Below are positions 1 through 64,000 of a stretch of DNA of 64,000 bases, one piece after another. The DNA lies in the NCBI GenBank assembly GCA_028819345.1, contig JAPPLW010000059.1, positions 3,890 to 67,889 of the forward strand, in the 5' to 3' direction. How positions within the stretch are numbered: position 1 is the first letter of the stretch; every line of letters starts with the position of its first letter. The translations under genes and the position numbers were made by a program. The DNA is from a bacterium. GTDB taxonomy: Bacteria; Actinomycetota; Acidimicrobiia; Spongiisociales; ZC4RG35. The notes under the pieces were generated by a model that saw only the letters and a list, made by a program, of their open reading frames with translations, searched no databases and had not been told where the DNA came from.

Positions 1-310
1 CCTGAGGACCGGCAGGGGGGTCCGCTGAGGTGTCAGCCGGCCCAGAAACCCTTGCGATGGGAGATAGTCAGCGCATTGGGATCGGCGGGGCAACCGAGAT
101 GTATCGCTCGCCGGAGCGGAACTCGGAACTGCTCCACACAGCGGCACAGAATCGAAGGACTCTCTGACGACCGTCTTGGCAGGCTCTTTCCGTGGATGGT
201 GTCAGTGTTGCCCAATTATCCCGTCCGCGACCTTATTTAATTCCCCTCCTCCCCAGTAAGACCGGCAAATGGAGGGTTAGCCTTTTTGGGAAGCGACGGA
301 AGGAGTTGTA

Positions 311-2026
311 GTGAGTTTGTTCAAGAAGAAGGCAGCGATTGGTGTTTCATTGCTCTTGGTTCTGTCGCTGTTGGCGGCGGCCTGCGGAGACGACGCCGAG
401 GAGGCGCCAGCCACCACGGCGGCCGCTGCGGTAACGACCACCGCCGCCCCCGCCACTACGGCGGCGCCCGCCGAAGAAGATCCTGCGCCGGCCGATGACG
501 ATATGGCCGATGAGGAAATGCCGGCCGAAGAAGACGACATGGCCGATGACGACATGATGGAAGAGGACCCGGACGCTCCCAAACGCGGCGGCGACCTTGT
601 CTTCGCCCGCCACAGGGACAACACGACCCTCGACCCCGGTGCGGCGGTGGAGACCGACACCATCTACGTGCTCGATCACATCTTCGAGACCCTGTTCGCC
701 ACCAGCGCCGACGGGGCCTCGGTGGATCCCTGGCTGGCCAGCGGCTCCGAGGTCTCAGAGGACGGGAAGTCGTGGACCGTCACCCTGCGTGAAGGGGTGG
801 AGTTCTCCAACGGTCAACCCATGACATCAGCCGACGTGAAATGGTCAATACAGAGGGCCATCGACGAGGCCGCATTCGGTTTCCTGCTGTCGGCCATCGA
901 GTCGATCGAAACCCCCGACGACATGACGGTGGTGTTCAACACCAGCTTCCCGTGGGCGCCGTTCCTTGCCGACCTCTCGGTGTGGGCGGCGGCCATCATG
1001 CCTGCCGACTACGCAGGCATGAGCGCCGAGGAGTTCTTCGAGAACCCGATCGGCACCGGACCCTTCCTCTTCGATGAGTGGGTCCCCGGCGAGTACATCC
1101 GGCTGGTGAGGAACGACAACTACTGGCAGGAGGGAAAGCCCTACGTGGACAGCGTCACCTGGACCCAGGTCCCGGACGACAACACCCGCGTGCTCCAGTT
1201 GGAGGGCGGCCAGGCGCACATCGTCCAGAATGTGCCGCTCAACGTGTTGGACTCCCTCAACGAGAAGGACGGCATTAACGCCACCACCTTCCCGGCCACC
1301 ACGGTCTACTGGGTAAGCTTCAACACCACCATCGAGCCGTTCAACGACCGCCACGTGCGGCGGGCGATCGCCCACGCCATCGACCAGGACGCCATAGCCA
1401 ACGCCGCCCTGTTCGGACACGGCGGACCGGCCTGCTCGGTGATATCCCCGGCGGTGCCGTTCCACGATCCCGACACGCCCTGCCTGGAGTCCAACATGGA
1501 CCTGGCGCGGGCCGAACTGGCCCAGTCGAGCGTACCGGACGGCTTCGCTGCCGAGTACCTGGTGGGCGACCAGTCGCCGAACCTGCCGATCGTCGAGATC
1601 ATCCAGGGCCAGCTTGCGCCGCTGGGTATCGACATCACGATCCGGACCATCGACCCGGGGCAGTTCTACTCCACCATCTTCGTGTTCGACTACGAGATAG
1701 CGTTCACCGGGTGGACGATGGACATCCCCGACCCGGACCAGAAGATCTCCTTCATGTTCGACCCGGAACTGGGTGGAGGCGACTCATACAGCACCGGTTA
1801 CGACAACCCGGACATGATCGAGTTGGTGAGAGCCGGCCAGACGACGTTTGCTGACGCCGATCGAGCAAAGATCTATGCCGACATCCAGGCGCTCAACGCC
1901 GAAGAGGTGCCGTTCATCCCCCTGGTGGTGCTGGACGCGCCGTTCGCCTGGAGCGACAGTGTCAAGGGCCTGTGGGTGAACCCGGTCGGCAAGCGCCACC
2001 TGGAAGACGTTTGGCTGGACGAGTAA
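311..2026 (+). CDS. ABC transporter substrate-binding lipoprotein, peptide/nickel (family 5, DppA/OppA-like)
   Basis: GTG start preceded by GGAAGGAG. Signal peptide with lipobox LLAAC. 571 aa with family-5 SBP-like sequence. First gene of a five-gene ABC operon. Confidence 0.85.
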   Translation: MSLFKKKAAIGVSLLLVLSLLAAACGDDAEEAPATTAAAAVTTTAAPATTAAPAEEDPAPADDDMADEEMPAEEDDMADDDMMEEDPDAPKRGGDLVFARHRDNTTLDPGAAVETDTIYVLDHIFETLFATSADGASVDPWLASGSEVSEDGKSWTVTLREGVEFSNGQPMTSADVKWSIQRAIDEAAFGFLLSAIESIETPDDMTVVFNTSFPWAPFLADLSVWAAAIMPADYAGMSAEEFFENPIGTGPFLFDEWVPGEYIRLVRNDNYWQEGKPYVDSVTWTQVPDDNTRVLQLEGGQAHIVQNVPLNVLDSLNEKDGINATTFPATTVYWVSFNTTIEPFNDRHVRRAIAHAIDQDAIANAALFGHGGPACSVISPAVPFHDPDTPCLESNMDLARAELAQSSVPDGFAAEYLVGDQSPNLPIVEIIQGQLAPLGIDITIRTIDPGQFYSTIFVFDYEIAFTGWTMDIPDPDQKISFMFDPELGGGDSYSTGYDNPDMIELVRAGQTTFADADRAKIYADIQALNAEEVPFIPLVVLDAPFAWSDSVKGLWVNPVGKRHLEDVWLDE

Positions 2027-2055
2027 AGACAGTCTTGTAGCAGGCGGCTCGGGAG

Positions 2056-2994
2056 ATGGCCCTCAGGTACTTCCTCCGCCGCCTGCTCCGGATGATCCCG
2101 GTGATCCTGGGGATGACGATCATCGTCTTCTTCATGATCCACTTGGTGCCCGGGGACCCGGCGCGCACGCTCCTGGGACCCCGGGCGCCCGCCGAGGCGA
2201 TCGAGGCGTTCAATCTGAGGTGGGGGTTCGATCGTCCCCTGCATGAACAGTTCCTCTCGTTCCTGGGAGGCCTCTTCCAGGGGGACCTGGGGACCTCCAT
2301 GAGCTACAACGTCCCCACAACCGAACTGGTATCGGGCCGGTTCACGCCCACCCTGTTGCTGCTGGGGATCTCGGCGCTTTTCGCCATGATCATCTCCCTG
2401 CCGCTGGCGGTGGTGGCCGCCCTCCGGGAGGAGCGGACGCCCGACCATGTGGTGCGGGTGATCCCGATGGTGGGCCTCGGCCTGCCGGCCTTCTGGGTGG
2501 GGATCCTCCTTCTGACGTTCGTGGCACTGCGGGTTGACTGGCTCCCGGTCGGCGGGTACGGCGCCACCTGGCCCGATCGCCTGATCGCCATGATCCTCCC
2601 GGGGTTGACAGTGGCGATCGGGATCGCTCCTTTCACCATCCGCAGCCTCCGGTCGTCTCTGATCGAGGTGATGGAGGCCGACTACATCGCCACCGCCCGC
2701 GCCAAGGGCCTGGGCGGAGTCCGGGTGCTGTGGGCGCATGGCCTTCGCAACGCGGTGATTCCCACCGTCACCGTGCTGGGGGTGAACCTGGGGTGGCTAG
2801 TGGGGAACACACTGATAGTGGAGAAGGTGTTCGCCCTCCCCGGCTTGGGGGCGCTGATGATCGACGCGGTCCTGGAACGCGACTTCGCGGTCGTCCAGGG
2901 AATGGCGTTGATATTCGGGCTGCTGGTGGTGCTGGTGAACCTCCTGGCCGACGTGGTGCGGGCGTCGCTCGATCCCCGGGTCCAGTTGTCATGA
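2056..2994 (+). CDS. ABC transporter permease (DppB/OppB-like)
   Basis: N-terminus MALRYFLRRLLRMIPVILGMTIIVFFMIHLVPGDP is the canonical DppB/OppB start. Multiple TM segments. Confidence 0.9.
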   Translation: MALRYFLRRLLRMIPVILGMTIIVFFMIHLVPGDPARTLLGPRAPAEAIEAFNLRWGFDRPLHEQFLSFLGGLFQGDLGTSMSYNVPTTELVSGRFTPTLLLLGISALFAMIISLPLAVVAALREERTPDHVVRVIPMVGLGLPAFWVGILLLTFVALRVDWLPVGGYGATWPDRLIAMILPGLTVAIGIAPFTIRSLRSSLIEVMEADYIATARAKGLGGVRVLWAHGLRNAVIPTVTVLGVNLGWLVGNTLIVEKVFALPGLGALMIDAVLERDFAVVQGMALIFGLLVVLVNLLADVVRASLDPRVQLS

Positions 2995-3833
2995 CCGCGG
3001 TCTCGCGCTCCGCGTCCCCGAAGGCGGCCCGGGGTCGCCGGTCGTTTTCGCTGATGATCGGCGCGGGCCTCTTGGGGGTGATAGTTGTGCTCGCAATCCT
3101 GGCGCCGTGGATCACCCCACACGATCCCCTCGCTCACAACCTGGACTCGATCCTGGCGCCGCCTTCGTCCGACTACCTGCTGGGCACCGATCACCTGGGC
3201 CGGGACGTGTGGACTCGCCTTCTGTATGCGGCGCGGCTCGATCTCCTGATCGGGGTGGGGGCGGTGATCACCCCGTTCGTGACCGGGACGCTGCTGGGCG
3301 CGGTGGCCGGCTATTACGGCGGGCGGATCGACCTGGCGGTCTCCGCCGCCACCGACATGCTGTTCGCCTTCCCCTATTACGTTCTGATCATCGCCCTGGT
3401 GTTCTCCCTGGGACCCGGCATCCCCTCGATCTTCATCGCCATGGCGATCGTGGCCTGGGTGTCCTATGCCCGGATAGTGCGGGGGGAGGTGCTGTCGGCC
3501 AGAGGCCAGCAATATGTTATGGCGGCCAAGACACTGGGGTACTCGGACCTGCGCATCATCGTGCGTCACATCCTTCCCAACGTGATCACCCAGCCGGTGA
3601 CATACGCCATGTCGGACATAGTGGTGATCATCGTGGGCGTGGTCACCCTCAGCTACCTGGGCCTGGGCGTCCCGCCCCCGACGCCTGACTGGGGGTCGAT
3701 GATCGCCTCGGGACAGAGCTACCTCACCACCCAGTGGCAGTTGTCGACCATCCCCGGGATCGCGGTGGTGATCGTCGGATTGTCCTTCTCCCTGATCGGA
3801 GACGGGCTGACTCACAGGCTGCGTCCCGAATGA
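2991..3833 (+). CDS. ABC transporter permease (DppC/OppC-like)
   Basis: ATGA start/stop overlap with upstream permease at 2991-2994. Carries the ILAPWITPHDP...LLGTDHLGRDV motif of DppC-type permeases. Confidence 0.85.
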   Translation: MTAVSRSASPKAARGRRSFSLMIGAGLLGVIVVLAILAPWITPHDPLAHNLDSILAPPSSDYLLGTDHLGRDVWTRLLYAARLDLLIGVGAVITPFVTGTLLGAVAGYYGGRIDLAVSAATDMLFAFPYYVLIIALVFSLGPGIPSIFIAMAIVAWVSYARIVRGEVLSARGQQYVMAAKTLGYSDLRIIVRHILPNVITQPVTYAMSDIVVIIVGVVTLSYLGLGVPPPTPDWGSMIASGQSYLTTQWQLSTIPGIAVVIVGLSFSLIGDGLTHRLRPE

Positions 3834-4825
3834 GCGCGCCGGTACTCCAAGTCCGCGATCTGCGGGTGCGGCTCTCTTCACCCCGGGGTGTCGTGCAAGC
3901 AGTGCGGGGGGTGTCCTTCGACGTCCAAGCCGGGCACACCCATGGCATTGTCGGCGAGTCGGGCAGCGGGAAGACCACCCTGCTGCGGTCCATCCTGGGG
4001 CTTCTGCCCGGGAACGCCACCGCCGCCGGGGCCATCTCGGTCTCCGGTCGCCAGGTCCCCCTGGCCGGGGGGCGGACCAAGGCGGTGGACGGGGTCAGCA
4101 TCGTGTTCCAGGAGCCGATGACCGCCCTCAACCCGGTGGTGAGGGTGGGTCATCAGATTTCGGAGGCGCCCAGGCACAAACTGGGCCTGGGGCGAAGGGC
4201 CGCCCGGGACCGGGCCCTGGAACTCATGCGCCAGGTGGGGATCCCCGACCCGGTGCGGCGCTTCGACGCCTACCCGCACGAGCTTTCGGGAGGGCTGAGC
4301 CAACGGGTGCTGATCGCCATCGCCCTGTCGGCCGAACCCAAGATCATCCTCTGTGACGAGCCCACCACCGCCCTGGATGTCACCGTGCAGGACCAGATCC
4401 TCAAGCTGTTCAGCCGGATCTCGGAGGAGACCGGGGTGGCGATCGTGTATGTCACCCACGACCTGGCGGTGGTGGCCCAGACCTGTCGGACGGTGTCGGT
4501 GATGTACGCCGGGCAGTTCCTCGAGTCGGGGACCATCGACGCGGTGTTCGGACGGTCTCGCCACCCCTACACCCTGGGGCTCCTGGGGGCGGTGCCCGAC
4601 GTCAGCCGCGGGCGGACCCCGTTGGTGGCCATACCGGGATCGCCGCCCGATCTGGTCAGTCCCGGCAAGGGCTGTCCGTTCCTGCCGAGATGCTCCTACG
4701 CACGGGAGGAGTGCTCCCGCGGAGAATTCTCCCTCCAGAGCCTCAATCACCATCAGGCGACGGCCTGCATACGCTCCGATGCGCTGGTGGGGGCGGTGGG
4801 CGCTGCGGAGGCGGACGCATCGTGA
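3830..4825 (+). CDS. ABC transporter ATP-binding protein (DppD/OppD-like)
   Basis: ATGA overlap at 3830-3833. Walker A GESGSGKTT, signature LSGGLSQR, and the C-terminal oligopeptide-transporter extension. Confidence 0.9.
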   Translation: MSAPVLQVRDLRVRLSSPRGVVQAVRGVSFDVQAGHTHGIVGESGSGKTTLLRSILGLLPGNATAAGAISVSGRQVPLAGGRTKAVDGVSIVFQEPMTALNPVVRVGHQISEAPRHKLGLGRRAARDRALELMRQVGIPDPVRRFDAYPHELSGGLSQRVLIAIALSAEPKIILCDEPTTALDVTVQDQILKLFSRISEETGVAIVYVTHDLAVVAQTCRTVSVMYAGQFLESGTIDAVFGRSRHPYTLGLLGAVPDVSRGRTPLVAIPGSPPDLVSPGKGCPFLPRCSYAREECSRGEFSLQSLNHHQATACIRSDALVGAVGAAEADAS

Positions 4826-5856
4826 CCGCCCGACCGATCCTCGAGGCCCGCGGCCTGGCCAAGACGTTCTCTTCGAGACGCTCGGTGGCGGACGTGGTCT
4901 TCCGGCGGCCCACCGAGGAACTCCAGGCGCTGGAGGACGTCAGCTTTCAGGTGGTGCGGGGGGAGAGCCTGGGGATCGTCGGCGAGTCGGGGTGCGGCAA
5001 GTCCACCCTGGCCCGGTGCCTGGTTGGACTGTACCCGCCCACGTCGGGACAGACGGTCTATGAGGGAGTGGAATTCGAGGGGAAGCGGTCCTTCTCGGAC
5101 CGGAAGAAGATCCAGATCGTATTCCAGGACCCCTACTCGTCATTGAACGCCCGGATGACCATCGGCCAGGCCCTCCGGGAGGTGCTCCGGGTGCACAAGG
5201 TGGTGGCCTCCGACCGGGTGGCCAGCCGGGCGGTGGAACTGTTGGCGCTGGTGGGCCTCGACGCCGACATCGCCAACGTCTATCCCCGCCAGTTGTCGGG
5301 AGGCCAGCGTCAGCGGGTGAACATAGCCCGCGCCCTGGCGGTGGAGCCCGAGGTCCTGATCGCCGATGAGCCGGTCTCCGCACTGGACGTCTCCATCCAG
5401 GCGACGGTCCTGAACCTGCTGGCCTCGCTTCGGGAGCGGCTCGGCCTGACGCTGATCCTCATCGCTCACGACCTGAGCGTGGTGAGGTACCTGTGCGACC
5501 GGGTGGCGGTGATGTACATGGGCCGGATCGTGGAGATCGCCGCCACCGAGGAACTCTTCGAAAACCCCCGCCACCCCTACACCCAGGCGCTTCTTGCGGC
5601 CGCTCCCAGCCTGGAGCGAAAGAGCCGGGACGACGCCCGCTCGATCAGCGGAGACCCTCCCAGCCCCTTCGCCCTGCCGGAGGGATGCCCCTTCCATCCC
5701 CGCTGCCCGATGGCCACCGACCACTGCGCCATGGTTCGGCCTCCCCTTGACGAGGGACCGGGCGAATCAATCCATCGGGCCGCCTGCCACTACGCCTGGG
5801 CGCCGCCCGCCCCCCACCACATCCCGTTGATCCGAGGAGAGGAGAACTTCCGATGA
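4822..5856 (+). CDS. ABC transporter ATP-binding protein (DppF/OppF-like)
   Basis: GTGA overlap at 4822-4825. Walker A GESGCGKST, signature LSGGQRQR, C-terminal Cys-rich extension. Confidence 0.9.
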   Translation: MTARPILEARGLAKTFSSRRSVADVVFRRPTEELQALEDVSFQVVRGESLGIVGESGCGKSTLARCLVGLYPPTSGQTVYEGVEFEGKRSFSDRKKIQIVFQDPYSSLNARMTIGQALREVLRVHKVVASDRVASRAVELLALVGLDADIANVYPRQLSGGQRQRVNIARALAVEPEVLIADEPVSALDVSIQATVLNLLASLRERLGLTLILIAHDLSVVRYLCDRVAVMYMGRIVEIAATEELFENPRHPYTQALLAAAPSLERKSRDDARSISGDPPSPFALPEGCPFHPRCPMATDHCAMVRPPLDEGPGESIHRAACHYAWAPPAPHHIPLIRGEENFR

Positions 5857-7055
5857 GCGTGACCATTCTGCAAGCAAGGCAGGTCCTGACCGGCGGGGAC
5901 GATCCGCCCATTCACCGCGGCGGGGTCCGGGTGAGGGGGTCGAAGATCGTGGCCGTGGGCCGGGCCGATGACATCCGAGAGCCCGAGGACGAGGTTGTGG
6001 ATTTCGGCGAGGCAACGCTGCTTCCGGGGCTGATCGACTGCCACGAGCACCTCTCGGGGCACGACCGTTACGCGATCGGCGACCCGAGCGTGGTGGAGCC
6101 GCCCATGATGTACGCGCTGGTGGGCGTCTACCACACTCGCCGGCTGGTGCGCATCGGGGTGACGACCGCCCGGATCCCCGGAGCGCCGGGACACATCGAC
6201 CTGATGATCCGACGGGCCATCCGGGAGGGCTACCTGCTAGGTCCCAAGATGGTGTGCGCGGGTGAGTTGATCGTCATGACCGGCGGGCACGGCTCGATGT
6301 GGGGGGCGGAGGTGGACGGACCCTGGGAAGCCAAGAAGGCCGCCCGCGCCCAGCTCAAAGCCGGCGCCGACTTTGTGAAGATCGTCGCCTCGGGAGGGGT
6401 GGGGATCACTCGAGAGGGAGAGCTTCCCTCCCAGCCGGAGTTGTCAGTGGTGGAGATGGCCGCCGCGGCGGATGCGGTGCATTCGGCCGACCGAAGGATC
6501 ACCGCCCATGCCGACGGGGTTCCCGGAATCTCAAATGCCCTGGAGGCTGGGGTGGACTGCATCGAGCACGGGATCTACCTGAACGCCGACCATGCCAAGT
6601 TCATGGCCGACAACGGCGTTGCGTTGGTGCCCACCCTCTCCACCATGCAGGGCATCTATCACCACGGGATCGAGTACGGGATGCCCGAGACCTGGATCCC
6701 GATCGCCGAGGCGATCCTCGAACCTCACCTCGAGTCATTCCGCCACGCCCTCGAGGCGGGGGTCCACTTCGCGGCCGGCACCGACGGGTTCGGCGACATC
6801 GTGGACGAGATGATCATCTTCACCACCTTCGGGATCGACAACTACCGGGCCATCCAGTCGGCCACCCGGGACGCCGCGTTGGTCATTTCACCGCGTCCCG
6901 ACTTCGGGGTGCTGGAGGAGGGCAAGGCCGCCGACATTATCGCGGTGGACGGCGACCCGCTGGACGATCTGAATGCTCTCAGGTCGGTGGAGTTCGTAAT
7001 GATCGACGGAGAGGTGCTGGTCTCCAACGGTTCCGTAAGAGAGGAAGTGAGCTAA
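5853..7055 (+). CDS. Metal-dependent amidohydrolase family protein
   Basis: ATGA overlap with upstream ATPase. Sequence LPGLIDCHEHL and the overall fold point to the amidohydrolase superfamily (imidazolonepropionase/Xaa-Pro dipeptidase-like). Confidence 0.75.
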   Translation: MSVTILQARQVLTGGDDPPIHRGGVRVRGSKIVAVGRADDIREPEDEVVDFGEATLLPGLIDCHEHLSGHDRYAIGDPSVVEPPMMYALVGVYHTRRLVRIGVTTARIPGAPGHIDLMIRRAIREGYLLGPKMVCAGELIVMTGGHGSMWGAEVDGPWEAKKAARAQLKAGADFVKIVASGGVGITREGELPSQPELSVVEMAAAADAVHSADRRITAHADGVPGISNALEAGVDCIEHGIYLNADHAKFMADNGVALVPTLSTMQGIYHHGIEYGMPETWIPIAEAILEPHLESFRHALEAGVHFAAGTDGFGDIVDEMIIFTTFGIDNYRAIQSATRDAALVISPRPDFGVLEEGKAADIIAVDGDPLDDLNALRSVEFVMIDGEVLVSNGSVREEVS

Positions 7056-8059
7056 TGGATGTGGGATTTCCCGAGTTGTTCCAGGCCGCATTGGAATCGG
7101 TGCGGCGCTGTCAGGTCACCGCGGATGAGCGGGTGGTCGTTTACACCGATTCGGAGAAGAACCCGGCGATGGTCGAAGCTTGGTACGCCGCCGCCCTGGC
7201 CACCGGCGCCGACGTCACCCTGATCCGGGCCACCGCCCGGTTCCCCGAGACCGATCCCCCCGAGGTGGCTCTCACCGCCATGAGATCGGCCGACATCATC
7301 TTCGACCTCGCCTCCAACACCTGGCTGTACGCGCCCGGACTGCCTCCCATCATCGAAGCGGGCGCCCGGATCCTGCAGGTCCTGGTGCCGGAGCGTTCCA
7401 TCATCGACCGGCCCCCCACCGACGACATCCTGTGGAGAGCCGACGTCTCAGAGGCGTTGACCGCCGACACGCAGGAGATCCACATCACCAGTCCCCTGGG
7501 GACCGACCTGCGGGGCAGGCGGGGCGACAGCCCGTGGCATGCCCAGCGGGGATACGTGTGGGAGTCGCGCCAGTGGGACAGCTACGGGGTGTGCATGATC
7601 AACTGCGCGCCGGAGGTCGAGACGGTGGAGGGAGTGGTCTACTTCAACGGTCCGATGATCCTCTTCCCCCAGTACTGCTACACCACCAAGACCCCGATCC
7701 GAGTCGAGGTGGAAGCGGGACGGCTCGTCCACATCGACACCGACCACGAGGAGGCGAGGACATTCGACCGCTGGATCCGCCAGTTCGACGACCCCAACCT
7801 GTACCTGGTGGCCCATCTCGGCTTCGGATTCGACCCGAGAGCCGACCTGGAGTCGTTCGACCTGGCCGCCTGGGAGAGCTACTACGGGGGCGTGGTGGTG
7901 GCCTTCGGAGCAAACACGGCCCCCCAACTAGACGGAACCATAAGCGCCACGGGCCACATGGACGGCATCCTCCTGGAAGCCAACCTCACCCTCGACGGCG
8001 TCCCCATCATCGAGAACGGCGAATTCGTGGAATCAACCGGCCTGCGCTCACCCGGCTGA
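7055..8059 (+). CDS. Conserved protein, possibly M29 aminopeptidase / NicX-like family
   Basis: TAATG overlap with upstream stop. The 334 aa ORF continues cleanly past the frame that overlaps the amidohydrolase. Family assignment is a tentative recognition only. Confidence 0.35.
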   Translation: MDVGFPELFQAALESVRRCQVTADERVVVYTDSEKNPAMVEAWYAAALATGADVTLIRATARFPETDPPEVALTAMRSADIIFDLASNTWLYAPGLPPIIEAGARILQVLVPERSIIDRPPTDDILWRADVSEALTADTQEIHITSPLGTDLRGRRGDSPWHAQRGYVWESRQWDSYGVCMINCAPEVETVEGVVYFNGPMILFPQYCYTTKTPIRVEVEAGRLVHIDTDHEEARTFDRWIRQFDDPNLYLVAHLGFGFDPRADLESFDLAAWESYYGGVVVAFGANTAPQLDGTISATGHMDGILLEANLTLDGVPIIENGEFVESTGLRSPG

Positions 8060-8129
8060 CACCATTGGCGAACAGGAATACACTCGGCGCCTTGAGGACC
8101 AGTTTGTCGGTGATCAATTTGGCTGATTC

Positions 8130-8570
8130 GTGTCAAGACTGAAGGCAGCCACGGACGGATCTGCGGACAAACCCGGACCGGGGGCGGGCGGCTGGGCGTG
8201 GGTCACCAGCGAAGGTACCTGGGCGTGGGGAAACCGTCCACGAACAGACAACATCCGCATGGAATTGACCGCGGTGCTGAAGCTGCTCAAATCGCATCCC
8301 GACCGGCCGCTCCTGATCCACGCGGAAGCACCGGTGTTCAACACCTTCACTGATTGGATCCACCGGTGGCGAGTGAACGGCATGCGAAGAGCCAACGGCC
8401 GCAAACCCAAGAACATCGACCTGATAAACCAGATCGATGCGCTCCTGGTCGGGGAAGACCACATCAGGTGGAAACTGGTAAGGGCCAGCGGCGGTGATCG
8501 CCTCAACGAGAGCGCAGACCGGCTGGCCGGGTTCGCGCGATCTCAAGCCAGACTCGGGCACTGGCGCTGA
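8130..8570 (+). CDS. rnhA: Ribonuclease HI
   Basis: TDGSADKPGPGAGGWAWV...ELTAVLKLL...NESADRLA pattern places the conserved RNase H1 acidic residues correctly. About 146 aa. GTG start likely. Confidence 0.7.
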   Translation: MSRLKAATDGSADKPGPGAGGWAWVTSEGTWAWGNRPRTDNIRMELTAVLKLLKSHPDRPLLIHAEAPVFNTFTDWIHRWRVNGMRRANGRKPKNIDLINQIDALLVGEDHIRWKLVRASGGDRLNESADRLAGFARSQARLGHWR

Positions 8571-8735
8571 CTTGCCTCTTCCCCCGGGGGGCGAAATGAC
8601 GAAGAGGGTCGAGAAGCTGGCCGAGTCGTAGAAGCAAACTCAACTCATAGAACTGGAGAAGGCGGTTTGCCGGTCCGAACCCTTCGCGTCACTTGGCCAG
8701 CACACCCACCTGACCTGTCGGTTGGTTGAAGGTCC

Positions 8736-9266
8736 TTAGCCAGGAAGAAAGTCCGGAGGACGCCGCCGCGCCGGCGCCTCGATTAGTTCGATGATCACGC
8801 CCAGTTCCGGCTCGGTGTCGATATAGGCGAATCCGCCGTCTCCGTCCAACCCGTGCCCGAAGCCTGCCATCAGTATCTCGTACCCAGCCTCTTGCATTGC
8901 CTCTACCTCGGTCTCGATCGAGTCGACCAGGATCCCCAGGTGGTGGAGACCCTCCCCCCGCCGCTCCAGCCAATCCTCGTAGATGTTGGGACCGGCCAGC
9001 GACTGGACCAACTCGATCTGCGGATTGGCGCCGGTCCAGGCGACCTTCATCCGATAATCAGCCGGCTTGCCCAGGTAGCTGAGGGAACGGACGTTGTCGG
9101 ATGAGTAGACGTATCCCCTCCAACCCTCGAGACCCCACATCGACCCGTACGTGTCCAGGGCGCGATCGATGTCCCTGACGACTATGCCGATCTGCCCCAC
9201 CGGCTTCCCACCGAGGATGGGGACCTCCCGGCGAACTGTCTCACCGAGCCCACTTCCGGATTTCAC
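8736..9266 (-). CDS. VOC family protein (glyoxalase / methylmalonyl-CoA epimerase-like)
   Basis: 176 aa with a paired beta-alpha-beta-beta-beta module pattern, HHLGILVDS motif. Confidence 0.6.
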   Translation of the reverse strand: MKSGSGLGETVRREVPILGGKPVGQIGIVVRDIDRALDTYGSMWGLEGWRGYVYSSDNVRSLSYLGKPADYRMKVAWTGANPQIELVQSLAGPNIYEDWLERRGEGLHHLGILVDSIETEVEAMQEAGYEILMAGFGHGLDGDGGFAYIDTEPELGVIIELIEAPARRRPPDFLPG

Positions 9267-9522
9267 CGACGCCTGCCCTTCCGACCAGTGCCGAGCCCAA
9301 GGCCACCGGTAGCGGATACCGTCCGGTCACACTCCCGGCATGCGGACCACGAGGACCGAAACCAGGGTATTCGATATGAGGTCATGGGAAAATCGTGTGC
9401 CTGCGTCGACGGGGGTGCTTGTGTTCGGAACTTTACAAGACCGTGCTGGAGAGGCGGCGGAGAAGTGGCGTCAGTAGAGTCTCGAGTGGGCACAGTTATC
9501 CATGCCGACCTGGGGGAATGCA

Positions 9523-10824
9523 ATGCGGCTCGATGTCGTGAACGGGCATGTCGTCACAGGTGACGGGCGTTCGTACCTGGAGGACGCCTCCGTCACGACC
9601 GAAGACGGATTGATCACCGGCCTTCACAGGATCCGGCACCTCCCCTACCGGGTGTACTCGCATCGGGTCCTCGATGCCCGGGGCGGTCTCATACTGCCCG
9701 GGCTCATGAATATCCACTCCCACGTGGTGAGCTTCGGTCCGCTCTGTCCGGGGCTTCCGAGAGAGGCCGCTCCCAAAGAGAGGATTCTCGCCAATCTCGA
9801 CACCCACCTGCTCCAGGGGACGACCACCGTGCTCAGCCTGGACGGCTTTGCCCTGCCCTTCGAGAACGACGCCATCAACAAACTGCATCCGGTCAACGTC
9901 AAGATGGCGACTCTCCATACGCCGAAAAACGTCGCCTCCGGAGAGATGGGCGGCAACCGGCTCCCCCCTCATCACCGCGGTTTCACCGCCGAGGAGGCTG
10001 TGTCAGCGGGTGCGGTGGCCATGGGAGAAGTGGGCTCCTGGGCGACCACCGGGGCAACCTACGAGAAGAACCTGCGGCTGGAGCGGCCGGTCTCGGTGAG
10101 CGACGCACTTGCTCTGGATGCCGCTTACCTGTCGGGAGACGACCTCGCAATGGTTCGCATCATCGAGAGAGCAGGTCTCGGACCCATGTCGCTGGATGAG
10201 GCCAAGACGCTGGTGAGGGAAACCAGCGTCGAGCCGATGGCGGTGGCCAAGGAAGCGATACTGGAAACCATCGACTTCGCGCCAAGGCTGGGGATACCCG
10301 CCCTGTGCCACACCGAACCGGACACGTACGACGTTGTCCGGGAGGTCGCCCGGGAGATCGGCGATAAGTTGGTGGCGCTGCACGTCAACTACCACGCCGC
10401 GGCCGAGGAGGCGGTCGGGATGGCGAGGGAAGTCAGGGGTCACGGGGGTTTCGTGGAGGTGATCACCGCCGACCACTTCGGCGCAGGCCAGCTGGAGCCG
10501 AGTCCGGATACGGCCTTCGCCCTGCTTTCGGAAGGGCTGGTGGATGTGCTGTCCACCGACTATTCGGGGGGCTATCACGACGCCATCCTGTTGTTCATCC
10601 AGAAGGCCGTGGAACACGGGGCGGTCTCTCTCCCCCAGGCCGTGAGACTGGCCACCAGTTCCCCCGCCAGCATCATTCCCGGCCTGGCTCCCCGGAAGGG
10701 CCTCATCGAGCCGGGATACGTCGCCGACCTGGTGGTGGTGGACAGAGACGACATCACCCGCGTGAGAACCGTCATCGTCGGCGGTCGGATCGTGGTTGAG
10801 GACGGACGCCGGGTAGACCGCTAA
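9523..10824 (+). CDS. Amidohydrolase family protein (cytosine/creatinine deaminase-like)
   Basis: LPGLMNIHSHV motif. ORF opens at 9502; the ATG at 9523 has the better upstream G-rich SD. Sits divergent from mmsA and upstream of hyuAB. Confidence 0.7.
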   Translation: MRLDVVNGHVVTGDGRSYLEDASVTTEDGLITGLHRIRHLPYRVYSHRVLDARGGLILPGLMNIHSHVVSFGPLCPGLPREAAPKERILANLDTHLLQGTTTVLSLDGFALPFENDAINKLHPVNVKMATLHTPKNVASGEMGGNRLPPHHRGFTAEEAVSAGAVAMGEVGSWATTGATYEKNLRLERPVSVSDALALDAAYLSGDDLAMVRIIERAGLGPMSLDEAKTLVRETSVEPMAVAKEAILETIDFAPRLGIPALCHTEPDTYDVVREVAREIGDKLVALHVNYHAAAEEAVGMAREVRGHGGFVEVITADHFGAGQLEPSPDTAFALLSEGLVDVLSTDYSGGYHDAILLFIQKAVEHGAVSLPQAVRLATSSPASIIPGLAPRKGLIEPGYVADLVVVDRDDITRVRTVIVGGRIVVEDGRRVDR

Positions 10825-10854
10825 AGCACCCCGAGCTCGTTGCCGGCCTCCGGC

Positions 10855-12348
10855 CTAGTCGCTCCTGGGGAAACCGAGGTCGACTCCCCGGTGCATCGGG
10901 TCCGCCCACCGGCTGGTTATGACCTTCTGTCGGGTGTAGAAGTGCACGCCCTCGGGCCCGTAGATGGCGTGGGTCCCGAAGATCGAGTTCTTCCAGCCGC
11001 CGAAGGAGTAGAACGACAGCGGGACCGGTATCGGCACGTTGATGCCGACCATGCCCACCTGTACCTCGTTCTGGAACTTGCGGGCGGCGCCGCCGTCGCT
11101 GGTGAACACGGCCGTCCCGTTCCCGAACGGGTTGTCGTTGATCAACTCGATGGCCTCGCCGTAGGAGTCGAGCCGCACCGTGGAGAGGACCGGCCCGAAG
11201 ATCTCGTCGGTGTACACCGACATCTCGGGGGTGACCTGGTCGAACAGCGTGGGGCCGAGGAAGAAGCCGTCCTCGTGGCCGTCGACTTGGAAGTCCCGGC
11301 CGTCGACCACCAGCTTGGCGCCTGCCTCCTCCCCGGCGTCGACGTATCCGGCGACCCGGTCCTTGGCTTCCCTGGTGATGAGGGGTCCCATCTCGGATCC
11401 CTCGTCGAAACCGGGCGCCACCTTGAGGTCGGCGATCCGCTCCTCTATCTTCGGAATCAGGGCGTCGGCGGCGTCGCCGACGGTGACGACCACCGATATC
11501 GCCATGCACCGTTCCCCGGCGGCTCCGTACCCGGCGGAGACCGCCGAGTCGGCGGCGAGGTCCATGTCGGCGTCGGGCAGGACAACCATGTGGTTCTTGG
11601 CCCCGCCCAGGGCCTGCACCCGCTTGCCGTGCCTGGTCCCCGTCTCGTACACGTAGCGAGCGATCGGCGTGGAACCGACGAAGGAGACGGCGGCGACATC
11701 CGGGTGGGTCAAAAGCGCGTCAACCGCCACCTTGTCGCCGTGAACCACGTTGAACACCCCGTCCGGAAGCCCGGCCTCGGCGAACAACTCCGCCGCCAGA
11801 TTCGACGCTGAAGGGTCTTTCTCAGACGGCTTCAAGATGAAAGTGTTGCCGCAGGCGATGGCTATCGGATACATCCACATGGGTACCATGGTCGGGAAGT
11901 TGAACGGTGTTATGCCCGCCACGACACCCAGTGGCTGTCGTATGGTGAACGTGTCGACACCGGTGGAGACCTGCTCGGAGTACTCCCCTTTGAGGAGATG
12001 GGCGATGTTGCAGGCGAACTCGACGACTTCGAGGCCTCGCTGAACCTCGCCGAGGGCATCGTCGAGCGTCTTCCCGTGCTCCGCGGTGAGCAGCCTCGCC
12101 ATGTCGAGGCGGCGGGAGGCCACCAACTCCCGGAACGCAAACATGATGTTCTGGCGTCTGGTTACCGGAGACCGGCCCCACTCGGCGAACGCCTCTCTGG
12201 CAGTCGACACTGCGGCGTCGACCTCTGCCTCGTCAGCGAACGCCACAGCAGCCGTCTGCTGCCCGGTGGCCGGGTTGTAGACCGGTCCCGTCCTGTCCCA
12301 GGTCCCCGTCCAGGGACTGCCCCCGATCCAATGGGTGATCGTGTCCAT
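10855..12348 (-). CDS. mmsA: CoA-acylating methylmalonate/malonate-semialdehyde dehydrogenase
   Basis: ALDH superfamily. N-terminus MDTITHWIGG and motifs GITPFNFP, FILKPSEKDP are MmsA-like. Real start taken at the ATG at 12348 (GGAGGAGA SD upstream) rather than the ORF-track start at 12495. Confidence 0.85.
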   Translation of the reverse strand: MDTITHWIGGSPWTGTWDRTGPVYNPATGQQTAAVAFADEAEVDAAVSTAREAFAEWGRSPVTRRQNIMFAFRELVASRRLDMARLLTAEHGKTLDDALGEVQRGLEVVEFACNIAHLLKGEYSEQVSTGVDTFTIRQPLGVVAGITPFNFPTMVPMWMYPIAIACGNTFILKPSEKDPSASNLAAELFAEAGLPDGVFNVVHGDKVAVDALLTHPDVAAVSFVGSTPIARYVYETGTRHGKRVQALGGAKNHMVVLPDADMDLAADSAVSAGYGAAGERCMAISVVVTVGDAADALIPKIEERIADLKVAPGFDEGSEMGPLITREAKDRVAGYVDAGEEAGAKLVVDGRDFQVDGHEDGFFLGPTLFDQVTPEMSVYTDEIFGPVLSTVRLDSYGEAIELINDNPFGNGTAVFTSDGGAARKFQNEVQVGMVGINVPIPVPLSFYSFGGWKNSIFGTHAIYGPEGVHFYTRQKVITSRWADPMHRGVDLGFPRSD

Positions 12349-12644
12349 CACTCGTCTCCTCCGTTCAAGAGCTCGGGCGCCCGACGAAGCGACCATGTGC
12401 AACCATGCCGTGCCGCGTTCCCGCTCGACGGCGTCGGGCCCAGGAATTATATCAATGCTGCCGGGTGGCCGGCCCCGGCATCTCCCCGACGACACCCGTC
12501 ACGGACCCTGTTGTGATATTTTGTCACATTCCTAAGATACGGCCCTATGTCAATTCGATCCCCCGGACCCGACCGGCGCCCTGGAGTGGCCGTCGACGGA
12601 GTAATGGCTACCGGCTGTGAGGCGAATCCGAGGCTGACTTACGC

Positions 12645-14756
12645 ATGAGCGCTTCCGGCCTTCGGCCGCCCGGCGAGGCACGAATCGGCGTTGACGTGGG
12701 AGGGACGTTCACCGATGTGGTGGTCACCAGCACGGGCGGGGAAATCTATACCTACAAACTGCTGTCGACCCCCAGGGACTTCAGCGAAGGCGTGGTCGAT
12801 GGGATCCGCGAGATCATCGAGTCACACGGCGTCGAGCCGGCCGACACCCGAGATGTGGTGCATGGAAGCACCGTGGCGACCAATGCCATCCTGGAACGAA
12901 AGGGCGCTTTCACGGGTCTTCTGACCACGGCAGGGTTCGCCGACGTGCTGGAATTGCGAAGACTGCGGGTCCCGAAGTTGTACGACGTGACCTGGCAGAA
13001 GCCCGAGCCGCTGGTGGAACGCTCGCGGCGCCTGGAGGTGATCGAACGAGTGGGCGTTGACGGCAAGGTGGTCACAGCCCTGGATCTCGACGACGCCCGG
13101 CAGAAGGTGGAGGCGCTCGTCGACCTCGGGGTGGAGTCGATCGCGGTGAGCCTCATCCACTCCTACGCCAATCCCTCGCACGAGACTGCCATCGGGGAGA
13201 TGCTCGCCAGTGAGCACCCCGAAGTGTGGGCCTCGCTCTCCCACCGGGTACTGCCCGTGATCCGGGAGTACGAGAGGACCAGCACGACCGTGCTGAACGC
13301 CTACGTCAGGCCGGTGGTGGCCTCCTATCTCGAAGCGCTCCGGGGAAAGCTCGACGGCCTGGACGTGACGGCGCCCTTGCTGATCATGCAGTCCAACGGC
13401 GGGGTCATGACCAGCGAGGCGGCAGCCGAGCGGCCGGCATACGTCGTCGAGTCAGGTCCGGCGGCGGGGGTGATCGCCTCGAGCGGGCTGGCCCGGTCGT
13501 TGGGGGTGGACAACGCCATCACCTTCGACATGGGCGGCACCACCGCCAAGACCGCATTGGTGGAAGATGGCGAACCGCATTTCACCGCCGAGTTCGAGGT
13601 GGCATCGGCGATGTCGGCCGGCAGTCGCTTGCGGAGCGGAGGAGGCTATGCACTGAGCGTGCCCTTCATCGACCTCGCCGAGGTGGGAGCGGGAGGCGGC
13701 AGCATCGTTTGGATCGACTCCGCCGGCGCTCCCAAGGTCGGTCCCTCCTCGGCCGGCGCCGACCCCGGTCCGGTGTGTTACGGGAAGGGAGGCGCCGAGC
13801 CCACGGTCACCGACGCCAACCTGTTGCTGGGGTATCTGAACCCCGCGGGGCTCTTGGACGGAGCGGTCAAGCTGGATGTGGAAGGAGCCCGGGCAGCGTT
13901 CGAGGAGAAGGTCGCCGGTCCGCTGGGCCTGGACATCCCGTTCGCCGCCTACGGGGCTCACCTGATCGCCAACGCCAGCATGATCCGGGCGATCAAGTCG
14001 GTCTCGGTCCAGCGGGGCCGGGATCCCCGCGACTTCACGCTGATCGCCTTTGGGGGGAGCGGTCCGGTCCATGCGATGGGGATCGCCAGGGAGTTGGGGA
14101 TCCGCCGGGTGATAGTGCCTCCCCAGCCCGGGGTGTTCTCCGCAGTCGGATTGCTGGAGGCCCGGCTGGAATTCCATGCCAAGAAGACCTTCCTCCGGCG
14201 CACCGCCGAACTGTCCCGGCGGGAACTCCAATCGGAGATCCGGGAACTGGAGGCCCAGGCGCGGGAAGGAGTGGGACATGGGAGCCTTCATACCGTCTCC
14301 TTCGAATTCGAGCCCTGGGTGGAGATGCGATACGTCGGCCAGGGCTTCGAGCTACCCGTGAGACTTCCGGGGTTCACCGACGACTGGACGTCATGGGTGG
14401 AGGAACTGGACCGGGCGTTCGGCGAGCAGCACCTCAACACTTACGGCCATGTGACCAACAACGCAACGGAGATCGTGCAACTGCTGGTGGTGATACGCGA
14501 ACAGAATCCGGTGGGCGTCCCGGTCGGCAGGCGCCCCGACTCGCAACCGGATGAGTCGAACAGGAGGGAAGTCTTCTTCGGCGGTGAGATCGGACTCCTG
14601 TCCACGCCGGTGCTCCGCCGCGGCGACCTCACGGCTACCCCCCGCCAGGCGCCGATGATCATTGAGGACTACGACGCCACCACGGTGGTGCCGCCCGGCT
14701 ACCGGGTCTTCCGGGACCGGTCCCAGAGTGTGATCATCGAGGAGGACTCGACATGA
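12645..14756 (+). CDS. hyuA: Hydantoinase/oxoprolinase family protein, subunit A (ATP-dependent)
   Basis: 703 aa. N-terminal ARIGVDVGGTFTDVV is the HyuA/oxoprolinase-A motif. Confidence 0.85.
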   Translation: MSASGLRPPGEARIGVDVGGTFTDVVVTSTGGEIYTYKLLSTPRDFSEGVVDGIREIIESHGVEPADTRDVVHGSTVATNAILERKGAFTGLLTTAGFADVLELRRLRVPKLYDVTWQKPEPLVERSRRLEVIERVGVDGKVVTALDLDDARQKVEALVDLGVESIAVSLIHSYANPSHETAIGEMLASEHPEVWASLSHRVLPVIREYERTSTTVLNAYVRPVVASYLEALRGKLDGLDVTAPLLIMQSNGGVMTSEAAAERPAYVVESGPAAGVIASSGLARSLGVDNAITFDMGGTTAKTALVEDGEPHFTAEFEVASAMSAGSRLRSGGGYALSVPFIDLAEVGAGGGSIVWIDSAGAPKVGPSSAGADPGPVCYGKGGAEPTVTDANLLLGYLNPAGLLDGAVKLDVEGARAAFEEKVAGPLGLDIPFAAYGAHLIANASMIRAIKSVSVQRGRDPRDFTLIAFGGSGPVHAMGIARELGIRRVIVPPQPGVFSAVGLLEARLEFHAKKTFLRRTAELSRRELQSEIRELEAQAREGVGHGSLHTVSFEFEPWVEMRYVGQGFELPVRLPGFTDDWTSWVEELDRAFGEQHLNTYGHVTNNATEIVQLLVVIREQNPVGVPVGRRPDSQPDESNRREVFFGGEIGLLSTPVLRRGDLTATPRQAPMIIEDYDATTVVPPGYRVFRDRSQSVIIEEDST

Positions 14757-16576
14757 CCGCATCGGGTGGAGCAGCCGCCATAGAGCGGGAACTGATCCGC
14801 GAGGGTCTGGCGGCGATATGCGAGGAGATGGCGGTGAGCGTCCTGCGGACTTCCCATTCGGAGACGGTGAAGAGCGCCATGGACTTCTCCACCGCCCTGT
14901 GTGACGAGACCGGGCAGATAATCGCCCAGGGAGTCACGCTTCCCAACCAACTCGGCGCCCTCCCGGAGGCGGTGGCGGCGATTCTGAGGCGTTTTGAGGG
15001 AGATCTCCATCCGGGCGACGTGGCCATGGTCAACGATCCGTTCGACGGCGGCATGCACCTTCCCGACATCTTCGTCGTGCGCCCTGTTTTCTTCGCCTCC
15101 GAGTTCGTGGGACTGGTGGCGACGGTGGCCCACCACGCCGACCTGGGCGGGATGGTGGCCGGGAGCATGTCCCCCTATGCGGAGGAGTGCTTCCAGGAGG
15201 GCCTACGGATCCCGCCGGTGAAGCTGTATTCGCGGGGAAGGCGGGAGGAGGGAGTGTTCGCCCTGCTGGGCGCCAACACCCGGGTGCCGGACATCGTCCT
15301 GGGAGACTTCGACGCGCAACTGGTGGCTTGTGCGACCGGCGTCCAAGCCTTCCACCGGATGATCCGCCGGTACGGATTGGCGGAGTTCAGGGCCCACGTG
15401 GCGGCTCTGTTGGACTACACGGAGATGCTCACCCGCCAGGAGATCAGGACCTTCCCCGAGGGGACCTACTCGTACGTCGACTATCTGGACGACGACGGTG
15501 TCCGCGACGATCCGGTGCCCATCGTCGTCTCCATCGAGATACGCGACGGTGGAGTCACCCTCGACTTCACGGGGAGCTCACCCCAGGTCCGGTCCTCTCT
15601 GAACAACACCCTGTCGTTCACCCATTCGAACACCTACGCGGCGATGCGCGCCCTGCTGCGGTCCGACATTCCCAACAACGCCGGGTTCTTCCGGCCGATA
15701 ACGGTCAAGGCGCCGCGGGGATGCATCCTCAACTGCGTCCTTCCGGCCGCCACCGGGACCCGCGGATTGACCGGTTTCAGGGTGATGGACGCCATCTTCG
15801 GCGCCCTGGCGCCCGCTCTCCCCGACCGGGTGATGGGCGCTTCCGACGGCGGGCTGTCGCTGGTGACGGTGGGAGGGGTGAGACCGGAGGGCGAGCGGTT
15901 CTCGGTGGTGGAACTGATCTCCGGGGCGTGGGGTGGCCAGGCTCTCCAGGACGGGGAGGACGGCGTGCCGAACGTGGGCGCCAATGTGAGCAACATCCCC
16001 GTCGAGATGCTCGAGTCGTCCCTTCCCGTGCGCGTCGATCGCTACGGCTACGTTCCCGACACGGGCGGCGCCGGCCTCCACCGGGGCGGCCTCTCACTCC
16101 AGCGCGAGTACACGTTCCTCCAGGAGTGCGACCTGAGCGTACGCTCCGACCGGGCAACCATCTATCCCTACGGGATCGGCGCCGGAAGGCCCGGAACCCC
16201 ATCATTGAACCTTCTGGGTCCGGATGGCGAGGAGACGCGGATGCCGTCGAAGTTCTCCCAGCGGGTCACGGAAGGGATGCGCCTGATTCATCGCACCGCC
16301 GGCGCCGGCGGTTGGGGAGACCCGCTCTACCGGGACCCGGAGCAAGTCGCAACCGATGTTCACAACGGGATACTGTCAACCGAGCGGGCATTCGCCGAAT
16401 ACGGGGTGGTCCTGATGCCGGATACGGACGAAGTCGACCGGGAAGCCACCGAAACGGAACGGACGGCACGCCGCGCCACGTCTGAAGACGCCACGTCCAC
16501 CCCGATCTCTCCATCGGCCCCGACACCGCTGGAGGACCGCATCAGCGACAAACTAAGAGCGTCTGGGAAGTTCTAG
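14753..16576 (+). CDS. hyuB: Hydantoinase/oxoprolinase family protein, subunit B
   Basis: ATGA overlap with hyuA. 607 aa with HyuB-type sequence (DPFDGGMHLPD...). Confidence 0.85.
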   Translation: MTASGGAAAIERELIREGLAAICEEMAVSVLRTSHSETVKSAMDFSTALCDETGQIIAQGVTLPNQLGALPEAVAAILRRFEGDLHPGDVAMVNDPFDGGMHLPDIFVVRPVFFASEFVGLVATVAHHADLGGMVAGSMSPYAEECFQEGLRIPPVKLYSRGRREEGVFALLGANTRVPDIVLGDFDAQLVACATGVQAFHRMIRRYGLAEFRAHVAALLDYTEMLTRQEIRTFPEGTYSYVDYLDDDGVRDDPVPIVVSIEIRDGGVTLDFTGSSPQVRSSLNNTLSFTHSNTYAAMRALLRSDIPNNAGFFRPITVKAPRGCILNCVLPAATGTRGLTGFRVMDAIFGALAPALPDRVMGASDGGLSLVTVGGVRPEGERFSVVELISGAWGGQALQDGEDGVPNVGANVSNIPVEMLESSLPVRVDRYGYVPDTGGAGLHRGGLSLQREYTFLQECDLSVRSDRATIYPYGIGAGRPGTPSLNLLGPDGEETRMPSKFSQRVTEGMRLIHRTAGAGGWGDPLYRDPEQVATDVHNGILSTERAFAEYGVVLMPDTDEVDREATETERTARRATSEDATSTPISPSAPTPLEDRISDKLRASGKF

Positions 16577-16774
16577 CCCCATCGTCGGGAAGGCGCAGGG
16601 ACGACTTGTCCGCTCGCGAAATCATCAAACGGCGGGAACCCTTGCAGCGTCTGATAGGACACCTATAGTGTCGTACGGACGTCGGAGGGAGGACCGCTGA
16701 TGCCTACGACCATTTCCCGGGAGGAAACGCGACGGGAGACAGCTTCTCCATGAGAATCGCGTACCAAGAGGCCA

Positions 16775-16826
16775 TGATGAGTCGCAATATGAGTTAGTAT
16801 GAGTCATTATTGAGTCATCACAGGAG
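16775..16826 (+). promoter_or_regulatory. Putative vapBC promoter/operator: four (A)TGAGT(C/T)A repeats including the 9-bp palindrome ATGAGTCAT, followed by an AGGAG SD
   Basis: Direct repeats at about 10-11 bp phasing immediately upstream of vapB in a lower-GC stretch. This is the typical layout of RHH-antitoxin autoregulatory operators. Confidence 0.45.
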
Positions 16827-16833
16827 TATGATT

Positions 16834-17097
16834 ATGAACCAACTGACCGTGAGGGGATTCGGCGACGAACTGGGCTCAGCGGTGCGTCGTCTGGCAGCTC
16901 GGGAGAGAATCTCTCTGAACCAAGCTGCACTGAGACTGCTGCGGCGGGGCGCCGGACTGGCCGAAGGCGCCGACACGGCAGAAAGGGTGGGGTCTTCCCT
17001 GGATCACCTAATAGGCAACTGGACTCTGGAAGAGGCCGATGAGTTGGATGCCGCGCTGGAAGATTTCGAGACCATCGACGCGGATGCCTGGAAGTGA
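16834..17097 (+). CDS. vapB: Type II antitoxin, RHH/CopG-like (VapB)
   Basis: Small protein MNQLTVRGFGDEL...ISLNQAALRLL. AGGAG lies 7 nt upstream of the ATG at 16834 (the track ORF opens at a TTG at 16810). GTGA overlap with the downstream PIN gene. Confidence 0.7.
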   Translation: MNQLTVRGFGDELGSAVRRLAARERISLNQAALRLLRRGAGLAEGADTAERVGSSLDHLIGNWTLEEADELDAALEDFETIDADAWK

Positions 17098-17492
17098 GGG
17101 TCCTGCTGGACTCCAACGCCTACTCCATGCTCATGCGGGGGCACGGGCAGGTCACCGAACTGGTTAGAAGGGCTGAGGAACTGTTGTTCTCCGCCGTTGT
17201 GGTCGGTGAGCTCCTTTACGGATTCCGGCGCGGATCCCGTTTCCAGCAAAACCTGGCCGACCTTCGCTCCGTCCTCGCCAGCCCGTATTCGTCGTTCGTG
17301 GAGGTGGGATCTGTAACAGCGGACCGCTACTCGCGGATCGCTGCATCCCTGCGGGCCAAGGGGCGTCCTATCCCTACCAACGATGTCTGGATAGCCGCCC
17401 ACACGATGGAGACCGGCGCCGATCTCGTTTCGGCCGATCAACACTTCGGACACATCGACGGCATAGTCTGGATACCGATCCCCGCCACCTAA
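17094..17492 (+). CDS. vapC: Type II toxin, PIN-domain ribonuclease (VapC)
   Basis: MRVLLDSNAY...D...NDVWIAAHT. PIN-domain acidic residues are in place. Overlaps the antitoxin stop. Confidence 0.8.
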   Translation: MRVLLDSNAYSMLMRGHGQVTELVRRAEELLFSAVVVGELLYGFRRGSRFQQNLADLRSVLASPYSSFVEVGSVTADRYSRIAASLRAKGRPIPTNDVWIAAHTMETGADLVSADQHFGHIDGIVWIPIPAT

Positions 17493-17503
17493 CGCCTGCC
17501 CGA

Positions 17504-18616
17504 CTAGCGCATGGGCAGAAGCTGTGCGGGGTTGTTGATGATGATCTGTCTGATCACCTCGTTCGAGATTCCCTTCTTGCGCATGAACGGAACGATGCTC
17601 TCGAGGATGTAGTAGTAGCCGTGGCCGCCGTAGCGGGTCAGCCGGTGTTTGGTGCAGATGTCCTGTGAGATGAGGAGACGAGAGGCCGTGTCGCCCTCCA
17701 GCAGTTTCACCATCCGGTCGAGGCGCTGGCCGTCGCTCGGCATGTCGAAGGGCGTCGCTCCGTAGAACGAGGACTCGTGACCGAAGAGGTCGAACTGGAG
17801 ATAGCTTTCCAGGTCCAGCAACTCCCAGAGGATGCCGATGTCCTGCACCCGGAGATCGAGGTGTCCAAGCACCACCCGGCTCATGTCGGCGCCGGCTCCG
17901 ATCAGGACTTCGGCCACCTCCATCGGGGACCTCTGATCCCGGCCGGTGTGGGTGGTGATCGCCACACCGGTCTCCTTCTGTACCTGGGCTGCGGCAGCCA
18001 GGACTCGTCTTTCTCGCTCATGCAACGGCCAGGTACAGGCGATCTTGATGACCCCTGCCTTGACCGACGTATCTTCCTGGCGACCCTGCCAGTCGTCATG
18101 ACCCTCGGTGGTGATCTTGACGCCGTCCAGGACCTCCGAGCGCATCAGGTCCGCCAACTGTTCTTCGGTCATGTTGTGCATATAAGAAGGGTGGGTATGA
18201 GCGACGTAGAACCCGGTGGACATGATGATGTGGACACCGCTTGCGCGAGAGATCCGCGCCAGGCCGACCGGATCCCGACCTATGCCGGGAGGCGTGACCT
18301 CGACCACGGCGCCACCTCCCCACTCTCGATAGAGCCGCATCTCATCGATGGCCGTGGAGATGTCTCCCAGCAGGAGGTTGTCATGGTGGCGGAAGTAGTT
18401 CCGGCGGATCCAGGCCAGATTGTCAAGGCGGATCGGTTCGAATGCGCGGACCCTCTCGCTGGCGGTTCGGGGTGCCTCGAAGATGCCGGTGACGTCGCAC
18501 AGGATGTGCTCGTGCATCATGGTCGCACCCAGCAGATGGGCGTCCACCTTCCCCAGTACGGTCTGGACCTGCCCGGATGGCGCCTGGCCTGGCGTTTCGC
18601 TCATCGTTTCTCTCAA
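17504..18616 (-). CDS. Phosphotriesterase-related (PTE family) metal-dependent hydrolase
   Basis: HEH motif (MMHEHILCD), TIM-barrel amidohydrolase PTE/Php family, 370 aa. Confidence 0.75.
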   Translation of the reverse strand: MRETMSETPGQAPSGQVQTVLGKVDAHLLGATMMHEHILCDVTGIFEAPRTASERVRAFEPIRLDNLAWIRRNYFRHHDNLLLGDISTAIDEMRLYREWGGGAVVEVTPPGIGRDPVGLARISRASGVHIIMSTGFYVAHTHPSYMHNMTEEQLADLMRSEVLDGVKITTEGHDDWQGRQEDTSVKAGVIKIACTWPLHERERRVLAAAAQVQKETGVAITTHTGRDQRSPMEVAEVLIGAGADMSRVVLGHLDLRVQDIGILWELLDLESYLQFDLFGHESSFYGATPFDMPSDGQRLDRMVKLLEGDTASRLLISQDICTKHRLTRYGGHGYYYILESIVPFMRKKGISNEVIRQIIINNPAQLLPMR

Positions 18617-19767
18617 CCGGACGGAGCGAGGTGGCGCGCCACGTCCTCGAAGGCGGTCTGTATGCGTTCCATCTGCTGGTCATTGTGCACCGCCGAGGCG
18701 ATGAGACGGATTCGCGAAGTCCCCGGAGGGACGTAGGGCGGGAGGACGGCCCGTACGAAGATGCCGTGGTGGATGAGTAGGTCCTCGGCCATCTGGGCCT
18801 TGGAGGCGTCGCCGAACATCACGGGGATTATCGGGTGGACCTTATCAGGCACGGAGAACCCGAGCCGGGTCAATGAAGAGTTGATCGTGACCGCGTTCTC
18901 CCAGAGCCGGTCCAAACGCTCCGGCTCGGACCGCATAACCCGTAGCGCCTCGAGCGCCGCCGCCGCGGCCACCGGAGAGGGGGCGGTCGTGAAAAGGAAC
19001 GTGCGGCACACCTTGCTCAAGTAGCCGATCACGTCCGACGACCCGGTGGCGAAGGCGCCGACGCTGCCCAACGCCTTCCCGAGTGTTCCCACTATCACAT
19101 CGGCTCGGTCAGCCCGTTGGTAATGGCCTGTCGAGCCCTTCCCGCCGGAGCCCAGGACGCCGGTGGCATGAGCGTCGTCCAAAACGAGCATGGCGTCATG
19201 CTTGTCGGCCAGGTCGGCTATCTCGTCCACCGGAGCGAGCGTGCCGTTCATCGAGAAGACACTGTCGGTTACCACCAGGCTCTTTCCGGAAGCCCCATCG
19301 AGTTGGTGACCCAGGTCCTCCGCGTCACAGTGCCGGTAGACCCTTATCTCGGCGCCGCTCAACCTGGCGCCGTCAATGATGCTGGCGTGATTGAGTTCGT
19401 CGCTGCACACGGTATCTCCCCTTCCGGGAAAAGCGGAGACAACCCCCAGGTTGGCCGCGTACCCGGATGCGAACAGGAGCGCTGATTCGGCTGCCTTCAG
19501 ATCCGCCAGTTCCTCCTCGAGTTCTCGATGTATCGCGGTGTCCCCTCCAACGTGGCGGGACGCCCGGGCTCCCGCTCCGAAGGTCGTCAGGGCGGCCTGT
19601 GCGGCAGCGATGACCCTGGGATCGGAAGCCAGGCCGAGGTAATCGTTCAGCCCAAGGGCGATGTGGGTGCGTCCCGCATGGTGGATCTCGCCGGGCCGGA
19701 CTACGTCGGAGGCGGGATCGGACGGCGGCCAGACGGCGGCCTGATCGGTAATGCGGTCCCGAATCAT
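18613..19767 (-). CDS. PLP-dependent alpha-oxoamine synthase (2-amino-3-ketobutyrate CoA ligase / 8-amino-7-oxononanoate synthase family)
   Basis: Class-II aminotransferase fold. SDELNHASIIDG and SMNGT motifs are typical of Kbl/BioF. 4-nt overlap with the PTE-family gene. Confidence 0.8.
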   Translation of the reverse strand: MIRDRITDQAAVWPPSDPASDVVRPGEIHHAGRTHIALGLNDYLGLASDPRVIAAAQAALTTFGAGARASRHVGGDTAIHRELEEELADLKAAESALLFASGYAANLGVVSAFPGRGDTVCSDELNHASIIDGARLSGAEIRVYRHCDAEDLGHQLDGASGKSLVVTDSVFSMNGTLAPVDEIADLADKHDAMLVLDDAHATGVLGSGGKGSTGHYQRADRADVIVGTLGKALGSVGAFATGSSDVIGYLSKVCRTFLFTTAPSPVAAAAALEALRVMRSEPERLDRLWENAVTINSSLTRLGFSVPDKVHPIIPVMFGDASKAQMAEDLLIHHGIFVRAVLPPYVPPGTSRIRLIASAVHNDQQMERIQTAFEDVARHLAPSG

Positions 19768-19852
19768 CTCACACCTTCCTTCGGCACAAATGGCATTTCC
19801 TCACCGCCTTCCTCCAGCAAGGGGGATCCTGATTGCTCATAGCGGCTCAACA

Positions 19853-21418
19853 TCACCTTCGCAGCACCCGCCCGGGCCGGGTCCCCGAGAGCCTACCGGC
19901 CAGCATCACGGGCTTCCCGTTGACCAGCACGTGCTCCATTCCCTCAGCCAACACATTCGGCTCGTACCTGGTTGCCTTTTCGCGGAAAACCGCCGGGTCG
20001 AATACTGCGACGTCGGCGAAGGCCTTCGGTCTCAGCACGCCGCGGTCGGAGAGGCCGAGGCGGTCGGCCGGAAGGCCGGACAGTCGGCGTACCGCTTCGC
20101 TCGGTGAGAGGAATCCCTCCGGGCCGGCAGAGAAGTTGTAGAAGTAGGAGGCCCAGGTGTATGCACCGTGGAACGTACCTCCCGCAAGGGGACCGTCGGG
20201 CGCCATGGTGGTGGCGTCGGAGGCCGGCATAGCCAGCGGGTGGGCGAAAGCCCTCCGCTGCTGGTCGGCGCTGTGACAGTCGATCAGGACCATCAGGGAG
20301 CCCATGGTCTCGATCGCTCCCAGCAACAGGTCGTAGATGCAGTCCAGTGCCTCCTGTCCCCGCTCGGCGGCGATCGATCCGATCGACCGGCGGCCGTAGT
20401 CGGGATAGGCGTCATGGTCCAGCAATTCGATACGCTCCCAGTCGCCGCCTGCGCTGAGGATGCTTCGGAAGTCCTTCATCTCCCGGCGTGCGTCGCTGCT
20501 TCGGAGCACGGAAGCGAGTCCGTCGACACCGCCGGCCATCGCCCATGGGGGAAGCACCGAGTAGAGATAGGTGAACCCGAACAGGCGGGTGTGCACGTCG
20601 AATGCGATGTCCAGGCCCTCATGGCGGGCCTCGTCGACCATTTCCAGGCATTGTTCCATCTCGGCGTCGCCGCTTCGGGGAACCAGGTGGGAGACCTGGA
20701 GCCTCACCCCGGCGGCCCTGGCGGTCCTGATCGCCTCGGCCACCCCCTCGGGCGCGCCGGCGTCACGGTAGCGGGCATGGCAGACGTACAGGTCGTCCCG
20801 CTCGGCGAGCGGAGCGCACAGCTTGGTGACCTCCGACTCGGAAGCGCCGGCCTCGGTTGCGTACTCGAGGCCGGTCGAGAGGCCCCAAGCGCCCTCTTCC
20901 AGCGCGGTGGCGAGAAGTCGGGCCATGCGGTCCAGCTCCCCTTCCGTTGACAGCCGGTCGGTCAGGCCCACTTCGGCCAGGCGGAGTTGACCATGGGGGA
21001 CCATGCTCATGACGTTCAGGGCCGGCTCCGCCTGCTCGAGCCGGGAGAAGTAGCCCGAGGCGGAGTCCCAATCGAGGGGGACCGACTCCGAGTAGCCGTA
21101 TATCGCCTTCAGGGCGAGTTCGCGGTCCCGGATGGGAAAGCATCCATGGCCGCAGTTGCCGACCACCTCCGTGGTGACTCCCTGGTGGATGGCGCTGACT
21201 GCCCGGGGGTCGGCCAGGAGGGTGTAGTCGGAATGGCTGTGGATGTCGATGAATCCCGGCGTCACGAACAGTCCCGTGGCGTCCAGTTCCTCACCCTGGC
21301 GTGAATCCAGGTCCCCTATCGCGGCGATACGTTCGCCAACGATGCCTACATCGGCCCGCCGGGGATCACCGCCGGTTCCGTCCAGTACGGTGCCGCCCCG
21401 AATGATGTAGTCAAACAT
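19853..21418 (-). CDS. D-aminoacylase-type amidohydrolase (N-acyl-D-amino-acid deacylase family)
   Basis: MFDYIIRGGTVLDG...TPGFIDIHSHSD. 521 aa, D-aminoacylase-like architecture. Confidence 0.75.
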   Translation of the reverse strand: MFDYIIRGGTVLDGTGGDPRRADVGIVGERIAAIGDLDSRQGEELDATGLFVTPGFIDIHSHSDYTLLADPRAVSAIHQGVTTEVVGNCGHGCFPIRDRELALKAIYGYSESVPLDWDSASGYFSRLEQAEPALNVMSMVPHGQLRLAEVGLTDRLSTEGELDRMARLLATALEEGAWGLSTGLEYATEAGASESEVTKLCAPLAERDDLYVCHARYRDAGAPEGVAEAIRTARAAGVRLQVSHLVPRSGDAEMEQCLEMVDEARHEGLDIAFDVHTRLFGFTYLYSVLPPWAMAGGVDGLASVLRSSDARREMKDFRSILSAGGDWERIELLDHDAYPDYGRRSIGSIAAERGQEALDCIYDLLLGAIETMGSLMVLIDCHSADQQRRAFAHPLAMPASDATTMAPDGPLAGGTFHGAYTWASYFYNFSAGPEGFLSPSEAVRRLSGLPADRLGLSDRGVLRPKAFADVAVFDPAVFREKATRYEPNVLAEGMEHVLVNGKPVMLAGRLSGTRPGRVLRR

Positions 21419-21584
21419 GTCCCGGTGAATGCCTTCGAGTCAAGTCTTCAAGTGGCCGGTCTTGCAACTGATAACGGCGCTGTCATGTAGGTGGGAGGCG
21501 CCGAATCGTCGTCGGGTAAGGGGCAAAAATATCGCTCCACCCCCTGACCGCGGCAGGGGTGCGTGGCTACCATGGCTGATATAT

Positions 21585-21608
21585 GTTACACAATGCATAT
21601 TGTGCAAC
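21585..21608. promoter_or_regulatory. 24-bp near-perfect palindrome GTTACACAATGCATATTGTGCAAC in the divergent intergenic region
   Basis: 9 of 10 positions match between the two arms. Lies between the divergent D-aminoacylase operon and the ABC/amidase/GntR operon. GT-N-AC cores fit a GntR-family operator. Confidence 0.5.
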
Positions 21609-21711
21609 AGGCAGGAGCGCCGGCTTCCGCTGACCATCGCTGCTGCTCTCCATAAAGACCATTGGAGTGACATATCGAGCAGTGTCACGTCCGATAGGAA
21701 GGATTGAACAG

Positions 21712-22782
21712 ATGCCTAAGAAATACTTACGAAGTCTCGTAGCTGTCATCATCGCTCTCGCCATGGTGGCGGCAGCCTGCGGTGAGGATGAGCCCGCAGA
21801 GACCACGGCGGCGCCAACCACAACCGCCGCTCCGACTACCACCGCGGCTCCCGAGGAAGAGCCGATTCGTATCGGGCTGGTCATTCCCGACTTCACCCAG
21901 AACGAGCTGATCCTTGCCCTGAAGACCGGCGCGGACGACGCCGCTGCCGACTACGGCGTGGAACTGTTGGTGACAGGTAGCGGTAGCGCCCAGGATCTGG
22001 TGGCAGCCGTCGAGAACTACGCGGCTGCAGGTGTTGACGTGATCGTCTATGACACGATCGACGCCCAGGCCCTGGCGCCTGCGATTCTCGCCTTGAACGA
22101 CGCCGGCATTCCGGTGGTCTGCACGGTTGCCTGTGCTTCCGAGGGCGTCAGCGCCATCGAGATCGGCTACGACTACCGGACCGACATGGGACGGCCGCTC
22201 GGTGATTGGCTGGCCGCTTACGAGCCGGCGCCGAAGAAACTCGCCTTCATCGACTCCAACCAGGCCGATGAATCGATCGCTGCCATCTACGCCGGAATCG
22301 AAGACGGCCTGGAAGCCGGTGGACTGACTGACGTCGAGAGGGTTGTATCCCCACCCACCAACTGGGACCGGGCGGCAGGCCTCGACGCGGCAAGGTCACT
22401 GCTGACCGCCCACCCGGATGTGGACATCATCGTGGGCTTGCATGACCTCCTGGCCGGGGCGACCCTGACCGCCATGGAGGAGCTGGGTTACAAGGAGACC
22501 ACTTTGACCGGTCTCGGCGGCACCTGCGAAGGCCTCATGAACATTCTTGAGGGCCGCCAGGCGCTCACCGTGATCCAACCGCTCTATCCGGCCGGCTACC
22601 TGGCCGTTGAAGCGGCCGTCAAGATCGCCCAGGGAGAAACCATGACAGAGGACTTCATCCCGATCGGCATGGTGGTGGTCGACAAGGCGTTCGCCGAAGG
22701 CGTGCTGGACGGTTCGGAAGAGCCCGTGCAGAGCGGTGTTGACCTCAAGACAGCACTGGACGCCGCAGCGGCTGGTTGCTAA
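21712..22782 (+). CDS. ABC transporter substrate-binding lipoprotein, periplasmic-binding-protein type 1 (ribose/sugar-binding-like fold)
   Basis: MPKKYLRSLVAVIIALAMVAAAC lipobox, then a Thr/Ala/Pro-rich linker and a PBP1 fold (IGLVIPD...). Start chosen at the ATG at 21712 rather than the upstream ORF start. Confidence 0.75.
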   Translation: MPKKYLRSLVAVIIALAMVAAACGEDEPAETTAAPTTTAAPTTTAAPEEEPIRIGLVIPDFTQNELILALKTGADDAAADYGVELLVTGSGSAQDLVAAVENYAAAGVDVIVYDTIDAQALAPAILALNDAGIPVVCTVACASEGVSAIEIGYDYRTDMGRPLGDWLAAYEPAPKKLAFIDSNQADESIAAIYAGIEDGLEAGGLTDVERVVSPPTNWDRAAGLDAARSLLTAHPDVDIIVGLHDLLAGATLTAMEELGYKETTLTGLGGTCEGLMNILEGRQALTVIQPLYPAGYLAVEAAVKIAQGETMTEDFIPIGMVVVDKAFAEGVLDGSEEPVQSGVDLKTALDAAAAGC

Positions 22783-22811
22783 ACACCGACAACTTCTAAC
22801 CCATTAGGTGA

Positions 22812-22859
22812 CGATGGCTCCCTCCTGCCAATCCAAGAGATGCGGCGGGAGGGAGCCAT
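22812..22859 (+). other. Intra-operon stem-loop (13-bp stem GATGGCTCCCTCC / GGGAGGGAGCCATC)
   Basis: Inverted repeat between the binding-protein gene and the permease gene. This is a typical partial terminator that sets a high binding-protein-to-permease ratio. Confidence 0.45.
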
Positions 22860-22918
22860 CGGCCTGATCCTGGGCTCGTTAGAGTCCGCATAGGGACAAA
22901 GAGCGGCTTGAAAGAAGT

Positions 22919-23950
22919 GTGAGTTTCGTGGTTGACTCGAATCAGGCGCAAGCGAGCGAGGGGCCCGCAAGGGTGCGACGTGGCTTGATCAGATACCGGC
23001 AACTGTGGGCGTTGTTGATTGCGGTTCTGCTCCTTTGGACTTACCTGAGCTTTGCCAGCCCCTACTTCATGACCGTGCAGAACCTGACCAACATCGCTTT
23101 GCAGAGTTCGGTGGTGGGGATCATGGCGGTCGGGTTCACCATCCTGCTGATCGGCGGAGAGATCGACCTGGCGATCGGCTCCACCCAGGCCCTGGCCGGA
23201 ACCATGGCCGCACTGCTCATCATCCAACGCGAACTGCCGATCTGGGCCGGGGTACTGATAGTGCTGGGCATGGGCCTGATCGTCGGGAACGTGAACGGGT
23301 ACTTCTCCCTGTTCACAAAGGTCCCGTCGTTCATCGTCACGCTGGCCATGCTGGGGGTCCTCCAGGGCCTTGCCTTCGTGATGACCAGCGGACAGACGAT
23401 CGGTGGGTTCCCGGAAGCCTTCAAAGTCCTGGGTCACGGCAAGGTGGGGGTGATCCCGCTACCGGTGATCATCTTCTTTTCGGTCACCGTGGTCGTGCAA
23501 CTGGTGCTGAGCCACACACGATACGGCGTGGAACTGTACGCCACCGGTGGCAATCGGGAGGCGGCGGAACTGGTGGGCATAAGCGTCAGGAGGGTCTTGA
23601 TGCTGGCCTTCATCGCCAGTTCGATGCTGTGCACCCTGGCGGGGCTGGTGCTGAGCGCCCGGCTGAACGCCGGCCACGGCTCCTTCGGATCGGAGTCGCT
23701 GCTCGATGCGGTGGCGGCGGTGATCATCGGGGGGACATCGCTGAACGGCGGCGCCGGCAATACGTTCGGGACGCTTCTGGGGATCATCCTGATAAGCACC
23801 ATCAAGAACGGCCTGATCCTGCTGGGGGTGGATCCGTTCTGGCAGCAGGTGGCGGTCGGCGCCCTGATCCTGGCAGCAGTCCTGGTGGACAAGACCATCA
23901 AGGGCGAACTGGCGCCGGGAGACCTCCTGCCCAGGTTGGTGAGACGATGA
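22919..23950 (+). CDS. ABC transporter permease (RbsC/branched sugar-type, CUT2 family)
   Basis: About 10 TM segments with CUT2-permease-like sequence (GGEIDLAIGS...). Confidence 0.8.
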   Translation: MSFVVDSNQAQASEGPARVRRGLIRYRQLWALLIAVLLLWTYLSFASPYFMTVQNLTNIALQSSVVGIMAVGFTILLIGGEIDLAIGSTQALAGTMAALLIIQRELPIWAGVLIVLGMGLIVGNVNGYFSLFTKVPSFIVTLAMLGVLQGLAFVMTSGQTIGGFPEAFKVLGHGKVGVIPLPVIIFFSVTVVVQLVLSHTRYGVELYATGGNREAAELVGISVRRVLMLAFIASSMLCTLAGLVLSARLNAGHGSFGSESLLDAVAAVIIGGTSLNGGAGNTFGTLLGIILISTIKNGLILLGVDPFWQQVAVGALILAAVLVDKTIKGELAPGDLLPRLVRR

Positions 23951-24738
23951 CTGTGTCCGCTCCCCCGGGCATGAGCGGGCCCAACGGGAACGGCGCCCTC
24001 GACCGGATTCCCGGGCCGGTGATGATGGCCAGGGGCGTCCACAAGTCCTTCGGCCAGGTACGCGCCCTGATCGACGCCACGTTTCAGGTCGACGAGGGAG
24101 AGACCGTGGCGATAGTGGGTGACAACGGCGCCGGCAAGTCGACGCTGGTCAAGATCCTGACCGGCGCCATACAACCGGATACCGGCTCCCTCGAACTGGA
24201 CGGTACGGAGGTGAGTTTCCGAACCACCCGGGACTCTTTGCAACTGGGGGTGACGGCGGTCTATCAGAACCTGGCGCTGGCCGACAACATGACCGTGGCC
24301 GAAAACGTGTTCCTGGGCCGGGTGCCTACCCGATGGCTCAGGGTGGACCGCCGGAGGATGGAAAAGGAGTCGGCGGAACTCCTCGACTCCCTGGCGATCA
24401 ACGTGCCCGACGTCAGAGCACGGACGGCATTGCTGTCGGGTGGACAGCGTCAGGCGGTGGCGATCGCCCGGGCCTTCCGGTCCGGCCGGAGGCTGATGAT
24501 CCTGGACGAGCCGACCGCAGCCCTGGGAGTCCAGGAGGGCCAGAAGGTCTTGGACATCATCGAAGGGCTCAAGGGACAGAGGGTCTCGATCATCGTGGTC
24601 AGTCACAACCTCGACCACGTGTTCCGGGTGGCTGATCGAATCGTGGTGATGAGGGGAGGCCGGATTGTGGGTTCACGCCGAAAGGAAGAAACGACCACCG
24701 CCGACATCGTCCATCTGATAGTGGGAACCCGGGAGTGA
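23947..24738 (+). CDS. ABC transporter ATP-binding protein (single nucleotide-binding domain)
   Basis: ATGA overlap with the permease. Walker A GDNGAGKST, signature LSGGQRQAV. Only 263 aa, so a single NBD. Confidence 0.85.
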   Translation: MTVSAPPGMSGPNGNGALDRIPGPVMMARGVHKSFGQVRALIDATFQVDEGETVAIVGDNGAGKSTLVKILTGAIQPDTGSLELDGTEVSFRTTRDSLQLGVTAVYQNLALADNMTVAENVFLGRVPTRWLRVDRRRMEKESAELLDSLAINVPDVRARTALLSGGQRQAVAIARAFRSGRRLMILDEPTAALGVQEGQKVLDIIEGLKGQRVSIIVVSHNLDHVFRVADRIVVMRGGRIVGSRRKEETTTADIVHLIVGTRE

Positions 24739-24778
24739 GGCGGTCGATGTCGGTGGTAAGGAACGGTTGGGAGAGAAA

Positions 24779-26338
24779 ATGACTCGAATGGAACGCAACC
24801 GCCGGACCGTCCGGCCTCCCTCGGCTGGAGACATAGAGGAGACGGCGGCTCACGACGGGATCGAGCTCGCCGGAGGGGAAGCCGAGGAACTCTCCGGCAT
24901 AGTCACCGCCCTGGTGATGGCCGCCGGAGACGCCGACCGCTTCAACCCGCCGGAAGTCCCCACCTTCCAGACTTCGCGTGATCCCGGTCGACGGCCTTCG
25001 GTGACCGACGACCCCCTGAACGCCTTCATCCGGATGTGCGACGTGCAGGGCGCCGACCAGGGTCCCCTTTCGGGTTGGCGGCTGGGCGTGAAGGACAACA
25101 TCGCAGTGGCCGGGGTGCCGATGACCAACGGGTCCGTCTTCCCTCCGTTCGTCCCCACGCTGGACTCGGTCGTCGTCGAGAGGATGCTCAAAGCCGGGGG
25201 ATCGATCGTGGGCACACTCAACATGGACGACCACGGCGGCGGAGCCACCGGGGTGATGAGCGCTTTCGGCCCGGCCCGCAACCCGCTCGACCCGTCGCGG
25301 ACCGCGGGGGGTTCGTCGGGGGGTGCGGGGTCAGCGGTGGCGTCAGGAGCCGTCGACGGCGCTCTGGGAGTGGACCAGGGCGGAAGCGGCCGGATACCCG
25401 CGGCATGCTGTGGAGTGGCGACGGTCAAGGCCACCCACGGCCTCATTCCCACCTTCGGTGTGACCCCGATCGACCACAGCATCGACTACGTGACACCACT
25501 TGCCCGCTCGGTTAGGGAAGTCGCCATCCTGCTGGAGGTGATCGCCGGCGAGGACTGGCGCGATCCCCAGGGGATCCACATTCCCATCGAGATCCCCGAG
25601 TACCGGCGCGCCGAAGGAGAAGGCGTCGCCGGTCTTCGGATCGGGTTGATCGACGAAAGCGTCACGGGCGTCGACTGCGAGCCGGTGGTGGTCGAAACGA
25701 TCAATGACGCGGTGGGGGCACTGGAGCAGGCCGGCGCCGAGGTTGAGAGGATCTCCTTCCGGGAGTGGAGCGAGGCCTCCAGCATATTCGGGCCCTACGT
25801 GGCCCACCTGGTTGGCAACATGCTGAGGACCGAGGGGGGCAGCCACGGTCACATGGGATACATCGACGTCGACCGGATGCATGCCTTCGCCACCAGCCGG
25901 CGCGCCCAGTCCCGCGAGCTGAACCCCTACGTCAAGTGCTGGACCATCGCCAGCCGGTACCTGATGGAGCGGTACATGAACGTCCCGTTCGGCCGCTTGC
26001 ACAATGCGCGGCTCGAGTCGCGGCGGCGCATAAGCGAACTGCTGGGCACATGGGACCTGCTGATCACGCCCACCATCCCGTTCACTGCGCCGAAACTGCC
26101 CGAGGCCCCCACACCGATCGCCGACCTCCTGGCGGACTCCAAAGCCAGTGTGGCGTTCAACACATCGCCGCTCAACATGTCGGGGCATCCGGCCATGGCG
26201 GTGCCCGGTTTGTATGACTCCGACGGTCTGCCCGCCTCGGTACAGATCGTCGCCGCTCACTTCGACGAATTCACCGCCTTCCGGGCGGCCTTCGTACTCG
26301 AGGAGTACTTTGCCGGGCGGAAGCCCGAGTCGGCCTGA
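24779..26338 (+). CDS. Amidase (amidase-signature family)
   Basis: GGSSGGAGSAVA amidase-signature motif and the Ser-cisSer-Lys region. The track ORF starts at a TTG at 24767; the ATG at 24779 follows GGAGAG. Confidence 0.85.
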   Translation: MTRMERNRRTVRPPSAGDIEETAAHDGIELAGGEAEELSGIVTALVMAAGDADRFNPPEVPTFQTSRDPGRRPSVTDDPLNAFIRMCDVQGADQGPLSGWRLGVKDNIAVAGVPMTNGSVFPPFVPTLDSVVVERMLKAGGSIVGTLNMDDHGGGATGVMSAFGPARNPLDPSRTAGGSSGGAGSAVASGAVDGALGVDQGGSGRIPAACCGVATVKATHGLIPTFGVTPIDHSIDYVTPLARSVREVAILLEVIAGEDWRDPQGIHIPIEIPEYRRAEGEGVAGLRIGLIDESVTGVDCEPVVVETINDAVGALEQAGAEVERISFREWSEASSIFGPYVAHLVGNMLRTEGGSHGHMGYIDVDRMHAFATSRRAQSRELNPYVKCWTIASRYLMERYMNVPFGRLHNARLESRRRISELLGTWDLLITPTIPFTAPKLPEAPTPIADLLADSKASVAFNTSPLNMSGHPAMAVPGLYDSDGLPASVQIVAAHFDEFTAFRAAFVLEEYFAGRKPESA

Positions 26339-26341
26339 GAC

Positions 26342-27682
26342 ATGACCTTCCGGGGGCCTTTGGAGAGGCGGGCCCTCGAGTATCTGTGGATTCACGAGAG
26401 TCCGCGCTCCGAACTGGTGGACCACGACATGCTGAGGGTGTTCGACCGGGGTGAGGGAGCATGGCTCTGGGACACCCGGGGCGATCGCTACTTCGACCTC
26501 TGCTCGTCGATGTGGCAGACGCCTCTCGGGCATGGTCGATCCGACATCACCGCGGCAATGGCCGAACAGGCCCGCAACGTAGCCACCGCCGGGCCGATCT
26601 TCTTCACCACCCGGGGAGCGGTGGAACTGGCCGAGCGGCTGGCGGCGTCGGCGCCGGGGGATCTTCAACACTCGTTTCTCACCAGTTCCGGCTCGGAGGC
26701 CACCGAGACCGCCATCAAACTGGCCCGCCAGTATCACCGCATACGGGGCGATCACCATCGCTACAAGGTCATATCCCGCTATGGCTCGTATCACGGGGCC
26801 GGAGCGGGAGGCCTGGCCATGTCGGGCCGTCGACACCGCGACTCCATGTACTACCCGTTGATGCCGGGAGGAGTGCACGTCATGCCCCCGACGGGGACCT
26901 CCGACCTCCAATATGCCGAACAGATCCGGGAAGTGATCGAACTGGAGGGACCCGAGACGGTGGCGGCGGTTATCGGAGAACCGGTGGCGATCACCGAGTT
27001 CCGGATCCCGGATGAGACCTACTGGCCCCGGGTGAGAGAGATATGTGACTCCTACGGCGTCTTGCTGATAGCCGACGAGACGCTGGTGGGGTGCTGTCGG
27101 AGCGGGCGGATGTGGGCGATCGAACACTGGAACGTGGTGCCGGATGTGATGGTGGTGGCCAAGGCCTTGAGCGGCGGATACGCTCCGGTGGCCGCCATGA
27201 TCGTCCGAGAGCACATCTTCTCGGCGTTCGGCCGTGACACGGGCTCTCCCTCGGTCCAGAGCTACGGGGGCCACGGCGCAAGCGCCGCGGCGGCCGCCAA
27301 GGCGATGGAGATCTATGTGACAGAGCGCATGGACCTGGTCGCCGAGAGCCTGGGCGCGGACCTGTATGGAATGTTGAGCGAAGCCGGAGTCAGGGAGTTT
27401 CCGGTCGTGGGAGATGTACGGCGGTTCGGCCTGTGGATCGGGATCGAACTTGTCAACCCGGTGACCGGCGAGTCCTACGCCACCGGGATTAAGGGCAGGT
27501 ACGAGGTGGCCAAAGAACTCAGCCGGCGGTTGTTGAGACTCGGCTGCGCGGCGGCTCGGATGTCGGAGGGGATCCTGCACGTGGCCCCTCCGTATGTGTC
27601 AACCTCAGAGGACCTCGACTTCGTCGCCGAATCGGTGTTTTCCGTCTTAGGCGAGATGTCCGATATGCTATCTCAAGGCTGA
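26342..27682 (+). CDS. Class-III (omega) aminotransferase, PLP-dependent
   Basis: SGSEATETAIKLAR and the overall aminotransferase class-III sequence, similar to beta-alanine/omega-amino-acid:pyruvate transaminases. Confidence 0.85.
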   Translation: MTFRGPLERRALEYLWIHESPRSELVDHDMLRVFDRGEGAWLWDTRGDRYFDLCSSMWQTPLGHGRSDITAAMAEQARNVATAGPIFFTTRGAVELAERLAASAPGDLQHSFLTSSGSEATETAIKLARQYHRIRGDHHRYKVISRYGSYHGAGAGGLAMSGRRHRDSMYYPLMPGGVHVMPPTGTSDLQYAEQIREVIELEGPETVAAVIGEPVAITEFRIPDETYWPRVREICDSYGVLLIADETLVGCCRSGRMWAIEHWNVVPDVMVVAKALSGGYAPVAAMIVREHIFSAFGRDTGSPSVQSYGGHGASAAAAAKAMEIYVTERMDLVAESLGADLYGMLSEAGVREFPVVGDVRRFGLWIGIELVNPVTGESYATGIKGRYEVAKELSRRLLRLGCAAARMSEGILHVAPPYVSTSEDLDFVAESVFSVLGEMSDMLSQG

Positions 27683-27711
27683 GAGACGACTCGACGAAAG
27701 GGGCGACGAGG

Positions 27712-28380
27712 TTGCAGCACAACTGGACCATAGAACAGCGGATTACCAAGGAGCTTCGAGACCTCATAGTGGCAGGGGAACTCGAACCGGGCGTCCGGGT
27801 CCGCTATCGGGATCTTGCCGAGCAGTTCGGGGTCAGTGTTACGCCGGTTCGCGCCGCGGTGCGGGAACTGGCGCACGAGGGGTTGATCGACGCCCGCCCC
27901 AACTCCGCCAACTACGTGTCTCCGCTGTCACTCGATGAGATCGAACAGCTGTACCTGGCCAGGATGGGGTTTGAATCGTGGCTGGCCCGCCTGGGGGCTC
28001 CCCGCCTGTCGAGCCAGGGCTTGAGCGTGATGGAGGAGAGGCTCCAGAGGTTCCAGGCGGCCGCCGAGCAAAGCAAAACCGAATGCCTGATGGACATCGC
28101 CTGGGAGATGCGGTCGGTCTGTTACGAGGCCGCCGATCGTCCCAGCCTGCTGCAAAAGGCGGCGGACCTTTACGATCGCTCCCGCCGTTACACCCATCGG
28201 ACACTGATGGTTGCTTCCCGACGCCAAAGGTCGGCAGTCGTGGCGAAGGCCTTTTACGGCGCCTGCCTGGAGCGCGACGGCAGTCTGGCTGCGGAGACCA
28301 TCCGGGGGGCACTTGAGGTGACCTTCCAAGATCTCCTCAGCATGATCGACCCGGCGGAAAACGGGCAACTGGCCTCCTAG
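27712..28380 (+). CDS. GntR family transcriptional regulator (FadR/FCD subfamily)
   Basis: N-terminal wHTH (LAEQFGVSVTPVRAAVRELAHEGLI) plus an FCD-type C-terminal domain. Last gene of the operon. Confidence 0.85.
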   Translation: MQHNWTIEQRITKELRDLIVAGELEPGVRVRYRDLAEQFGVSVTPVRAAVRELAHEGLIDARPNSANYVSPLSLDEIEQLYLARMGFESWLARLGAPRLSSQGLSVMEERLQRFQAAAEQSKTECLMDIAWEMRSVCYEAADRPSLLQKAADLYDRSRRYTHRTLMVASRRQRSAVVAKAFYGACLERDGSLAAETIRGALEVTFQDLLSMIDPAENGQLAS

Positions 28381-28430
28381 ACGGTCGGCTGCGATACCGG
28401 CCTCCGGGCCGGGGCCCCGTGGCGGGGAAC

Positions 28431-29330
28431 CTACTCGGGAGCCCTGCCCACTTCGGCGCCCATCATGTGCTCCAAGGCCTTGACCAGGGCGTGCTGACCC
28501 TCCGATCCCAGACCCCGGTGCTGCAGCGACCGGTAGAGCTGGAACACCAGACCAGTGGTCGGCAGGGGAACGCCCAACTCGTCCCCCGCCTCCAGGACCA
28601 GGCGGATGTCCTTCTGCTGAAGGTCGATGGTGAATCCCGGGCGCCAGTCCCGAACGATCATCTGCGGTCCCCGGTTGGCCAGCATCCACGAGTTGGCCGC
28701 ACCACCGGTCAGAGCCGACAGGGCTGTCTCCAGGTCCAGCCCGCCCGCGTCGGCCAGCAGCAACGCCTCACACGCCGCTTGCATGTTCACCACCACCAGC
28801 ACCTGGTTCACCAGCTTCACCATCTGTCCCGACCCCACCGGACCGACATGGGTGATGGTTTTTCCCATCGCATCCAGATAGGGGCGCACCCTATCCAGAT
28901 CGGAGGCGTCGCCTCCCACCATGATCGACAGGGTCCCAAGCTCCGCTCCTTCGCTTCCGCCGCTCACCGGACCGTCCAGCCAGGAGCCTCCCGCCTCGGA
29001 GGCCAGACCTGCCAGACGCCGGGTCTCTGACGGGCTGATGGTGGAGTGGTCGACAACCAACGAACCCGGGGACAGCCCGGCCAGGATCCCGTCGGGCCCT
29101 TCGGTGACAGCTACCACGTCGGGAGTGTCGGCAACGCAGATCAACACCACGGTGGATTGTTCCGCCACTTCCCGGGGCGACCCCGCCGGCGAGGCGCCCA
29201 GGTCGGTCACCGGCGCCATCTTGGAAGCGGTGCGGTTCCACACCGTCACCTCGAAGCCGGCGCGCACCAGGTTGGCGGCCATCCCTCCCCCCATGATCCC
29301 CAGCCCGATGAATCCAAGCTTCTCACTCAC
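28431..29330 (-). CDS. NAD-dependent 3-hydroxyisobutyrate dehydrogenase family reductase
   Basis: Start SEKLGFIGLGIMGG (Rossmann fold) and HIBADH-family catalytic region. Start chosen at the GTG at 29330, which has AAGGAG 5 nt upstream; the ORF track extends to 29354. Confidence 0.8.
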   Translation of the reverse strand: MSEKLGFIGLGIMGGGMAANLVRAGFEVTVWNRTASKMAPVTDLGASPAGSPREVAEQSTVVLICVADTPDVVAVTEGPDGILAGLSPGSLVVDHSTISPSETRRLAGLASEAGGSWLDGPVSGGSEGAELGTLSIMVGGDASDLDRVRPYLDAMGKTITHVGPVGSGQMVKLVNQVLVVVNMQAACEALLLADAGGLDLETALSALTGGAANSWMLANRGPQMIVRDWRPGFTIDLQQKDIRLVLEAGDELGVPLPTTGLVFQLYRSLQHRGLGSEGQHALVKALEHMMGAEVGRAPE

Positions 29331-29495
29331 TCGATCTCCTTTCTCTCCCATCACAACCGGCGCCTGTCCACCCTCCAGGTTCGGGCAGGCGCCGAAGCAA
29401 CTCTTCTATCAGGCTTTCCCTTTCGAGGGTACCAACCCGGGGCCGCCCCCTGCACGGAAGGAGGACCCCCTCTTCCACCCGGCAGGGAGGTCCGG

Positions 29496-30629
29496 TCAGT
29501 AGATGCCGGGAAAGATCCGGTACTTGACCCGTTCCTGGTACTCGGCCCACTTCTCGGGGCCGTACTTCTCGGCGCAGAACCGTTCATCGTAGATTTGACG
29601 CGTCGTGAAGAACGAGACTATGAAGATGAAGTAGGTCCAGGCCCAGAGATTGCCGATGTAGCCGAACACCAGGGAGATCGAGAGGGCCAGGAACCCCTCG
29701 CCCAGGTAATTGAAGTGCCGGGCGACGCCCCAGAAACCGCTGCACAGGATCTTGCGGTCGCCCGCCTTGATGTGCACCGGGTCGATGAGCCCCAGGAACT
29801 TGCGGTCGGGCCACCGCTTGAACGTGTACTTCTGCAGATTGGCGCCCCGGCCGATCGCCCATCCCCCCAGGAACAGCACGGGCGTTCCGATCAACCAGAC
29901 ATACCTGAACGGCCCCGAGAACCCGGGGTCCGGGTGGACGGCCATGCCCCATAGGGGAAGGATGTACAGCCACCCGTAGACGATGAGCCCACCCCACATC
30001 AGCTTGAAACCGAGATTCTCGTGGATGAGGTCGTAGGTGTAAAGCTGGACTCGCTCGAAGACGAAGTAGTCCATGATGTAGAAGGTGAAGAACGCCGCAT
30101 ACAGGAAGACGCCGGGATTGGAGTCCTCACCGAATAGCTCGTAGTGATAAGCGGCTCCCGACAGGGCGTTCAATGCGAACATCGCCCCGCCGACCACGTA
30201 CAGGTACATCTTGACGTCGACCCCGAGGAACGACACCTCCCGGGCACGGCCCTCCCACAGCGCCAGCCACGTGTTCTCGTTCTCGCCCTTCGGCTGGCTG
30301 AACACCACCGCCAGGGTGAGGATCACGGCCAGGACGGTCCCGCCGGCCACGGCGTAGACCGAGGACCGGTAGAACCAGGCTCGCTCCATCCCGGTGAGTT
30401 CGAAGGCCCAAACGACCAGCACCACCACGTAGACCAAGAGACCGTTCAGCCGGTAGCGGCGAGGTTCGCCGGTCGCCGGATCGGTGACGTAGCCGGGCAC
30501 CCTTCGGGCCGGCAGTATCAGCTGCAACAGGAAGAACACTGCGAAAACCACCAGCGGGGTGAGGAACCCCGCGATCGCCTCCGAGCCGGAGAGTTCGAAA
30601 AGGTGGTCGATGCCGAGCCATTCAATCAC
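29496..30629 (-). CDS. Sterol reductase family membrane protein (ERG4/ERG24, 7-dehydrocholesterol reductase-like)
   Basis: Polytopic membrane protein. C-terminal signature GFWGVARHFNYLGEGF...YDERFCAEKYGPEKWAEYQERVKYRIFPGIY matches the eukaryotic sterol-reductase signature almost residue for residue. Confidence 0.8.
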   Translation of the reverse strand: MIEWLGIDHLFELSGSEAIAGFLTPLVVFAVFFLLQLILPARRVPGYVTDPATGEPRRYRLNGLLVYVVVLVVWAFELTGMERAWFYRSSVYAVAGGTVLAVILTLAVVFSQPKGENENTWLALWEGRAREVSFLGVDVKMYLYVVGGAMFALNALSGAAYHYELFGEDSNPGVFLYAAFFTFYIMDYFVFERVQLYTYDLIHENLGFKLMWGGLIVYGWLYILPLWGMAVHPDPGFSGPFRYVWLIGTPVLFLGGWAIGRGANLQKYTFKRWPDRKFLGLIDPVHIKAGDRKILCSGFWGVARHFNYLGEGFLALSISLVFGYIGNLWAWTYFIFIVSFFTTRQIYDERFCAEKYGPEKWAEYQERVKYRIFPGIY

Positions 30630-30906
30630 GACGGGTTACTCCTTCCTGGGGTGGAGCGATCTCCCCGATGATCGCATCCGTCGGCTTGCCGGTGGAGGGT
30701 GGCGCCTGCAGAATCGACGATGGCGGTCACCTATCCCCTTGGCTACCACCATACCGCCGGCCCATAGCCTCACCAAGGAATTGCCTCGACTTCACCGGCG
30801 CCGTGGGTCCAAGATAAAGGGAGTGTCCTGGCGGGCGCCTCACACCCGCCCGTGGCGGCCGCAAAGGCGCCGACAGGTTAGGGGGCCGAACGCCGGAGCC
30901 TGTCCT

Positions 30907-31290
30907 CTAGGCCTGGTAGAGCAGTATCAGGTTTCCACAAGTGTCGTCAAGGACGGCTTGGATAACCTGCCCTGCGCGTGTTGGTTCCCCTTTGAATGAC
31001 ACTCCTAGGGCTGTCAATCGGTCGTACTCTGCCTGGATGTCATCTACAGCAAACGCCGCTCCGGGTATGCCCTGTTGGAAGATTCCCTCCTGGTAGGTCT
31101 TGGCAACCGGGTTGTCGTTTGGTTCGAGAAGCAACTCGACGTCATCGGGTCCTTCGGGGGAGACGACAGTCAGCCACTTGAACTCCCCCACCGGGAAGTC
31201 ATGTTTCTTGACAAAACCGAGGATCTCGGTGTAGAACCTGAGGGCTTTGTCCTGATCCTCCACGAACACGCTTGTGAGGTTGATCTTCAA
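30907..31290 (-). CDS. VOC family protein (glyoxalase/bleomycin-resistance fold)
   Basis: 127 aa with VOC-type sequence (KINLTSVFVEDQDKALRFYTEILGF). Confidence 0.65.
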   Translation of the reverse strand: MKINLTSVFVEDQDKALRFYTEILGFVKKHDFPVGEFKWLTVVSPEGPDDVELLLEPNDNPVAKTYQEGIFQQGIPGAAFAVDDIQAEYDRLTALGVSFKGEPTRAGQVIQAVLDDTCGNLILLYQA

Positions 31291-31444
31291 TTGAATCCCC
31301 TGCTTTCTTCGTCTCGCCGGAACTGTCGAGGATGGCGTTTCGGCAATGATAATCCACCCCCGGGATGACCGGCCTGCCGGTCTGTTTGCCGCCGAAACCT
31401 TGATCGTTAGTGTGGCTGCTGTGCAAGCTGGAGAATTGACTTAG

Positions 31445-32962
31445 ATGAGCGAGAGACGAACGATCGGGGCCATCGACCAGGGCACCACCAGCACCCGGTT
31501 CATGATCTTCGATCACTCGGGGGCGGTGGTCGCCTCTGCGCAGCGGGAATTCCGCCAGATCCTGCCCAAGCCGGGATGGGTCGAGCACGACCCGATGGAG
31601 ATCCTCGATACCACGGAGGGAGTGGTCGACGAGGCACTCCGATCCGCGGGGTTAGGGGTCGAGGACCTGGTTGCGGTCGGGATCGCCAACCAGCGGGAGA
31701 CCACTGTCGTCTGGGACCCCACTTCCGGCAGGCCGGTGGCCAACGCCATCGTCTGGCAGGACACGAGGACCGACCGGATCTGTAAGAGACTGGCCCGGGA
31801 AGGCGGTATCGACCGGTTCCGGGACCGGACCGGCCTTCCCCTGGCCACGTACTTCAGCGGCCCGAAGGCTGCCTGGATCCTGGAAGGGGTGGATCGCGCG
31901 GCCGAGAAGGCGGCTTCGGGCCAAGCTGTCATGGGCACGGTCGACTCGTGGCTGGTCTGGAACCTCACAGGTGGAGTCGACGGGGGGAGGCACATCACCG
32001 ACGTCACCAACGCCTCGCGGACCCTGCTGATGGATCTCGACGACCTCGACTGGAGTGATGACCTGCTCGGGGCCATGGGAATTCCCCGCTCGATGATGGC
32101 CGAGGTCCTCCCCTCCATCGGTCGCGTGGGTACCGGGTCCGGCGTTCTCGAGGGCGTTCCGATCTCGGCCATCCTGGGAGACCAGCAGGCAGCGCTGTTC
32201 GGCCAGACATGCTTCCAACCCGGCGAGGCCAAGAACACCTACGGCACAGGGTGCTTTCTGCTCATGAACACGGGCCCTCGAAAGGTGCCTTCGACCCATG
32301 GCTTACTGACCACGGTCGGATACCAGATCTGCGGATCCGATCCGGTCTATGCGCTGGAAGGGTCGGTGGCGGTCACCGGGTCCCTGATCCAGTGGCTCCG
32401 TGACAACCTGGGGATGATCTCCACCGCGCCGGAGGTGGAAGCACTGGCCGCCTCGGTCCCCGACAACGGCGATGTCTACTTCGTTCCGGCCTTCTCGGGC
32501 CTCTTCGCTCCGCATTGGAGGACGGATGCCCGGGGCGTCATCACTGGCCTGACCCGGTACTCCAACAAGGGTCACATAGCCCGGGCCGCCTTGGAGGCCA
32601 CCGCCTACCAGACCCGGGAGGTCCTCGAGGCCATGCGGGCCGACTCCGGCGTGGCGCTGACCGAGTTGCGAGTGGACGGGGGCATGGTGGGCAATGATCT
32701 TCTAATGCAGTTCCAGTCGGACATCCTCGACGTCGAGGTGGTGTGCCCGCGGGTGAGCGAGACCACCGCGCTGGGCGCCGCTTACGGCGCCGGGCTTGCA
32801 GAGGGATTCTGGGCCGGCCTGGATGATCTGCGCCGCAACTGGCAGGAAGACCGGCGCTGGTCACCGCAGGTGCCGGAAGAGGCCCGGGAGGCCCGGTACG
32901 CCCGGTGGCAGAAAGCCGTGACCCGGTCTCTGGACTGGGTGGGCGACGTCTCATCGGGGTAG
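31445..32962 (+). CDS. glpK: Glycerol kinase
   Basis: [16 protein letters not shown]-terminus. 505 aa with FGGY-kinase motifs throughout. Confidence 0.9.
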
Positions 32963-33054
32963 GCGCGTAGGCTCGCCGCCAGCACCTCGCGGGCGGGTTG
33001 CGTTGGAGCTGAATTGCCGCCGTCCAACACGACCTCGGGTACTCTTCGGTCGAT

Positions 33055-33636
33055 ATGTGCCACCCGGAGCCGAACAGGAGGCGGTCGCGCCGCATACTCA
33101 GAAGTAGAAGGGCGCTGGCCGCCATCCTGGCGTTGTCCATCGTCCTGGCCGGCTGCGGCGGGTCAACCGAGGAGCCAACCAGCGCCGAGGTCCCTGAAAC
33201 GACCGCGCCGACCACGACATCGGCGCCCACGACAACCACCACCGAACCACCCCCGGTGGACACCGCCCCCGCCGAAGAAGCCGCCGAAGAAGCCGCCTCC
33301 ACCTCCGACGAGCCGGTGGACATGGTGGTGCACCTCCGCGAGAAGACCATGCACCTGTGGGACGTCTACAACACCCACGACCCCGACGCACTCAAGATCT
33401 TCTACTCGGACAGCTATTGGGAAGAGGAAAAGGAAAGCCTCAGGGCAAACATGCAGCCCTTCATAAACCAGAACTTGACCTTTACCGCGGAAGAGACCTC
33501 TCCGCCCACCGAGATCGCCCCGGGCAAGTGGGAGACCAAGCACACCGCCCGCTTCCCGGGAGGGCTTGTGAACATGGTGTTCATCTACGAAGAGTTCGAC
33601 GGAACCTGGCTCCTCACCTTCGCAAAACCCCAGTAG
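33055..33636 (+). CDS. Secreted lipoprotein of unknown function (Tat-like signal, Thr/Pro-rich linker)
   Basis: RRSRRILRSRRALAAILALSIVLAGC is an RR motif plus lipobox. Then a TTAPTTTSAPTTTTTEPPP linker and a small globular domain of roughly 100 aa. Confidence 0.55.
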   Translation: MCHPEPNRRRSRRILRSRRALAAILALSIVLAGCGGSTEEPTSAEVPETTAPTTTSAPTTTTTEPPPVDTAPAEEAAEEAASTSDEPVDMVVHLREKTMHLWDVYNTHDPDALKIFYSDSYWEEEKESLRANMQPFINQNLTFTAEETSPPTEIAPGKWETKHTARFPGGLVNMVFIYEEFDGTWLLTFAKPQ

Positions 33637-33779
33637 ACCTCACAACGGCTCAACCGTGCGTTCGGGGCTCATATGCCTTTGCGATTGGCGTTTCGGATCT
33701 GACCGGCGCAACTTGGGCAAAACGGCCCGGGAGGGCAGGTTCGGTATGATCTCCTAGCCGAGCCGATCGTAGGAGTACC

Positions 33780-34574
33780 GTGCCTCTGGACTTTCCCGAC
33801 ATCTCGAAGAACCTGTTCGACCTGAGGGGCTATTGCAGCGTGGTGACCGGAGCCGGGCAGGGGATCGGCCTGGCACTCTCGAAGGGCTTGGCGAATGCCG
33901 GGAGCGACCTGGTGCTGGTGGACATGAACCCAGAGACCCTGGAGAACGCCGCCGGTGAGATAGCCGATGTCGGCCGCAACGTGTCAACCGTCCATGCCGA
34001 CGTGACCGCCGAGGACACACCCGAGCGGATCGTTCAGGCTGCTTTGGGGCTGAACGAACGGATCGACGTGCTGGTAAACAACGCCGGTGTCATGGGGTAC
34101 TCGGACATGCTGGACGTCACCGACGAGGGGTGGGACCGCATGTACGGGATAAACCTGCGCGCTCCCATGCGGATCATGCGGACGGTACTCCAGGAGATGA
34201 GCCGGGCGGGCCGGGGAAGCGTGATCAACATCGGCAGTTCCTGGTCGTCACGGGCCTCGATCTTCAACCAGGACGGAGGCGGGGTCGACTACTGCTCGGC
34301 CAAGGCCGCACTTCAGGCTCTCAGCCGGGCGGCCGCCCAGGACGTGGCGCCCTACGGGGTCCGGGTGAACGCCATCGCCCCCGGAGCGGTGGACACGCCC
34401 ATGCACGCACACCATCGCGAGTACCTGTTCTCGTATGAGAAGTACATCCCGATCGGGCGCATGCAGGTGGCAGAAGACCTGGTGGGGCCGGTGATCTTCC
34501 TGGCCTCGGACGCCGGCGCCTACGTGACGGGCCAGACCATCCACGTCAACGGCGGCATCCTGATGGTCGACTGA
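33780..34574 (+). CDS. SDR family oxidoreductase
   Basis: TGAGQGIG Rossmann motif, catalytic YxxxK region (YCSAKAAL). Confidence 0.85.
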   Translation: MPLDFPDISKNLFDLRGYCSVVTGAGQGIGLALSKGLANAGSDLVLVDMNPETLENAAGEIADVGRNVSTVHADVTAEDTPERIVQAALGLNERIDVLVNNAGVMGYSDMLDVTDEGWDRMYGINLRAPMRIMRTVLQEMSRAGRGSVINIGSSWSSRASIFNQDGGGVDYCSAKAALQALSRAAAQDVAPYGVRVNAIAPGAVDTPMHAHHREYLFSYEKYIPIGRMQVAEDLVGPVIFLASDAGAYVTGQTIHVNGGILMVD

Positions 34575-34616
34575 TATTCTCTGCGGTTGGTACCCATAAC
34601 CGACCAGGAGGATTGA

Positions 34617-35447
34617 ATGTTCACCCGCGATCAGGTGTGGCAGAGGCTGCAAGCCACCCTCGCCGAGGGCAGACCGGTCATCGGAGCGGGCGCCGGGACC
34701 GGCATTTCGGCAAAATTCGCCGAGCGGGGCGGGGCGGACCTGATCCTCATCTACAACTCGGGCCGGTACCGGATGGGAGGTCACGGATCGAATGCGGGGT
34801 TGATGCCCATCGGTGACGCCAACGCCATCGTGATGGAGATGGGCGAGAGGGAAGTCCTGCCGGTGGTGGAGAACACGCCGGTGATAGCGGGGGTGAACGG
34901 GACCGACCCCACCCGGGTGATGGACCGCTTCCTGGGACAGGTGGAGGCGATGGGCTTCTCGGGCGTCATCAACTTCCCTTCCGTGGGCTACATCGACGGG
35001 CGGTGGCGCCAGAGCCTGGAAGCCACCGGGTTCGGCTACTACCGGGAGGTGGAGATGATCCGCAAGGCCTCGGAGCGGGGACTGTTCAGCCTGGCCTACT
35101 GCTACGACCCGAAGGAGGCGCCGATGATGGCCGAGGCGGGAGTGGACGTGATGGTCGCCCACCTGGGCTTGACCACCGGCGGAAGCATCGGCGCCGACGA
35201 TTCCTTCACCACTTCTCTGGATGCCTGCGTGGAGCAGGCGATCGAGACCCGGGAGTTGTCGGAGGCGGTGAACCCCGACATCCTGGTGGTGCTGCACGGC
35301 GGTCCCCTGGAGAACCCCGGACAGGTAGACATGGTGATGCGCGCCTCCGGTTGCCCCGGCTTCATCGGCGCCAGCACCATGGAGCGCCTGCCCACCGAGG
35401 TTGCCATCGAGAACACGGTGCGAGGCTTCAAGGACATCGTCCTCTGA
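34617..35447 (+). CDS. Phosphoenolpyruvate hydrolase-like TIM-barrel protein (Tm-1 C-terminal domain-like)
   Basis: 276 aa with GAGAGTGISAKF...LILIYNSGRYRMGG, which resembles the PEP-hydrolase-like family that pairs with UPF0261. Confidence 0.6.
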   Translation: MFTRDQVWQRLQATLAEGRPVIGAGAGTGISAKFAERGGADLILIYNSGRYRMGGHGSNAGLMPIGDANAIVMEMGEREVLPVVENTPVIAGVNGTDPTRVMDRFLGQVEAMGFSGVINFPSVGYIDGRWRQSLEATGFGYYREVEMIRKASERGLFSLAYCYDPKEAPMMAEAGVDVMVAHLGLTTGGSIGADDSFTTSLDACVEQAIETRELSEAVNPDILVVLHGGPLENPGQVDMVMRASGCPGFIGASTMERLPTEVAIENTVRGFKDIVL

Positions 35448-35496
35448 GAGAGGTGTCTATCCACCGGCTCGCCTTCACCTCCCAAACCGGTCCGCA

Positions 35497-36708
35497 ATGA
35501 GTCGGGTGGTGGTGGCCGGCGCCTTCGACACGAAGGCGGAGCCACTCGGGTTGCTGGTGGAGACGCTCACCGGTATGGGGTCTCCTCCCATCACCATCGA
35601 CACGGGAGTATTCGGCGGCGACCACGGCTGTCACCATCCGGCCGGGGCCGTGGCCGAGGCGGCCGGGTACTCGCTGGGACAGGTGCCTTCTCTCGGTCAA
35701 GCCGAGGCGGTCTCGGCGATGGCCAGGGGAGCCTCGGTGATCCTCGGAGAACTGGTTGCAGACGGGAAGGTGGGCGCTCTGGTCTGTCTGGGCGGGTCCA
35801 ACGCCTCGGTGCTCTTCACCCACCTGGCGCCGGTCGTGCCGCTCGGGGTCCCCAAGGTCCTGATGGCCACCTCGGTGGCCGGGGAGACCCGGCCGCTGGT
35901 CGACGGCCGCGACGTGACGATGATCTACCCGATCGTGGACATCGAGGGCGACAACAGCATCCTCCGGGCCATGATCGCAAGGCTGGCGCGGGTGACGGTG
36001 GCCCTGTTGGGATCGGGGCCTTTGAGCGATCCGGAAGGTCCGGCCGAGTCGGTGGGGATGACGATGTACGGCCTTACCAACCCCTGCGTGACCCACTGCC
36101 GGTCGTTGCTCTCTTCGGCCGGCCTCGAATCGGTGGTGTTTCACGCCAACGGGACGGGCGGGCGGACTTTCGAGTCGTTCATCTCCCAGGGGCTCGTCTC
36201 CTCGGTGATCGACATCACCATCTCCGAGATCACCGACGAACTGTTCGGCGGCCTCTGGCCTGCGGGTCCGGAGCGGCTCCGGACCGCCGCACGGATGGGA
36301 GTCCCCCAGGTGGTGGCGCCCGGGGCGATCGACATGATCTGTGTCGGCCCCCTCTCCACTGTGCCGGAGACATTCCGCAGCCGAGCCGTCCAGTCTCACA
36401 ACGAACTGGTGACCCTGGTGCGGACCACCCCGGAGGAGAACTACCGGATGGGTCGGACGGTGGCCGAACGCCTGGGAACGCCGCAGGCCAGGACGGTGGT
36501 GCTGGTGCCCTTGAGAGGGTTCTCCGGGCTGGACGTCGAAGGGGGTCCGTTCCACGACCCCGCGGCGGTGGACGCCTTTCTGGAGGGGGTGAATTCCGGT
36601 GTGGCGCCGTCGGTGTCGGTGGTGGGAGTGGACCACCATATCAACGACCGCGAGTTCGCCGAGGCGCTGGTGGGCGAATCCGTCTCGCCGTTCGCCACCT
36701 TGAGGTAG
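35497..36708 (+). CDS. UPF0261 family protein (Tm-1 N-terminal domain-like)
   Basis: N-terminus VVVAGAFDTKAEPL, about 400 aa, immediately downstream of the PEP-hydrolase-like gene. ATG at 35497. Confidence 0.6.
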   Translation: MSRVVVAGAFDTKAEPLGLLVETLTGMGSPPITIDTGVFGGDHGCHHPAGAVAEAAGYSLGQVPSLGQAEAVSAMARGASVILGELVADGKVGALVCLGGSNASVLFTHLAPVVPLGVPKVLMATSVAGETRPLVDGRDVTMIYPIVDIEGDNSILRAMIARLARVTVALLGSGPLSDPEGPAESVGMTMYGLTNPCVTHCRSLLSSAGLESVVFHANGTGGRTFESFISQGLVSSVIDITISEITDELFGGLWPAGPERLRTAARMGVPQVVAPGAIDMICVGPLSTVPETFRSRAVQSHNELVTLVRTTPEENYRMGRTVAERLGTPQARTVVLVPLRGFSGLDVEGGPFHDPAAVDAFLEGVNSGVAPSVSVVGVDHHINDREFAEALVGESVSPFATLR

Positions 36709-36718
36709 GAAACGGGTC

Positions 36719-38716
36719 ATGGCGTTCGAGAACCTGCTGCGGCCGGCATACATCAACCGGATGTACATGCGCAACCGTCTGATCGTCGGACCGATGGAGA
36801 AGTCCCTGGCCAACCTGGACGGCAGTCTCAACCAGCGCTACATCGCCTATGCGCGTCGGCGGGCCATGGGCGGGGCGGCGCTGATCCAGCTCGAGTCGAC
36901 CTACGTCTCACCCGAGGGCCGGGGGAATCCCTACCAGGTGGGATGCCACGGGGACCATGTCATACCGGCCCTGGCGGAGATGGCCGACGAACTCCACCGC
37001 CACGGCGCCAAGCTGGCGATGGAACTGCACCACGGGGGACGCCAGGCATCGGTCACCGCCCATCATCGCCGTACGATCGCACCGTCTGCGATCGGCTCGA
37101 CATTCATGGACCCCGGGTCGGTCCCCCGGGAGATGACCCTGGCGGATATCCGGAGGGTGGTCGACGACTTCGGGCGGGCGGCCGAGCGTTGCCTCCTCGC
37201 CGGAGTCGACATGATCCACCTGCACGGCGCCCACGGGTATCTACTGGGGCAGTTCCTGTCTCCGCTGTCCAACCGCCGGACCGACCGCTACGGGGGGTCG
37301 CTGGAGAACCGGGCGCGCTTTGCGTTGGAGGTGCTCGAGGAGGTGCGCAGGGTGGTCGGCGACGATTACCCGATCGGGTACCGGATCTCGGCGGCCGAGT
37401 ACGTCGAAGGCGGGCTGCAGGCCGAGGAGTCGGCTCGGTTCTGTGTCATGCTGGCCGACGCCGGGATCGACCTGGTCGACGTGGCGGGCGGCACCTACGA
37501 GTCGATGTCGAAGATCTTCCAGGGCCCGGAAACGCCCAAAGGGGGTTTCGTGGCGGAGGCCGCCCTGATCCGTCAAGCGCTCGGTGACCGGGTCCCGGTG
37601 AGCGTGGCGCAGCGGATGAACGACCCGGTGTTCGCCGACCAGGTCATGGAGAGGGAGAGATTCGAGTACGTGACCCTGGCCCGCGCCTTTCACGCCGATC
37701 CCGACTATGTGCTGAAGCTCATGGAAGACCGCGCCAGGGACATAGTGCCGTGCATCAGCTGCAACACCTGTGTCAACCTGACGGTGGCCCGCACACCGGC
37801 GGGGTGCGCGGCCAATCCGGTGAGCGCTCACGAGCACTTGCGCACCACCCCCATGCGGAAGGCAGCGGCGCCCCTGCGGGTGATGGTGGTCGGAGGTGGG
37901 CCGGCAGGGATGCACGCCGCCCGCTTTCTGGGACAGGGGGGCCACGATGTGACCCTGTGCGAGGCGACCGGCAGGCTGGGCGGCCAGCTCCACTACCTCC
38001 GCCAAGCCCTGTCCGAGTACGGGACGCTGGTCGACTGGCTGGCGCTGGAGCTGGCCGGGGTGGGCGTGAGGGTGGAGTTGGGGCGCCCGGTCGGTGTCGA
38101 GGATGTGCGGGAGGCGGACCCTGATGCGGTGATTGTGGCCACCGGGGCGAGGGGCGGCTACCTGTGGGCCGAGGAGTCGGATCGGACAATTCCGCTGTTC
38201 GATGTCTTCTCGGCATTGGAACGCCCGCCCGAGGAGTGGGAGGGAGCGGTGGCGATACTCGGTGGGGACCATGCGGGGTGTGCCGTGGCCCTCCACCTTC
38301 GACGGTTGGGCGTGGAGGTCCACATCATCGAAAGCGGCGCATCCGTGGCGTCCGACGGAGGGTTCAACGGACTGCTGGTGGAGATGGAACTCGACGCCGA
38401 CCCGGGAGTGCATATCCACCGGGAGACCATCGCCGAACTAATCGCCGGCGACCGAGTGGCCCTCCAAGGGCTCGGGAACCATAGTTGGCTGAAGTTGGGT
38501 GCGGTCGTCGTGGGAGGGAGGGCGCCCAACAACCGGCTGGCAGATGAACTGTCACGCGCCGATCTCCAGGCCGCCATCCTCCCGATCGGCGACGCCGTGG
38601 GCGTCCGGGACCTGTACGCGGCCGGCCAGGAGGCCGCCGAGGCGGCAGAGAAGGTGAGTCTGATGTCCCTTTCGAACTTCAGTCGGTTCTCAAACGGAAC
38701 GGGCTTGAGCAGCTAG
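36719..38716 (+). CDS. NADH:flavin oxidoreductase (Old Yellow Enzyme family) fused to an FAD/NAD(P)-binding domain (2,4-dienoyl-CoA reductase-like)
   Basis: OYE TIM-barrel N-terminal half (HGAHGYLLGQFLSPLSNRRTDRYGGS). C-terminal half has a GGGPAG dinucleotide-binding motif and Cys cluster CISCNTC. Confidence 0.8.
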   Translation: MAFENLLRPAYINRMYMRNRLIVGPMEKSLANLDGSLNQRYIAYARRRAMGGAALIQLESTYVSPEGRGNPYQVGCHGDHVIPALAEMADELHRHGAKLAMELHHGGRQASVTAHHRRTIAPSAIGSTFMDPGSVPREMTLADIRRVVDDFGRAAERCLLAGVDMIHLHGAHGYLLGQFLSPLSNRRTDRYGGSLENRARFALEVLEEVRRVVGDDYPIGYRISAAEYVEGGLQAEESARFCVMLADAGIDLVDVAGGTYESMSKIFQGPETPKGGFVAEAALIRQALGDRVPVSVAQRMNDPVFADQVMERERFEYVTLARAFHADPDYVLKLMEDRARDIVPCISCNTCVNLTVARTPAGCAANPVSAHEHLRTTPMRKAAAPLRVMVVGGGPAGMHAARFLGQGGHDVTLCEATGRLGGQLHYLRQALSEYGTLVDWLALELAGVGVRVELGRPVGVEDVREADPDAVIVATGARGGYLWAEESDRTIPLFDVFSALERPPEEWEGAVAILGGDHAGCAVALHLRRLGVEVHIIESGASVASDGGFNGLLVEMELDADPGVHIHRETIAELIAGDRVALQGLGNHSWLKLGAVVVGGRAPNNRLADELSRADLQAAILPIGDAVGVRDLYAAGQEAAEAAEKVSLMSLSNFSRFSNGTGLSS

Positions 38717-40324
38717 GAGCTTGCGGTTGAGCTTGCCGGTTGAGGTCTTGGGGAGGCGGTCGACGTATTCGACAATCCTGGGGTATTTGTAGGCGGCCAA
38801 CTGAGTCTTGACCTGCGCCTGCAGTTCTGCCGTCAACTCGTCGCCCTCCCGGTAGCCCTCGGCCAGCACCACCATGGCCTTGACCACATTGCCCCTGATC
38901 TCATCGGGAGCGGGGATGACGGCCACTTCCGCCACGGCCGGATGGCGGACCAGGGACTCCTCGACCTCGGCGGGACCGATCCGGTAACCTGCGCTGGCGA
39001 TCATGTCGTCGTCGCGGCCGAGGAAGCGGATATTGCCGTCGGCGTCAAGGGTGGCCTGGTCGCCGGTCATGATCCAGCCGTTACGGCGCATACCGGCGGT
39101 CGCCACAGGGTTGCCCCAGTACTCGAGCATCTGGGTGGGATCGCCGGGGCGCACCGCGATCTCGCCGATCTCGCCGGGGCGAATCTCCTCTCCCCTGTCG
39201 TCGAGCAGGGCGACTTCCCGGCCCGGGTAGGGCAGTCCCATCCACCCGGGCCGGCCGGGCCACAGCGCCTCGCATCCACCCACCAGGTGGTTGACCTCGG
39301 TGAGACCGTAGAACTCGTTGATGACCGCTCCCAGGTCCCGCTCGCTCCAGCGGTGCAACTCGTCTGCCACCGACTCTCCGCCGCTGGCTATGACCCGGAG
39401 GTCGAGATCGAATCGGGGGCCGGGGTCGGTCACCTGGGCCATCACCTTCAGGGCCGTGGGCGTCAGGAAGGCGTGGGTGACGCCGTTCCGACCGATCACC
39501 TCGAAGGCGCGTTCGGCCGAGAAGCGCTCCTCGTCGGCCACCACCGGGCGGCCGAAGACCAGGGCGGGAAGCAGTATGTCGAGGAGACCCCCCACCCATG
39601 CCCAGTCGGACGGCGTGTAGAACACGGTGGAGTGGTCGAACTCCACGTTGAAGAAGAGTTTGAAGGTGAGAAGGTACCCCTCGAGGATGCGGTGGGCATG
39701 GAGGGCGCCCTTGGGGTGGCCGGTGCTGCCTGATGTGTACAACAACAGTGCCGGATCCTCAGATGCCGTGTCAACCGGGTCGAAGTCGGCCGGGTAACCA
39801 TCCGCCTCCGCCAACGACCTCTCCCCTTCCCCGGGCTGTCCCGAGATGACCACCGTGCCCAGATCGGGCAGGTCGTTGCGGACCGACCGGATGGGGTCGG
39901 CGTAGGCCTCGCCTACCACGATGACGCTGGTCGCCGAGTCGGACAGGATGTGGCGGTAGGAATCGGGACCGTACAGGATCGACATGGGGAGGGCGACCGC
40001 GCCGACGGAGTAAACCGCCAGGTGGAGGGCCGCCAACTCGGCGCCCTGCTGCATCACCAGCGAGACACGGTCCCCGGGCTGGACTCCCAACGCCACCAGG
40101 AAGTTGGCATAACGCTTGGCCAGCCTGATCAGGCGCCAATAGGACCAAGTGTCCCGGCGCCCATCGGCATGCTCAACAAAGACGGCCACCCGGCCCCGAT
40201 CATCGCTCCAGCGGTCGAAGACCTCCGAGGCCATGTTCATCCGTTCGGGGATGTCCCACTCGAACTCTTCCACCAGTCTCCGGTAGCTGCCATAGCCCAA
40301 TAGATCTTGATCCGCTAATCGCAT
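38690..40324 (-). CDS. AMP-dependent synthetase/ligase (acyl-CoA synthetase family)
   Basis: LLYTSGSTGHPKG AMP-binding motif. 544 aa. Its 3' end overlaps the convergent OYE gene by 27 nt. Confidence 0.85.
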   Translation of the reverse strand: MRLADQDLLGYGSYRRLVEEFEWDIPERMNMASEVFDRWSDDRGRVAVFVEHADGRRDTWSYWRLIRLAKRYANFLVALGVQPGDRVSLVMQQGAELAALHLAVYSVGAVALPMSILYGPDSYRHILSDSATSVIVVGEAYADPIRSVRNDLPDLGTVVISGQPGEGERSLAEADGYPADFDPVDTASEDPALLLYTSGSTGHPKGALHAHRILEGYLLTFKLFFNVEFDHSTVFYTPSDWAWVGGLLDILLPALVFGRPVVADEERFSAERAFEVIGRNGVTHAFLTPTALKVMAQVTDPGPRFDLDLRVIASGGESVADELHRWSERDLGAVINEFYGLTEVNHLVGGCEALWPGRPGWMGLPYPGREVALLDDRGEEIRPGEIGEIAVRPGDPTQMLEYWGNPVATAGMRRNGWIMTGDQATLDADGNIRFLGRDDDMIASAGYRIGPAEVEESLVRHPAVAEVAVIPAPDEIRGNVVKAMVVLAEGYREGDELTAELQAQVKTQLAAYKYPRIVEYVDRLPKTSTGKLNRKLLAAQARSV

Positions 40325-40739
40325 GGGAGCGATTTTAGAGAGTTGGCAGACCGCATTCGCCAGGTCAGAAATCGCGAAATCCGACCTCTATATCGCGAAA
40401 ATCGCCCATCAACTCCTACCCGATGGGCCCATCCCCCGCCTCCACCACCAGCCCGTTGGGACGCGCCTGGGCTGTGTTGCCCGATGGCGCGATCCCGAAG
40501 GAATATGACCTCCAAATGCACAGACTTCGATGCACGGCCCGAGCGACGTCGGATCGGACCGGGAGGTGTTCGACTCCTCCAATGTGCAGGGGCCCTGTGA
40601 CATGTCCAGCTGCGCGGCGAGTGGATTGACCGCCGGAGTTGCGAAAAAAGCCATCAGGTCGCACCCGCAAACCGGCAAGGTTCCTCTTCCGGCTGAGTTA
40701 CCATCGACTGCAAGGGAACCAACAGAGGGGAGACTCGGC

Positions 40740-40988
40740 ATGCCAACCAACCAACTTGCCTATGAACTGTGGGACCTCCTGCGGCACACTCCTTCGCATG
40801 TAGAGGTTTCATGTGAGTGGGTTACAGAGGAGCTTCGGTGTTCGAGAGAAGAACTGAGGGAAGCCGCCAGAGTGGTACTGGAAGCCATGGATTACGCACA
40901 GAAAGAAGCCGCCAACCGTCAACAGCCACCCGTCTCACGTCTTCCTGAGCCGTCCAAAGAGATGAGGGACCTGTTTGCCTTCGCCTGA
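40740..40988 (+). CDS. Hypothetical small protein (82 aa)
   Basis: ATG preceded by GAGGGGA, in a lower-GC intergenic island. No recognisable family. Confidence 0.3.
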   Translation: MPTNQLAYELWDLLRHTPSHVEVSCEWVTEELRCSREELREAARVVLEAMDYAQKEAANRQQPPVSRLPEPSKEMRDLFAFA

Positions 40989-41272
40989 GGTCATCTGGAT
41001 AGGTTTGATAACCGGCGCCACCGCCTCTGTAATTGCCTTGGTAGGGATCGGGATCAGGCTGTGGGTTGGGAGGAGACTCAGGCAGGCCACAACTCTTGCT
41101 GCCATAGCCGAGGGGCACAGAGATCACCGAAGATGCTCTGGCGGCACATGAACGTACTCGGCAACACAACAAACATCTGGAGGAGGAGAATCGGTTAATG
41201 CGCCGACGCATTCGGCAGATCAGAGGGGACCAGTTCCCCTTTTAGCCGCCAACTCACTTAGAAAGAGCGGAC

Positions 41273-42193
41273 TCAGCGCGTCGCTCTAGGTGTCGACTCA
41301 CCGCCCGGTGGCGGGGAGACGCAACGGAACCCGATGTGGCTGGTGGAGGTGTCGATGGCCTGGGACTGGCGGGCGGCGGGCCGGTAGCGGAAGCAGTACT
41401 GGATGGCGCAGAGGTGCGATCCTCCCTTGATCACCTTGGTCGGGACCGAAGCGTCACCGGAGGCCTGCGGAGCGCAGCAGGGCGCCTGGGGCGAGTGGAC
41501 ACGATATGGATCCGCAGTCCACTCCCACACGTTGCCGGCCATGTCGTAGAGGCCGTACCCGTTGGGCGGGTAGGCGCCGACCGGACTGGTGTGGACCCAT
41601 CCATCCACCCTGGTGTTCTCGTAGGGGAACCGGCCCTGCCATGTGTTGGCGAGGGGCGCGGTCTCCTGCGGATCGTCATCACCCCAGGTGAACTCGGCGC
41701 CGTCCAGTCCTCCCCGGGCGGCGAACTCCCACTCGGCTTCGGTGGGCAACCCCATCCCGGCCCACGCCGCGTAGGCCGCCGCGTCCTGGTAGGCGACATG
41801 GACTACCGGATGGTCCCAGAGACCGTCCAGGGATGATCCCGGTCCGCGGGGATGGCGCCAATCGGCGCCGGGGGTCCAGGCCCACCAGCGCCAGAACTCC
41901 CCCAGGTTCACCGGACCGGGGGTCATCCGGAAGACGAGAGACCCCGGGACCAGGTCCTCAGGTCGGGCCTCCGGGTAGACCGCCGGGTCGGGAGACCGCT
42001 CGGCCAGGGTGACGTGACCGGTGGCCTCCACGAACCGGCGGAACTGACGGTTGGTGACCGGGTGAATGTCGATTCCGAACGGATCGACCCTGGCGGACCG
42101 AACCGGGCCCTCCTCGGGGTAGTGGTGATCCGACCCCATCGAGAACTCACCGCCAGGGAGCCACACCTGCCGATGATCGAGCGTAGTTATCAT
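41273..42193 (-). CDS. Formylglycine-generating enzyme (SUMF1/FGE family)
   Basis: The C-terminal KGGSHLCAIQYCFRYRPAARQ...GFRC segment matches the FGE catalytic region, including both Cys residues. WEWT motif present. Confidence 0.85.
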   Translation of the reverse strand: MITTLDHRQVWLPGGEFSMGSDHHYPEEGPVRSARVDPFGIDIHPVTNRQFRRFVEATGHVTLAERSPDPAVYPEARPEDLVPGSLVFRMTPGPVNLGEFWRWWAWTPGADWRHPRGPGSSLDGLWDHPVVHVAYQDAAAYAAWAGMGLPTEAEWEFAARGGLDGAEFTWGDDDPQETAPLANTWQGRFPYENTRVDGWVHTSPVGAYPPNGYGLYDMAGNVWEWTADPYRVHSPQAPCCAPQASGDASVPTKVIKGGSHLCAIQYCFRYRPAARQSQAIDTSTSHIGFRCVSPPPGGESTPRATR

Positions 42194-42261
42194 CCAACAG
42201 GCAAATTACAGGCGGCTGCCAGAGCCACCGCGCCGTCCCAGTCGCGAGAGGTAGGATCGAG

Positions 42262-43134
42262 ATGAGCAAGATCGGTTTCATCGGCGTGGGGGTGATGGGC
42301 ATGCCCATGGCCCTCAACCTGATCGAGGGGGGCCACCGGGTCAAGGCATTCGACATCGCGCCCGGCGCCCTGAAAGCCATCGGCCGCACAGACGCAGAGA
42401 CGGCAACCTCACCGAGGGACGCCGCCGAAGGCGCCGACTTCGTGATCACCATGCTCCCCACCGGCAGAGTCGTGGCGTACGCGGTGTTCGGCCCGGATGG
42501 CGCGGCGGAGTCCCTGGGGGACGACTCCCTCCTGATCGACATGAGCACCGGCCTGCCCAGCCACTTCGATGCACTGGCGGGCCGGTTGAGGTCCCGGGGG
42601 AAGAGGGCGATCGACGCGCCGGTGGGACGGACCTCCAAGGAGGCCGAGGCGGGCACCCTCCTGATCATGGTGGGAGGAGAGACCGAAGACGTGGAGCGGG
42701 CCCGCCCGGTACTGGAATGCATGGGCGACACGATCATCCACTGCGGCCGGACGGGATCGGGAATACGCACCAAGCTGGTGAACAACTACCTCTCGATCGT
42801 CTCCAACGTGGTGGTTGCGGAGGCGTTGGCCCTGGCGGAAGGGGCCGGTCTCGACCGTGACACGGCCATCGAAGTGCTGATGGGCACCACCGCCGGCCGG
42901 GGGCATTTGGGCACCACCTACCCGGTGCAGGTACTTTCCGGCAACCTCGATCCCGGCTTCATGGTGGACCTGGCCCGAAAGGACCTGGGCCTTGCCCTGG
43001 AGATGGGCGCCGACAACGACTCGCCCACCGTGATGGGCGCCGCCGCGCTACCGGTCTACGATGCCGCCCAACTCCACGGTCTGGGCCGCCGGGACTGGAC
43101 CGCCATCTACAACCTGGTGACCGGTAGAGGCTGA
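42262..43134 (+). CDS. NAD-dependent 3-hydroxyisobutyrate dehydrogenase family reductase (second paralogue)
   Basis: MSKIGFIGVGVMG N-terminus and HIBADH-family sequence throughout. Confidence 0.8.
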   Translation: MSKIGFIGVGVMGMPMALNLIEGGHRVKAFDIAPGALKAIGRTDAETATSPRDAAEGADFVITMLPTGRVVAYAVFGPDGAAESLGDDSLLIDMSTGLPSHFDALAGRLRSRGKRAIDAPVGRTSKEAEAGTLLIMVGGETEDVERARPVLECMGDTIIHCGRTGSGIRTKLVNNYLSIVSNVVVAEALALAEGAGLDRDTAIEVLMGTTAGRGHLGTTYPVQVLSGNLDPGFMVDLARKDLGLALEMGADNDSPTVMGAAALPVYDAAQLHGLGRRDWTAIYNLVTGRG

Positions 43135-43143
43135 ACCGGTCCT

Positions 43144-45561
43144 CTAGGCGCTGACCCTCACCCCGGGGACCGAGCCCAGGGAAGCCGTGTCGGGCTGGTT
43201 GAAGGGAACGTAAACCACGCCCGGTTCCAGGGTGGGATCGATCACCACGCCGGCTTGCAGGGATCCCGATGAGGATGTCACATCGACCGAGTCTCCCTCT
43301 CCCACGCCGAGGCGAGCGGCGTCGGTGGGGTGCAGGTGAGCGCCGGAACCCGGCGCCAGGGGCCTCAGGGAGGGGCTCTCTCTCATCATCACCCCGTCGT
43401 CGTACATGGTGCGGGCATAGTGGAGGGCCATCTCGCCGGGTCGGGGTGAGACCGAGGCCACGTGCGAGAACACCGGCACATAGCCGAGGTCGCCGCTTAC
43501 GACTATTCCGTCGCGGTCCTCCCAGTCCAGCCGCTCCCAGTTCACACCCCGGTAGATGTCGGCCAGTTCCTCCACTTCCTCGCTGATCTGCTGGGCGGAG
43601 ACCAAGCCCAGGTCCGCGCCCAGGCGGGCAGCCAGGTCCGAGAGGATCGCCCAGTCGGGCCGGCTCTGACCCGGTCCCGGAGTCAGGCGATTCACCTTGA
43701 GCACCCGGCCCTCGATGTTCGTGACCGTTCCCTCCACCTCCGAAAACCCCATGGCGGGGAACACCACGTCCGCCATGCGCGAGCTGTCGGTGAGGAACTG
43801 GTCGATCGCCACCACCAGGCCGGCGTTGGCGAGGGCGCGCCGGGCCAACTCCCCGTCGGGGACGTCGCGCACCGGGTCGGCGCCCACCAGCACCAGCGCT
43901 TCGATGTCTCCGGACTCGAGCCCCTCCAGGATCCCCCGGCAGTCGCGGCCGGAGGCAGCGGGCAGCTCACCCCACCGGTCGGCCAGCATCTGGGCGGCCA
44001 GGGTGCCCCGTTGAGCCCTCCCGGGCAGGAGGGCCGGGCTCAGGCCCATGTCCAGGGCGCCGAAGACGTTGCCCCGCCGCGCCAGGGGCAGGATGGTGGC
44101 GTCGGGAAGGGAGCGGACGAATGCTGCGGTGGCCTCGGCCAGATCGGGGCTCTCCCCATACCCGGGCCTGCCCAGGAGCGCCACCACCGGTCCCTTGGAC
44201 AGGACCTCTCTCGCTTCGGCCATCCTTCCGTTGCCGTCCATCAACTCCGAGAGCACTTCCCCGCCGCTGCCCGGCTGGTAGGTGACCTTCACCGAGGCCC
44301 GGTCGTCCAACCCCGTGCCCCGGGGATGGACCACCACCAGGCCCGCTCCCAGTTCCTGCGCCGCCCGACGCACCCGGAGGTACAGGGTGGGGTGCTCCTC
44401 CTTCAGATCGGGCCCCCAGACCAGGATCGAACCGGCGTTTTCCAGATCGGCGATGCGGGCCCGGTCCACCACGCCCGACAGCAATCGGGGATCGAGGCCG
44501 TCGTCCATCTGGCAGTCCACGCTGTTGGTGCCCACCGCCGACCGGAGGAACTTGGAGAAGGCGTAGGCGTCCTCGTTGGTCCCCCGCGCACCCCCCAGTC
44601 CCGCCACGGCTCGCCCGCCCGAACGAGAAATGACCTCCCCCAGGGCCTTACCGGCGTAATCGAGGGCCTCACCCCAGGAGACCTCCCGTAACTCGCCTTC
44701 CTCGTCGCGCACCAAGGGGGAGGTGAGGCGGGCCGGAGAGGCCACGTACTCGAACCCGAAGCGGCACTTGTCGGAGAGCCATCCCTGGTTGGTGGGCTCC
44801 GAGTCCACCCCCAGGATGCGCAGGAGCCGGTTCTGGCTCGACTGCAGGTTGATCCGGTCTCCGCTGGAACAGTGCTGGCAGGTTGACTCGACGAAGGTGA
44901 GGTCCCACGGCCGGGCGCGGAACCGGTAGGGAGTGGCGGTTAGCGCTCCCACCGGACAGATCTGGACCGTGTTGCCCGAGAAGTAGGAACGGAAGGGTTC
45001 GTCGGGGAAAGTGTTGACCTCGGTGTAGTTGCCCCTCTCCTGGAACTCGATGAGCGGATCGCCGGAGATCTCCTCGGAGAACCGGGTGCAGCGGGCGCAG
45101 AGAATGCAACGTTCCCGGTCCAGCATCACCAACTCGGAGATGGGGATGGGCTTTTCGAAGTGGCGCTTTTCCTCAACGAACCGGCTCTCCCCGGGGCCGT
45201 AGGCCATGGTCTGGTCCTGGAGGGGGCACTCGCCGGCGCGATCGCACACCGGACAGTCCAGGGGGTGGTTGATCAGCAGGAACTCCAACACCCCCTCCTG
45301 GGCCTTCTTCACCGTGGGGTTGGCGGTGTCCACCGTCATGCCGTCCGACACCGGGGTGGTGCAGGACGTGACCATCAGCGGGCCGCGGGGAGTCTCGATC
45401 TCCACCAGGCACATACGGCACATCCCCACCGGGTTCATACGGGGATGCCAGCAGAAGCGCGGGATGTACACCCCGTTGTCCTGGGCGGTCTTGATGAGGA
45501 GTTCCCCTGCTGGGGCGTTCACCTGGCGGCGGTTGATGGTTACTGTGACCGGCTCAGTCAA
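43144..45561 (-). CDS. nuoG: NADH-quinone oxidoreductase subunit G (75 kDa Fe-S subunit)
   Basis: N-terminal 2Fe-2S and 4Fe-4S Cys motifs (CRMC, HPLDCPVCDRAGECPLQ, CILCARCTRF, QICPVGALT) and the molybdopterin-like domain. About 805 aa, actinobacterial NuoG-like. Confidence 0.85.
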   Translation of the reverse strand: MTEPVTVTINRRQVNAPAGELLIKTAQDNGVYIPRFCWHPRMNPVGMCRMCLVEIETPRGPLMVTSCTTPVSDGMTVDTANPTVKKAQEGVLEFLLINHPLDCPVCDRAGECPLQDQTMAYGPGESRFVEEKRHFEKPIPISELVMLDRERCILCARCTRFSEEISGDPLIEFQERGNYTEVNTFPDEPFRSYFSGNTVQICPVGALTATPYRFRARPWDLTFVESTCQHCSSGDRINLQSSQNRLLRILGVDSEPTNQGWLSDKCRFGFEYVASPARLTSPLVRDEEGELREVSWGEALDYAGKALGEVISRSGGRAVAGLGGARGTNEDAYAFSKFLRSAVGTNSVDCQMDDGLDPRLLSGVVDRARIADLENAGSILVWGPDLKEEHPTLYLRVRRAAQELGAGLVVVHPRGTGLDDRASVKVTYQPGSGGEVLSELMDGNGRMAEAREVLSKGPVVALLGRPGYGESPDLAEATAAFVRSLPDATILPLARRGNVFGALDMGLSPALLPGRAQRGTLAAQMLADRWGELPAASGRDCRGILEGLESGDIEALVLVGADPVRDVPDGELARRALANAGLVVAIDQFLTDSSRMADVVFPAMGFSEVEGTVTNIEGRVLKVNRLTPGPGQSRPDWAILSDLAARLGADLGLVSAQQISEEVEELADIYRGVNWERLDWEDRDGIVVSGDLGYVPVFSHVASVSPRPGEMALHYARTMYDDGVMMRESPSLRPLAPGSGAHLHPTDAARLGVGEGDSVDVTSSSGSLQAGVVIDPTLEPGVVYVPFNQPDTASLGSVPGVRVSA

Positions 45562-46849
45562 AGGGACAGCCCCCCTGGTGGATGTGGGCCATCAGTTCAT
45601 CCTTGAAGTAGGAGGTGATGGCGAGAATCGGAGAGACGGCCGAGGGTCCCAGCGGGCAGATGGTGGTCATCCGGGGAGGCCAGGCCAGGCCGGGTGAGAT
45701 GTTGTCGGAGATGTCGAGCAGCATGTCCACGTCCACCTCCCGTCCCGCTCCCTCCTCTATGCGGCGCAGTATCCGCTCCAGCCAGGAACAGCCCTCGCGG
45801 CAGGGAGTGCACTGACCGCAGGACTCGTGGGCGAAGAAGCGCACCAGGCGCTCGGTGGCCCGCACGGTGCAGGTGGTCTCGTCCATGATCACCACCGCTC
45901 CCGAGCCCAGCATCGAACCCGCCTTGGCGGTGTCGTCGAGGGTCACCGGCAGGTCGAGATGATCGTCGGGGACGAACCACGGCGCCGAGGCGCCTCCGGG
46001 AATCCAGCACTTGAGCGCCCGGTCCCCGGGTATCCCTCCCGCCACCTCGTAGATCAACTCCCTCCAAGTGAGCCCCATGACCAACTCGTAGTTGCCGGGT
46101 CGGCGCACATGGCCGGAGATGGAGAACAGCCTGGTGCCCCGCGACCCGTCGGGCCCGATGGCGGCGAAGGCCTCCCCGCCGTTCTCGATGATCCAGGGGA
46201 CGTTGGCCAGGGTCTCCACGTTGTTGACGATGGTGGGCTGCATGTACAGGCCCTTGGCGGCCGGGTAGTAGGGGGGCTTCAGCCGGGGCTCGCCGCGCCG
46301 TCCCTCGAGGCTGTTCAAGAGGCCCGTCTCCTCCCCGCATATGTAGGCGCCCGCTCCCAGGTGAACGGTGACTTCCAGGTCGAACCCGCTACCCAGTATG
46401 TCGGAGCCCAGGTAACCGGCCGCGTAGGCGTCCTCGACCGCCTGCTGCACCCGCCGGGCCGAGCGGGGATACTCACCACGGATGTAGATGAAGGCATGGT
46501 TGGCGCCGTTGGCATACGAGGTGATGATCGTCCCCTCCAGCATCTGGTGGGGATCGCGTTCCATCAACTGGCGGTCCTTGAAAGTGCCCGGCTCGGACTC
46601 GTCCCCGTTCACCACCACGTACGCAGGTTTGCTGGGCGCCAGGAAACTCCACTTCAACCCGCAGGGGAAGCCCGCTCCTCCCCTGCCCCGCAGGTTGGCG
46701 GCCTTCACCTCCCCGGTCACCTCGTCGGGCGCCATCTCCAGGGCCTTGGCGAGCGCCTGATAGCCACCGGTCTCCAGGTATCGCTCCAGGGTGTGGCTGT
46801 CCGAGGGATGCCGGGTCATCCGGTCGGTGACGATGCTCGGAGCGCTCAC
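45554..46849 (-). CDS. nuoF: NADH-quinone oxidoreductase subunit F (51 kDa, FMN/NADH-binding)
   Basis: GRGGAGFPCGLKW FMN motif, C-terminal 4Fe-4S ESCGQCTPCREG. 8-nt overlap with nuoG. Start uncertain: GTG at 46849 or ATG at 46819. Confidence 0.85.
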   Translation of the reverse strand: MSAPSIVTDRMTRHPSDSHTLERYLETGGYQALAKALEMAPDEVTGEVKAANLRGRGGAGFPCGLKWSFLAPSKPAYVVVNGDESEPGTFKDRQLMERDPHQMLEGTIITSYANGANHAFIYIRGEYPRSARRVQQAVEDAYAAGYLGSDILGSGFDLEVTVHLGAGAYICGEETGLLNSLEGRRGEPRLKPPYYPAAKGLYMQPTIVNNVETLANVPWIIENGGEAFAAIGPDGSRGTRLFSISGHVRRPGNYELVMGLTWRELIYEVAGGIPGDRALKCWIPGGASAPWFVPDDHLDLPVTLDDTAKAGSMLGSGAVVIMDETTCTVRATERLVRFFAHESCGQCTPCREGCSWLERILRRIEEGAGREVDVDMLLDISDNISPGLAWPPRMTTICPLGPSAVSPILAITSYFKDELMAHIHQGGCPFD

Positions 46850-46853
46850 AAAC

Positions 46854-47513
46854 CTATCCGTCCTGGTCCTCCGCAGGACCCGAGACAGTGCCCAACGGGC
46901 CGAATGCCGGGTACGGGCCGAGTGCGGAGTCCCGGTCGAACGGACCCCAGTCAAAACTCCTCCTGCCACCGAACAGTTCCTGGCACTCGGCGCCGACGAT
47001 CGCCTCGGGCCGTGCGGTGCGAAGCCATCTGACCAGTTCCCGGGCGCTTTCGGCGGTCATCCCCTCTATCAACTCATAGTTCACGGTGACGGCCGGCGCT
47101 CCCCCGCATGCTCCTATGCACTCCACATGCTCCACCGAGATCAGTTCCTCGGGATCGGTCTCCCCCGCCGTCACGTCCGACTCGTCCTCTATGGCCCTCA
47201 GCACCTCGTCGGACCCCAGGAGCATGCAACTGATGGAGGTGCAGCAGGAGATCAGGTAGCGGCCGGGATCGTCCCGCTTGTACATGGTGTAGAAGGAAGC
47301 CACCGCCCTGACCTGGGCGGGGGTCAGGCCGACCAAAGAGGCCACCTCCCTCATGCCGTTGTCGGTGAGGTACCCTTCCTCGGCCATGGCCAGATAGAGG
47401 AGCGGCATGACCGCCGAGCGGGGCTCCGGGTACTGCCCGACGATCTCGGAAGCCCGGGCGCGAGCGGACTCGGACCATCCTCTCCTGACGCTCGGGGAGC
47501 GAATCTCCACCAT
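46854..47513 (-). CDS. nuoE: NADH-quinone oxidoreductase subunit E (24 kDa, 2Fe-2S)
   Basis: Thioredoxin-like 2Fe-2S motifs CTSISC...CIGACGGAP. 219 aa. Confidence 0.85.
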   Translation of the reverse strand: MVEIRSPSVRRGWSESARARASEIVGQYPEPRSAVMPLLYLAMAEEGYLTDNGMREVASLVGLTPAQVRAVASFYTMYKRDDPGRYLISCCTSISCMLLGSDEVLRAIEDESDVTAGETDPEELISVEHVECIGACGGAPAVTVNYELIEGMTAESARELVRWLRTARPEAIVGAECQELFGGRRSFDWGPFDRDSALGPYPAFGPLGTVSGPAEDQDG

Positions 47514-47611
47514 CGAAGCGGAGATTAGTTAGCGAGACACCCTTCTCAAACCTAGCCCCTCGAGGCGCTGCCGTCCGATCCGGGCCGGACCGCCTGACCC
47601 CCAAGAGCTTC

Positions 47612-48703
47612 TCAGCGGATCACCAACTCGGGATGGGAGCGGATGCGGGGTCGAGCCTTCTCCACCGCTGCGGCCAGCCGGGAGAAAGCCTCGGCAGCCT
47701 CGCTCCGGGGAGCGGCCAGGGTGACCGGCTCTCCCCGGTCGGCGCCCTCTCGCATCAGGGGCAGCAAAGGTATCTGGGTCATCAGCGGGACCCCCACCTC
47801 GGTGGCGAGGGTTTCCCCGCCGCCTGATCCGAACAGTTCGTAGCGGGTCCCGTCGTCACCGGTGAACCACGACATGTTCTCCACCACGCCGATCACTTCC
47901 TGGTTGACCTGTGCCGCCATCAGCGCTGCCCGGCGCGCCACCCGCTGGGCGGTGGGTTGGGGCGTGGTTACCAACAAGACCTGGGAGCGGGGCAGGAAAT
48001 TCTGGATGGAGATGGCGATGTCGCCGGTCCCGGGAGGCATGTCGATCAGGAGGTAGTCGGGAGAGTCCCAGAAGACATCCTTCAGAAACTGCTCCAGCGC
48101 CTTGTGGAGCATCGGACCGCGCCAGATCACCGCCCGGTCCTCGGGCACGAAGTAGTCCATGGACATCACACTCACCTCATGGGCCCGGGGCGGGACGATT
48201 GATTGCTCGATCACCACCGGCGCCCGGTCTATTCCCAGCATCTGCGGGATGGAGAAACCCCAGATGTCGGCGTCGATCACACCCACCTTCCTCCCCAGTT
48301 CCCCTAGTGCGAGGGCCAGGTTGGTGGTGACCGAGGACTTCCCAACCCCGCCCTTTCCCGATGCCACCGCCACCACCCTGGTGCGCGACCCTGTCTCTCC
48401 GGGGCCGGGACCGGCCTCCCGCCGAACCCGGTCCATCATCTCCGCCCGCTCGGCGTCGCTCATCTCCTCGGTCCGCAACTCCAGGTCCGAGACCAGGTTG
48501 GCCGCCGCCTCCCGCAATCTGGCCGCCAACTCGGACAGCACCGGATAGTTCGGGACCGGAAGGGCAACGGTGACAGTCGGGGACCCGAACCTGCGAGCCT
48601 TTACCGAGCGGATCATGCCCAGCGAATGGAGAGAACGCTGCAGAAGCGGGTCTTGGACCGCCGAGAGAGCGGACCCCAACGCACCCTGGGAGACCATTAC
48701 CAA
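47612..48703 (-). CDS. apbC: Fe-S cluster carrier ATPase (Mrp/ApbC/NBP35 family)
   Basis: N-terminal DUF59-like region, deviant Walker A SGKGGVGKSS, and the CxxC-type conserved region of ParA/MinD-like ApbC. Confidence 0.85.
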   Translation of the reverse strand: MVMVSQGALGSALSAVQDPLLQRSLHSLGMIRSVKARRFGSPTVTVALPVPNYPVLSELAARLREAAANLVSDLELRTEEMSDAERAEMMDRVRREAGPGPGETGSRTRVVAVASGKGGVGKSSVTTNLALALGELGRKVGVIDADIWGFSIPQMLGIDRAPVVIEQSIVPPRAHEVSVMSMDYFVPEDRAVIWRGPMLHKALEQFLKDVFWDSPDYLLIDMPPGTGDIAISIQNFLPRSQVLLVTTPQPTAQRVARRAALMAAQVNQEVIGVVENMSWFTGDDGTRYELFGSGGGETLATEVGVPLMTQIPLLPLMREGADRGEPVTLAAPRSEAAEAFSRLAAAVEKARPRIRSHPELVIR

Positions 48704-48746
48704 TAACTATACTCCTGGGCATCGTCCAGTCAGCCAAGGTGTTGTG

Positions 48747-49457
48747 ATGTCCCAGGTAGTCGAGCAGCAGATCGCCGACTTGACCTCGGTGCTCGGAGAC
48801 CCCACCCGCCGCGCCATTTACATCGCCGCCCGGGAATCGTCGGAGCCGCTCACGGTGGGCAAGGTGGCCGAGTTGTTCGGCATTCACCGCAACCTGGCCC
48901 GCCACCACCTGGAGAAACTGACCGAAGAGGGTTACCTGAAAGTAGGGGATCAGCCCGCTCCCGCGGCAAGAAGAGCGGGAAGGCCCCCCAAGCACTATGA
49001 GTCCACCTCCCGCCACATCGAGATCACCTACCCGACCCTGAGATACGACCTGCTGGTGGAACTCCTGACCAGAATCGTGAATCGTATCTCTCCCCAGCAA
49101 CTCTCCGAGGTGGCCGAGGAAGTTGGACGCGAGTACGGCCAGGAGTTGGCCGACGAGATCGGCACGCCCGAGGACGCCGGATACAAGGAGGCGGTGCGGG
49201 GAGTCATGGGAGCGATGAGCGGGATGGGATTCGCCATGAACCCCGACTGGGACGGCGGCCGGCTGCTTACCTATCACTGTCCCTTTGGCGAAGCGGCCCT
49301 CAGCAATCCCGAAGTGGTCTGCTCGCTGGACCGGGGAATCATTTCCGGGCTCTTCGAGGCGATAGAGCGATGTTCGGAGACGGTCCTGCATCCCCACCGC
49401 GTCCGCCATGAGGACTGCGTGACGGAAATACCGGTCGAGATCACCGCGCGTTTTTGA
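48747..49457 (+). CDS. Winged-helix (ArsR-like) transcriptional regulator with Cys-rich C-terminal domain
   Basis: [47 protein letters not shown] is an ArsR-type wHTH. The C-terminal roughly 120 aa carry four Cys (YHCPF, VVCSLD, ERCSE, HEDC). ATG at 48747. Confidence 0.6.
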
Positions 49458-49467
49458 TCCGGCAAGC

Positions 49468-52134
<2,667 letters not shown>

Positions 52135-52165
52135 GACCACCTGCTCGAATAGCGAGCAAGCTCTT

Positions 52166-52201
52166 GGAGGGACAGCACATCAACTCGTGTCCTGTCCCTC
52201 C
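52166..52201. terminator. GC-rich hairpin (GGAGGGACAG ... CTGTCCCTCC) between convergent acnA and the membrane-protein gene; putative bidirectional terminator
   Basis: Perfect 10-bp outer stem with an extendable inner stem, lying in the 116-bp gap between convergent gene ends. No strong U-tract, which is common in high-GC actinobacteria. Confidence 0.45.
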
Positions 52202-52250
52202 GAAAGCTGAGACTTTGGTTGGGATCCCTTCCCAACCGCCATCCGGATCG

Positions 52251-52976
52251 TCAGGAAGCGCCGGCCAGGGAACCGCTCTTCCTGATCAATACTGCTCCGA
52301 ACACGATGATCCAGACCACTTGGACCAACGCTACAAGGTTGCCTATTAGGAAGACAACGAAGACGCTGTCGCCCAACAACGGCGCCAGGAGCAGGAGGAA
52401 CGACCCCACCGCCGCCGTGGCTATCACCAGGATGCCGGTCAGGAGATTGTTGGAACCCATCAGATTGGCATTCATCACCGAAGTGGCGAAGAGCGCCACC
52501 CCGGCCAGGTTGAGAATGGTGGCAAAGACCGAGAAGGATCCTTCCATCACCAGGAACATCACTGCGGTATCCAGGCCAGGGCCAGCGTCCAAGGCGCCGG
52601 CCGGGGCATAATTGATAGTGGTTGCCAGCAGGAGACCCATGGCAAACGAAGCCGTACGGAGCGCCAGGGCGACCCCGAGGATCATCAACCCGGCTTTCCG
52701 TAGGTGTGCCCGACCATCGTCTGACGACATGAATCGATCGACGCACCAAAACCCGAACAGCAGGCCGAAGGAGGCGATGAACCCCACGTCGACCAACAGT
52801 TGGACGAACGTGCCGTTGGACGCAGCTGACTGGACTCCTGCCTGCATCGCAGCCTGAGCGCCGTCGGCGTGGTCACTCGGGAAGCTTCCCGGCCGGCTTA
52901 CGCTCACCAGCAGATCCACCAGCGGGCCGATCAGCAGGAGCAACCCGGCGATTTTGGCTGTTTTTGCGGTAGTCAC
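52251..52976 (-). CDS. Integral membrane protein (DUF4386-like)
   Basis: Six predicted TM helices. GTG start at 52976 with AAGGAAAGAGG SD upstream; the ORF track extends to 53054. Confidence 0.55.
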   Translation of the reverse strand: MTTAKTAKIAGLLLLIGPLVDLLVSVSRPGSFPSDHADGAQAAMQAGVQSAASNGTFVQLLVDVGFIASFGLLFGFWCVDRFMSSDDGRAHLRKAGLMILGVALALRTASFAMGLLLATTINYAPAGALDAGPGLDTAVMFLVMEGSFSVFATILNLAGVALFATSVMNANLMGSNNLLTGILVIATAAVGSFLLLLAPLLGDSVFVVFLIGNLVALVQVVWIIVFGAVLIRKSGSLAGAS

Positions 52977-53237
52977 TTTATAAACCTCTTTCCTTGTCCG
53001 CTTTCCGTGGCCTGACGGCGCATTCGGCGGTCGAAACCAGGCGCAGCCTTTCAATGAATGTTACACCGGGGACCTCATTCCCCGCGGGCGCAACCACCGC
53101 CATTGAAAGGGAATTTGGTCCAGGAAGGCGTGGCGGCGCCATGGGCCCTTGTGAGCCGGCCGGACCAAGCCTATTGTGGGGAGTTGAATCTCAGCTGAGG
53201 AAACCCGCCCATGCTGAGTCGCAAAGGAGTGAAGGTA

Positions 53238-54047
53238 ATGACGGAAATGGATTTGAGAGCTATCACGGGGAGTACGGTCGTCGATCTGGCCCACTCGTGG
53301 TTCCGAGGCATGCCGGTGTCCCCCAACCAGCCCCCCTTCCAGTTGGCCATGGTCAAACGCCACGGCGACGACGTAAAACCCGACGGTCAGTCGTCGGCCA
53401 GTGAGATATACACCCTGAGCGGGCATGTGGGCACCCATATCGACGGCATTTGCCACGTCTCCCAGGACGGTCTGATGCATGGAGGGGTGGAGCCCGTGGT
53501 GGCGTCAACCGGGCAGGGATACACGGAGTTGGGAATGGAGACGGTGAAGCCCTTCTTCTGCCGCGGCGTGCTCTTGGACGTAGCCCGCGTCCACTCCGTG
53601 GGGCATCTGCCTCCCGCCTACGAGATCACCGCCTCGGACCTCGCCGCGGCGGAAGAGGCTTCCGGGACGACCGTCCAAGCAGGCGATGTGGCGCTCCTCC
53701 ACAGTGGTTGGAACGCCCTATGGGACGACCCGGCGGCTTTCGGAGGCCACGAGGACGGCACGCCCGGACCCGGGATGGAGGCGGCCGATTGGCTGGCCCA
53801 CAGGGGTGTGCGAGCAGTTGGCGCAGAGACGATCGGCTTCGAGGTCATCACCCCGGAGGTCGGCCTGAGTTCTCTGCCCATTCACCGCCGGCTGCTGGTG
53901 GAGGCGGGCATCTACCTCTTCGAGGTGATGAACCTGGGGCCACTGGCGGCGCTCGGGGTGGGAGAGTTCCTGTTTGTGGCAAGCCCTCTCAAGCTGGTGG
54001 GAGCAACCGGGTCGCCCGTCAGACCGTTGGCGGTTGTCTTTGACTGA
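53238..54047 (+). CDS. Cyclase family protein (kynurenine formamidase-like, putative metal-dependent hydrolase)
   Basis: HxGTHxDxPxH-type motif (SGHVGTHIDGICHV). 270 aa. ATG at 53238 after AAGGAGTGAAGG. Confidence 0.7.
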   Translation: MTEMDLRAITGSTVVDLAHSWFRGMPVSPNQPPFQLAMVKRHGDDVKPDGQSSASEIYTLSGHVGTHIDGICHVSQDGLMHGGVEPVVASTGQGYTELGMETVKPFFCRGVLLDVARVHSVGHLPPAYEITASDLAAAEEASGTTVQAGDVALLHSGWNALWDDPAAFGGHEDGTPGPGMEAADWLAHRGVRAVGAETIGFEVITPEVGLSSLPIHRRLLVEAGIYLFEVMNLGPLAALGVGEFLFVASPLKLVGATGSPVRPLAVVFD

Positions 54048-54101
54048 CCGCAGCTTCGCCATGGCCATCCACGGAAGCGTTTTGATCGAAGGCCCCCTGC
54101 A

Positions 54102-55295
54102 ATGAGTGGCCCGTTGCAGGGAGTCCGGGTGATCGACATCGCCACCCTGTTCGCCGGGCCCACGGCCGCCACCATCCTGGGCGACTACGGGGCCTCGGTG
54201 ATCAAAGTTGAGCATCCCCGCGGAGACCCGGTACGCGACCACGGACATTCCAAGGATGGGGTTGCCTTGTGGTGGAAGACACTCAATCGCAACAAGCAGG
54301 CCATCACCTTGAACCTCTCCACAACGCAGGGGCAGGAACTATTGCTGCGTTTGATCTCGGATGCAGACGCGCTCATCGAGAACTTCCGGCCGGGAACACT
54401 CGAGCGTTGGAATCTGGCCCCCGACCTTCTGATGGAGAAGAACCCGGGTCTGGTCATAGCCCGGGTGAGCGGGTTCGGGCAGTTCGGCCCCTATTCCAGC
54501 CGCCCCGGTTTCGGCACCTTGGCCGAAGCGATGAGCGGGTTCGCCTCCCTTACCGGCCACCCGGACGGGCCCCCGACCCTCCCACCCTTCGGACTGGCCG
54601 ACAGCGTGGCCGGCCTGAGCGTTGCATCGGCGGTGGTGATGGCCATCCTTCACAGGGACCGCAGCGACGAAGGTCGAGGACAGGTGATCGACTGCGCCAT
54701 CATCGAACCGATCATGGCCATGCTGGGGCCTCATGCCCTGGTCTACGACCAACTGGGGCTCATCCAGCCGCGCACCGGCAACCGGTCGACCGAGAACGCC
54801 CCCCGCAACACCTATCTGACCCGCGACAACCGATGGGTGGCGGTCTCCACCAGCGCCCAGAGCATCGCCGAGCGGGTGATGCGCCTGGTTGGCTTTCCCG
54901 AACTGATCGAGGAGCCGTGGTTTTCCTCTGGGCATGAACGCGCCAAGCGAGCGGACCTGCTTGACAGATGCGTGGGCGACTGGATCGCCCAGCGGGACCT
55001 GGAGGAGGTGATGGAGGCATTCACCCAGGCCCAGGCGGCTGTGGCTCCCATATATGACATATCCCAGATCATGGAGGATCCCCAGTACCAGGCGCTCGAC
55101 TCCATCACCGAGGTGGAGGATCCCGAGTTGGGGAGGATCAAGATGCAGAACGTGCTGGTCCGTATGTCGGAGACCCCCGGCCGGGTCCGTTGGAGCGGCC
55201 GTCCCCGGGGAGCAGACAACCGGCGGATCTACTGTGAGGAGTTGGGCCTAAGCGAGGAAGAGTTGGCTGAGTTAGCTGAGAAAGGAGTGGTGTGA
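54102..55295 (+). CDS. CoA-transferase family III protein (CaiB/BaiF-like)
   Basis: N-terminus GVRVIDIATLFAGPTAATILGDYGASVIKVE is the class-III CoA-transferase start. 397 aa. Confidence 0.85.
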   Translation: MSGPLQGVRVIDIATLFAGPTAATILGDYGASVIKVEHPRGDPVRDHGHSKDGVALWWKTLNRNKQAITLNLSTTQGQELLLRLISDADALIENFRPGTLERWNLAPDLLMEKNPGLVIARVSGFGQFGPYSSRPGFGTLAEAMSGFASLTGHPDGPPTLPPFGLADSVAGLSVASAVVMAILHRDRSDEGRGQVIDCAIIEPIMAMLGPHALVYDQLGLIQPRTGNRSTENAPRNTYLTRDNRWVAVSTSAQSIAERVMRLVGFPELIEEPWFSSGHERAKRADLLDRCVGDWIAQRDLEEVMEAFTQAQAAVAPIYDISQIMEDPQYQALDSITEVEDPELGRIKMQNVLVRMSETPGRVRWSGRPRGADNRRIYCEELGLSEEELAELAEKGVV

Positions 55296-55319
55296 CTCAC
55301 CCCCGGCCAGTGCTGGTGA

Positions 55320-56573
55320 TCAGCCGCCGGGCATGGGATCGAAGTCCATTCCCAACTCGGCCTTGCCGAGATGTTCTTCCATCTCGGGGGCCTTGAAGAT
55401 GATGGCGGTCTGAGCCAGCAGGTCCCGGTACAACCTCTCGTAGGGAGCTACTGACACGATCCCGTGGGCTCCGGCCAGCCGGAAGGACTCCCGGGCGACT
55501 TCCTCGGTCATCCTGCGGACGTGATAGAGGGCCAGCAGGCTGATCCAGGCCCGCTTGTTCTGCGGGAATAGGGGATCCGACAGTTTGGCGGCGGTGTCGT
55601 ACAGCACGGTGGACGCCGTCCGAACCCAAAAGCTCATCCGCCCGTAGGTGGACTGCGCCCATCCCACGTCGGCGCGGGTCAGGGCCTTCTGGCCCTTGAT
55701 GGCGACCGCGATCCCACCCTTGCGCTTTCGCAGGTAACCGGCCATGTAGTCGAGGATCCGACGGCAATGGCCCACCTGCATCCCGCCGCCGGACAGATTG
55801 AGAAGACCGAACGCCATATGCTGGACTTCCCCTTCGTCGTCCGTGAACGTGGCCTGGGGCTGATCGAGGTCCCGCACCATCGCATACTTGTCGGGCACGA
55901 AGGCGTTCTCGATGGTCACCGAGTTGGTGGCCGTCCCCCGCAGGCCCATGGCGTTCCAGTCGTCATGGATGATCATGCCGGGCGTCCCCACCGGAACGAA
56001 CATCACCAGCAACTTCCGACCCACCAACTCTCCCTGGTCGTCCACCACCGAGGCAATGGTCCCCACATAGGTGGCGCCGTCGGAGTTGGTGGCGAACCCC
56101 ACCCGGCCGCCGCCCAGCCATCCCCCGTCCACCCGGCGGAACCGGGCTCCCACCTTGGTCACGTCCAACTCGTCGGGAGGCGCCGAGGCGGCCCCGCAGA
56201 ACATGGACTGGTTCTCGGCGCAGTCCCTGAGCAGAGCGGCCATGTTCGGGTCCCCGAAGGCGTACGGGCCGATCAGGTCGAGAGCCGACCAGTGCATGTT
56301 GGTGCAGGCCGCCGACACCGGATCGCCGTAGGCGATGGCCTCCGCCACCTTGGTGCGGGTGGCGATATTGTGGCCGGGTCCCCCGAACTGCGGATGGATG
56401 GCCATGGAAGGCACCCCCACCGACTTGAGGGCCGCCATGTTCTCGAAGGGATAGCGGGATTCCCGGTCGTTTCGGGCGGCTCTGCCGAAGAAATCCTCCT
56501 CGCTCACCACCTTCTCTACAAGTTTTACGTAATCGTGATCGATCACGTCTGCGGATACATTGTTCTCATTCAC
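55320..56573 (-). CDS. Acyl-CoA dehydrogenase family protein
   Basis: 417 aa. ACAD middle and C-terminal domain sequence similarity. Confidence 0.7.
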   Translation of the reverse strand: MNENNVSADVIDHDYVKLVEKVVSEEDFFGRAARNDRESRYPFENMAALKSVGVPSMAIHPQFGGPGHNIATRTKVAEAIAYGDPVSAACTNMHWSALDLIGPYAFGDPNMAALLRDCAENQSMFCGAASAPPDELDVTKVGARFRRVDGGWLGGGRVGFATNSDGATYVGTIASVVDDQGELVGRKLLVMFVPVGTPGMIIHDDWNAMGLRGTATNSVTIENAFVPDKYAMVRDLDQPQATFTDDEGEVQHMAFGLLNLSGGGMQVGHCRRILDYMAGYLRKRKGGIAVAIKGQKALTRADVGWAQSTYGRMSFWVRTASTVLYDTAAKLSDPLFPQNKRAWISLLALYHVRRMTEEVARESFRLAGAHGIVSVAPYERLYRDLLAQTAIIFKAPEMEEHLGKAELGMDFDPMPGG

Positions 56574-56704
56574 GCAGACAAGAATAACCTCGCGCTTTTA
56601 GGGTTCGTCCAACGCCCTGGCGGGATCCGTCTAGGCATCACCGGGAACCTCCGCCGGTCCCGAGGGAATCAGGACCGGCTGTCTCCACTCCGCTTCGGGG
56701 TCGG

Positions 56705-58027
56705 TTACGCGACCCCGCGCAGTCCTCCGGGGCGGTTGAACTGCATCTCCTCGGTTGACCCGGCCAGCGCCAGCGTCGAGGCGCGGCCGCCGGTCACAAC
56801 CTGCGTCACCTGGTCGAAATAGCCGGCGCCGACCTCAGCCTGGTGTCGGATGGCGGTATAGCCATGGACCTCGGAGGAGAACTCCTGGCTCTGAAGCCTG
56901 CTGTAGGCGGCCATGCCCTCTGCGTTGTAAGCCCGGGCGAGTTCGAAGGTCTGGTGGTTCACCAGATGCCAGCCGGCCAGGGTGATGAACTGGAACCTGT
57001 ATCCCAACTCGGCGAGTTCGTCCTGGAACCGCGTGATCTGGCTCTGGCTGAGGCGCCGCTCCCAGTTGAACGAAGGCGAGCAGTTGTAGGCCAAGAGCTT
57101 CCCGGGGTACCTGGCATGGATGGCTTCGGCGAAACGCGCCGCTTCCTCGAGGTCGGGTTCGGAGGTCTCGCACCACAGGATGTCGGCGTACGGCGCGTAG
57201 GCCAGGGCGCGGGCAGTGGCGGCCTCCATCCCACCTCGCACCACGTGGTATCCCTCGGCGGTCCGCTCCCCGGTGAGGAAGCTGTGATCGCGATCGTCAA
57301 TGTCGCTCATCAGCAGCGTCGCGTCCCTGGCGTCGGTCCTGGCTATCAGGACGGTTGGGACATCCAGCACGTCCGCCGCCAACCGGGCAGCGGTCAGGGT
57401 GCGGATGAACTGGGAGATCGGCACCAAGACCTTGCCTCCCATGTGCCCGCACTTCTTCTCCGACGCCAACTGGTCCTCGAAGTGGACCCCTGCCGCGCCG
57501 GCCTCGATCATGGATTTCATCAACTCGAAGCTGTGAATCGGACCGCCGAACCCGGCCTCGGCATCGGCCACGATCGGCGCCAACCAATGGACACCGCGGT
57601 CACCGTTCATGTGAGCGATCTGATCGGCGCGGATCAAGGCGTTGTTGATCCGCTTGACCAGCTTCGGCGCACTGTCCGACGGGTAGAGACTCTGGTCCGG
57701 GTAGGTCTGTCCGGCAGCGTTGGCGTCGGCGGCCACCTGCCAGCCACTCAGGTAGATAGCTTTTAGCCCTGCCTTCACCATCTGCACCGCCTGGGAGCCG
57801 GTCAAGGCTCCGAAAGTGCGGACGAGCGGTTCGTCGTTGAGCAGACCCCACAGCCGCTCCGCCCCGGTCTGGGCGAGGGTGTGTTCGATCTTGAGTGAGC
57901 CGCGTAGCGCCAGCATGTCGGCACCGGAGTAGGGGCGCTCAATGCCCCTCCACCGTTCCTCCATGTCCCAGCGGATCTGGGGGTCTCCTACTACAGCCGA
58001 ATACCCGTTGTGGCCATTGATCGACAT
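56705..58027 (-). CDS. aceA: Isocitrate lyase
   Basis: KKCGHMGGK catalytic signature and full-length ICL sequence. ATG at 58027 lies 9 nt after AAAGGAGG (the alternative ATG at 58033 is only 3 nt after it). Confidence 0.9.
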
Positions 58028-58157
58028 AGTCATCGTCCTCCTTTGGCGTTGCGGGATTAGCTGTTTTGGAGTGCGCGCCGCCCATAGCCTGCGTCGCCCG
58101 GAGAGCCTTTACAGGTACAAGTGGTCAACACAAAGACAGTATTTGACAAACCGAGCG

Positions 58158-58175
58158 ATAAGACTAGACCCTTAT
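58158..58175. promoter_or_regulatory. LysR-type T-N11-A box ATAAGACTAGACCCTTAT in the aceA / LysR divergent intergenic region
   Basis: Inverted repeat ATAAG-N8-CTTAT, 50 bp upstream of the LysR gene and 130 bp upstream of aceA. Confidence 0.5.
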
Positions 58176-58227
58176 TTCGTATTGCAGCGATAGTCTGCAC
58201 CTATCATTACTACGACAGGATTTGGTA

Positions 58228-59142
58228 ATGGAACTGACACAACTCCAATCTTTTCTCGAAGCGGCCAGATCGGGCAGCTTTCGCAGCGCCGCCCGAGCGC
58301 TGTATGTGAGCCAGCCATCGCTGAGCGGGAGGATCAGGGCCCTTGAGCGGGAGTTGCGGGCTCCGTTATTCCATCGCCTGGGGAGGGGCGTGCGGCTGAC
58401 CGAGGCCGGTGAGGCCTTCCGGCCGTTTGTCGAGCAGGCGCTGGAAACGCTCGACCTGGGGACCGAAGCTGTCCGCAACAGGCAGGAAACCCAAAGAAAG
58501 ACCATCACCATCGGCTCGGCCCGGATCATTGGGACCTACATACTCCCGCCAACCCTGGAGCGATTCCAGCAACGCTTTCCACAGGTCTCGGCTCGCATAC
58601 GCACCGGGAGGTCTTCCGATGTGATCGAGATGGTGGCGAACGGGGTGGTTGACATCGGCCTGTCAAGGGGTATCTACCATCCCGATGTCCTCTCCATACA
58701 CCTCTACGACGAGCCGATCGTGCTCGCCACCTACCCCGATCATCCTTTCGCAAGGAGGGGACATGCCTACATATCGGAGGTTGCCAGACAACCTCTCATC
58801 CTTTACGACCCGAGTTCGACGTACTTCCTGCTGATCAACCAAGCCTGCCGCGAGGCGGGGATCGTGCCCCAGATCGAGACGATGCTCGACAACATCGAGG
58901 CCACCAAGCGCATGGTGGCTCTGGGACTGGGCATCTCCTTCCTGCCACACAGCGCCATCCTCACCGAAATCGAGCAGGAAACGCTTCGACATATCGAGTT
59001 GAAGGGCGACCAGCAGGTCCATCTGCCCACCCATGTGCTGGTGCGCAGGGCCCAGCACTACAGCCCTCCCCTGCTCGACTTCCTGACATTGCTGAGGGAG
59101 ATCTACGGATGCGACATCTCCGAGATCGTCGAGAGTTCATAG
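58228..59142 (+). CDS. LysR family transcriptional regulator
   Basis: N-terminal HTH LTQLQSFLEAARSGSFRSAARALYVSQPSLSGRIRALE plus a LysR substrate-binding domain. Divergent from aceA. Confidence 0.85.
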   Translation: MELTQLQSFLEAARSGSFRSAARALYVSQPSLSGRIRALERELRAPLFHRLGRGVRLTEAGEAFRPFVEQALETLDLGTEAVRNRQETQRKTITIGSARIIGTYILPPTLERFQQRFPQVSARIRTGRSSDVIEMVANGVVDIGLSRGIYHPDVLSIHLYDEPIVLATYPDHPFARRGHAYISEVARQPLILYDPSSTYFLLINQACREAGIVPQIETMLDNIEATKRMVALGLGISFLPHSAILTEIEQETLRHIELKGDQQVHLPTHVLVRRAQHYSPPLLDFLTLLREIYGCDISEIVESS

Positions 59143-59188
59143 GGAGCGGAAGGGCCTCAAGCCGCCTCCGGCATTACCCTCGGCCTTG

Positions 59189-59920
59189 ATGTCGACGTCT
59201 CATGCGGTGGTGACCGGCGCCTCGGGCGCCATCGGGTCGGCGTGCGTGCGCCTCCTCCACGAACGAGGGTGGGAGATAACCGGACTTGATGTGGTCGATC
59301 CGCCCCCCGGGCTCGAATACGTCTCCTGGCACATGGCCGACGTGCGGGACCGGGAAGCGCTGGGCAGGCTGGCGGAGCAGACCGGACAGGTGCAGCTTCT
59401 GATCAACGGCGCCGGTTTCGGAGACCGAGCGCCTGCGGCGGAGATGACCGTACAGCAGTGGCAGAGCGTGCTGGACGTCTGCCTGACGGGGACGTTCATG
59501 ACATCCCAGGCCTTCTATCCCAACCTCTGTCAAGCCGAAGGAGCGGTGATCATGAACATCGCCTCCCTGGCCGCGCAGCGGTCCTGCGCCCTGCACGCCA
59601 ACTACTGCGCCGCCAAGGCCGGCGTGGAGTCGCTCACCCAGGTGCTGGCTCTCGAGTGGGCGGCCGACCAGATCAGGGTGATAGCGGTGAGCCCGGGGGT
59701 GGTGAACACCCCCATCGTCCGAAAGAACATGGCCCCGGGATCGGACCGAGAGAAGGCCATTATCGGGATGACTCCCCTGGGACGTCTGTTCGGACCCGAC
59801 GAGTTGGCCCGGCTGATCCTCGCCTACTGCTCCGACGACTTCTCGCACGTCACCGGGTCCACCCTGGTGGCCGACGGAGGATTCGCCACCGCCGGCGGGC
59901 TCCCCCAGTTCTACAACTGA
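59189..59920 (+). CDS. SDR family oxidoreductase
   Basis: VTGASGAIGSA Rossmann motif, YCAAKAG catalytic region. Confidence 0.8.
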   Translation: MSTSHAVVTGASGAIGSACVRLLHERGWEITGLDVVDPPPGLEYVSWHMADVRDREALGRLAEQTGQVQLLINGAGFGDRAPAAEMTVQQWQSVLDVCLTGTFMTSQAFYPNLCQAEGAVIMNIASLAAQRSCALHANYCAAKAGVESLTQVLALEWAADQIRVIAVSPGVVNTPIVRKNMAPGSDREKAIIGMTPLGRLFGPDELARLILAYCSDDFSHVTGSTLVADGGFATAGGLPQFYN

Positions 59921-59960
59921 CGGGCGGCAGCCCTCTTTCCCAGGCCCACTTCCGGGACGG

Positions 59961-61496
59961 CTAGTTGACGGCCTTCTCCATGCCTTCCCAGTAGGGGGCG
60001 CGCAACTTGAACTTCTGGAGTTTGCCGGTGGCGGTTCGGGCCAGTTCAGTGCGGATCTCCACCGAGGTGGGGCACTTGTAGTGGGCAATCCGCTCCCGAC
60101 AGTGGTCGATGAGATCCTGTGGCGTCACCTCGGCATCCGGGGCCAGCACCACTAGTGCCTTGACCGTCTCGCCCCACTTGGGGTCGGGGACACCGATGAC
60201 GGCAACTTCGGCCACCGCCGGATGAGAGAACAGGGTGTCCTCCACTTCGATGGAAGACACGTTCTCCCCGCCGGAGATGATCACGTCCTTCTTGCGGTCG
60301 GTGATGGTGTAGTAGCCCTCGTCGTCGGTGTAGCCGCCGTCCCCGGTGTGGAACCAGCCGTCCACGATGGCCTCCGCGGTGGCGTCGGGCTGTTCCCAGT
60401 ACCCCTCCAGCACATGGTTGGTGCGGGCCAGGAACTCTCCGTCGGGGCGCACGGTCATGCGGACGCCCAGACCGGGCGCACCCTGGCGGGCCAGTTTGCG
60501 AGCCCTCTCCTCAGGCGACAGGTGGTCCCACTCCGCCCTGGTGCGGTTCATGGTGAGGAGCGGCGCGGTCTCGGTGAGGCCGTAGATCTGGATGAACTCC
60601 CAGCCCAGTTCGGTCTCCACCCGCTCGATGGTGCGGGTGGGCGGTGGAGCGCCGGCCACCACGATGCGGGTACGGCCCGCGCCGGGGATGGGTCCTTTCC
60701 ATTCGGCGGCGGCGTCCAGGATTGCCGCCACCACCGCGGGCGCCCCGCACATGATCGTTATGTCGTATTCGTCCACTCGACGCAAGATCTCGGCGCCTTC
60801 CACCTGGCGGAGCACCACCTGTCGGGCGCCCATGCCGACCAGGGCATAGGGCATCCCCCAGCCGTTGCAGTGGAACATGGGCAGGGTGTGCAGGTAGTTG
60901 TCGCGGTCGTTCACCGTCGCTTGCCAGCCGAACACCGCCGCGTTGAGCCAGAGACTGCGGTGGGTCTGCTGCACGCCCTTGGGCCTGGCGGTGGTGCCCG
61001 ACGTGTAGTTGATCACCGCCGTCCGGTCCTCGTCCGGCGTCCATGGCACCGGGGCCGTTCCCAACCGGAACAACGCATCGTCGGACTCGGCGCCGAGCAC
61101 GAACTTGTGACGGCACTCGACGGAGGCCAGCAGGCCGGCCAACTCGACGTCGACCAAAAGCACCTCGGCGCCGCTGTGCTCGATGATGTAGGCCACCTCG
61201 TCGGTGCTGAGCCGGAAGTTGACCGGAACGAAGATCCGCCCGTTGCCGCTCACTCCCCAGAACGAGGTCAGCAGGCGCCCGGCGTTGTGCGAAACCATGA
61301 CAACCCGTCCACCCATGGGCACACCCAAGGCGTCCAGGCCGGCCCCCATCGCGTCGGCCAACTCTCCCAGCCGGGAGAACGTCACCTCCCCCATCGACGG
61401 AGCAGGCTGGTCGGGTTCATCAACGACGGCCACCCGGTCGGGATACACAGCCAAGGCCCGGTTAAGATGATCACGGATTGTGAGAGGGACCTTCAT
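59961..61496 (-). CDS. AMP-dependent synthetase/ligase (acyl-CoA synthetase)
   Basis: YTSGTTARPKG AMP-binding motif. 511 aa. Confidence 0.85.
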   Translation of the reverse strand: MKVPLTIRDHLNRALAVYPDRVAVVDEPDQPAPSMGEVTFSRLGELADAMGAGLDALGVPMGGRVVMVSHNAGRLLTSFWGVSGNGRIFVPVNFRLSTDEVAYIIEHSGAEVLLVDVELAGLLASVECRHKFVLGAESDDALFRLGTAPVPWTPDEDRTAVINYTSGTTARPKGVQQTHRSLWLNAAVFGWQATVNDRDNYLHTLPMFHCNGWGMPYALVGMGARQVVLRQVEGAEILRRVDEYDITIMCGAPAVVAAILDAAAEWKGPIPGAGRTRIVVAGAPPPTRTIERVETELGWEFIQIYGLTETAPLLTMNRTRAEWDHLSPEERARKLARQGAPGLGVRMTVRPDGEFLARTNHVLEGYWEQPDATAEAIVDGWFHTGDGGYTDDEGYYTITDRKKDVIISGGENVSSIEVEDTLFSHPAVAEVAVIGVPDPKWGETVKALVVLAPDAEVTPQDLIDHCRERIAHYKCPTSVEIRTELARTATGKLQKFKLRAPYWEGMEKAVN

Positions 61497-61588
61497 GTCG
61501 CCATTTTAAGGCACTTACAGCCCGAACCGCACCTGACGCCCCCAAACAACCCGGCAACCATCACCAATACGGCACCACCATCGGATGT

Positions 61589-61620
61589 ACAAGAAACGGC
61601 CCCGACCTAAGTCGGGGCCG
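61589..61620 (-). terminator. Rho-independent terminator hairpin (CGGCCCCGAC-CTAA-GTCGGGGCCG), U-tract on the minus strand
   Basis: Perfect 10-bp stem with a 4-nt loop. On the minus strand it is followed by TTTCTTGT. It sits between the NYN gene and the acyl-CoA synthetase start. Confidence 0.55.
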
Positions 61621-61694
61621 TCGGCCTTGGGCTACTCACCCAAGGGGGGTACATCGGTGACAATAACACGGTGCTGTGACAAATCCCAGGTATC

Positions 61695-62333
61695 GTGGTG
61701 GTTCTTGTGAAATACGGGGAGCGGGTTGTCGGATACGTTGATGGATACAACCTGTACTACGGGTTGCGTCATGGTGGACTTCGCACGTCGCGTTGGCTTG
61801 ATCTACATGCGTTGTGTGAGTCGTTGCTGAAGCCCAACCAGCAACTTGCCCTAGTTCGCTATTTTACCACCAGAGTTAAAAACGACCAAGCAGCGGCACA
61901 GCGCCAAGGAATTTTCATAGATGCACTAGAGGCCCGTGGTGGGATTGACATAGATTATGGCCACTTTTTGTCGAAGCCCATGCAGTGTTACCGCTGTGGG
62001 AATTCTTGGACCCAAAGCGAAGAAAAGAAGACAGACGTCAACATCGCCGTGCGGCTCCTGAACGACGCTTACGACAATCTCTTCGATACAGCGATCATCA
62101 TCTCGGGCGACAGTGACCTCGCACCGCCCGTTGAGTCAGTTCGAGTCCGCTTTCCCAATAAGCGTCTAATCGTTGCCTTCCCTCCTCGCCGCAATTCACA
62201 TGAACTCGGGAGGGTTGCGCATGCGGCCTTTAGGATTTCAAAGGGGATAATCCGTTCTAGCCGGCTGCCCGATCCCGTCATTACACCAACGGGAATAATG
62301 CTTAGCGCCCCCGCCGGGTGGCTTCCCACCTAA
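61695..62333 (+). CDS. NYN domain (LabA-like, PIN-related) protein
   Basis: VGYVDGYNLYYG...IIISGDSDLAP is the NYN/LabA motif pattern. The gene is markedly lower in GC than its flanks. Confidence 0.7.
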   Translation: MVVLVKYGERVVGYVDGYNLYYGLRHGGLRTSRWLDLHALCESLLKPNQQLALVRYFTTRVKNDQAAAQRQGIFIDALEARGGIDIDYGHFLSKPMQCYRCGNSWTQSEEKKTDVNIAVRLLNDAYDNLFDTAIIISGDSDLAPPVESVRVRFPNKRLIVAFPPRRNSHELGRVAHAAFRISKGIIRSSRLPDPVITPTGIMLSAPAGWLPT

Positions 62334-63091
62334 ACCACGCTCCAACCACCGTCTACGAACAGGGTCTGGCCGGTTATGTAGCTGGCGGTGGCTCCTGCCA
62401 GGAACGTGACCGCCTGCGCCACCTCCTCGGGGTAGCCATGCCTGCGCAGGGGGACGCCGGCTTCGATGGCCGCTACCTGCGCGGCGTTGGCGGGGTCCTC
62501 TCGGAACCAGGCGTTCATCGGCGTCTCGATGAACCCCGGCGCCACCGTGTTAACCCTCACTCCGAACTCGCACCACTCGGCGGCCATGGTCCTGGTGAGA
62601 CCAATAATCCCCGCCTTGGCGGCCGCATAGGCGCCGATGCGGGGAATGCCGAACGGGCCGGAGATGGATGCGATGTTCACCACCGATCCCGAGCGCTGTG
62701 CGATGAGATGGGGTGCGACTGCCCGCGTCACGACGAAGACCGAAGAGAGATTAACCTCCATCATCCGCCCCCACTCGGCGGTCTCCAACTCGTCCATCCG
62801 AGCACGGTCCTGCCGCTGGCCGGCGTTGTTAACGACAACGTCCAGTCTCCCCCACTCGGCCATGATGGTCTCCACCGCTCTGACCACGGCCGTCCGGTCG
62901 GTCACATCGCAGGGCGCCACCAGGCCATTCGGTGGCCCGATCATGTTGAGGGTCTCCTCCAGACCCCGACGGCCCCGGGCCAACAGCCCGACCCGGGCGC
63001 CTTCGGCGGCAAGGGCCACGGCCACCGCCCGGCCTATGCCCTGGCTGGCGCCCGTCACCAGGGCCACCTTGCCGTCCAGTTGGGCGTCCAC
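62330..63091 (-). CDS. SDR family oxidoreductase
   Basis: VTGASQGIGRAVA Rossmann motif, YAAAKAG catalytic region. 3' end overlaps the NYN gene by 4 nt. Confidence 0.85.
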   Translation of the reverse strand: MDAQLDGKVALVTGASQGIGRAVAVALAAEGARVGLLARGRRGLEETLNMIGPPNGLVAPCDVTDRTAVVRAVETIMAEWGRLDVVVNNAGQRQDRARMDELETAEWGRMMEVNLSSVFVVTRAVAPHLIAQRSGSVVNIASISGPFGIPRIGAYAAAKAGIIGLTRTMAAEWCEFGVRVNTVAPGFIETPMNAWFREDPANAAQVAAIEAGVPLRRHGYPEEVAQAVTFLAGATASYITGQTLFVDGGWSVV

Positions 63092-63156
63092 GGACGCTTA
63101 CTCGCTCATCAGAGGGTTTGAACAGACCGCTCGCAGGAGCGGGATCCTTATCGGAC

Positions 63157-64000
63157 TCAACCGGGAAGATCTTCGACGATGTCGGCGGTGGCCGAGATCA
63201 GCCCGTCCACCTCGGCGCTGGTCATGGGAGTGGAGATGCAGGCGGAACCCCGGGAAGAAAGGAAGAAGCCGCGGTTGAGGAGGCCGAAGTGGAACGCCCG
63301 CTTCAGGTCGGGATCGGTCCGGTTGACCGCATGGACGTCATGGAGCGGCTCGGAGGTTGGATGCAGGTTGAATAGGGACCCCATGCCGGTGACCTGGCCG
63401 GGAAACGCCGTCGCGGCGAACACCCGGTTGATCCCCTGCTGGGCGCGCTCTCCCAGTTGGTTGAGTTGGTTGATCGCCGCCTCGGTGAGCAACTCCAGGC
63501 AGGCGACTCCGGCGGCGGCCGTCACCGGGTTTCCGTTGAAGGTGCCTCCCCAGGAGATGTCTCCGGAGACCGGGTTCATAGTCTCCATGATCTCTCCCTT
63601 GCCACCGAACGCGCCAACCGGGAACCCGCCCCCGATGATCTTGGCGAAGGCGCTCAGGTCGGGGCTGACGCCGTAGATGGCCTGGGCGCCTCCCCGATGG
63701 AGGCGGAGGGTCTGGACCTCATCGAAGACCAGGACGGACCCCGTGGCAGTGGCGGCCTCCCGGAGGAAGCGCAGGAAGTCGGGGCGGGCCGGGATGTATC
63801 CCGCCGCGCCCAGCACCGGTTCGACGATTATCGCGGCCAACTCATCCCCCACCCTTTCCAGCACCTTCCGGCACCCCTCTTCATCGTTGAAGGGCAGGTC
63901 CACCATCAGGCCCGATACCTCGTCCGGAACGCCCGGCGCCGGGGCGTTCGCATAGTCGTGAGTCCCGTGGTAACTTCCCTCGAACCGTCCCACCTTGGAC
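63157..64000 (-). CDS. Class-III aminotransferase (glutamate-1-semialdehyde aminomutase-like), 5'-truncated by the window edge
   Basis: The C-terminal half of a class-III PLP enzyme is readable (FDEVQT...GGGFPVGAFGG). The ORF runs off the end of the window. Confidence 0.75.
   Translation of the reverse strand, partial: SKVGRFEGSYHGTHDYANAPAPGVPDEVSGLMVDLPFNDEEGCRKVLERVGDELAAIIVEPVLGAAGYIPARPDFLRFLREAATATGSVLVFDEVQTLRLHRGGAQAIYGVSPDLSAFAKIIGGGFPVGAFGGKGEIMETMNPVSGDISWGGTFNGNPVTAAAGVACLELLTEAAINQLNQLGERAQQGINRVFAATAFPGQVTGMGSLFNLHPTSEPLHDVHAVNRTDPDLKRAFHFGLLNRGFFLSSRGSACISTPMTSAEVDGLISATADIVEDLPG

Follow-up and report, generated by a model that had tools for sequence, protein, structure and literature searches.

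E. coli RbsABC (CUT2, TC 3.A.1.2) combines the binding protein RbsB with a BPD_transp_2 permease and an ATPase of two fused NBDs, and its operon also encodes RbsK and RbsD. In other CUT2-type systems, for example FrcBCA of Sinorhizobium meliloti, one binding protein and one permease are accompanied by one ATPase of ~260 aa with a single NBD, and the associated enzymes act on sugars or sugar acids. Caprolactam and valerolactam are degraded in Pseudomonas by an ATP-dependent two-subunit lactamase (CapAB or OplBA), followed by an omega-transaminase and a semialdehyde dehydrogenase (PMC6061476, PMC8453981, bioRxiv 10.1101/2021.12.09.472016). ATP-dependent N-methylhydantoinase (hyu) pathways pair ring opening with a subsequent decarbamoylating amidase. 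N-carbamoylsarcosine amidase and the L- and D-carbamoylases belong to families other than the amidase-signature family, and hydantoins are taken up by NCS1 permeases; we know of no CUT2-type importer for hydantoins.

The locus analyzed here lies in a 64,000-nucleotide stretch (the window) from an uncultured Acidimicrobiia bacterium (actinobacterium). The six genes of a preliminary description, i.e., binding protein, permease, ATPase, amidase, transaminase and GntR regulator at 21712-28380, are all present as judged by profile matches (Table 1). The permease and ATPase genes overlap by 4 nt, and the following gaps measure 28 nt (ATPase/amidase), 3 nt (amidase/transaminase) and 29 nt (transaminase/GntR), which fits a single operon; the amidase may alternatively start at the ATG at 24779. 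A unit bounded at 21585 and 28380, as first proposed, is too small, however: the divergent operon at 17504-21418, with its D-aminoacylase-like, Kbl-like and PTER-like genes (the latter two overlapping by 4 nt), and hyuAB at 12645-16576 belong to it as well. In the reading that we favor with some reserve, the importer operon is the right half of a catabolic island that spans ~12.5-28.4 kb of the window. The semialdehyde dehydrogenase gene adjoins hyuA, an adjacency apparently also present in locus L005, the only one whose sequence 5' of hyuA can be aligned with that of the window; a tblastn search at L005 did not recover a semialdehyde dehydrogenase gene.

Table 1 Features of the island and its flanks in window coordinates
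Feature	Position	Strand	Evidence or remark
CoA-acylating (methyl)malonate-semialdehyde dehydrogenase	10855..12348	-	TIGR01722 744 bits, cut-off 448; divergent from hyuA
S1 palindrome TTGTGATATTTTGTCACAT, candidate operator upstream of hyuA	12511..12529		found as a relative of the reported palindrome
hyuA, ATP-dependent hydantoinase/lactamase alpha subunit	12645..14756	+	NCBIfam CapA 513 bits
hyuB, beta subunit	14753..16576	+	NCBIfam CapB 286 bits; 4-nt overlap with hyuA
PTER-type binuclear-metal amidohydrolase, PTE family	17504..18616	-	PF02126 233 bits
Kbl/BioF-like alpha-oxoamine synthase, PLP enzyme	18613..19767	-	TIGR00858 bioF 387 bits, cut-off 426; Kbl 368 bits
D-aminoacylase-like Amidohydro_3 hydrolase, first gene of divergent operon	19853..21418	-	PF07969
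Promoter-like pair CTGACC (21544-21549), 18 nt, TACCAT (21568-21573)	21544..21573	+	read from sequence
S2 palindrome TGTTACACAAT-GCAT-ATTGTGCAACA, candidate GntR operator	21584..21609		best-conserved intergenic block
Substrate-binding lipoprotein (probable), type I fold, Peripla_BP_4, divergent clade	21712..22782	+	Peripla_BP_4 135 bits
18-bp intercistronic hairpin 3' of binding-protein gene	22812..22861	+	MFE z-score -6.2
Permease, BPD_transp_2, CUT2 type	22919..23950	+	best matches GguB, RbsC, AraH
Single-NBD ABC ATPase, 263 aa, one ABC_tran domain	23947..24738	+	profile match and motifs
Amidase-signature amidase	24767..26338	+	PF01425 269 bits; PRK07235 391 bits, cut-off 545
Class-III (omega) aminotransferase	26342..27682	+	PF00202 251 bits
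GntR-family regulator, FadR/FCD type, last operon gene	27712..28380	+	PF00392 and PF07729
HIBADH-family beta-hydroxyacid dehydrogenase	28431..29354	-	conserved neighbor in close clade only

Judged by its Peripla_BP_4 and BPD_transp_2 matches and by an ATPase nearest to the CUT2 ATPases, the transport components, with one gene each for binding protein, permease and single-domain ATPase, represent a CUT2-derived ABC importer, in agreement with the earlier assignment. The ATPase carries Walker A (GDNGAGKST), signature (LSGGQRQ) and Walker B (LMILDEPT) motifs, and its alignment to the YtfR model covers positions 2-236 of 492, i.e., the N-terminal half of CUT2 ATPases. It presumably acts as a homodimer, as does the permease, which has the only permease gene in the operon, and we infer a 2+2 complex. 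The single 263-aa ATPase had been regarded as an anomaly, a view that our data do not support: the 120 best ATPase relatives, named as generic sugar-ABC ATPases, all measure 243-279 aa, and an unrelated cluster with the same architecture has genes for a GntR/FCD regulator, a 264-aa ATPase, a permease and a Peripla_BP_4 protein in a row. The hairpin between the binding-protein and permease genes is kept in ten of ten orthologous loci, with three compensatory pairs.

In both fold and profile comparisons the binding protein matches ribose-binding proteins best (Foldseek TM 0.69/0.89 against 1drj, profile E-value 3e-41), but it is only ~26% identical to RbsB and differs from it as a probable lipoprotein with a Thr/Ala/Pro-rich linker. 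Its pocket, as read from two independent alignments that agree, appears to be devoid of the Asp and Arg residues that clamp the sugar hydroxyls in RbsB: D89, R90, R141 and D215, ribose contacts according to the 2DRI literature, are replaced with V, A, I and G. Furthermore, N190 is replaced with H and F164 with W, while N64, W218, Q289 and many invariant polar residues (Asp, Asn, Thr) are retained. These matches, the top scores of permease and ATPase against sugar systems, and generic names of relatives such as ribose transport system or sugar ABC transporter would be expected of an ordinary importer for a ribose-, xylose- or fructose-type monosaccharide or a polyol that merely lies beside unrelated N-catabolic genes. 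We regard this as very unlikely, since all equivalog scores are far below their cut-offs (the best NCBIfam match of the binding protein is RbsB, 83 versus 337 bits), the four charged sugar-clamping residues are lost, no sugar kinase is nearby, the tightly spaced amidase and transaminase genes (28 and 3 nt) take the place of RbsK and RbsD, and the same hydrolases are linked to the importer in ~13 rearranged contexts across phyla. A monosaccharide is thus an unlikely ligand.

The family of the binding protein is rare: a search of 5.8 billion proteins gave ~11 clusters of >44% identity, and one of 1.84 billion gave 232 representatives at E<=1e-30. The same set of hydrolases accompanies the family in distant lineages. 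It occurs in ~13 independent contexts from Acidimicrobiia, Alphaproteobacteria, Chloroflexota, Verrucomicrobia and environmental contigs, where its partners are the PTER-like gene (10 contexts), the amidase (7), HyuAB (6), and the Kbl-like and D-aminoacylase-like genes (5 each); no sugar kinase was seen among the annotated neighbors in any of them. The most faithful partner of the transporter is the PTER-like gene, frequently directly 3' of it, and not the amidase or the transaminase. Two loci (L028 and L036) encode on one strand the binding protein, permease, ATPase, transaminase, PTE, HyuA, HyuB and D-aminoacylase-like protein, to which L036 adds the Kbl-like gene; in L002 the binding protein, permease, a 247-aa ATPase, amidase, HyuA and HyuB stand in a row with PTE and GntR genes alongside, and the orthologous locus L001 contains Hydantoinase_B. 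The Kbl-like gene co-occurs with the binding protein in L004, L030, L032 and L036, and the D-aminoacylase-like gene in L028, L032 and L036. Conservation of the transaminase, GntR, HIBADH-like and semialdehyde dehydrogenase genes is mainly confined to the close Acidimicrobiia clade.

Because the importer is consistently linked in distant bacteria to enzymes that open lactams or hydantoins and cut amides, it most likely serves an N-rich amide. The ~13 independent linkages and the loss of four charged ribose contacts speak, as first proposed, for an amide or amino compound and not a sugar as the probable substrate. CapA is the best NCBIfam model of HyuA, which scores far below the equivalog cut-off for caprolactamase (1000 bits); among solved chains, its best match is N-methylhydantoinase 7hk5 (458 bits), with 6yra (380 bits) in second place. 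The island follows the logic of caprolactam and valerolactam catabolism and, in the pairing of hyuAB with an amidase, that of hyu pathways, but compared with the CapAB/OplBA systems it adds three amidohydrolases, a Kbl-like enzyme and a dedicated sugar-type ABC importer, and its regulator is of a different type. In contrast to the known single-NBD systems, its importer is linked to amide- and lactam-hydrolyzing enzymes. The amidase (motifs KDN, GGSSGG and GGSGR in the translation) has as its closest solved chain the amidase 3a1k (248 bits), which we take to be the Rhodococcus sp. N-771 enzyme; the closest solved chains of the aminotransferase are amine/omega transaminases, and those of the D-aminoacylase-like protein are N-acyl-D-glutamate deacylase 3gip (200 bits) and D-aminoacylase. 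The most likely ligand is a cyclic ureide or lactam of the hydantoin, dihydropyrimidine or pyrrolidone type, or else an amino compound close to these that carries an N-acyl or N-carbamoyl group. The ligands suggested at the outset (hydantoins, ureido acids, beta-amino acids) fit the wider gene context well.

The prominence of the PTER-like gene raises the alternative of an N-acylated omega-amino acid or sulfonate as the ligand, with N-acetyltaurine and N-acetyl-beta-alanine as examples. The PTER-like enzyme would deacylate it, the omega-transaminase and the bona fide (methyl)malonate-semialdehyde dehydrogenase would consume the taurine or beta-alanine, and HyuAB and the amidase would act in side branches. 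Sponge PTER hydrolyzes N-acetyltaurine (PMC12873775, PMC11374699), and PTER is reported to accept N-acetyl-beta-alanine as well (PMC13311154). The window protein aligns end to end with 9efa at 37% identity, and the alignment takes in the helical insertion that is characteristic of eukaryotic PTER; 9efa carries the label phosphotriesterase-related protein and probably corresponds to the sponge PTER described in PMC12873775. The window protein keeps Y137, R226, Y285 and five of the six metal ligands; in the comparison with animal PTER, Tyr131, Arg209 and Tyr268 are conserved (PMC12873775), whereas Lys takes the place of the bridging Glu174, a feature shared with bacterial PTEs, the sponge enzyme's Arg238 and His305 are replaced with Leu and Cys, and the gate residues Phe34 and Phe270 with Val and Ala. 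Unlike its animal counterpart, the gene shares a bacterial operon with those of the Kbl-like and D-aminoacylase-like proteins, and these two enzymes and HyuAB have no part in such a scheme. Furthermore, none of the invariant residues of the binding protein is an Arg or Lys that could hold an anionic group, and no sulfoacetaldehyde-processing gene was seen in the scanned part of the window. On balance we consider such a ligand unlikely.

As N64, W218, Q289 and many invariant polar residues of the ribose-binding fold are retained, a polyol-like or sugar-derived amide may also be considered as the ligand. It would then derive from a sugar as an amide, lactam or lactone, with ribosylurea or an opine- or Amadori-type conjugate as examples; the binding protein would recognize its polyol moiety, and HyuAB, PTE and the amidases would process the N-containing part. 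HyuAB homologues open the agropinic-acid lactam on Ti plasmids, the PTE family includes sugar-lactone lactonases (the window protein has an NCBIfam phospho-furanose lactonase match), and an alphaproteobacterial paralogue lies directly 3' of GTP-cyclohydrolase-II-like, DUF1688 and UPRTase genes, presumably URC1, URC4 and URC6 of the uracil pathway via ribosylurea. The URC linkage is found in one paralogous locus only, however, most contexts are devoid of a kinase or other evident sugar-processing enzyme, and the charged sugar-clamping residues are lost, which makes a ligand of this kind rather improbable.

Regulation of the island appears to involve two palindromes. The one reported previously, GTTACACAATGCATATTGTGCAAC, occurs exactly and once in the window at 21585-21608, 103 nt upstream of the binding-protein gene and 166 nt from the start codon of the divergent operon; that it also controls the latter, as first proposed, is a tentative suggestion. 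It is imperfect: S2 has 11-nt arms (21584-21594 and 21599-21609) that are complementary at 10 of 11 positions around a 4-nt spacer. The window contains 14 inverted repeats as good as this one, where Markov simulations predict 12.1, so they are no scarcer than chance would have them; S2 is taken as real because it is conserved, not because such repeats are rare. Across 16 orthologous intergenic regions with a mean pairwise identity of 0.695, the best 14-mer (21581-21594) reaches 0.965, and all 12 top-ranked conservation windows overlap S2, from which we regard it as a genuine conserved regulatory element. S2 sits just 3' of the promoter-like pair, both blocks of which are conserved in the same alignment; a consensus scanner called no promoter at 21544..21573, so the pair is a tentative reading.

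The second palindrome, S1, overlaps a promoter-like TTGTGA/TAAGAT pair at hyuA, is nearly invariant in nine loci, even where the upstream gene differs, and recurs 5' of hyuA in the distant loci L002 and L019; in more distant loci neither S1 nor S2 was found. L002 retains a GntR orthologue that is 45% identical to the window protein overall, with identical polar helix-turn-helix residues (S, T, R, R). Like FadR/FCD-type GntR repressors of catabolic operons, the regulator combines winged-helix GntR and FCD domains and is encoded inside its presumed cluster, where AT-rich palindromes with TGT-N3-ACA-type words lie at promoters. The two candidate sites differ from each other in half-site arrangement, their common TTGTG/CACAA words standing in opposite order (inverted versus everted), so that one regulator for both is not assured. 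S2 may instead be a promoter core or the site of another, unlinked regulator, a rather unlikely reading: strict conservation is asymmetric, with a core of ATATGTTACACAAT on the left and TTGTG only on the right, the outer right arm differing between loci, the left arm includes the -10-like words CACAAT and TATGTT, and palindromes this good are about as frequent as chance predicts. Every orthologue, however, has both arms of the core ACACAAT-N4-RTTGTG, a related palindrome lies at the hyuA promoter, also in a distant genome with a GntR orthologue, and the island has no conserved regulator other than the GntR/FCD protein, whose gene belongs to the operon that S2 precedes. The earlier description of the palindrome as a candidate GntR operator is reasonable.

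In the pathway proposed for the preferred amide substrate, HyuAB would open the ring with consumption of ATP, and the amidase, PTER-like and D-aminoacylase-like hydrolases would take off carbamoyl, acyl or amide groups. The omega-transaminase, or a DAO-type oxidase in other lineages, would then remove the freed amine, and the Kbl-like enzyme, elsewhere an HpcH aldolase, might cleave the carbon skeleton; in the present clade the semialdehyde and hydroxyacid dehydrogenases would pass the product to central metabolism. The GntR/FCD protein would repress its own importer operon through S2 and hyuAB through S1, until released by the substrate or an intermediate. On the evidence of gene context, the island would thus probably import and degrade a small polar N-rich amide under GntR repression.

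The preliminary description of the importer locus, namely binding protein, permease, ATPase, amidase, class-III aminotransferase and GntR/FCD regulator, agrees with domain and profile matches on the translated ORFs. The permease and ATPase genes overlap by 4 nt, and the next three intergenic gaps measure 28, 3 and 29 nt; owing to this close spacing, the six genes read as a single operon with the regulator last. The boundaries originally drawn for the unit, 21585-28380, are however too narrow, since the recurring partners of the binding-protein family inside the window include hyuAB and a divergent operon (Table). In the clade of the window, the island is flanked by genes for two dehydrogenases, one a bona fide CoA-acylating (methyl)malonate-semialdehyde dehydrogenase (744 bits), the other a member of the HIBADH family. 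The region upstream of the island is generally rich in genes for uptake and hydrolysis of nitrogen compounds, and on the other side lies an ORF assigned to the sterol reductases of the ERG4/ERG24 family (112 bits), here in an actinobacterial MAG.

Features of the island and its surroundings, with the recurrence of partner genes over about 13 independent contexts
Feature	Position	Strand	Contexts
Peptide/opine-type ABC system (SBP_bac_5; ATPase with oligo_HPY domain), glyoxalase-family gene, another amidohydrolase	311-10824		
(Methyl)malonate-semialdehyde dehydrogenase	10855-12348	-	
S1 palindrome, before hyuA	12511-12529		
hyuAB	12645-16576	+	6/13
VapB-like/VapC (PIN) toxin-antitoxin pair, between hyuB and the PTER-like gene	16834-17492		
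Divergent operon (D-aminoacylase-like, Kbl-like, PTE)	21418 down to 17504	-	
PTER-like (PTE-family) gene	17504-18616	-	10/13
Kbl-like gene	18613-19767	-	5/13
D-aminoacylase-like gene	19853-21418	-	5/13
Conserved block CTGACC	21544-21549		
Conserved block TACCAT	21568-21573		
S2 palindrome, before the binding-protein gene	21584-21609		
Inverted repeat in 5' leader	21666-21688		
Importer operon, six genes	21712-28380	+	
Amidase gene (importer operon)		+	7/13
Transaminase gene (importer operon)		+	3/13
Hairpin 3' of binding-protein gene	22812-22861		
HIBADH-family dehydrogenase	28431-29354	-	
ERG4/ERG24-family ORF	29496-30629	-	

The binding protein is a lipoprotein with a Peripla_BP_4 domain (PF13407, 135 bits) and the type I (cluster B) fold of CUT2 systems, with profile matches to ribose-binding proteins (E=3e-41) and an AF2 model (pLDDT 87.5) that matches 1drj and 2ioy. 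The permease is likewise of the CUT2 type (BPD_transp_2, PF02653, 130 bits) and related to RbsC, AraH and GguB, scoring 219 bits against GguB and 211 bits against RbsC, both below the equivalog cut-offs. The best scores of the transporter parts are indeed to sugar systems, yet all lie far under the equivalog cut-offs, as with RbsB, where 83 bits compare with a cut-off of 337.

CUT2 ATPases comprise two fused NBDs of together about 500 residues, whereas the 263 residues of the present ATPase hold one ABC_tran domain. In the 492-position YtfR model it aligns to positions 2-236, which makes it the counterpart of the N-terminal half of the roughly 500-position CUT2 models, and a second half is ruled out by the amidase gene, which lies only 28 nt further on. 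The single domain, singled out earlier as an oddity, is real but ordinary: the best 120 relatives are all 243-279 residues long (55-98% identity), and the name ABC-type sugar transport system ATPase subunit is common among them. Single-NBD relatives being very common, the protein represents a sub-type of CUT2, and its architecture is compatible with CUT2 kinship. The gene for one relative is grouped with those for a GntR/FCD regulator, a permease and a Peripla_BP_4 protein, together with enolase-superfamily and Amidohydro_2 genes. In the simplest reading, the transporter is assembled from a permease homodimer and an ATPase homodimer, each from one gene.

Directly 3' of the binding-protein stop codon is an 18-bp GC-rich hairpin (z-score -6.2) without a U-tract. 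All of the 10 orthologous loci compared retain it, with three compensatory pairs; Rfam returned no family for it, only chance-level miRNA matches. The hairpin probably acts in transcript protection or partial termination, raising expression of the binding protein over that of the membrane parts.

For analysis of the ligand pocket, the residues that we take, from the 2DRI work, to contact ribose in E. coli RbsB were mapped onto the binding-protein family by two independent alignments. N13, Q235 and an aromatic residue at F164 (Trp here) are kept, and D89, R90, R141 and D215 are replaced by Val, Ala, Ile and Gly in all close members, and N190 by His. The family has an invariant polar set of its own (D60, N183, D186, T216, N217, D219, H244 and D245), and its alignment contains no invariant Arg or Lys. 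Indirectly, the missing equivalents of D89, R90, R141 and D215 and the amide-hydrolase genes in the context both argue against a monosaccharide or polyol substrate. No sugar kinase was noted among the annotated neighbors in any examined context, and considering the lost contacts, the distinct polar set and this gene context, the ligand is probably not a sugar. The central idea of the preliminary description, an amide or amino ligand in place of a sugar, is thereby upheld, while the weight it gave to the ATPase and to the boundaries of the unit is not.

A sugar-derived amide may also be considered as ligand, and an alphaproteobacterial locus (L020, 5300-8051) can be cited for it. There, a binding-protein paralogue lies directly downstream, on the same strand, of GTP-cyclohydrolase-II-like, DUF1688 and uracil phosphoribosyltransferase genes, homologues of URC1, URC4 and URC6 in uracil catabolism of yeast, and is followed by HyuAB and several amidases. 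The URC uracil-catabolic pathway involves ribosylurea.

Four cysteine residues of the binding protein are invariant or nearly so (residues 137, 141, 272 and 356): the first two form a CxxxC motif where RbsB has D89/R90, and the last is the C-terminal residue. This pattern suggests disulfides or metal binding, which would be unusual among sugar-binding proteins. Many relatives (P0176, P0177, P0183, P0187 and others) are 570-690 residues long with two matched stretches, i.e., tandem-duplicated binding proteins.

The amidase belongs to the AS family (PF01425, 269 bits), and the Ser-cisSer-Lys motifs GVKDN, GGSSGG and DQGGSGRIP can be read in its translation. Its closest structure is the amidase 3a1k, which we take to be the enzyme from Rhodococcus N-771; against the PRK07235 subfamily it scores 391 bits, short of the cut-off of 545. 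The aminotransferase is an Aminotran_3 protein (PF00202, 251 bits) with amine and omega transaminases as closest structures, and reaches no equivalog cut-off. HyuA and HyuB form the two-subunit type, with Hydantoinase_A and Hydantoinase_B Pfam labels in the orthologous locus L001; scores of 513 and 286 bits against NCBIfam CapA and CapB, with equivalog cut-offs of 1000, fall short of equivalence to a characterized member (caprolactamase, N-methylhydantoinase or 5-oxoprolinase). The best solved chain for HyuA is the N-methylhydantoinase 7hk5 (458 bits), followed by 6yra (380 bits), and its best NCBIfam model is caprolactamase CapA. The Amidohydro_3 protein of the divergent operon is closest to N-acyl-D-glutamate deacylase and D-aminoacylase.

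The PTE-family protein is of the PTER type by full-length homology: it is 37% identical to 9efa (232 bits), residues 14-367 aligning on 8-353 with the helical insertion included. The 9efa entry, labeled phosphotriesterase-related protein, is most likely the sponge PTER recently crystallized as an N-acetyltaurine hydrolase, where the taurine-sulfonate pocket is formed by His206, Arg209, Arg238 and Tyr268, and His305 is the proposed proton donor (PMC12873775). In the window protein, the metal-site residues H35, H37, H223, H252 and D319 are kept and the bridging Glu is replaced by Lys. Compared with 9efa, Tyr131, the pocket His, Arg209 and Tyr268 are retained, and Arg238 is replaced by Leu and His305 by Cys. 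Judged from its sequence, the protein is not a classical bacterial phosphotriesterase. E. coli Php was rejected as an analog, being only 27% identical and lacking the PTER insertion, and so was the php (yhfS-Z) operon as a parallel for the pairing of PTE and PLP enzymes, YhfS being unrelated to the Kbl-like protein (E=1.7). Roles of the Kbl-like enzyme in a reversed biotin pathway (BioF-like and BioA-like enzymes with ring opening by HyuAB) or in beta-hydroxy-D-amino-acid schemes were considered and are not asserted.

Homologues of the binding protein are rare: a set of 5.8 billion proteins yielded about 11 clusters above 44% identity, and one of 1.84 billion yielded 232 representatives at E<=1e-30. 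Mapping of the window's neighbor genes onto 44 related loci recovered the same partner set in shuffled gene orders. The closest relatives of the window are MAGs labeled Acidimicrobiia, whose isolate names suggest sponge metagenomes. L002 carries binding protein, permease, a 247-residue ATPase, amidase, HyuA and HyuB, with PTE and GntR alongside. On one strand, L028 encodes binding protein, permease, ATPase, transaminase, PTE, HyuA, HyuB and D-aminoacylase-like protein, and L036 encodes transaminase, PTE, HyuA, HyuB, D-aminoacylase-like and Kbl-like proteins, binding protein, permease, ATPase and PTE. The PTE gene directly follows the transporter in L030, L032, L035 and L044; in L023 (Chloroflexota) the transporter is followed by an amidase, and in L004 (Verrucomicrobia) three PTE genes and a Kbl-like gene neighbor that of the binding protein. 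In some lineages (L004, L030, L035), the place of the transaminase and Kbl-like genes next to transporter and PTE is taken by a DAO-type FAD oxidase and an HpcH/HpaI aldolase, a hint that the released amine may be processed further by alternative routes. L022 is broken up by transposases and hence uninformative.

Some relatives show signs of decay: in L001 the class-III transaminase is split by an IS element (14640-16790), and L010 (9365-10001 and 12283-12732) has a truncated ATPase and an insertion of about 340 bp in the intergenic region that bears the candidate operator. L001 also has a RES/Xre pair in the slot occupied by VapBC in the window, and the hyuB/PTER-like junction looks like a hot spot for toxin-antitoxin cassettes.

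The palindrome GTTACACAATGCATATTGTGCAAC is found exactly at 21585-21608, as first reported. The full repeat, S2, is imperfect, with 11-nt arms complementary at 10 of 11 positions and a 4-nt spacer, and inverted repeats of this quality number 14 in the window against 12.1 expected, so that S2 alone is statistically unremarkable. Its significance derives instead from conservation across loci. When the intergenic regions of 16 orthologous loci were aligned (binding proteins 83-99% identical to that of the window), the best-conserved stretch was ATATGTTACACAAT plus TTGTG of the right arm; pairwise identity is 0.965 at 21581-21594 and 0.695 over the whole intergenic region, and 12 of the 12 top-ranked alignment windows overlap the palindrome. 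The outer right arm (CAACA) differs from locus to locus, and a second copy is absent from the window at up to 3 mismatches.

Two more conserved blocks, CTGACC and TACCAT, lie 18 nt apart and look like a -35/-10 pair, a proposal based solely on conserved words of the TANNNT type; a consensus promoter and terminator scan of 21300-28700 called nothing useful. With this pair as promoter, S2 would sit just past the transcription start, the classical position of a repressor site. The divergent operon, which the preliminary description proposed to be under the same control, has its start codon 166 nt from S2. At gathering thresholds, Rfam identified no family in the whole window, and the 5' leader is without a riboswitch. 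The leader contains a third, S1-like inverted repeat, GTGACAT-N8-GTGTCAC, the left half of which is reverse-complementary to the left arm of S2; its conservation is moderate and takes the form GACA...TGTCAC.

When the left arm was searched for at lower stringency, a match at 12518-12529, in the interval that separates hyuA from the semialdehyde dehydrogenase gene, led to the palindrome S1, TTGTGATATTTTGTCACAT, which is followed by a conserved TAAGAT. Nine loci share S1 in nearly invariant form, even though most of them have unrelated sequence upstream of it. A distant MAG of the Acidimicrobiia (L002/L019), with 46% identity in the binding protein and 71% in HyuA, has CCGTGATATGTTGTCACAT before hyuA and the S1-like TTGTGACATGTTATACAT before the binding-protein gene. 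The regulator is of the FadR/FCD type (PF00392, 57 bits, residues 9-69; PF07729, 46 bits, residues 79-200), its orthologue in the distant MAG is 45% identical with the same polar residues S, T, R and R in the recognition-helix segment, and no other regulator of the island is conserved. S1 and S2 are both promoter-proximal and contain TGT-N3-ACA-like words, but differ in half-site arrangement, S1 (TGTGATA-N3-TGTCACA) and S2 (ACACAAT-N4-ATTGTG) having the TTGTG/CACAA words in opposite arrangements. Conservation of both sites, retention of the GntR orthologue and its standing as sole conserved regulator make GntR the obvious candidate, and predicted binder, for S1 and S2. Neither pattern was found in the more distant loci L004, L020-L023 and L028-L036, and the operator model is thus not extendable beyond Acidimicrobiia.

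On balance, we favor the reading that the region is an island under GntR repression and serves the use of a small compound, either a cyclic ureide, a lactam or an N-acyl/N-carbamoyl amino compound; our confidence in any single compound is much lower. The CUT2-derived ABC system would import the ligand, HyuAB would open the ring in an ATP-driven step, and the three hydrolases would strip carbamoyl, acyl or amide groups, followed by transamination and cleavage of the carbon skeleton. The flanking dehydrogenases, with the omega-transaminase, would suit a beta-amino acid product. The importer clade is a known kind of machine from the sugar family, and what is new is the remodeled pocket and the partnership with amide catabolism. 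More tentatively, a small clade of RbsB homologues may have been retargeted from sugars to such a cyclic ureide, lactam or N-acyl amino compound and may, with a bacterial PTER orthologue, HyuAB and the D-aminoacylase-like and Kbl-like enzymes, constitute an undescribed catabolic pathway across Acidimicrobiia, Alphaproteobacteria, Chloroflexota, Verrucomicrobia and environmental metagenomes.

Automatic annotation names the system a ribose/sugar transporter, and our analysis suggests that this label is wrong for the whole binding-protein clade, an error that would carry over into metabolic reconstructions of these uncultured bacteria. The island offers a defined, testable way into an uncharacterized amide/lactam catabolic pathway that recurs in several phyla, with one soluble lipoprotein for ligand screening, one regulator and two candidate operators as concrete handles. 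Among its enzymes are bacterial relatives of PTER, for which the physiological substrate in animals became known only in 2024. On the more tentative reading, the substrate in the clade of the window could be an animal-host metabolite, for instance N-acetyltaurine or a hydantoin or dihydropyrimidine of creatinine or pyrimidine origin, and a ligand that is indeed a nitrogen compound from the host would make the system relevant to nutrient exchange in animal-microbe symbioses.

What the first reader, a model, noticed from the sequence alone, without database searches (positions are those of the whole stretch)
29496..30629. Eukaryote-like sterol reductase (ERG4/ERG24, DHCR7 family) in a bacterial metabolic neighbourhood
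The C-terminal 60 residues match the eukaryotic sterol C=C reductase signature nearly residue for residue (ARHFNYLGE ... YDERFCAEKYG...YQERVKYRIFPGIY). No squalene or oxidosqualene cyclase genes are in the window. Bacterial members of this family are rare and mostly of unknown substrate. Here the gene sits beside a HIBADH-like reductase, a VOC protein and glpK.
Basis: partly seen in the sequence, partly recalled or inferred. Interest (0 to 1): 0.55.

Follow-up and report, generated by a model that had tools for sequence, protein, structure and literature searches.

The report
Sponge-symbiont sterol-reductase-like enzyme, uncharacterized branch
This gene encodes an intact membrane NADPH reductase with the sterol-reductase fold; it belongs to an uncharacterized, unusually conserved branch of that family shared by marine-sponge bacteria of about a dozen phyla, and in some of them it sits beside sterol-modifying genes.

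Summary
Window 29496-30629 (-) is an intact 377-aa gene. It matches Pfam ERG4_ERG24 (111.7 bits, cutoff 27). Its model has the full fold of the bacterial delta14-sterol reductase MaSR1 (TM 0.81) and keeps every NADPH-contact and predicted catalytic residue.

The interpretation needs correcting on three points.
1. The gene is not rare. At least 553 loci in species-representative genomes encode a relative. The best 80 are 73-97% identical and span about 12 phyla. Wherever provenance could be checked, the source was a sponge.
2. It is not the known C14 reductase. A symbiont sterol cluster (SE-OSC, CYP51, SdmA/B) carries its own ERG24 gene, only 30% identical. Real yeast ERG4 and the C14 reductases form one branch. 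This protein lies on another branch that has no characterized member.
3. Its window neighbours (HIBADH-like, VOC, glpK) are lineage-specific and say nothing about function.

Twelve of 141 related loci place the gene beside sterol methyltransferases, GPP34-P450 fusions, KshA-like oxygenases and MMPL or sterol-sensing transporters, with no cyclase nearby.

Best reading: an NADPH-dependent sterol C=C reductase spread horizontally among sponge symbionts. Which double bond it reduces is unknown; a side-chain bond made by the methyltransferase is my leading guess. I could not determine whether this genome makes sterols.

The parts
29496..30629 (-). CDS of the 377-aa 'clade B' ERG4/ERG24-fold membrane reductase (stop codon included)
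   Evidence: ORF. Pfam PF01222, 111.7 bits. AF2 model with pLDDT 95 and pTM 0.92. TM 0.81 to 4QUV. The N-terminus MIEWLGI... aligns from residue 1 with the 379-aa homologs. dN/dS 0.09-0.14 against orthologs.
30630..30669 (-). Upstream leader with the Shine-Dalgarno sequence GGAAGGAG about 8 nt before the GTG start
   Evidence: Sequence read directly.
30078..30080 (-). Codon of Tyr184, equivalent to MaSR1 Tyr241 / ScERG24 Tyr257 (predicted proton donor)
   Evidence: Alignment columns: Tyr in 82/82 clade-B copies and 8/8 canonical reductases. The role comes from PMC12489058.
29697..29741 (-). SGFWGVARHFNYLGE, the cofactor-binding signature. It includes Asn307 (MaSR1 N359 / LBR N547) and Glu311 (MaSR1 Asp363, predicted catalytic acid)
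   Evidence: The N359 and R395 roles in NADPH binding come from PMC4951196.
29598..29600 (-). Codon of Arg344, equivalent to MaSR1 R395 / LBR R583 (NADPH phosphate contact)
   Evidence: Invariant in all 84 sequences of alignment A1 and in all groups.
29499..29567 (-). C-terminal KYG...Y...RIFPGIY motif (Lys355, Tyr356, Tyr364), the last helix of the NADPH pocket
28431..29354 (-). Context only: HIBADH / 2-hydroxy-3-oxopropionate-reductase-like gene 141 nt downstream on the same strand. No functional link found
   Evidence: Pfam and NCBIfam. Shared only by 6 closely related loci.
30907..31290 (-). Context only: VOC/glyoxalase-fold gene 277 nt upstream. It is a variable indel among close relatives
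   Evidence: Pfam. Window 30836-31443 has no counterpart in L001, L002 or L004.

Best explanation
The gene encodes a polytopic inner-membrane, NADPH-dependent C=C reductase with the ERG4/ERG24 (MaSR1-type) fold. By analogy with that family, a conserved Tyr (Y184), held by an acidic residue (E311), protonates one carbon of a double bond in a membrane-embedded sterol. NADPH then delivers a hydride to the other carbon. The cofactor is held by N307, R344, K355, Y356 and Y364.

The protein belongs to a discrete subfamily that I call clade B. Its members are about 379 aa long and have a median pairwise identity of 79%. Clade B is distinct from the C14 reductase of bacterial sterol clusters, from fungal ERG4 and, on weaker evidence, from DHCR7. 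It has spread horizontally among bacteria of about a dozen phyla that live in marine sponges.

The most likely substrate is a sterol. That sterol could be made by the symbiont (some genomes also carry an SE-OSC fusion) or taken from the sterol-rich host. My leading guess for the bond is a side-chain double bond left by sterol C-24 methyltransferase. I put that sub-claim at about 0.35.

Shown here: the fold, the residues, the distribution, the distinctness from known subfamilies, and the gene neighbourhoods of relatives. Inferred: sterol as the substrate, the position of the bond, and the source of the sterol. The window copy itself stands alone among ordinary metabolic genes.
For: Fold and chemistry:
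- PF01222 scores 111.7 bits.
- The AF2 model has pLDDT 95.
- TM is 0.81 to MaSR1 over 374 columns, and at most 0.40 to the next folds.
- All 82 clade-B copies keep Y184, E311, N307, R344, K355, Y356, Y364, W300, R304 and H305.
- dN/dS is 0.09-0.14.

Distinct from the C14 reductase:
- L052 has the cluster SE-OSC / CYP51 / ERG24 (241 bits to Pfam) / SdmA / SdmB. A separate clade-B copy lies 3 kb away.
- The two are 30% identical, and 23 positions separate the two clades.

Sterol link:
- Bona fide SMTs (Sterol_MT_C, 43-65 bits against a cutoff of 21.7) lie within 4 kb of clade B in L055, L072, L077 (two copies), L078, L075, L094 and L096.
- Some of these and five further loci also carry GPP34-P450 fusions, KshA-like Rieske oxygenases, LolA-like proteins and MMPL transporters. 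One of the MMPL transporters has a sterol-sensing domain.
- In all, 12 of 141 loci in two phyla plus independent metagenomes show this module.
- OSC lies on the same chromosome as clade B in at least 6 cases, judged by matching contig lengths.
- SMT next to a reductase has a precedent in Brown et al. 2023, Supplementary Data.

Sponge link and HGT:
- Bin names and record titles point to sponges.
- All 60 JGI hits come from a few projects, including P. ficiformis and A. aerophoba.
- The ERG24 KO is enriched in 16 of 16 comparisons in Kelly et al..
- Cross-phylum copies are 77-78% identical at the nucleotide level, with dS of 0.7-1.0.
- The gene tree mixes phyla.
Against: - No biochemical data exist for any member of this branch.
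- About 120 of 141 loci, including the window, show no sterol gene within 10 kb. The only recurrent neighbours are lineage-specific.
- The sterol-gene adjacencies come from few independent lineages: Thermodesulfobacteriota/Dadabacteria, one Dehalococcoidia and one Gemmatimonadota.
- Homology does not support the side-chain idea. Real ERG4 is the most distant group (3.5-27 bits).
- I could not show OSC, SMT or any sterol gene in the window's own genome. The nearest complete genome (contig length 2607473) was absent from the OSC hit list, which shows only the best 120 of 1499 hits.
- Sponge origin rests on bin names and two verified project codes, not on sample metadata.
- The tree is neighbour-joining only.
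Confidence: 0.6

Rival explanations
1. It is simply the bacterial delta14-sterol reductase (ERG24/TM7SF2 ortholog), as KEGG and JGI annotations and the closest solved structure suggest. In that case it reduces the delta14 bond left by CYP51 during de novo sterol synthesis.
For: The best PDB match is the C14 reductase MaSR1. Sources name relatives 'delta14-sterol reductase' or 'ergosterol biosynthesis protein'. The catalytic Tyr and acid are conserved as in C14 reductases.
Against: The protein is only 30% identical to the ERG24 gene that sits in the CYP51-OSC operon of sponge symbionts, and both genes co-reside in L052. It lies in a different superclade from MaSR1. In the SMT/P450/MMPL modules there is no CYP51 or OSC to supply a delta14 substrate. 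Arg398 of MaSR1, invariant in canonical members, varies in clade B.
Confidence: 0.1
2. It reduces a nuclear (ring) double bond other than delta14, for example delta7 (DHCR7-like) or delta8(14). This would remodel host sponge sterols, which commonly carry such unsaturations.
For: The family is known to evolve different regiospecificities on the same fold. KshA-like Rieske oxygenases lie next to clade B in L008, L012, L053 and L075, and such enzymes could act on sterol rings. From memory and untested: the C-terminal motif WGVARHFNYLGE resembles that of vertebrate DHCR7.
Against: An unverified recalled DHCR7 probe scores 273-281 bits with the canonical clade and only 87 bits with the window protein. 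No C-5 desaturase or delta8-delta7 isomerase was seen near any copy. The most specific sterol neighbour is the side-chain methyltransferase.
Confidence: 0.15
3. It is not a sterol enzyme. It would reduce another membrane isoprenoid or lipid olefin (polyprenol, hopanoid, carotenoid or a sponge-derived terpenoid), or have a non-catalytic role. The occasional sterol-gene neighbours would then be coincidental.
For: About 120 of 141 loci lack any sterol gene nearby. The branch has no characterized member. Many NCBI records call relatives 'DUF1295 domain-containing protein'. Sponges are rich in unusual terpenoids (general knowledge).
Against: Sterol-specific partners recur next to it in two phyla and in independent metagenomes: the Sterol_MT_C domain, a sterol-sensing-domain transporter, and SdmA/B-OSC clusters. 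Such genes are rare in bacteria, so repeated adjacency is unlikely by chance. The full 10-TM sterol-reductase fold and its catalytic residues are retained.
Confidence: 0.15

Closest known systems
MaSR1 (PDB 4QUV), delta14-sterol reductase of Methylotuvimicrobium alcaliphilum; with it the ERG24/TM7SF2/LBR C14 reductases
   Same: Same Pfam family. Same overall fold (TM 0.81, rmsd 3.3 A over 374 columns). Same NADPH-contact residues (N359/R395/K406/Y414 correspond to N307/R344/K355/Y364). Same predicted catalytic Tyr241/Asp363 pair, here Y184/E311.
   Different: Only 28-30% identical. It lies in a different deep branch. 23 clade-specific positions differ, and the canonical Arg398 is lost. The gene is not in a CYP51-OSC operon, and it co-exists with a true ERG24 in L052.
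Sponge-symbiont 'clusters of steroid genes' (Kelly et al. 2022) and the msb locus of a Melophlus symbiont (Mohanty et al. 2020)
   Same: Same ecological setting and the same pattern of cross-phylum horizontal spread. The 'ERG24' KO those authors found enriched probably includes this clade. The L052 cluster matches msbA-E gene for gene.
   Different: The window gene is the stand-alone, 'scattered' type, not the operon member. The papers in the searched library do not separate the two clades.
Fungal ERG4, delta24(24(1))-sterol reductase, and the SMT-ERG4 gene pairs in environmental metagenomes (Brown et al. 2023, Supplementary Data)
   Same: Same superfamily. In several relatives the gene is paired with a sterol C-24 methyltransferase, as ERG4 homologs are in lake-sediment and hot-spring contigs.
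   Different: Real ERG4 (P0448 and relatives) scores only 3.5-27 bits against the window protein and clusters with the C14 reductases. ERG4 has His at the N307 position, Tyr at the W300 position and Lys at the H305 position.
Sterol reductases of intracellular bacteria that lack sterol synthesis: the Coxiella burnetii delta24 reductase and chlamydial homologs, including sponge-associated chlamydiae
   Same: A precedent for a host-associated bacterium using an ERG4/ERG24-family enzyme on host sterols (literature cited).
   Different: I could not compare sequences because none were available through the tools. Those organisms are obligate intracellular; the carriers here are a broad extracellular sponge consortium.
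Uncharacterized ERG4/ERG24-family proteins of choanoflagellates, chytrids and amoebozoans (e.g. Monosiga brevicollis A9VAA6)
   Same: These are the nearest named sequences outside the MAG-only outgroups, at 140-202 bits and 37-41% identity over the C-terminal two thirds. They share the same deep branch.
   Different: They have Phe where clade B and all canonical reductases have the predicted catalytic Tyr. Their function is also unknown.

Membership tests
ERG4/ERG24 sterol-reductase superfamily (Pfam PF01222) | Significant match to the family HMM above the gathering score | tested here: met
   111.7 bits against a cutoff of 27, E=5e-32. Residues 27-377 align to profile positions 76-432.
ERG4/ERG24 sterol-reductase superfamily (Pfam PF01222) | MaSR1-type polytopic fold with the NADPH pocket in the C-terminal half | tested here: met
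   AF2 pLDDT 95, pTM 0.92. Foldseek TM 0.81 to 4QUV. SRD5A2 and ICMT match only partially, at TM 0.40 or less.
ERG4/ERG24 sterol-reductase superfamily (Pfam PF01222) | NADPH-contact residues (MaSR1 N359, R395, K406, Y414) and the predicted catalytic Tyr241/Asp363 | tested here: met
   N307, R344, K355, Y364, Y184 and E311 (Asp to Glu, also seen in 2 of 8 canonical members). All are present in 82 of 82 clade-B copies.
ERG4/ERG24 sterol-reductase superfamily (Pfam PF01222) | NADPH-dependent reduction of a sterol C=C bond | not testable with these tools
   Needs an enzyme assay or heterologous expression.
Delta14-sterol reductase (ERG24/TM7SF2/LBR/MaSR1 orthologs) | Clusters with characterized C14 reductases | tested here: not met
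   Lies in a separate superclade in the NJ trees. 30% identical to the cluster-encoded ERG24. Phmmer scores are 115-128 bits to the canonical group and 140-202 bits to the uncharacterized group.
Delta14-sterol reductase (ERG24/TM7SF2/LBR/MaSR1 orthologs) | Genomic association with CYP51 and OSC, which supply the delta8,14 substrate | tested here: not met
   None in the 64-kb window or in 139 of the 140 related loci. In L052 the operon has its own ERG24.
ERG4 delta24(28)-sterol reductase | Sequence clustering with verified ERG4 | tested here: not met
   Window against six real ERG4 sequences: 3.5-27 bits. ERG4 groups with the C14 reductases.
ERG4 delta24(28)-sterol reductase | Functional pairing with a sterol C-24 methyltransferase | tested here: inconclusive
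   An SMT lies within 4 kb in 7 relatives (L055, L072, L075, L077, L078, L094, L096). None lies in the window or in most loci.
DHCR7 (delta7-sterol reductase) | Sequence clustering with DHCR7 | tested here: inconclusive
   Only an unverified, recalled human DHCR7 probe was available. It scores 273-281 bits with the canonical clade and 87 bits with the window protein. The AFDB libraries were unavailable.
DUF1295 / ICMT / SRD5A (shorter relatives that share the C-terminal cofactor module) | Best match to these families, with their 7-8 TM architecture | tested here: not met
   DUF1295 scores 21.0 bits against a cutoff of 20.4, over residues 220-368 only. Structural matches are TM 0.28-0.39.
Sponge-symbiont cluster of steroid genes (ERG24-CYP51-LSS operon; msb locus) | The gene lies in the operon with CYP51 and the SE-OSC fusion | tested here: not met
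   The window copy and its paralog lineage (L038, L028) stand alone. Only L052 has a clade-B copy near such a cluster, on the opposite strand.

The most novel reading that the evidence does not exclude
Clade B is the missing bacterial sterol side-chain reductase. It would work downstream of the symbiont sterol methyltransferases that make 24-methylene, 24-ethylidene and 24-isopropyl-dienol sterols, and would saturate the side chain on sterols imported from the sponge or made by the symbiont. In this reading it is the core of a horizontally shared 'sterol-remodelling' trait of the sponge microbiome, together with GPP34-P450 fusions, KshA-like oxygenases and sterol-sensing RND transporters, and needs no cyclase. 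Bacteria could then complete sponge-type 24-alkyl sterols, including 24-isopropylcholesterol, from host precursors.
Probability: 0.3. Interest if true: 0.75.

Novelty: new variant of a known kind. Interest (0 to 1): 0.55.

Why it matters
Steranes derived from sponge-type sterols such as 24-isopropylcholestane are used as the oldest chemical evidence for animals. Whether sponge bacteria can make or finish these sterols is actively debated (Brown et al. 2023; Kelly et al. 2022).

This gene marks a second reductase in those bacteria. It has not been separated from the known one in the papers I could search, and it is more widespread in these symbionts than the known sterol operon appears to be. 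In some lineages it is physically linked to the side-chain methyltransferases and to sterol transporters, without a cyclase. That makes one hypothesis concrete and testable: symbionts remodel host sterols.

It also flags a likely systematic mis-annotation. These proteins are labelled 'delta14-sterol reductase' or 'DUF1295', yet they belong to a deep branch of the family with no characterized member.

For the window's own organism the finding is modest. It has one intact, stand-alone copy, and its substrate source is unknown.

Tried and rejected
1. A conserved operon partner. I clustered all ORFs of 80 loci plus the window all-against-all. No neighbour family occurred in more than 13 of 81 loci, and those were generic SDR or ABC families.

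2. The second paralog of the window's lineage (L038, L028) as the cluster copy. It also stands alone, next to GcvT-like and 2-hydroxyacid-dehydrogenase genes.

3. 8,14-Bsr and the myxobacterial C-24 reductase as relatives. Both belong to unrelated folds, NTF2 and geranylgeranyl reductase.

4. ICMT/DUF1295 identity. Rejected by HMM scores and by fold.

5. ERG4 orthology. Rejected using real ERG4 sequences retrieved with a recalled probe.

6. Presence of OSC in the window's nearest complete genome. I tried matching contig lengths between hit lists. This was inconclusive because only the best 120 of 1499 OSC hits are listed.

7. Naming tree tips through cluster look-ups. Thirty representatives gave no characterized names.

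8. AFDB fold search, to get named ERG4 and DHCR7 neighbours. The library was unavailable.

9. Confirming the accession OZ242375 in the literature. No hit.

10. Promoter and terminator scan around the gene. Only weak consensus matches, nothing informative.

11. tRNA and Rfam scans of the window. Nothing found.

12. The MMPL neighbour as HpnN or BstA. It gives only weak sub-threshold matches and is a generic HAE3 RND transporter.
Full report
THE OBSERVATION

Window 29496-30629 on the minus strand is an intact ORF of 377 aa. It starts with GTG, and a GGAAGGAG ribosome-binding site lies about 8 nt upstream. SGFWGVARHFNYLGE is encoded at 29697-29741 and KYGPEKWAEYQERVKYRIFPGIY at 29499-29567. Pfam assigns the protein to ERG4_ERG24 (PF01222) with E=5e-32 and 111.7 bits, against a cutoff of 27. 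DUF1295 reaches only 21 bits, over the C-terminal part. No NCBIfam model matches. The best solved relative is the bacterial delta14-sterol reductase MaSR1, PDB 4QUV, at E=4e-32.

The neighbours are as described:
- a HIBADH/tartronate-semialdehyde-reductase-like gene, 28431-29354 (-);
- a VOC gene, 30907-31290 (-);
- glpK, 31445-32962 (+);
- a GntR/FCD regulator, a class-III aminotransferase and an amidase further along.

The window holds no oxidosqualene or squalene-hopene cyclase, CYP51 or SdmA/B. The other large ORFs I annotated are ordinary metabolic genes. There are no tRNAs or Rfam hits.

FOLD AND CHEMISTRY

An AlphaFold2 model built on an 84-sequence alignment is very confident, with pLDDT 95 and pTM 0.92. 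It superposes on MaSR1 with TM 0.81 over 374 columns. SRD5A2, PbSRD5A and ICMT share only the cofactor module and reach TM 0.28-0.39.

The literature gives residues to test:
- MaSR1 N359 and R395 bind NADPH. They correspond to the LBR disease sites N547 and R583 (PMC4951196).
- MaSR1 Tyr241 and Asp363 are the predicted proton-donor pair (PMC12489058).

In a computed alignment the window protein has N307, R344, Y184 and E311 at these columns, plus K355, Y356, Y364, W300, R304 and H305. All 82 copies of its clade have the same residues. The gene is under purifying selection, with dN/dS of 0.09-0.14 against its four orthologs. It is therefore very probably an active NADPH-dependent C=C reductase.

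IT IS NOT RARE, AND IT BELONGS TO SPONGE SYMBIONTS

The best 80 are 73-97% identical. Their record titles assign them to Acidimicrobiia, Dehalococcoidia/Chloroflexota, Nitrospirota, Nitrospinota, Binatia, Latescibacterota, Gemmatimonadota (Ca. Palauibacter), Thermodesulfobacteriota, Ca. Dadabacteria, Acidobacteriota, Opitutales and Alphaproteobacteria. A protein search gave 2045 clusters, and the top 120 were all at least 74% identical.

Many bins are named for sponges: RHO for Rhopaloeides odorabile, COS, SB066x, Spongia_Bin and Ca. Palauibacter rhopaloidicola. The scan of 241 million JGI metagenome records returned 60 loci from only a handful of projects. Brown et al.'s supplement identifies the LXNJ records as a Petrosia ficiformis metagenome and JGIcombinedJ30088 as Aplysina aerophoba.

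The window itself is collinear with an R. odorabile MAG (RHO1_bin_22) and with a complete Acidimicrobiia chromosome (OZ242375.1). It is about 92% identical to them in DNA over about 20 kb. Sponge origin of the UUID-named MAGs is my inference, because the accession could not be found in the literature.

Within the clade the median pairwise identity is 79%, and 51% of columns are at least 95% conserved. Copies in different phyla are still 77-78% identical in DNA, with dS of about 0.7-1.0. The gene tree joins classes through very short internal branches and mixes some phyla. Gene GC tracks the GC of the flanks (r=0.82), so the gene has had time to adapt to each host genome. Together this argues for horizontal spread followed by strong constraint.

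Kelly et al. 2022 reported the KEGG 'ERG24' annotation as enriched in sponge MAGs. In their table it is enriched in 16 of 16 comparisons, more consistently than the cyclase or CYP51. They also noted 'scattered' copies.

IT IS NOT THE KNOWN STEROL-CLUSTER REDUCTASE

Locus L052 (Ca. Palauibacter) carries the sterol operon already described from sponge symbionts, the msbA-E locus of Mohanty et al. and the 'CSG' of Kelly et al. Its genes are:
- an SdmB-like epimerase;
- an SdmA-like Rieske oxygenase;
- a 368-aa ERG24 that scores 241 bits to Pfam;
- CYP51;
- an 1188-aa squalene-epoxidase-OSC fusion.

About 3 kb away, on the other strand, lies a 379-aa copy that is 74% identical to the window protein. 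The window protein and the operon ERG24 are only 30% identical. Twenty-three positions cleanly separate the two clades.

In a library of 1.84 billion representatives clustered at 50% identity, the whole window clade collapses to one full-length representative. Its nearest outgroups are at 50%, 44% and 43% or less. Neighbour-joining trees and phmmer scores split the superfamily into two deep branches:
- Superclade I holds MaSR1, the operon ERG24 and real fungal ERG4. The ERG4 sequences were retrieved with a recalled probe that turned out 99% identical to S. cerevisiae Erg4p.
- Superclade II holds the window clade, a few MAG-only outgroups and uncharacterized proteins of choanoflagellates, chytrids and an amoebozoan.

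The window protein scores 115-128 bits to canonical C14 reductases, 140-202 bits to the uncharacterized group and only 3.5-27 bits to ERG4. I had no verified DHCR7 sequence. A recalled, unverified probe scores best with superclade I (273-281 bits) and 87 bits with the window protein. I count this only as a lead. The 30 superclade II representatives I looked up carry no characterized name.

GENOMIC CONTEXT

No neighbour is conserved across the clade. The window's HIBADH and glpK synteny is confined to its four closest relatives, and the VOC gene segment is missing in three of them. The second paralog in the same Acidimicrobiia genomes (L038, L028; 73% identical) also stands alone. Tandem duplicates occur in five loci.

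A subset of loci is informative. In Thermodesulfobacteriota/Dadabacteria loci (L008, L012, L053, L055, L072, L077, L078), in a Dehalococcoidia locus (L075) and in independent sponge metagenome contigs (L094, L096, L098, L112), the gene lies within a few kb of one or more of these:
- sterol C-24 methyltransferases with the Sterol_MT_C domain (43-65 bits, cutoff 21.7), directly adjacent in L055, L072 and L078, and present twice in L077;
- GPP34-cytochrome-P450 fusion proteins;
- KshA-like Rieske oxygenases, 58% identical between the two phyla;
- DUF1302-like and LolA-like proteins;
- MMPL/RND transporters, one with a sterol-sensing domain.

None of these twelve loci holds OSC or CYP51. This looks like a sterol-modifying and sterol-transporting module rather than a synthesis cluster. 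Counting L052, 13 of 141 loci in three phyla link the clade to sterol genes.

The window's nearest complete genome was not in the best 120 OSC hits listed, out of 1499, so that case is unresolved.

HOW IT MOST LIKELY WORKS

Shown here: the fold, the cofactor and catalytic residues, selection, distribution, distinctness from known subfamilies, and sterol-gene adjacency in relatives.

Inferred: the enzyme sits in the cytoplasmic membrane, binds NADPH from the cytoplasmic side and reduces a double bond of a sterol that enters from the bilayer. By analogy with ERG24, the mechanism would be protonation by the Tyr184/Glu311 pair and hydride transfer from NADPH.

I put 'sterol C=C reductase distinct from the C14 enzyme' at about 0.6-0.7. 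Which bond it reduces is open. The repeated pairing with SMT, and the precedent of SMT-ERG4 pairs in other metagenomes, make a side-chain olefin the leading guess, at about 0.35. Homology to ERG4 does not support it. A ring double bond (about 0.15), the classical delta14 bond (about 0.1) and a non-sterol lipid (about 0.15) remain possible. Whether the window's organism makes its own sterol or uses host sterol could not be determined.

NOVELTY AND VERDICT

The enzyme family and the presence of 'ERG24-like' genes in sponge symbionts are already known. As far as the searchable literature shows, three things appear to be new:
- the stand-alone gene is a separate, ultra-conserved clade on an uncharacterized deep branch of the superfamily;
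- it is not the cluster's C14 reductase;
- in several lineages it is embedded in a cyclase-less sterol-modification and transport module.

I rate it a new variant of a known kind, with moderate interest (0.55). For this particular window it is a single, stand-alone member. For the field it is a concrete candidate enzyme bearing on who finishes sponge-type sterols.

Noticed in passing
L075:12803-14854(+); L077:5287-7305(-) and 7632-9650(-); also L008, L053, L055, L072, L094, L112: Proteins of 670-685 aa that fuse an N-terminal GPP34 domain (Golgi phosphoprotein 3, a eukaryotic lipid-binding domain) to a cytochrome P450. They recur next to the clade-B reductase in two phyla. I know of no described bacterial GPP34-P450 fusion. 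The substrate is unknown.
   Followed up: partly
L075:16050-18551(-): An MMPL/RND transporter carrying a sterol-sensing domain (PF12349, 47.7 bits, plus the Patched SSD). It sits directly beside a sterol methyltransferase in a Dehalococcoidia sponge-symbiont MAG.
   Followed up: no
L052:1290-4856(-), and 120 database relatives of mostly 1116-1168 aa (four shorter): A squalene-epoxidase-oxidosqualene-cyclase fusion protein. It is 75-95% identical across many MAGs, the same cross-phylum conservation pattern as the reductase. It was already described as MsbE in a Melophlus symbiont.
   Followed up: partly
window 30836-31443 (contains the VOC gene 30907-31290): This roughly 600-bp segment has no counterpart in the otherwise collinear relatives L001, L002 and L004, but is present in L003. 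It is a small presence/absence polymorphism right next to the gene of interest.
   Followed up: partly
window 33659-38694, compared with L001 6042-7576: About 5 kb of the window has no aligned counterpart in the RHO1_bin_22 contig, though most of it aligns with OZ242375.1. The segment holds an SDR, a PEP-hydrolase-like gene, a 435-aa ORF and the start of an old-yellow-enzyme-type reductase.
   Followed up: no
L005:10001-11140 and 11334-12479; L117, L121, L122, L124: Tandem duplicates of the clade-B reductase, with the two copies 62-67% identical to the reference. The Acidimicrobiia genomes have two unlinked paralogs instead. The repeated duplication suggests more than one substrate.
   Followed up: partly
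Alignment column of window Y184 in the eukaryote-like group (P0259, P0278, P0313 and others): All 15 uncharacterized choanoflagellate, chytrid and amoebozoan relatives have Phe where clade B and all canonical reductases have the predicted catalytic Tyr. They may use a different proton donor or may not be reductases.
   Followed up: no
L038:12826-15243(+) and L028:12816-15233(+): An 805-aa protein with RCC1 repeats (a eukaryotic-like repeat) and an SLH domain lies near the second reductase paralog in the Acidimicrobiia symbiont. It is typical of the 'eukaryotic-like proteins' of sponge symbionts.
   Followed up: no
window 33055-33636(+): A 193-aa ORF with a signal/lipobox-like N-terminus, a Pro/Thr/Glu-rich linker and no Pfam match, between glpK and an SDR gene.
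   Followed up: no
window 12645-16576(+): A hydantoinase/oxoprolinase A and B gene pair. With the nearby amidase, amidohydrolases and aminotransferase it suggests a region devoted to breaking down small nitrogenous compounds, a common theme in sponge symbionts.
   Followed up: no

Follow-up and report, generated by a model that had tools for sequence, protein, structure and literature searches.

The DNA analysed here (the window) is a stretch of 64,000 nucleotides from a bacterium of the class Acidimicrobiia. The interval 48704-49467 is the entire gap between a divergent Mrp-like gene and acnA, and it contains a regulator gene as the initial annotation had described. The CDS (48747..49457 including the stop codon, + strand) was defined by ORF analysis, GC content at the three codon positions, homologues and hhalign, and encodes a protein of 236 aa. 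The + frame is open over 48570-49457. ATG 48747 is most likely the true start, because the homologues are about 236 aa long and can be aligned from M1, and because the GC pattern is gene-like only from 48747 on (0.66/0.44/0.79 at the three codon positions vs 0.56/0.59/0.64 in the 48570-48746 extension, which is not gene-like). Judged by its 721 homologues at E<=1e-3 (53 to 95% identity) and 47 invariant residues, the ORF is far from a chance ORF. Public records label the protein 'ArsR family transcriptional regulator' or 'helix-turn-helix domain-containing protein'. In one protein search all matches were near-identical MAG proteins of Ilumatobacteraceae, with I. coccineus absent; a search with the Ilumatobacteraceae orthologue found thousands of metagenomic homologues.

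The upstream gene (- strand, 47612..48697 with an ATG start or to 48703 with a TTG start) encodes a P-loop ATPase of the Mrp/ApbC/NUBPL family with an N-terminal DUF59 domain, as assigned by NCBIfam and Pfam (ParA/NUBPL, E 3e-86). The nuoE-, nuoF- and nuoG-like genes (43144..47513, - strand, Pfam) are located 3' of it. On the other side, acnA (aconitate hydratase A, 49468..52134, + strand; NCBIfam PRK09277, 1323 bits) starts 10 bp past the regulator stop codon, and the 10-bp gap noted earlier is 49458-49467. The neighbours had all been described as Fe-S proteins, which is inaccurate for the ApbC/Mrp homologue: it has zero cysteines, and the CXXC motif is missing in 78/78 of the Mrp-like orthologues.

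Gene order was compared in 80 related loci, with a GC3-based filter for gene calling in this high-GC DNA. Among them are L012 (chromosome OZ242375.1), whose regulator is 98% identical, and L059, which carries the orthologue of Aquihabitans sp. McL0605. The divergent Mrp-like gene is found upstream of the regulator in 76 of them and the other four are truncated upstream; the pairing is kept down to 34% regulator identity. The constant partner across the class Acidimicrobiia is this Mrp/ApbC-like gene and not acnA, and it is the probable main target of the regulator. The role of the Mrp-like protein in Fe-S delivery is uncertain because it has no cysteines. Only in L012-L016 is the Mrp-like gene followed by nuoEFG-like genes, which may be part of the divergent transcription unit. 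acnA is found downstream of the regulator only in the closer clade, where an AhpC/TSA redoxin gene comes after it; distant-clade loci either lack acnA or have it in inverted orientation. The distance between regulator and acnA is 80-500 nt in most relatives, where acnA is probably transcribed from its own promoter; a gap of 8-10 bp is seen in L012-L014, L016 and L035 (the query's own subclade only). In the window acnA is probably co-transcribed with the regulator, and the 10-bp spacing suggests that it may be under the regulator's control. In about 14 distant-clade loci the gene directly downstream of the regulator encodes a class-V aminotransferase (cysteine-desulfurase family). No metal-efflux, metal-uptake or resistance genes were found adjacent to the regulator.

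The only domain found by Pfam in the regulator is an N-terminal HTH_20/ArsR-type winged helix (aa 16-62, 48792..48932, + strand; E 2e-8), and the best PDB sequence match is the ArsR repressor 6j0e (E 1.6e-6). Both matches bear out the ArsR-like winged helix proposed earlier. Nothing beyond the HTH was recognised by Pfam, NCBIfam or PDB sequence searches. The recognition-helix motif R52-H53-H54 (48900-48908, + strand) aligns by hhalign with the RRH motif of Mtb SufR, for which a DNA-contact role has been described in a preprint, and A51-R52-H53-H54 is invariant in the regulator family. The G78-R79-P80 AT-hook (48978..48986, + strand) aligns with the G-R-P of SufR by hhalign and does not vary among the 117 homologues or the 80 related loci. 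In the AlphaFold model the GRP region is a long loop (aa 67-83) flanked by strands 64-66 and 84-86. Two long helices (aa 100-138; 49044..49160, + strand), seen in the AlphaFold secondary structure and aligned by hhalign with the SufR dimerisation region, form a predicted dimerisation domain.

The HTH matches and the public label raise the question of an ordinary ArsR/SmtB metalloregulator (arsenite or Zn/Cd) with an extended tail, as ArsR-type HTH proteins give the best Pfam and PDB sequence matches. We consider this highly improbable. The score against the metalloregulator model NF033788 is 28.1 bits vs a cut-off of 55. ArsR/SmtB metalloregulators have about 100-125 aa and bind metal within the HTH dimer, while the regulator is twice the usual length (236 aa) and its conserved cysteines are all in the C-terminal SufR-type domain. 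There are no resistance genes nearby. The ordinary metalloregulator assignment is also contradicted by the profile comparison with SufR described below.

A profile built from 117 homologues was aligned with 16 curated SufR sequences by hhalign, giving a full-length match (Prob 99.2%, E 2.3e-19, 207 columns). On this sequence comparison the regulator is a member of the SufR/ArnR-like (COG2345) family of Fe-S-cluster-sensing transcription factors. The C-terminal part is a known module, the dimerisation and sensory domain of this family. The predicted [4Fe-4S] site in the sensory domain (49278..49418, + strand) consists of invariant residues aligned with the SufR ligands. The putative ligands C178 (49278-49280, + strand), C192 (49320-49322, +), D195 (49329-49331, +) and C224 (49416-49418, +) are paired with C203, C216, E219 and C244 of CCP44219.1, which are C179, C192, E195 and C220 in the numbering of the Mtb SufR paper. 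The latter four are the [4Fe-4S] ligands of Mtb SufR. A direct tblastn search of distant-clade orthologues with Mtb SufR gave E 4e-8. Four cysteines in CP, VC, RC and DC contexts had been pointed out in this domain, and they are C178, C192, C209 and C224. The cysteine-based sensor module stands; the count is revised to three conserved cysteines plus an invariant Asp, with the non-conserved C209 (49371-49373, + strand) found in only 20/121 sequences. The three cysteines C178, C192 and C224, and likewise D195, show no variation across the 117 aligned sequences; a few Ilumatobacteraceae loci have Glu in place of D195. The ligand and DNA-contact residues are kept in regulators down to 34% identity. 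The earlier guess of an Fe-S status or redox sensor is in line with the homology to SufR and ArnR and the four aligned ligand positions.

In the family a metal-binding residue (E/H/N/D/C) stands three positions after the second Cys, and the regulator has D195 there. Asp is listed in the preprint among the naturally occurring fourth-ligand residues of SufR-like proteins, and it is the commonest residue at this position in the 115 nearest representatives (47/115). The Glu ligand is strictly conserved in SufR. The E195D substitution in Mtb SufR abolished the cluster, so an Asp ligand cannot be taken for granted. It is also possible for Cys3-Asp or Cys3-His sites to bind Zn.

The AlphaFold model of the regulator has moderate confidence (mean pLDDT 75, pTM 0.52). 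By Foldseek its N-terminal part matches ArsR/SmtB structures, and the best PDB matches of its C-terminal part are TRAPPC3/Bet3 proteins (6aq3, E 9e-4; 1wc8; 7yh3). A TRAPPC3/Bet3-like sensory fold has been reported for SufR and ArnR, so the structure prediction also fits the sensor proposal. The Ilumatobacteraceae orthologue has a Pfam MetOD1 match above threshold. A cryo-EM structure has been reported for the SufR-like COG2345 family.

A sensor without an Fe-S cluster has to be weighed against this assignment: the Cys3-Asp set could bind Zn or another metal structurally, or work as a thiol-disulfide switch, so that oxidants or metals would be sensed directly. Cys3-Asp/His sites are typical of Zn, TRAPPC3 (7YH3), a structural neighbour, carries Zn at the equivalent place, the E195D result points the same way, and a redoxin gene follows acnA in relatives. 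On the other hand, the same three cysteines hold the [4Fe-4S] cluster in both characterised family members. The conserved genomic theme is Fe-S biogenesis (the Mrp-like DUF59 ATPase and the cysteine-desulfurase-family gene), and genes for metal efflux or uptake are not adjacent. We regard the cluster-free sensor as having a small but real chance of being correct, and the [4Fe-4S] site is the preferred assignment.

The closest comparison is with SufR (Mtb Rv1460, Streptomyces avermitilis, cyanobacteria), a [4Fe-4S] repressor of the suf operon in COG2345. Both proteins have a wHTH with the GRP AT-hook, a dimerisation domain and a sensory domain, which in the regulator has the Bet3/TRAPPC3-like fold in the predicted model. 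The three cluster cysteines are aligned, a carboxylate is located three residues past the second Cys, and a His precedes the first Cys. The identity is only about 23-24%, however, and the regulator has Asp where SufR has Glu, RHH and AGRP where SufR has RRH and RGRP, and a place away from suf genes, always paired with the Mrp/ApbC-like gene. It also fails the NCBIfam SufR model TIGR02702 (15.2 bits vs a cut-off of 178.8, E 0.013). The regulator is not SufR proper, because suf genes are not found nearby, the TIGR02702 score is far below the cut-off and Asp takes the place of Glu.

The full-length homology and the alignment of all ligand positions could still mean that this is the organism's SufR orthologue, moved from the suf operon and repressing sufBCDS elsewhere, with the Mrp/acnA context incidental. 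Besides the Asp and the TIGR02702 score, several results speak against it. tblastn with E. coli SufB and SufD found no sufB or sufD in the window or in any of the 80 related loci. By blastp the regulator is nearer to ArnR (E 1e-7) and to Mtb NP_217134 (Rv2618-type paralogues) than to SufR. Acidimicrobiales own a separate, canonical SufR: P0360 is 59% identical to I. coccineus BAN02115, and its gene is divergent from fdx-sufB-sufC-sufD. In other Acidimicrobiales a separate SufR is found beside sufBCD, a co-occurrence seen at the class or family level; the match lists of the regulator and of canonical SufR had no contigs in common. The Mrp-like pairing down to 34% identity argues against an incidental neighbourhood. 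A relocated SufR is therefore improbable, and we treat the regulator as a COG2345 member distinct from SufR.

In a small blastp panel the nearest characterised relative is ArnR of Corynebacterium glutamicum (NCgl1138/cg1340; 23% identity), which contains a [4Fe-4S] cluster, responds to NO and represses narKGHJI and hmp. Both proteins have the 'CPF' motif at their first Cys, Cys179/193/223 of ArnR correspond to 178/192/224 of the regulator, and the fourth ligand is a non-cysteine residue in both. ArnR differs in having His (C-A-I-H) where the regulator has Asp, and in its targets, which are nitrate respiration and NO detoxification genes; no nar or hmp genes were found within +/-10 kb of the regulator. 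The best named matches are the COG2345 paralogues Mtb NP_217134 (26% identity) and Ilumatobacter coccineus BAN04159 (30%). They share with the regulator the (N/H)CPF ... C-x-x-(N/H/D)-x-G pattern, but carry Asn or His at the fourth-ligand position. From these comparisons the regulator is placed in a distinct COG2345 subfamily found across the class Acidimicrobiia.

The likeness to the corynebacterial aconitase regulators, TetR-type AcnR and RipA, is limited to the theme of a regulator gene adjoining acn. The C-terminal domain was said to be unrelated to AcnR, and indeed the fold is unrelated: the regulator has no TetR_N domain, and the TetR family is absent from its Pfam and NCBIfam matches. 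AcnR is not known to be an Fe-S sensor. The Rrf2 Fe-S sensors (IscR, NsrR, RsrR) are alike in their winged helix, cluster-dependent DNA binding and one non-cysteine ligand, which in S. coelicolor NsrR is Asp. They differ in family and sensory fold, and the Rrf2 Pfam match of the regulator is confined to the HTH and below threshold (20 bits vs a cut-off of 30).

The intergenic control region (48698..48746) has 49% GC vs 65% for the window. The spacer between the Mrp-like gene and the regulator measures 43 bp if the TTG start is taken, and 49 bp if the Mrp-like gene begins at the ATG chosen in the public gene call. The promoter scan located a -10 box TATACT on the regulator side (48708-48713, + strand), a -10 box TATAGT on the Mrp-like side (48711-48706, - strand) and a -35-like CTGACT (48733-48728, - strand). 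This divergent pair is the only promoter-scan match in 48550-52400. A Shine-Dalgarno sequence AAGGTG (~48735-48740, + strand) precedes the regulator. These -10 boxes overlap in back-to-back orientation (48706-48713), and one dimer bound there could thus shut off both promoters. AACTATA and AGTCAG are kept among L001, L015 and L016, and the two promoters suffice to explain the conserved intergenic bases in the query's subclade. No Rfam match was found in the window.

Dyad boxes are present in relatives. The box ATT-N4-CTAY-N4-RTAGGTANAAT lies over the regulator's -10 box in 33/43 distant-clade loci and nowhere else in 420 kb; in L071 it reads ATTACCACTACGCAGATAGGTAGAAT, ~70 bp upstream of position 6001. 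Like the Mtb PsufR layout (AATTTT-N18-AAAAT), this candidate box has A/T tracts flanking a dyad. In the close clade, AACTATAGTT (<=1 mismatch) occurs in 30/39 loci and nowhere else in 398 kb. The palindrome was considered as an operator and set aside as inseparable from the overlapping divergent -10 boxes. Sites similar to AACTATAGTT are not enriched in the window (5 found vs 2.3 expected). Both conserved boxes of the relatives are absent from the window, and the dyad box is absent in the query's own subclade. The window's intergenic region has an A/T-rich AATAACTATAC stretch without an inverted repeat, and none was found in 48660-48790. No operator could be recognised in the window; by analogy with SufR and ArnR, a binding site would lie in the shared promoter region.

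The operator data bear on the polarity of regulation. The holo-protein might instead activate acnA, and perhaps nuoEFG, when the Fe-S supply is good, or the apo-form might bind DNA. Aconitase and NuoEFG are heavy Fe-S consumers, whose expression only with plentiful clusters would be logical, and no operator at a repressing position was seen in the window. We consider opposite polarity unlikely, though it keeps a slight chance: SufR and ArnR have both been shown experimentally to be [4Fe-4S] holo-repressors, the dyad in relatives covers the -10 box and spacer of the regulator promoter (a repressing position), and the conserved targets are of the biogenesis type, normally induced on cluster shortage.

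By analogy with SufR and ArnR, we think it reasonably probable that the regulator is a dimeric SufR/ArnR-like factor that acts as a [4Fe-4S]-dependent repressor of the back-to-back Mrp-like/regulator promoters. Each subunit would consist of an ArsR-type winged helix with the GRP AT-hook in its long wing, a two-helix dimerisation domain and a Bet3/V4R-like sensory domain, in which C178, C192 and C224 and the D195 carboxylate would by homology hold the [4Fe-4S] cluster. In its cluster-bound form the protein would occupy the promoter region common to the regulator and the Mrp-like gene and repress both units. The DNA would be freed when the cluster is lost or nitrosylated under Fe-S shortage, O2/ROS or NO. 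The Mrp-like ATPase would then be induced, here perhaps with nuoEFG, together with the regulator's own operon, which in the query's lineage would include aconitase A.

The COG2345 assignment corrects the database labels 'ArsR family regulator' and 'helix-turn-helix domain-containing protein'. Fe-S transcription factors of the SufR-like (COG2345) type have only lately been seen to form a large family, and suf and nar/hmp are the only two known regulons. The locus defines a third COG2345 subfamily, environmentally abundant, whose clear conserved candidate target is the divergent Mrp/ApbC-like ATPase gene and whose natural ligand set is Cys3-Asp. The candidate target and the ligand set make two questions testable: how a non-cysteine ligand tunes cluster reactivity, and what the cysteine-free actinobacterial Mrp/DUF59 proteins do. 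We tentatively suggest that the subfamily could be a second, dedicated Fe-S-status sensor of Acidimicrobiia beside canonical SufR, with a Cys3-Asp cluster, that tunes downstream Fe-S homeostasis. If so, the downstream side and not the SUF scaffold would be under control. The targets would be the cysteine-free Mrp/DUF59 ATPase and, in some clades, a cysteine-desulfurase-family enzyme, and in the query's lineage they would include the cluster consumers aconitase and NuoEFG. Through its Asp ligand the sensor would then select among signals (NO, O2 or cluster supply) differently from Glu-type SufR and His-type ArnR.

The regulator gene is found in a listed ORF of 48570–49457 (+). Its start is most likely ATG 48747, because homologues are about 236 aa long and align from M1 and because the codon-position GC from 48747 onward (0.66/0.44/0.79) is gene-like and matches the neighbouring genes; that of the 48570–48746 extension is not gene-like. 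An antisense ORF of 449 aa (48177–49526, −) covers the entire gene and was rejected as a high-GC artefact, since its GC by codon position (0.78/0.55/0.60) is unlike that of a gene. The 236-aa product contains cysteines 178 (C-P), 192 (V-C), 209 (R-C) and 224 (D-C), the four contexts (CP, VC, RC and DC) described in the initial annotation. The neighbours also proved to be as described, which confirms the observation as a whole: a divergent Mrp/ApbC/NUBPL-family P-loop ATPase gene upstream (47612–48697, −; Pfam 3e-86; Mrp-like gene below), acnA (49468–52134, +; 1323 bits) after a 10-bp gap, and NuoE-, NuoF- and NuoG-like genes (43144–47513, −) behind the Mrp-like gene on the same strand. This nuo module stands alone, with no other nuo genes adjacent. 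Convergent to acnA is a conserved ORF of 241–267 aa (52251–53054, −), apparently a membrane protein, which has no Pfam family and is common only to the query's subclade. An isocitrate lyase gene (56705–58027, −) with a divergent LysR-type regulator (~58228–59142, +) is located 4.5 kb downstream of acnA, beyond a CoA-transferase gene and an acyl-CoA dehydrogenase gene. The window matches the Acidimicrobiia metagenome-assembled genome GCA_028820275.1.

Pfam, NCBIfam and PDB sequence searches detected nothing beyond an ArsR-type winged helix in the regulator. A sub-threshold match to cyanobacterial SufR (TIGR02702, E 0.013) reached past the HTH and was used as a lead. A December 2025 preprint (10.64898/2025.12.26.696629) described M. 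tuberculosis SufR by cryo-EM and defined the COG2345 'SufR-like' family by a wHTH with a GRP AT-hook in its long wing, an RRH motif in helix alpha-3, a dimerisation domain and a sensory domain with [4Fe-4S] (on C179, C192, E195 and C220 in Mtb SufR). Hhalign of the query family against 16 of the curated SufRs in the preprint's supplementary data gave a full-length match (99.2% probability, E 2.3e-19, 207 columns), and the C-terminal domain can no longer be called unknown. The aligned pairs (query/Mtb SufR) are C178/C179, C192/C192, D195/E195 and C224/C220, with the motifs GRP/GRP and RHH/RRH. Among 121 aligned homologues, C178, C192, C224, D195, H177, A51-R52-H53-H54 and G78-R79-P80 are invariant or nearly so. 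C209 occurs in just 20 of the 121, and the proposed four-cysteine set has to be revised to include D195 in its place. The AlphaFold model (mean pLDDT 75) shows the expected order of elements, with C192 and D195 on one helix as in SufR. In Foldseek searches of the PDB the N-terminus resembled ArsR/SmtB proteins and the C-terminal part was best matched by TRAPPC3/Bet3 (6aq3, 1wc8, 7yh3), the same structural neighbours as reported for SufR and ArnR. An Ilumatobacteraceae orthologue passed Pfam MetOD1. Pairwise blastp of the query against SufR gave 24% identity (E 2e-4); other family members are closer, with values of 30% for I. coccineus BAN04159, 26% for M. tuberculosis NP_217134 and 23% (E 1e-7) for C. 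glutamicum ArnR, whose cysteines are 179, 193 and 223. Homology, motifs, fold and blastp neighbours together place the predicted protein in the SufR/ArnR-like family, 'CPF' branch.

Identity with SufR sensu stricto was rejected on several grounds. The regulator falls far short of the SufR model and has Asp in place of the strictly conserved Glu of SufR, and neither the window nor any related locus contains a SufB or SufD homologue. A separate SufR of the Glu type exists in Acidimicrobiales, represented by I. coccineus BAN02115 and 262 relatives; at genome locus L093 (731–7639) such a canonical SufR (P0360) is divergent from fdx-sufB-sufC-sufD-DUF59-mrp.

One scan of species-representative genomes yielded 80 loci (98% to 34% identity), all of them acidimicrobial; the bin labels of a few are doubtful. 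Loci L027, L028 and L070 carry the MAG labels 'Acidobacteriota' or 'Bifidobacterium sp.' despite typical Acidimicrobiia synteny, and were probably misbinned or mislabelled. RHH, GRP, HCPF, C-x2-D-R-G and C-x-T are retained as a set throughout the loci. In four orthologues (L051 and L063, ~6001–6660; L052, from 5384; L055, from 2416) both the C-terminal end and the C224 equivalent are missing, as is the C192 equivalent in L051, L052 and L063; these four may be cluster-less derivatives. Downstream acnA is inverted in L051, L052 and L055.

The divergent Mrp-like gene is present in 76 of the 80 loci, i.e., every one with enough upstream DNA, and acnA is variable. The Mrp-like gene is therefore the constant partner of the regulator, and the focus on acnA in the initial annotation has to be revised. 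In the closer clade (at least 45% identity) acnA is next on the same strand in ~28/38 loci, in most cases with an AhpC/TSA redoxin gene behind it at a 1–2 nt gap (11524–12087 in L004; equivalents in ~18 loci) and a convergent sortase gene; both are missing from the query's subclade. The regulator–acnA distance is 80–500 nt in most closer-clade loci and only 8–10 nt in the query's subclade. Short tandem repeats (e.g., TTTTAGG x3–4, GATCGGT/AGTCGGT x7 and GTACTTG x2–3) occur in this spacer in L028 (~6705–6750), L033 (~6702–6750) and L041 (~6690–6720). The distant clade (Ilumatobacteraceae, Microthrixaceae, Iamiaceae and Aquihabitans) has no acnA there; in ~14 loci its place directly 3' of the regulator is taken by a class-V aminotransferase of the cysteine-desulfurase family (L056 6679–7812, L057 6861–8000 and ~12 others; Pfam Aminotran_5 1e-47 to 5e-62). 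Genes nuoEFG follow the Mrp-like gene in the query's subclade only (L012–L016). The context in general points to Fe-S metabolism; the link to aconitase is particular to this lineage.

The Mrp-like protein has no cysteine. In place of the canonical CXXC, which bridges the cluster, 78/78 regulator-linked orthologues (L004–L091) have ENMSWFTGDDGxRYELFG, and the DUF59 cysteine is also substituted (ALPVPNYPV), so a cluster-carrier role is doubtful. The mrp gene of the L093 suf cluster encodes a second Mrp-like paralogue (433 aa), which keeps the DUF59 Cys and likewise lacks CXXC.

In 33/43 distant-clade loci a box, gaATTtccaCTAYgg..ATAGGTAgAATAcc, is located 3–5 nt before the GTG or ATG start of the regulator, with no other occurrence in 420 kb. 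Its dyad (ATT-N4-CTAY-N4-RTAG-N4-AAT) shares bases with a TAGAAT −10 box, and the mRNA would accordingly be leaderless. With A/T tracts on either side of a dyad, the box is similar in layout to the SufR site in Mtb PsufR (AATTTT-N18-AAAAT). Closer-clade loci have a related box directly next to the ribosome-binding site of the Mrp-like gene, and after it comes the palindrome AACTATAGTT; with ≤1 mismatch, the palindrome occurs in 30/39 loci and has no further copy in 398 kb. The spacer of the query's subclade is only 49 nt; the relatives' dyad box is gone and a search for an inverted repeat detected none. Still present are AATAACTATAC, which gives overlapping −10 boxes (TATACT, 48708–48713, +; TATAGT, 48711–48706, −), and, also conserved, the −35 element CTGACT of the Mrp-like gene, whose mRNA is predicted to be leaderless or nearly so. 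Promoters alone can account for all of the conserved intergenic bases here, so any binding site in the window is putative.

The initial interpretation is supported in part: the idea of an Fe-S or redox sensor agrees with the homology to SufR and ArnR. SufR and ArnR are holo-repressors that lose DNA binding upon cluster loss or nitrosylation. By homology, a regulator dimer with one [4Fe-4S] cluster per subunit on C178, C192, D195 and C224 would sit on the back-to-back promoters and repress two units, the Mrp-like gene, perhaps together with nuoEFG, and the regulator–acnA operon; this polarity is assumed by analogy. The E195D substitution in Mtb SufR destroyed the cluster (10.64898/2025.12.26.696629), and the Cys/Asp site may alternatively be a Zn site or a thiol switch. 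At the D195 position of the nearest 115 full-length representatives Asp is commonest (47 D, 26 N, 11 E, 7 C and 5 H). With a [4Fe-4S] holo-repressor, cluster damage or poor cluster supply would derepress both units. Induction of AcnA under oxidative stress in E. coli is a precedent, and a redoxin gene downstream of acnA, as in relatives, is in keeping with this theme.

Full-text literature searches turned up no publication that ties a SufR-like regulator to Mrp/ApbC or aconitase. In the literature searched, only the preprint (10.64898/2025.12.26.696629) treats COG2345 as a family, and it describes every member apart from SufR and ArnR as uncharacterised; one other paper with the term concerns the DtxR regulon. 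On these grounds the regulator's group is an uncharacterised subfamily within a known family, not a new kind. Judged by homologue counts (721 with the query, 6974 with an Ilumatobacteraceae orthologue and 4015 representatives at E≤1e-3), the subfamily is abundant.
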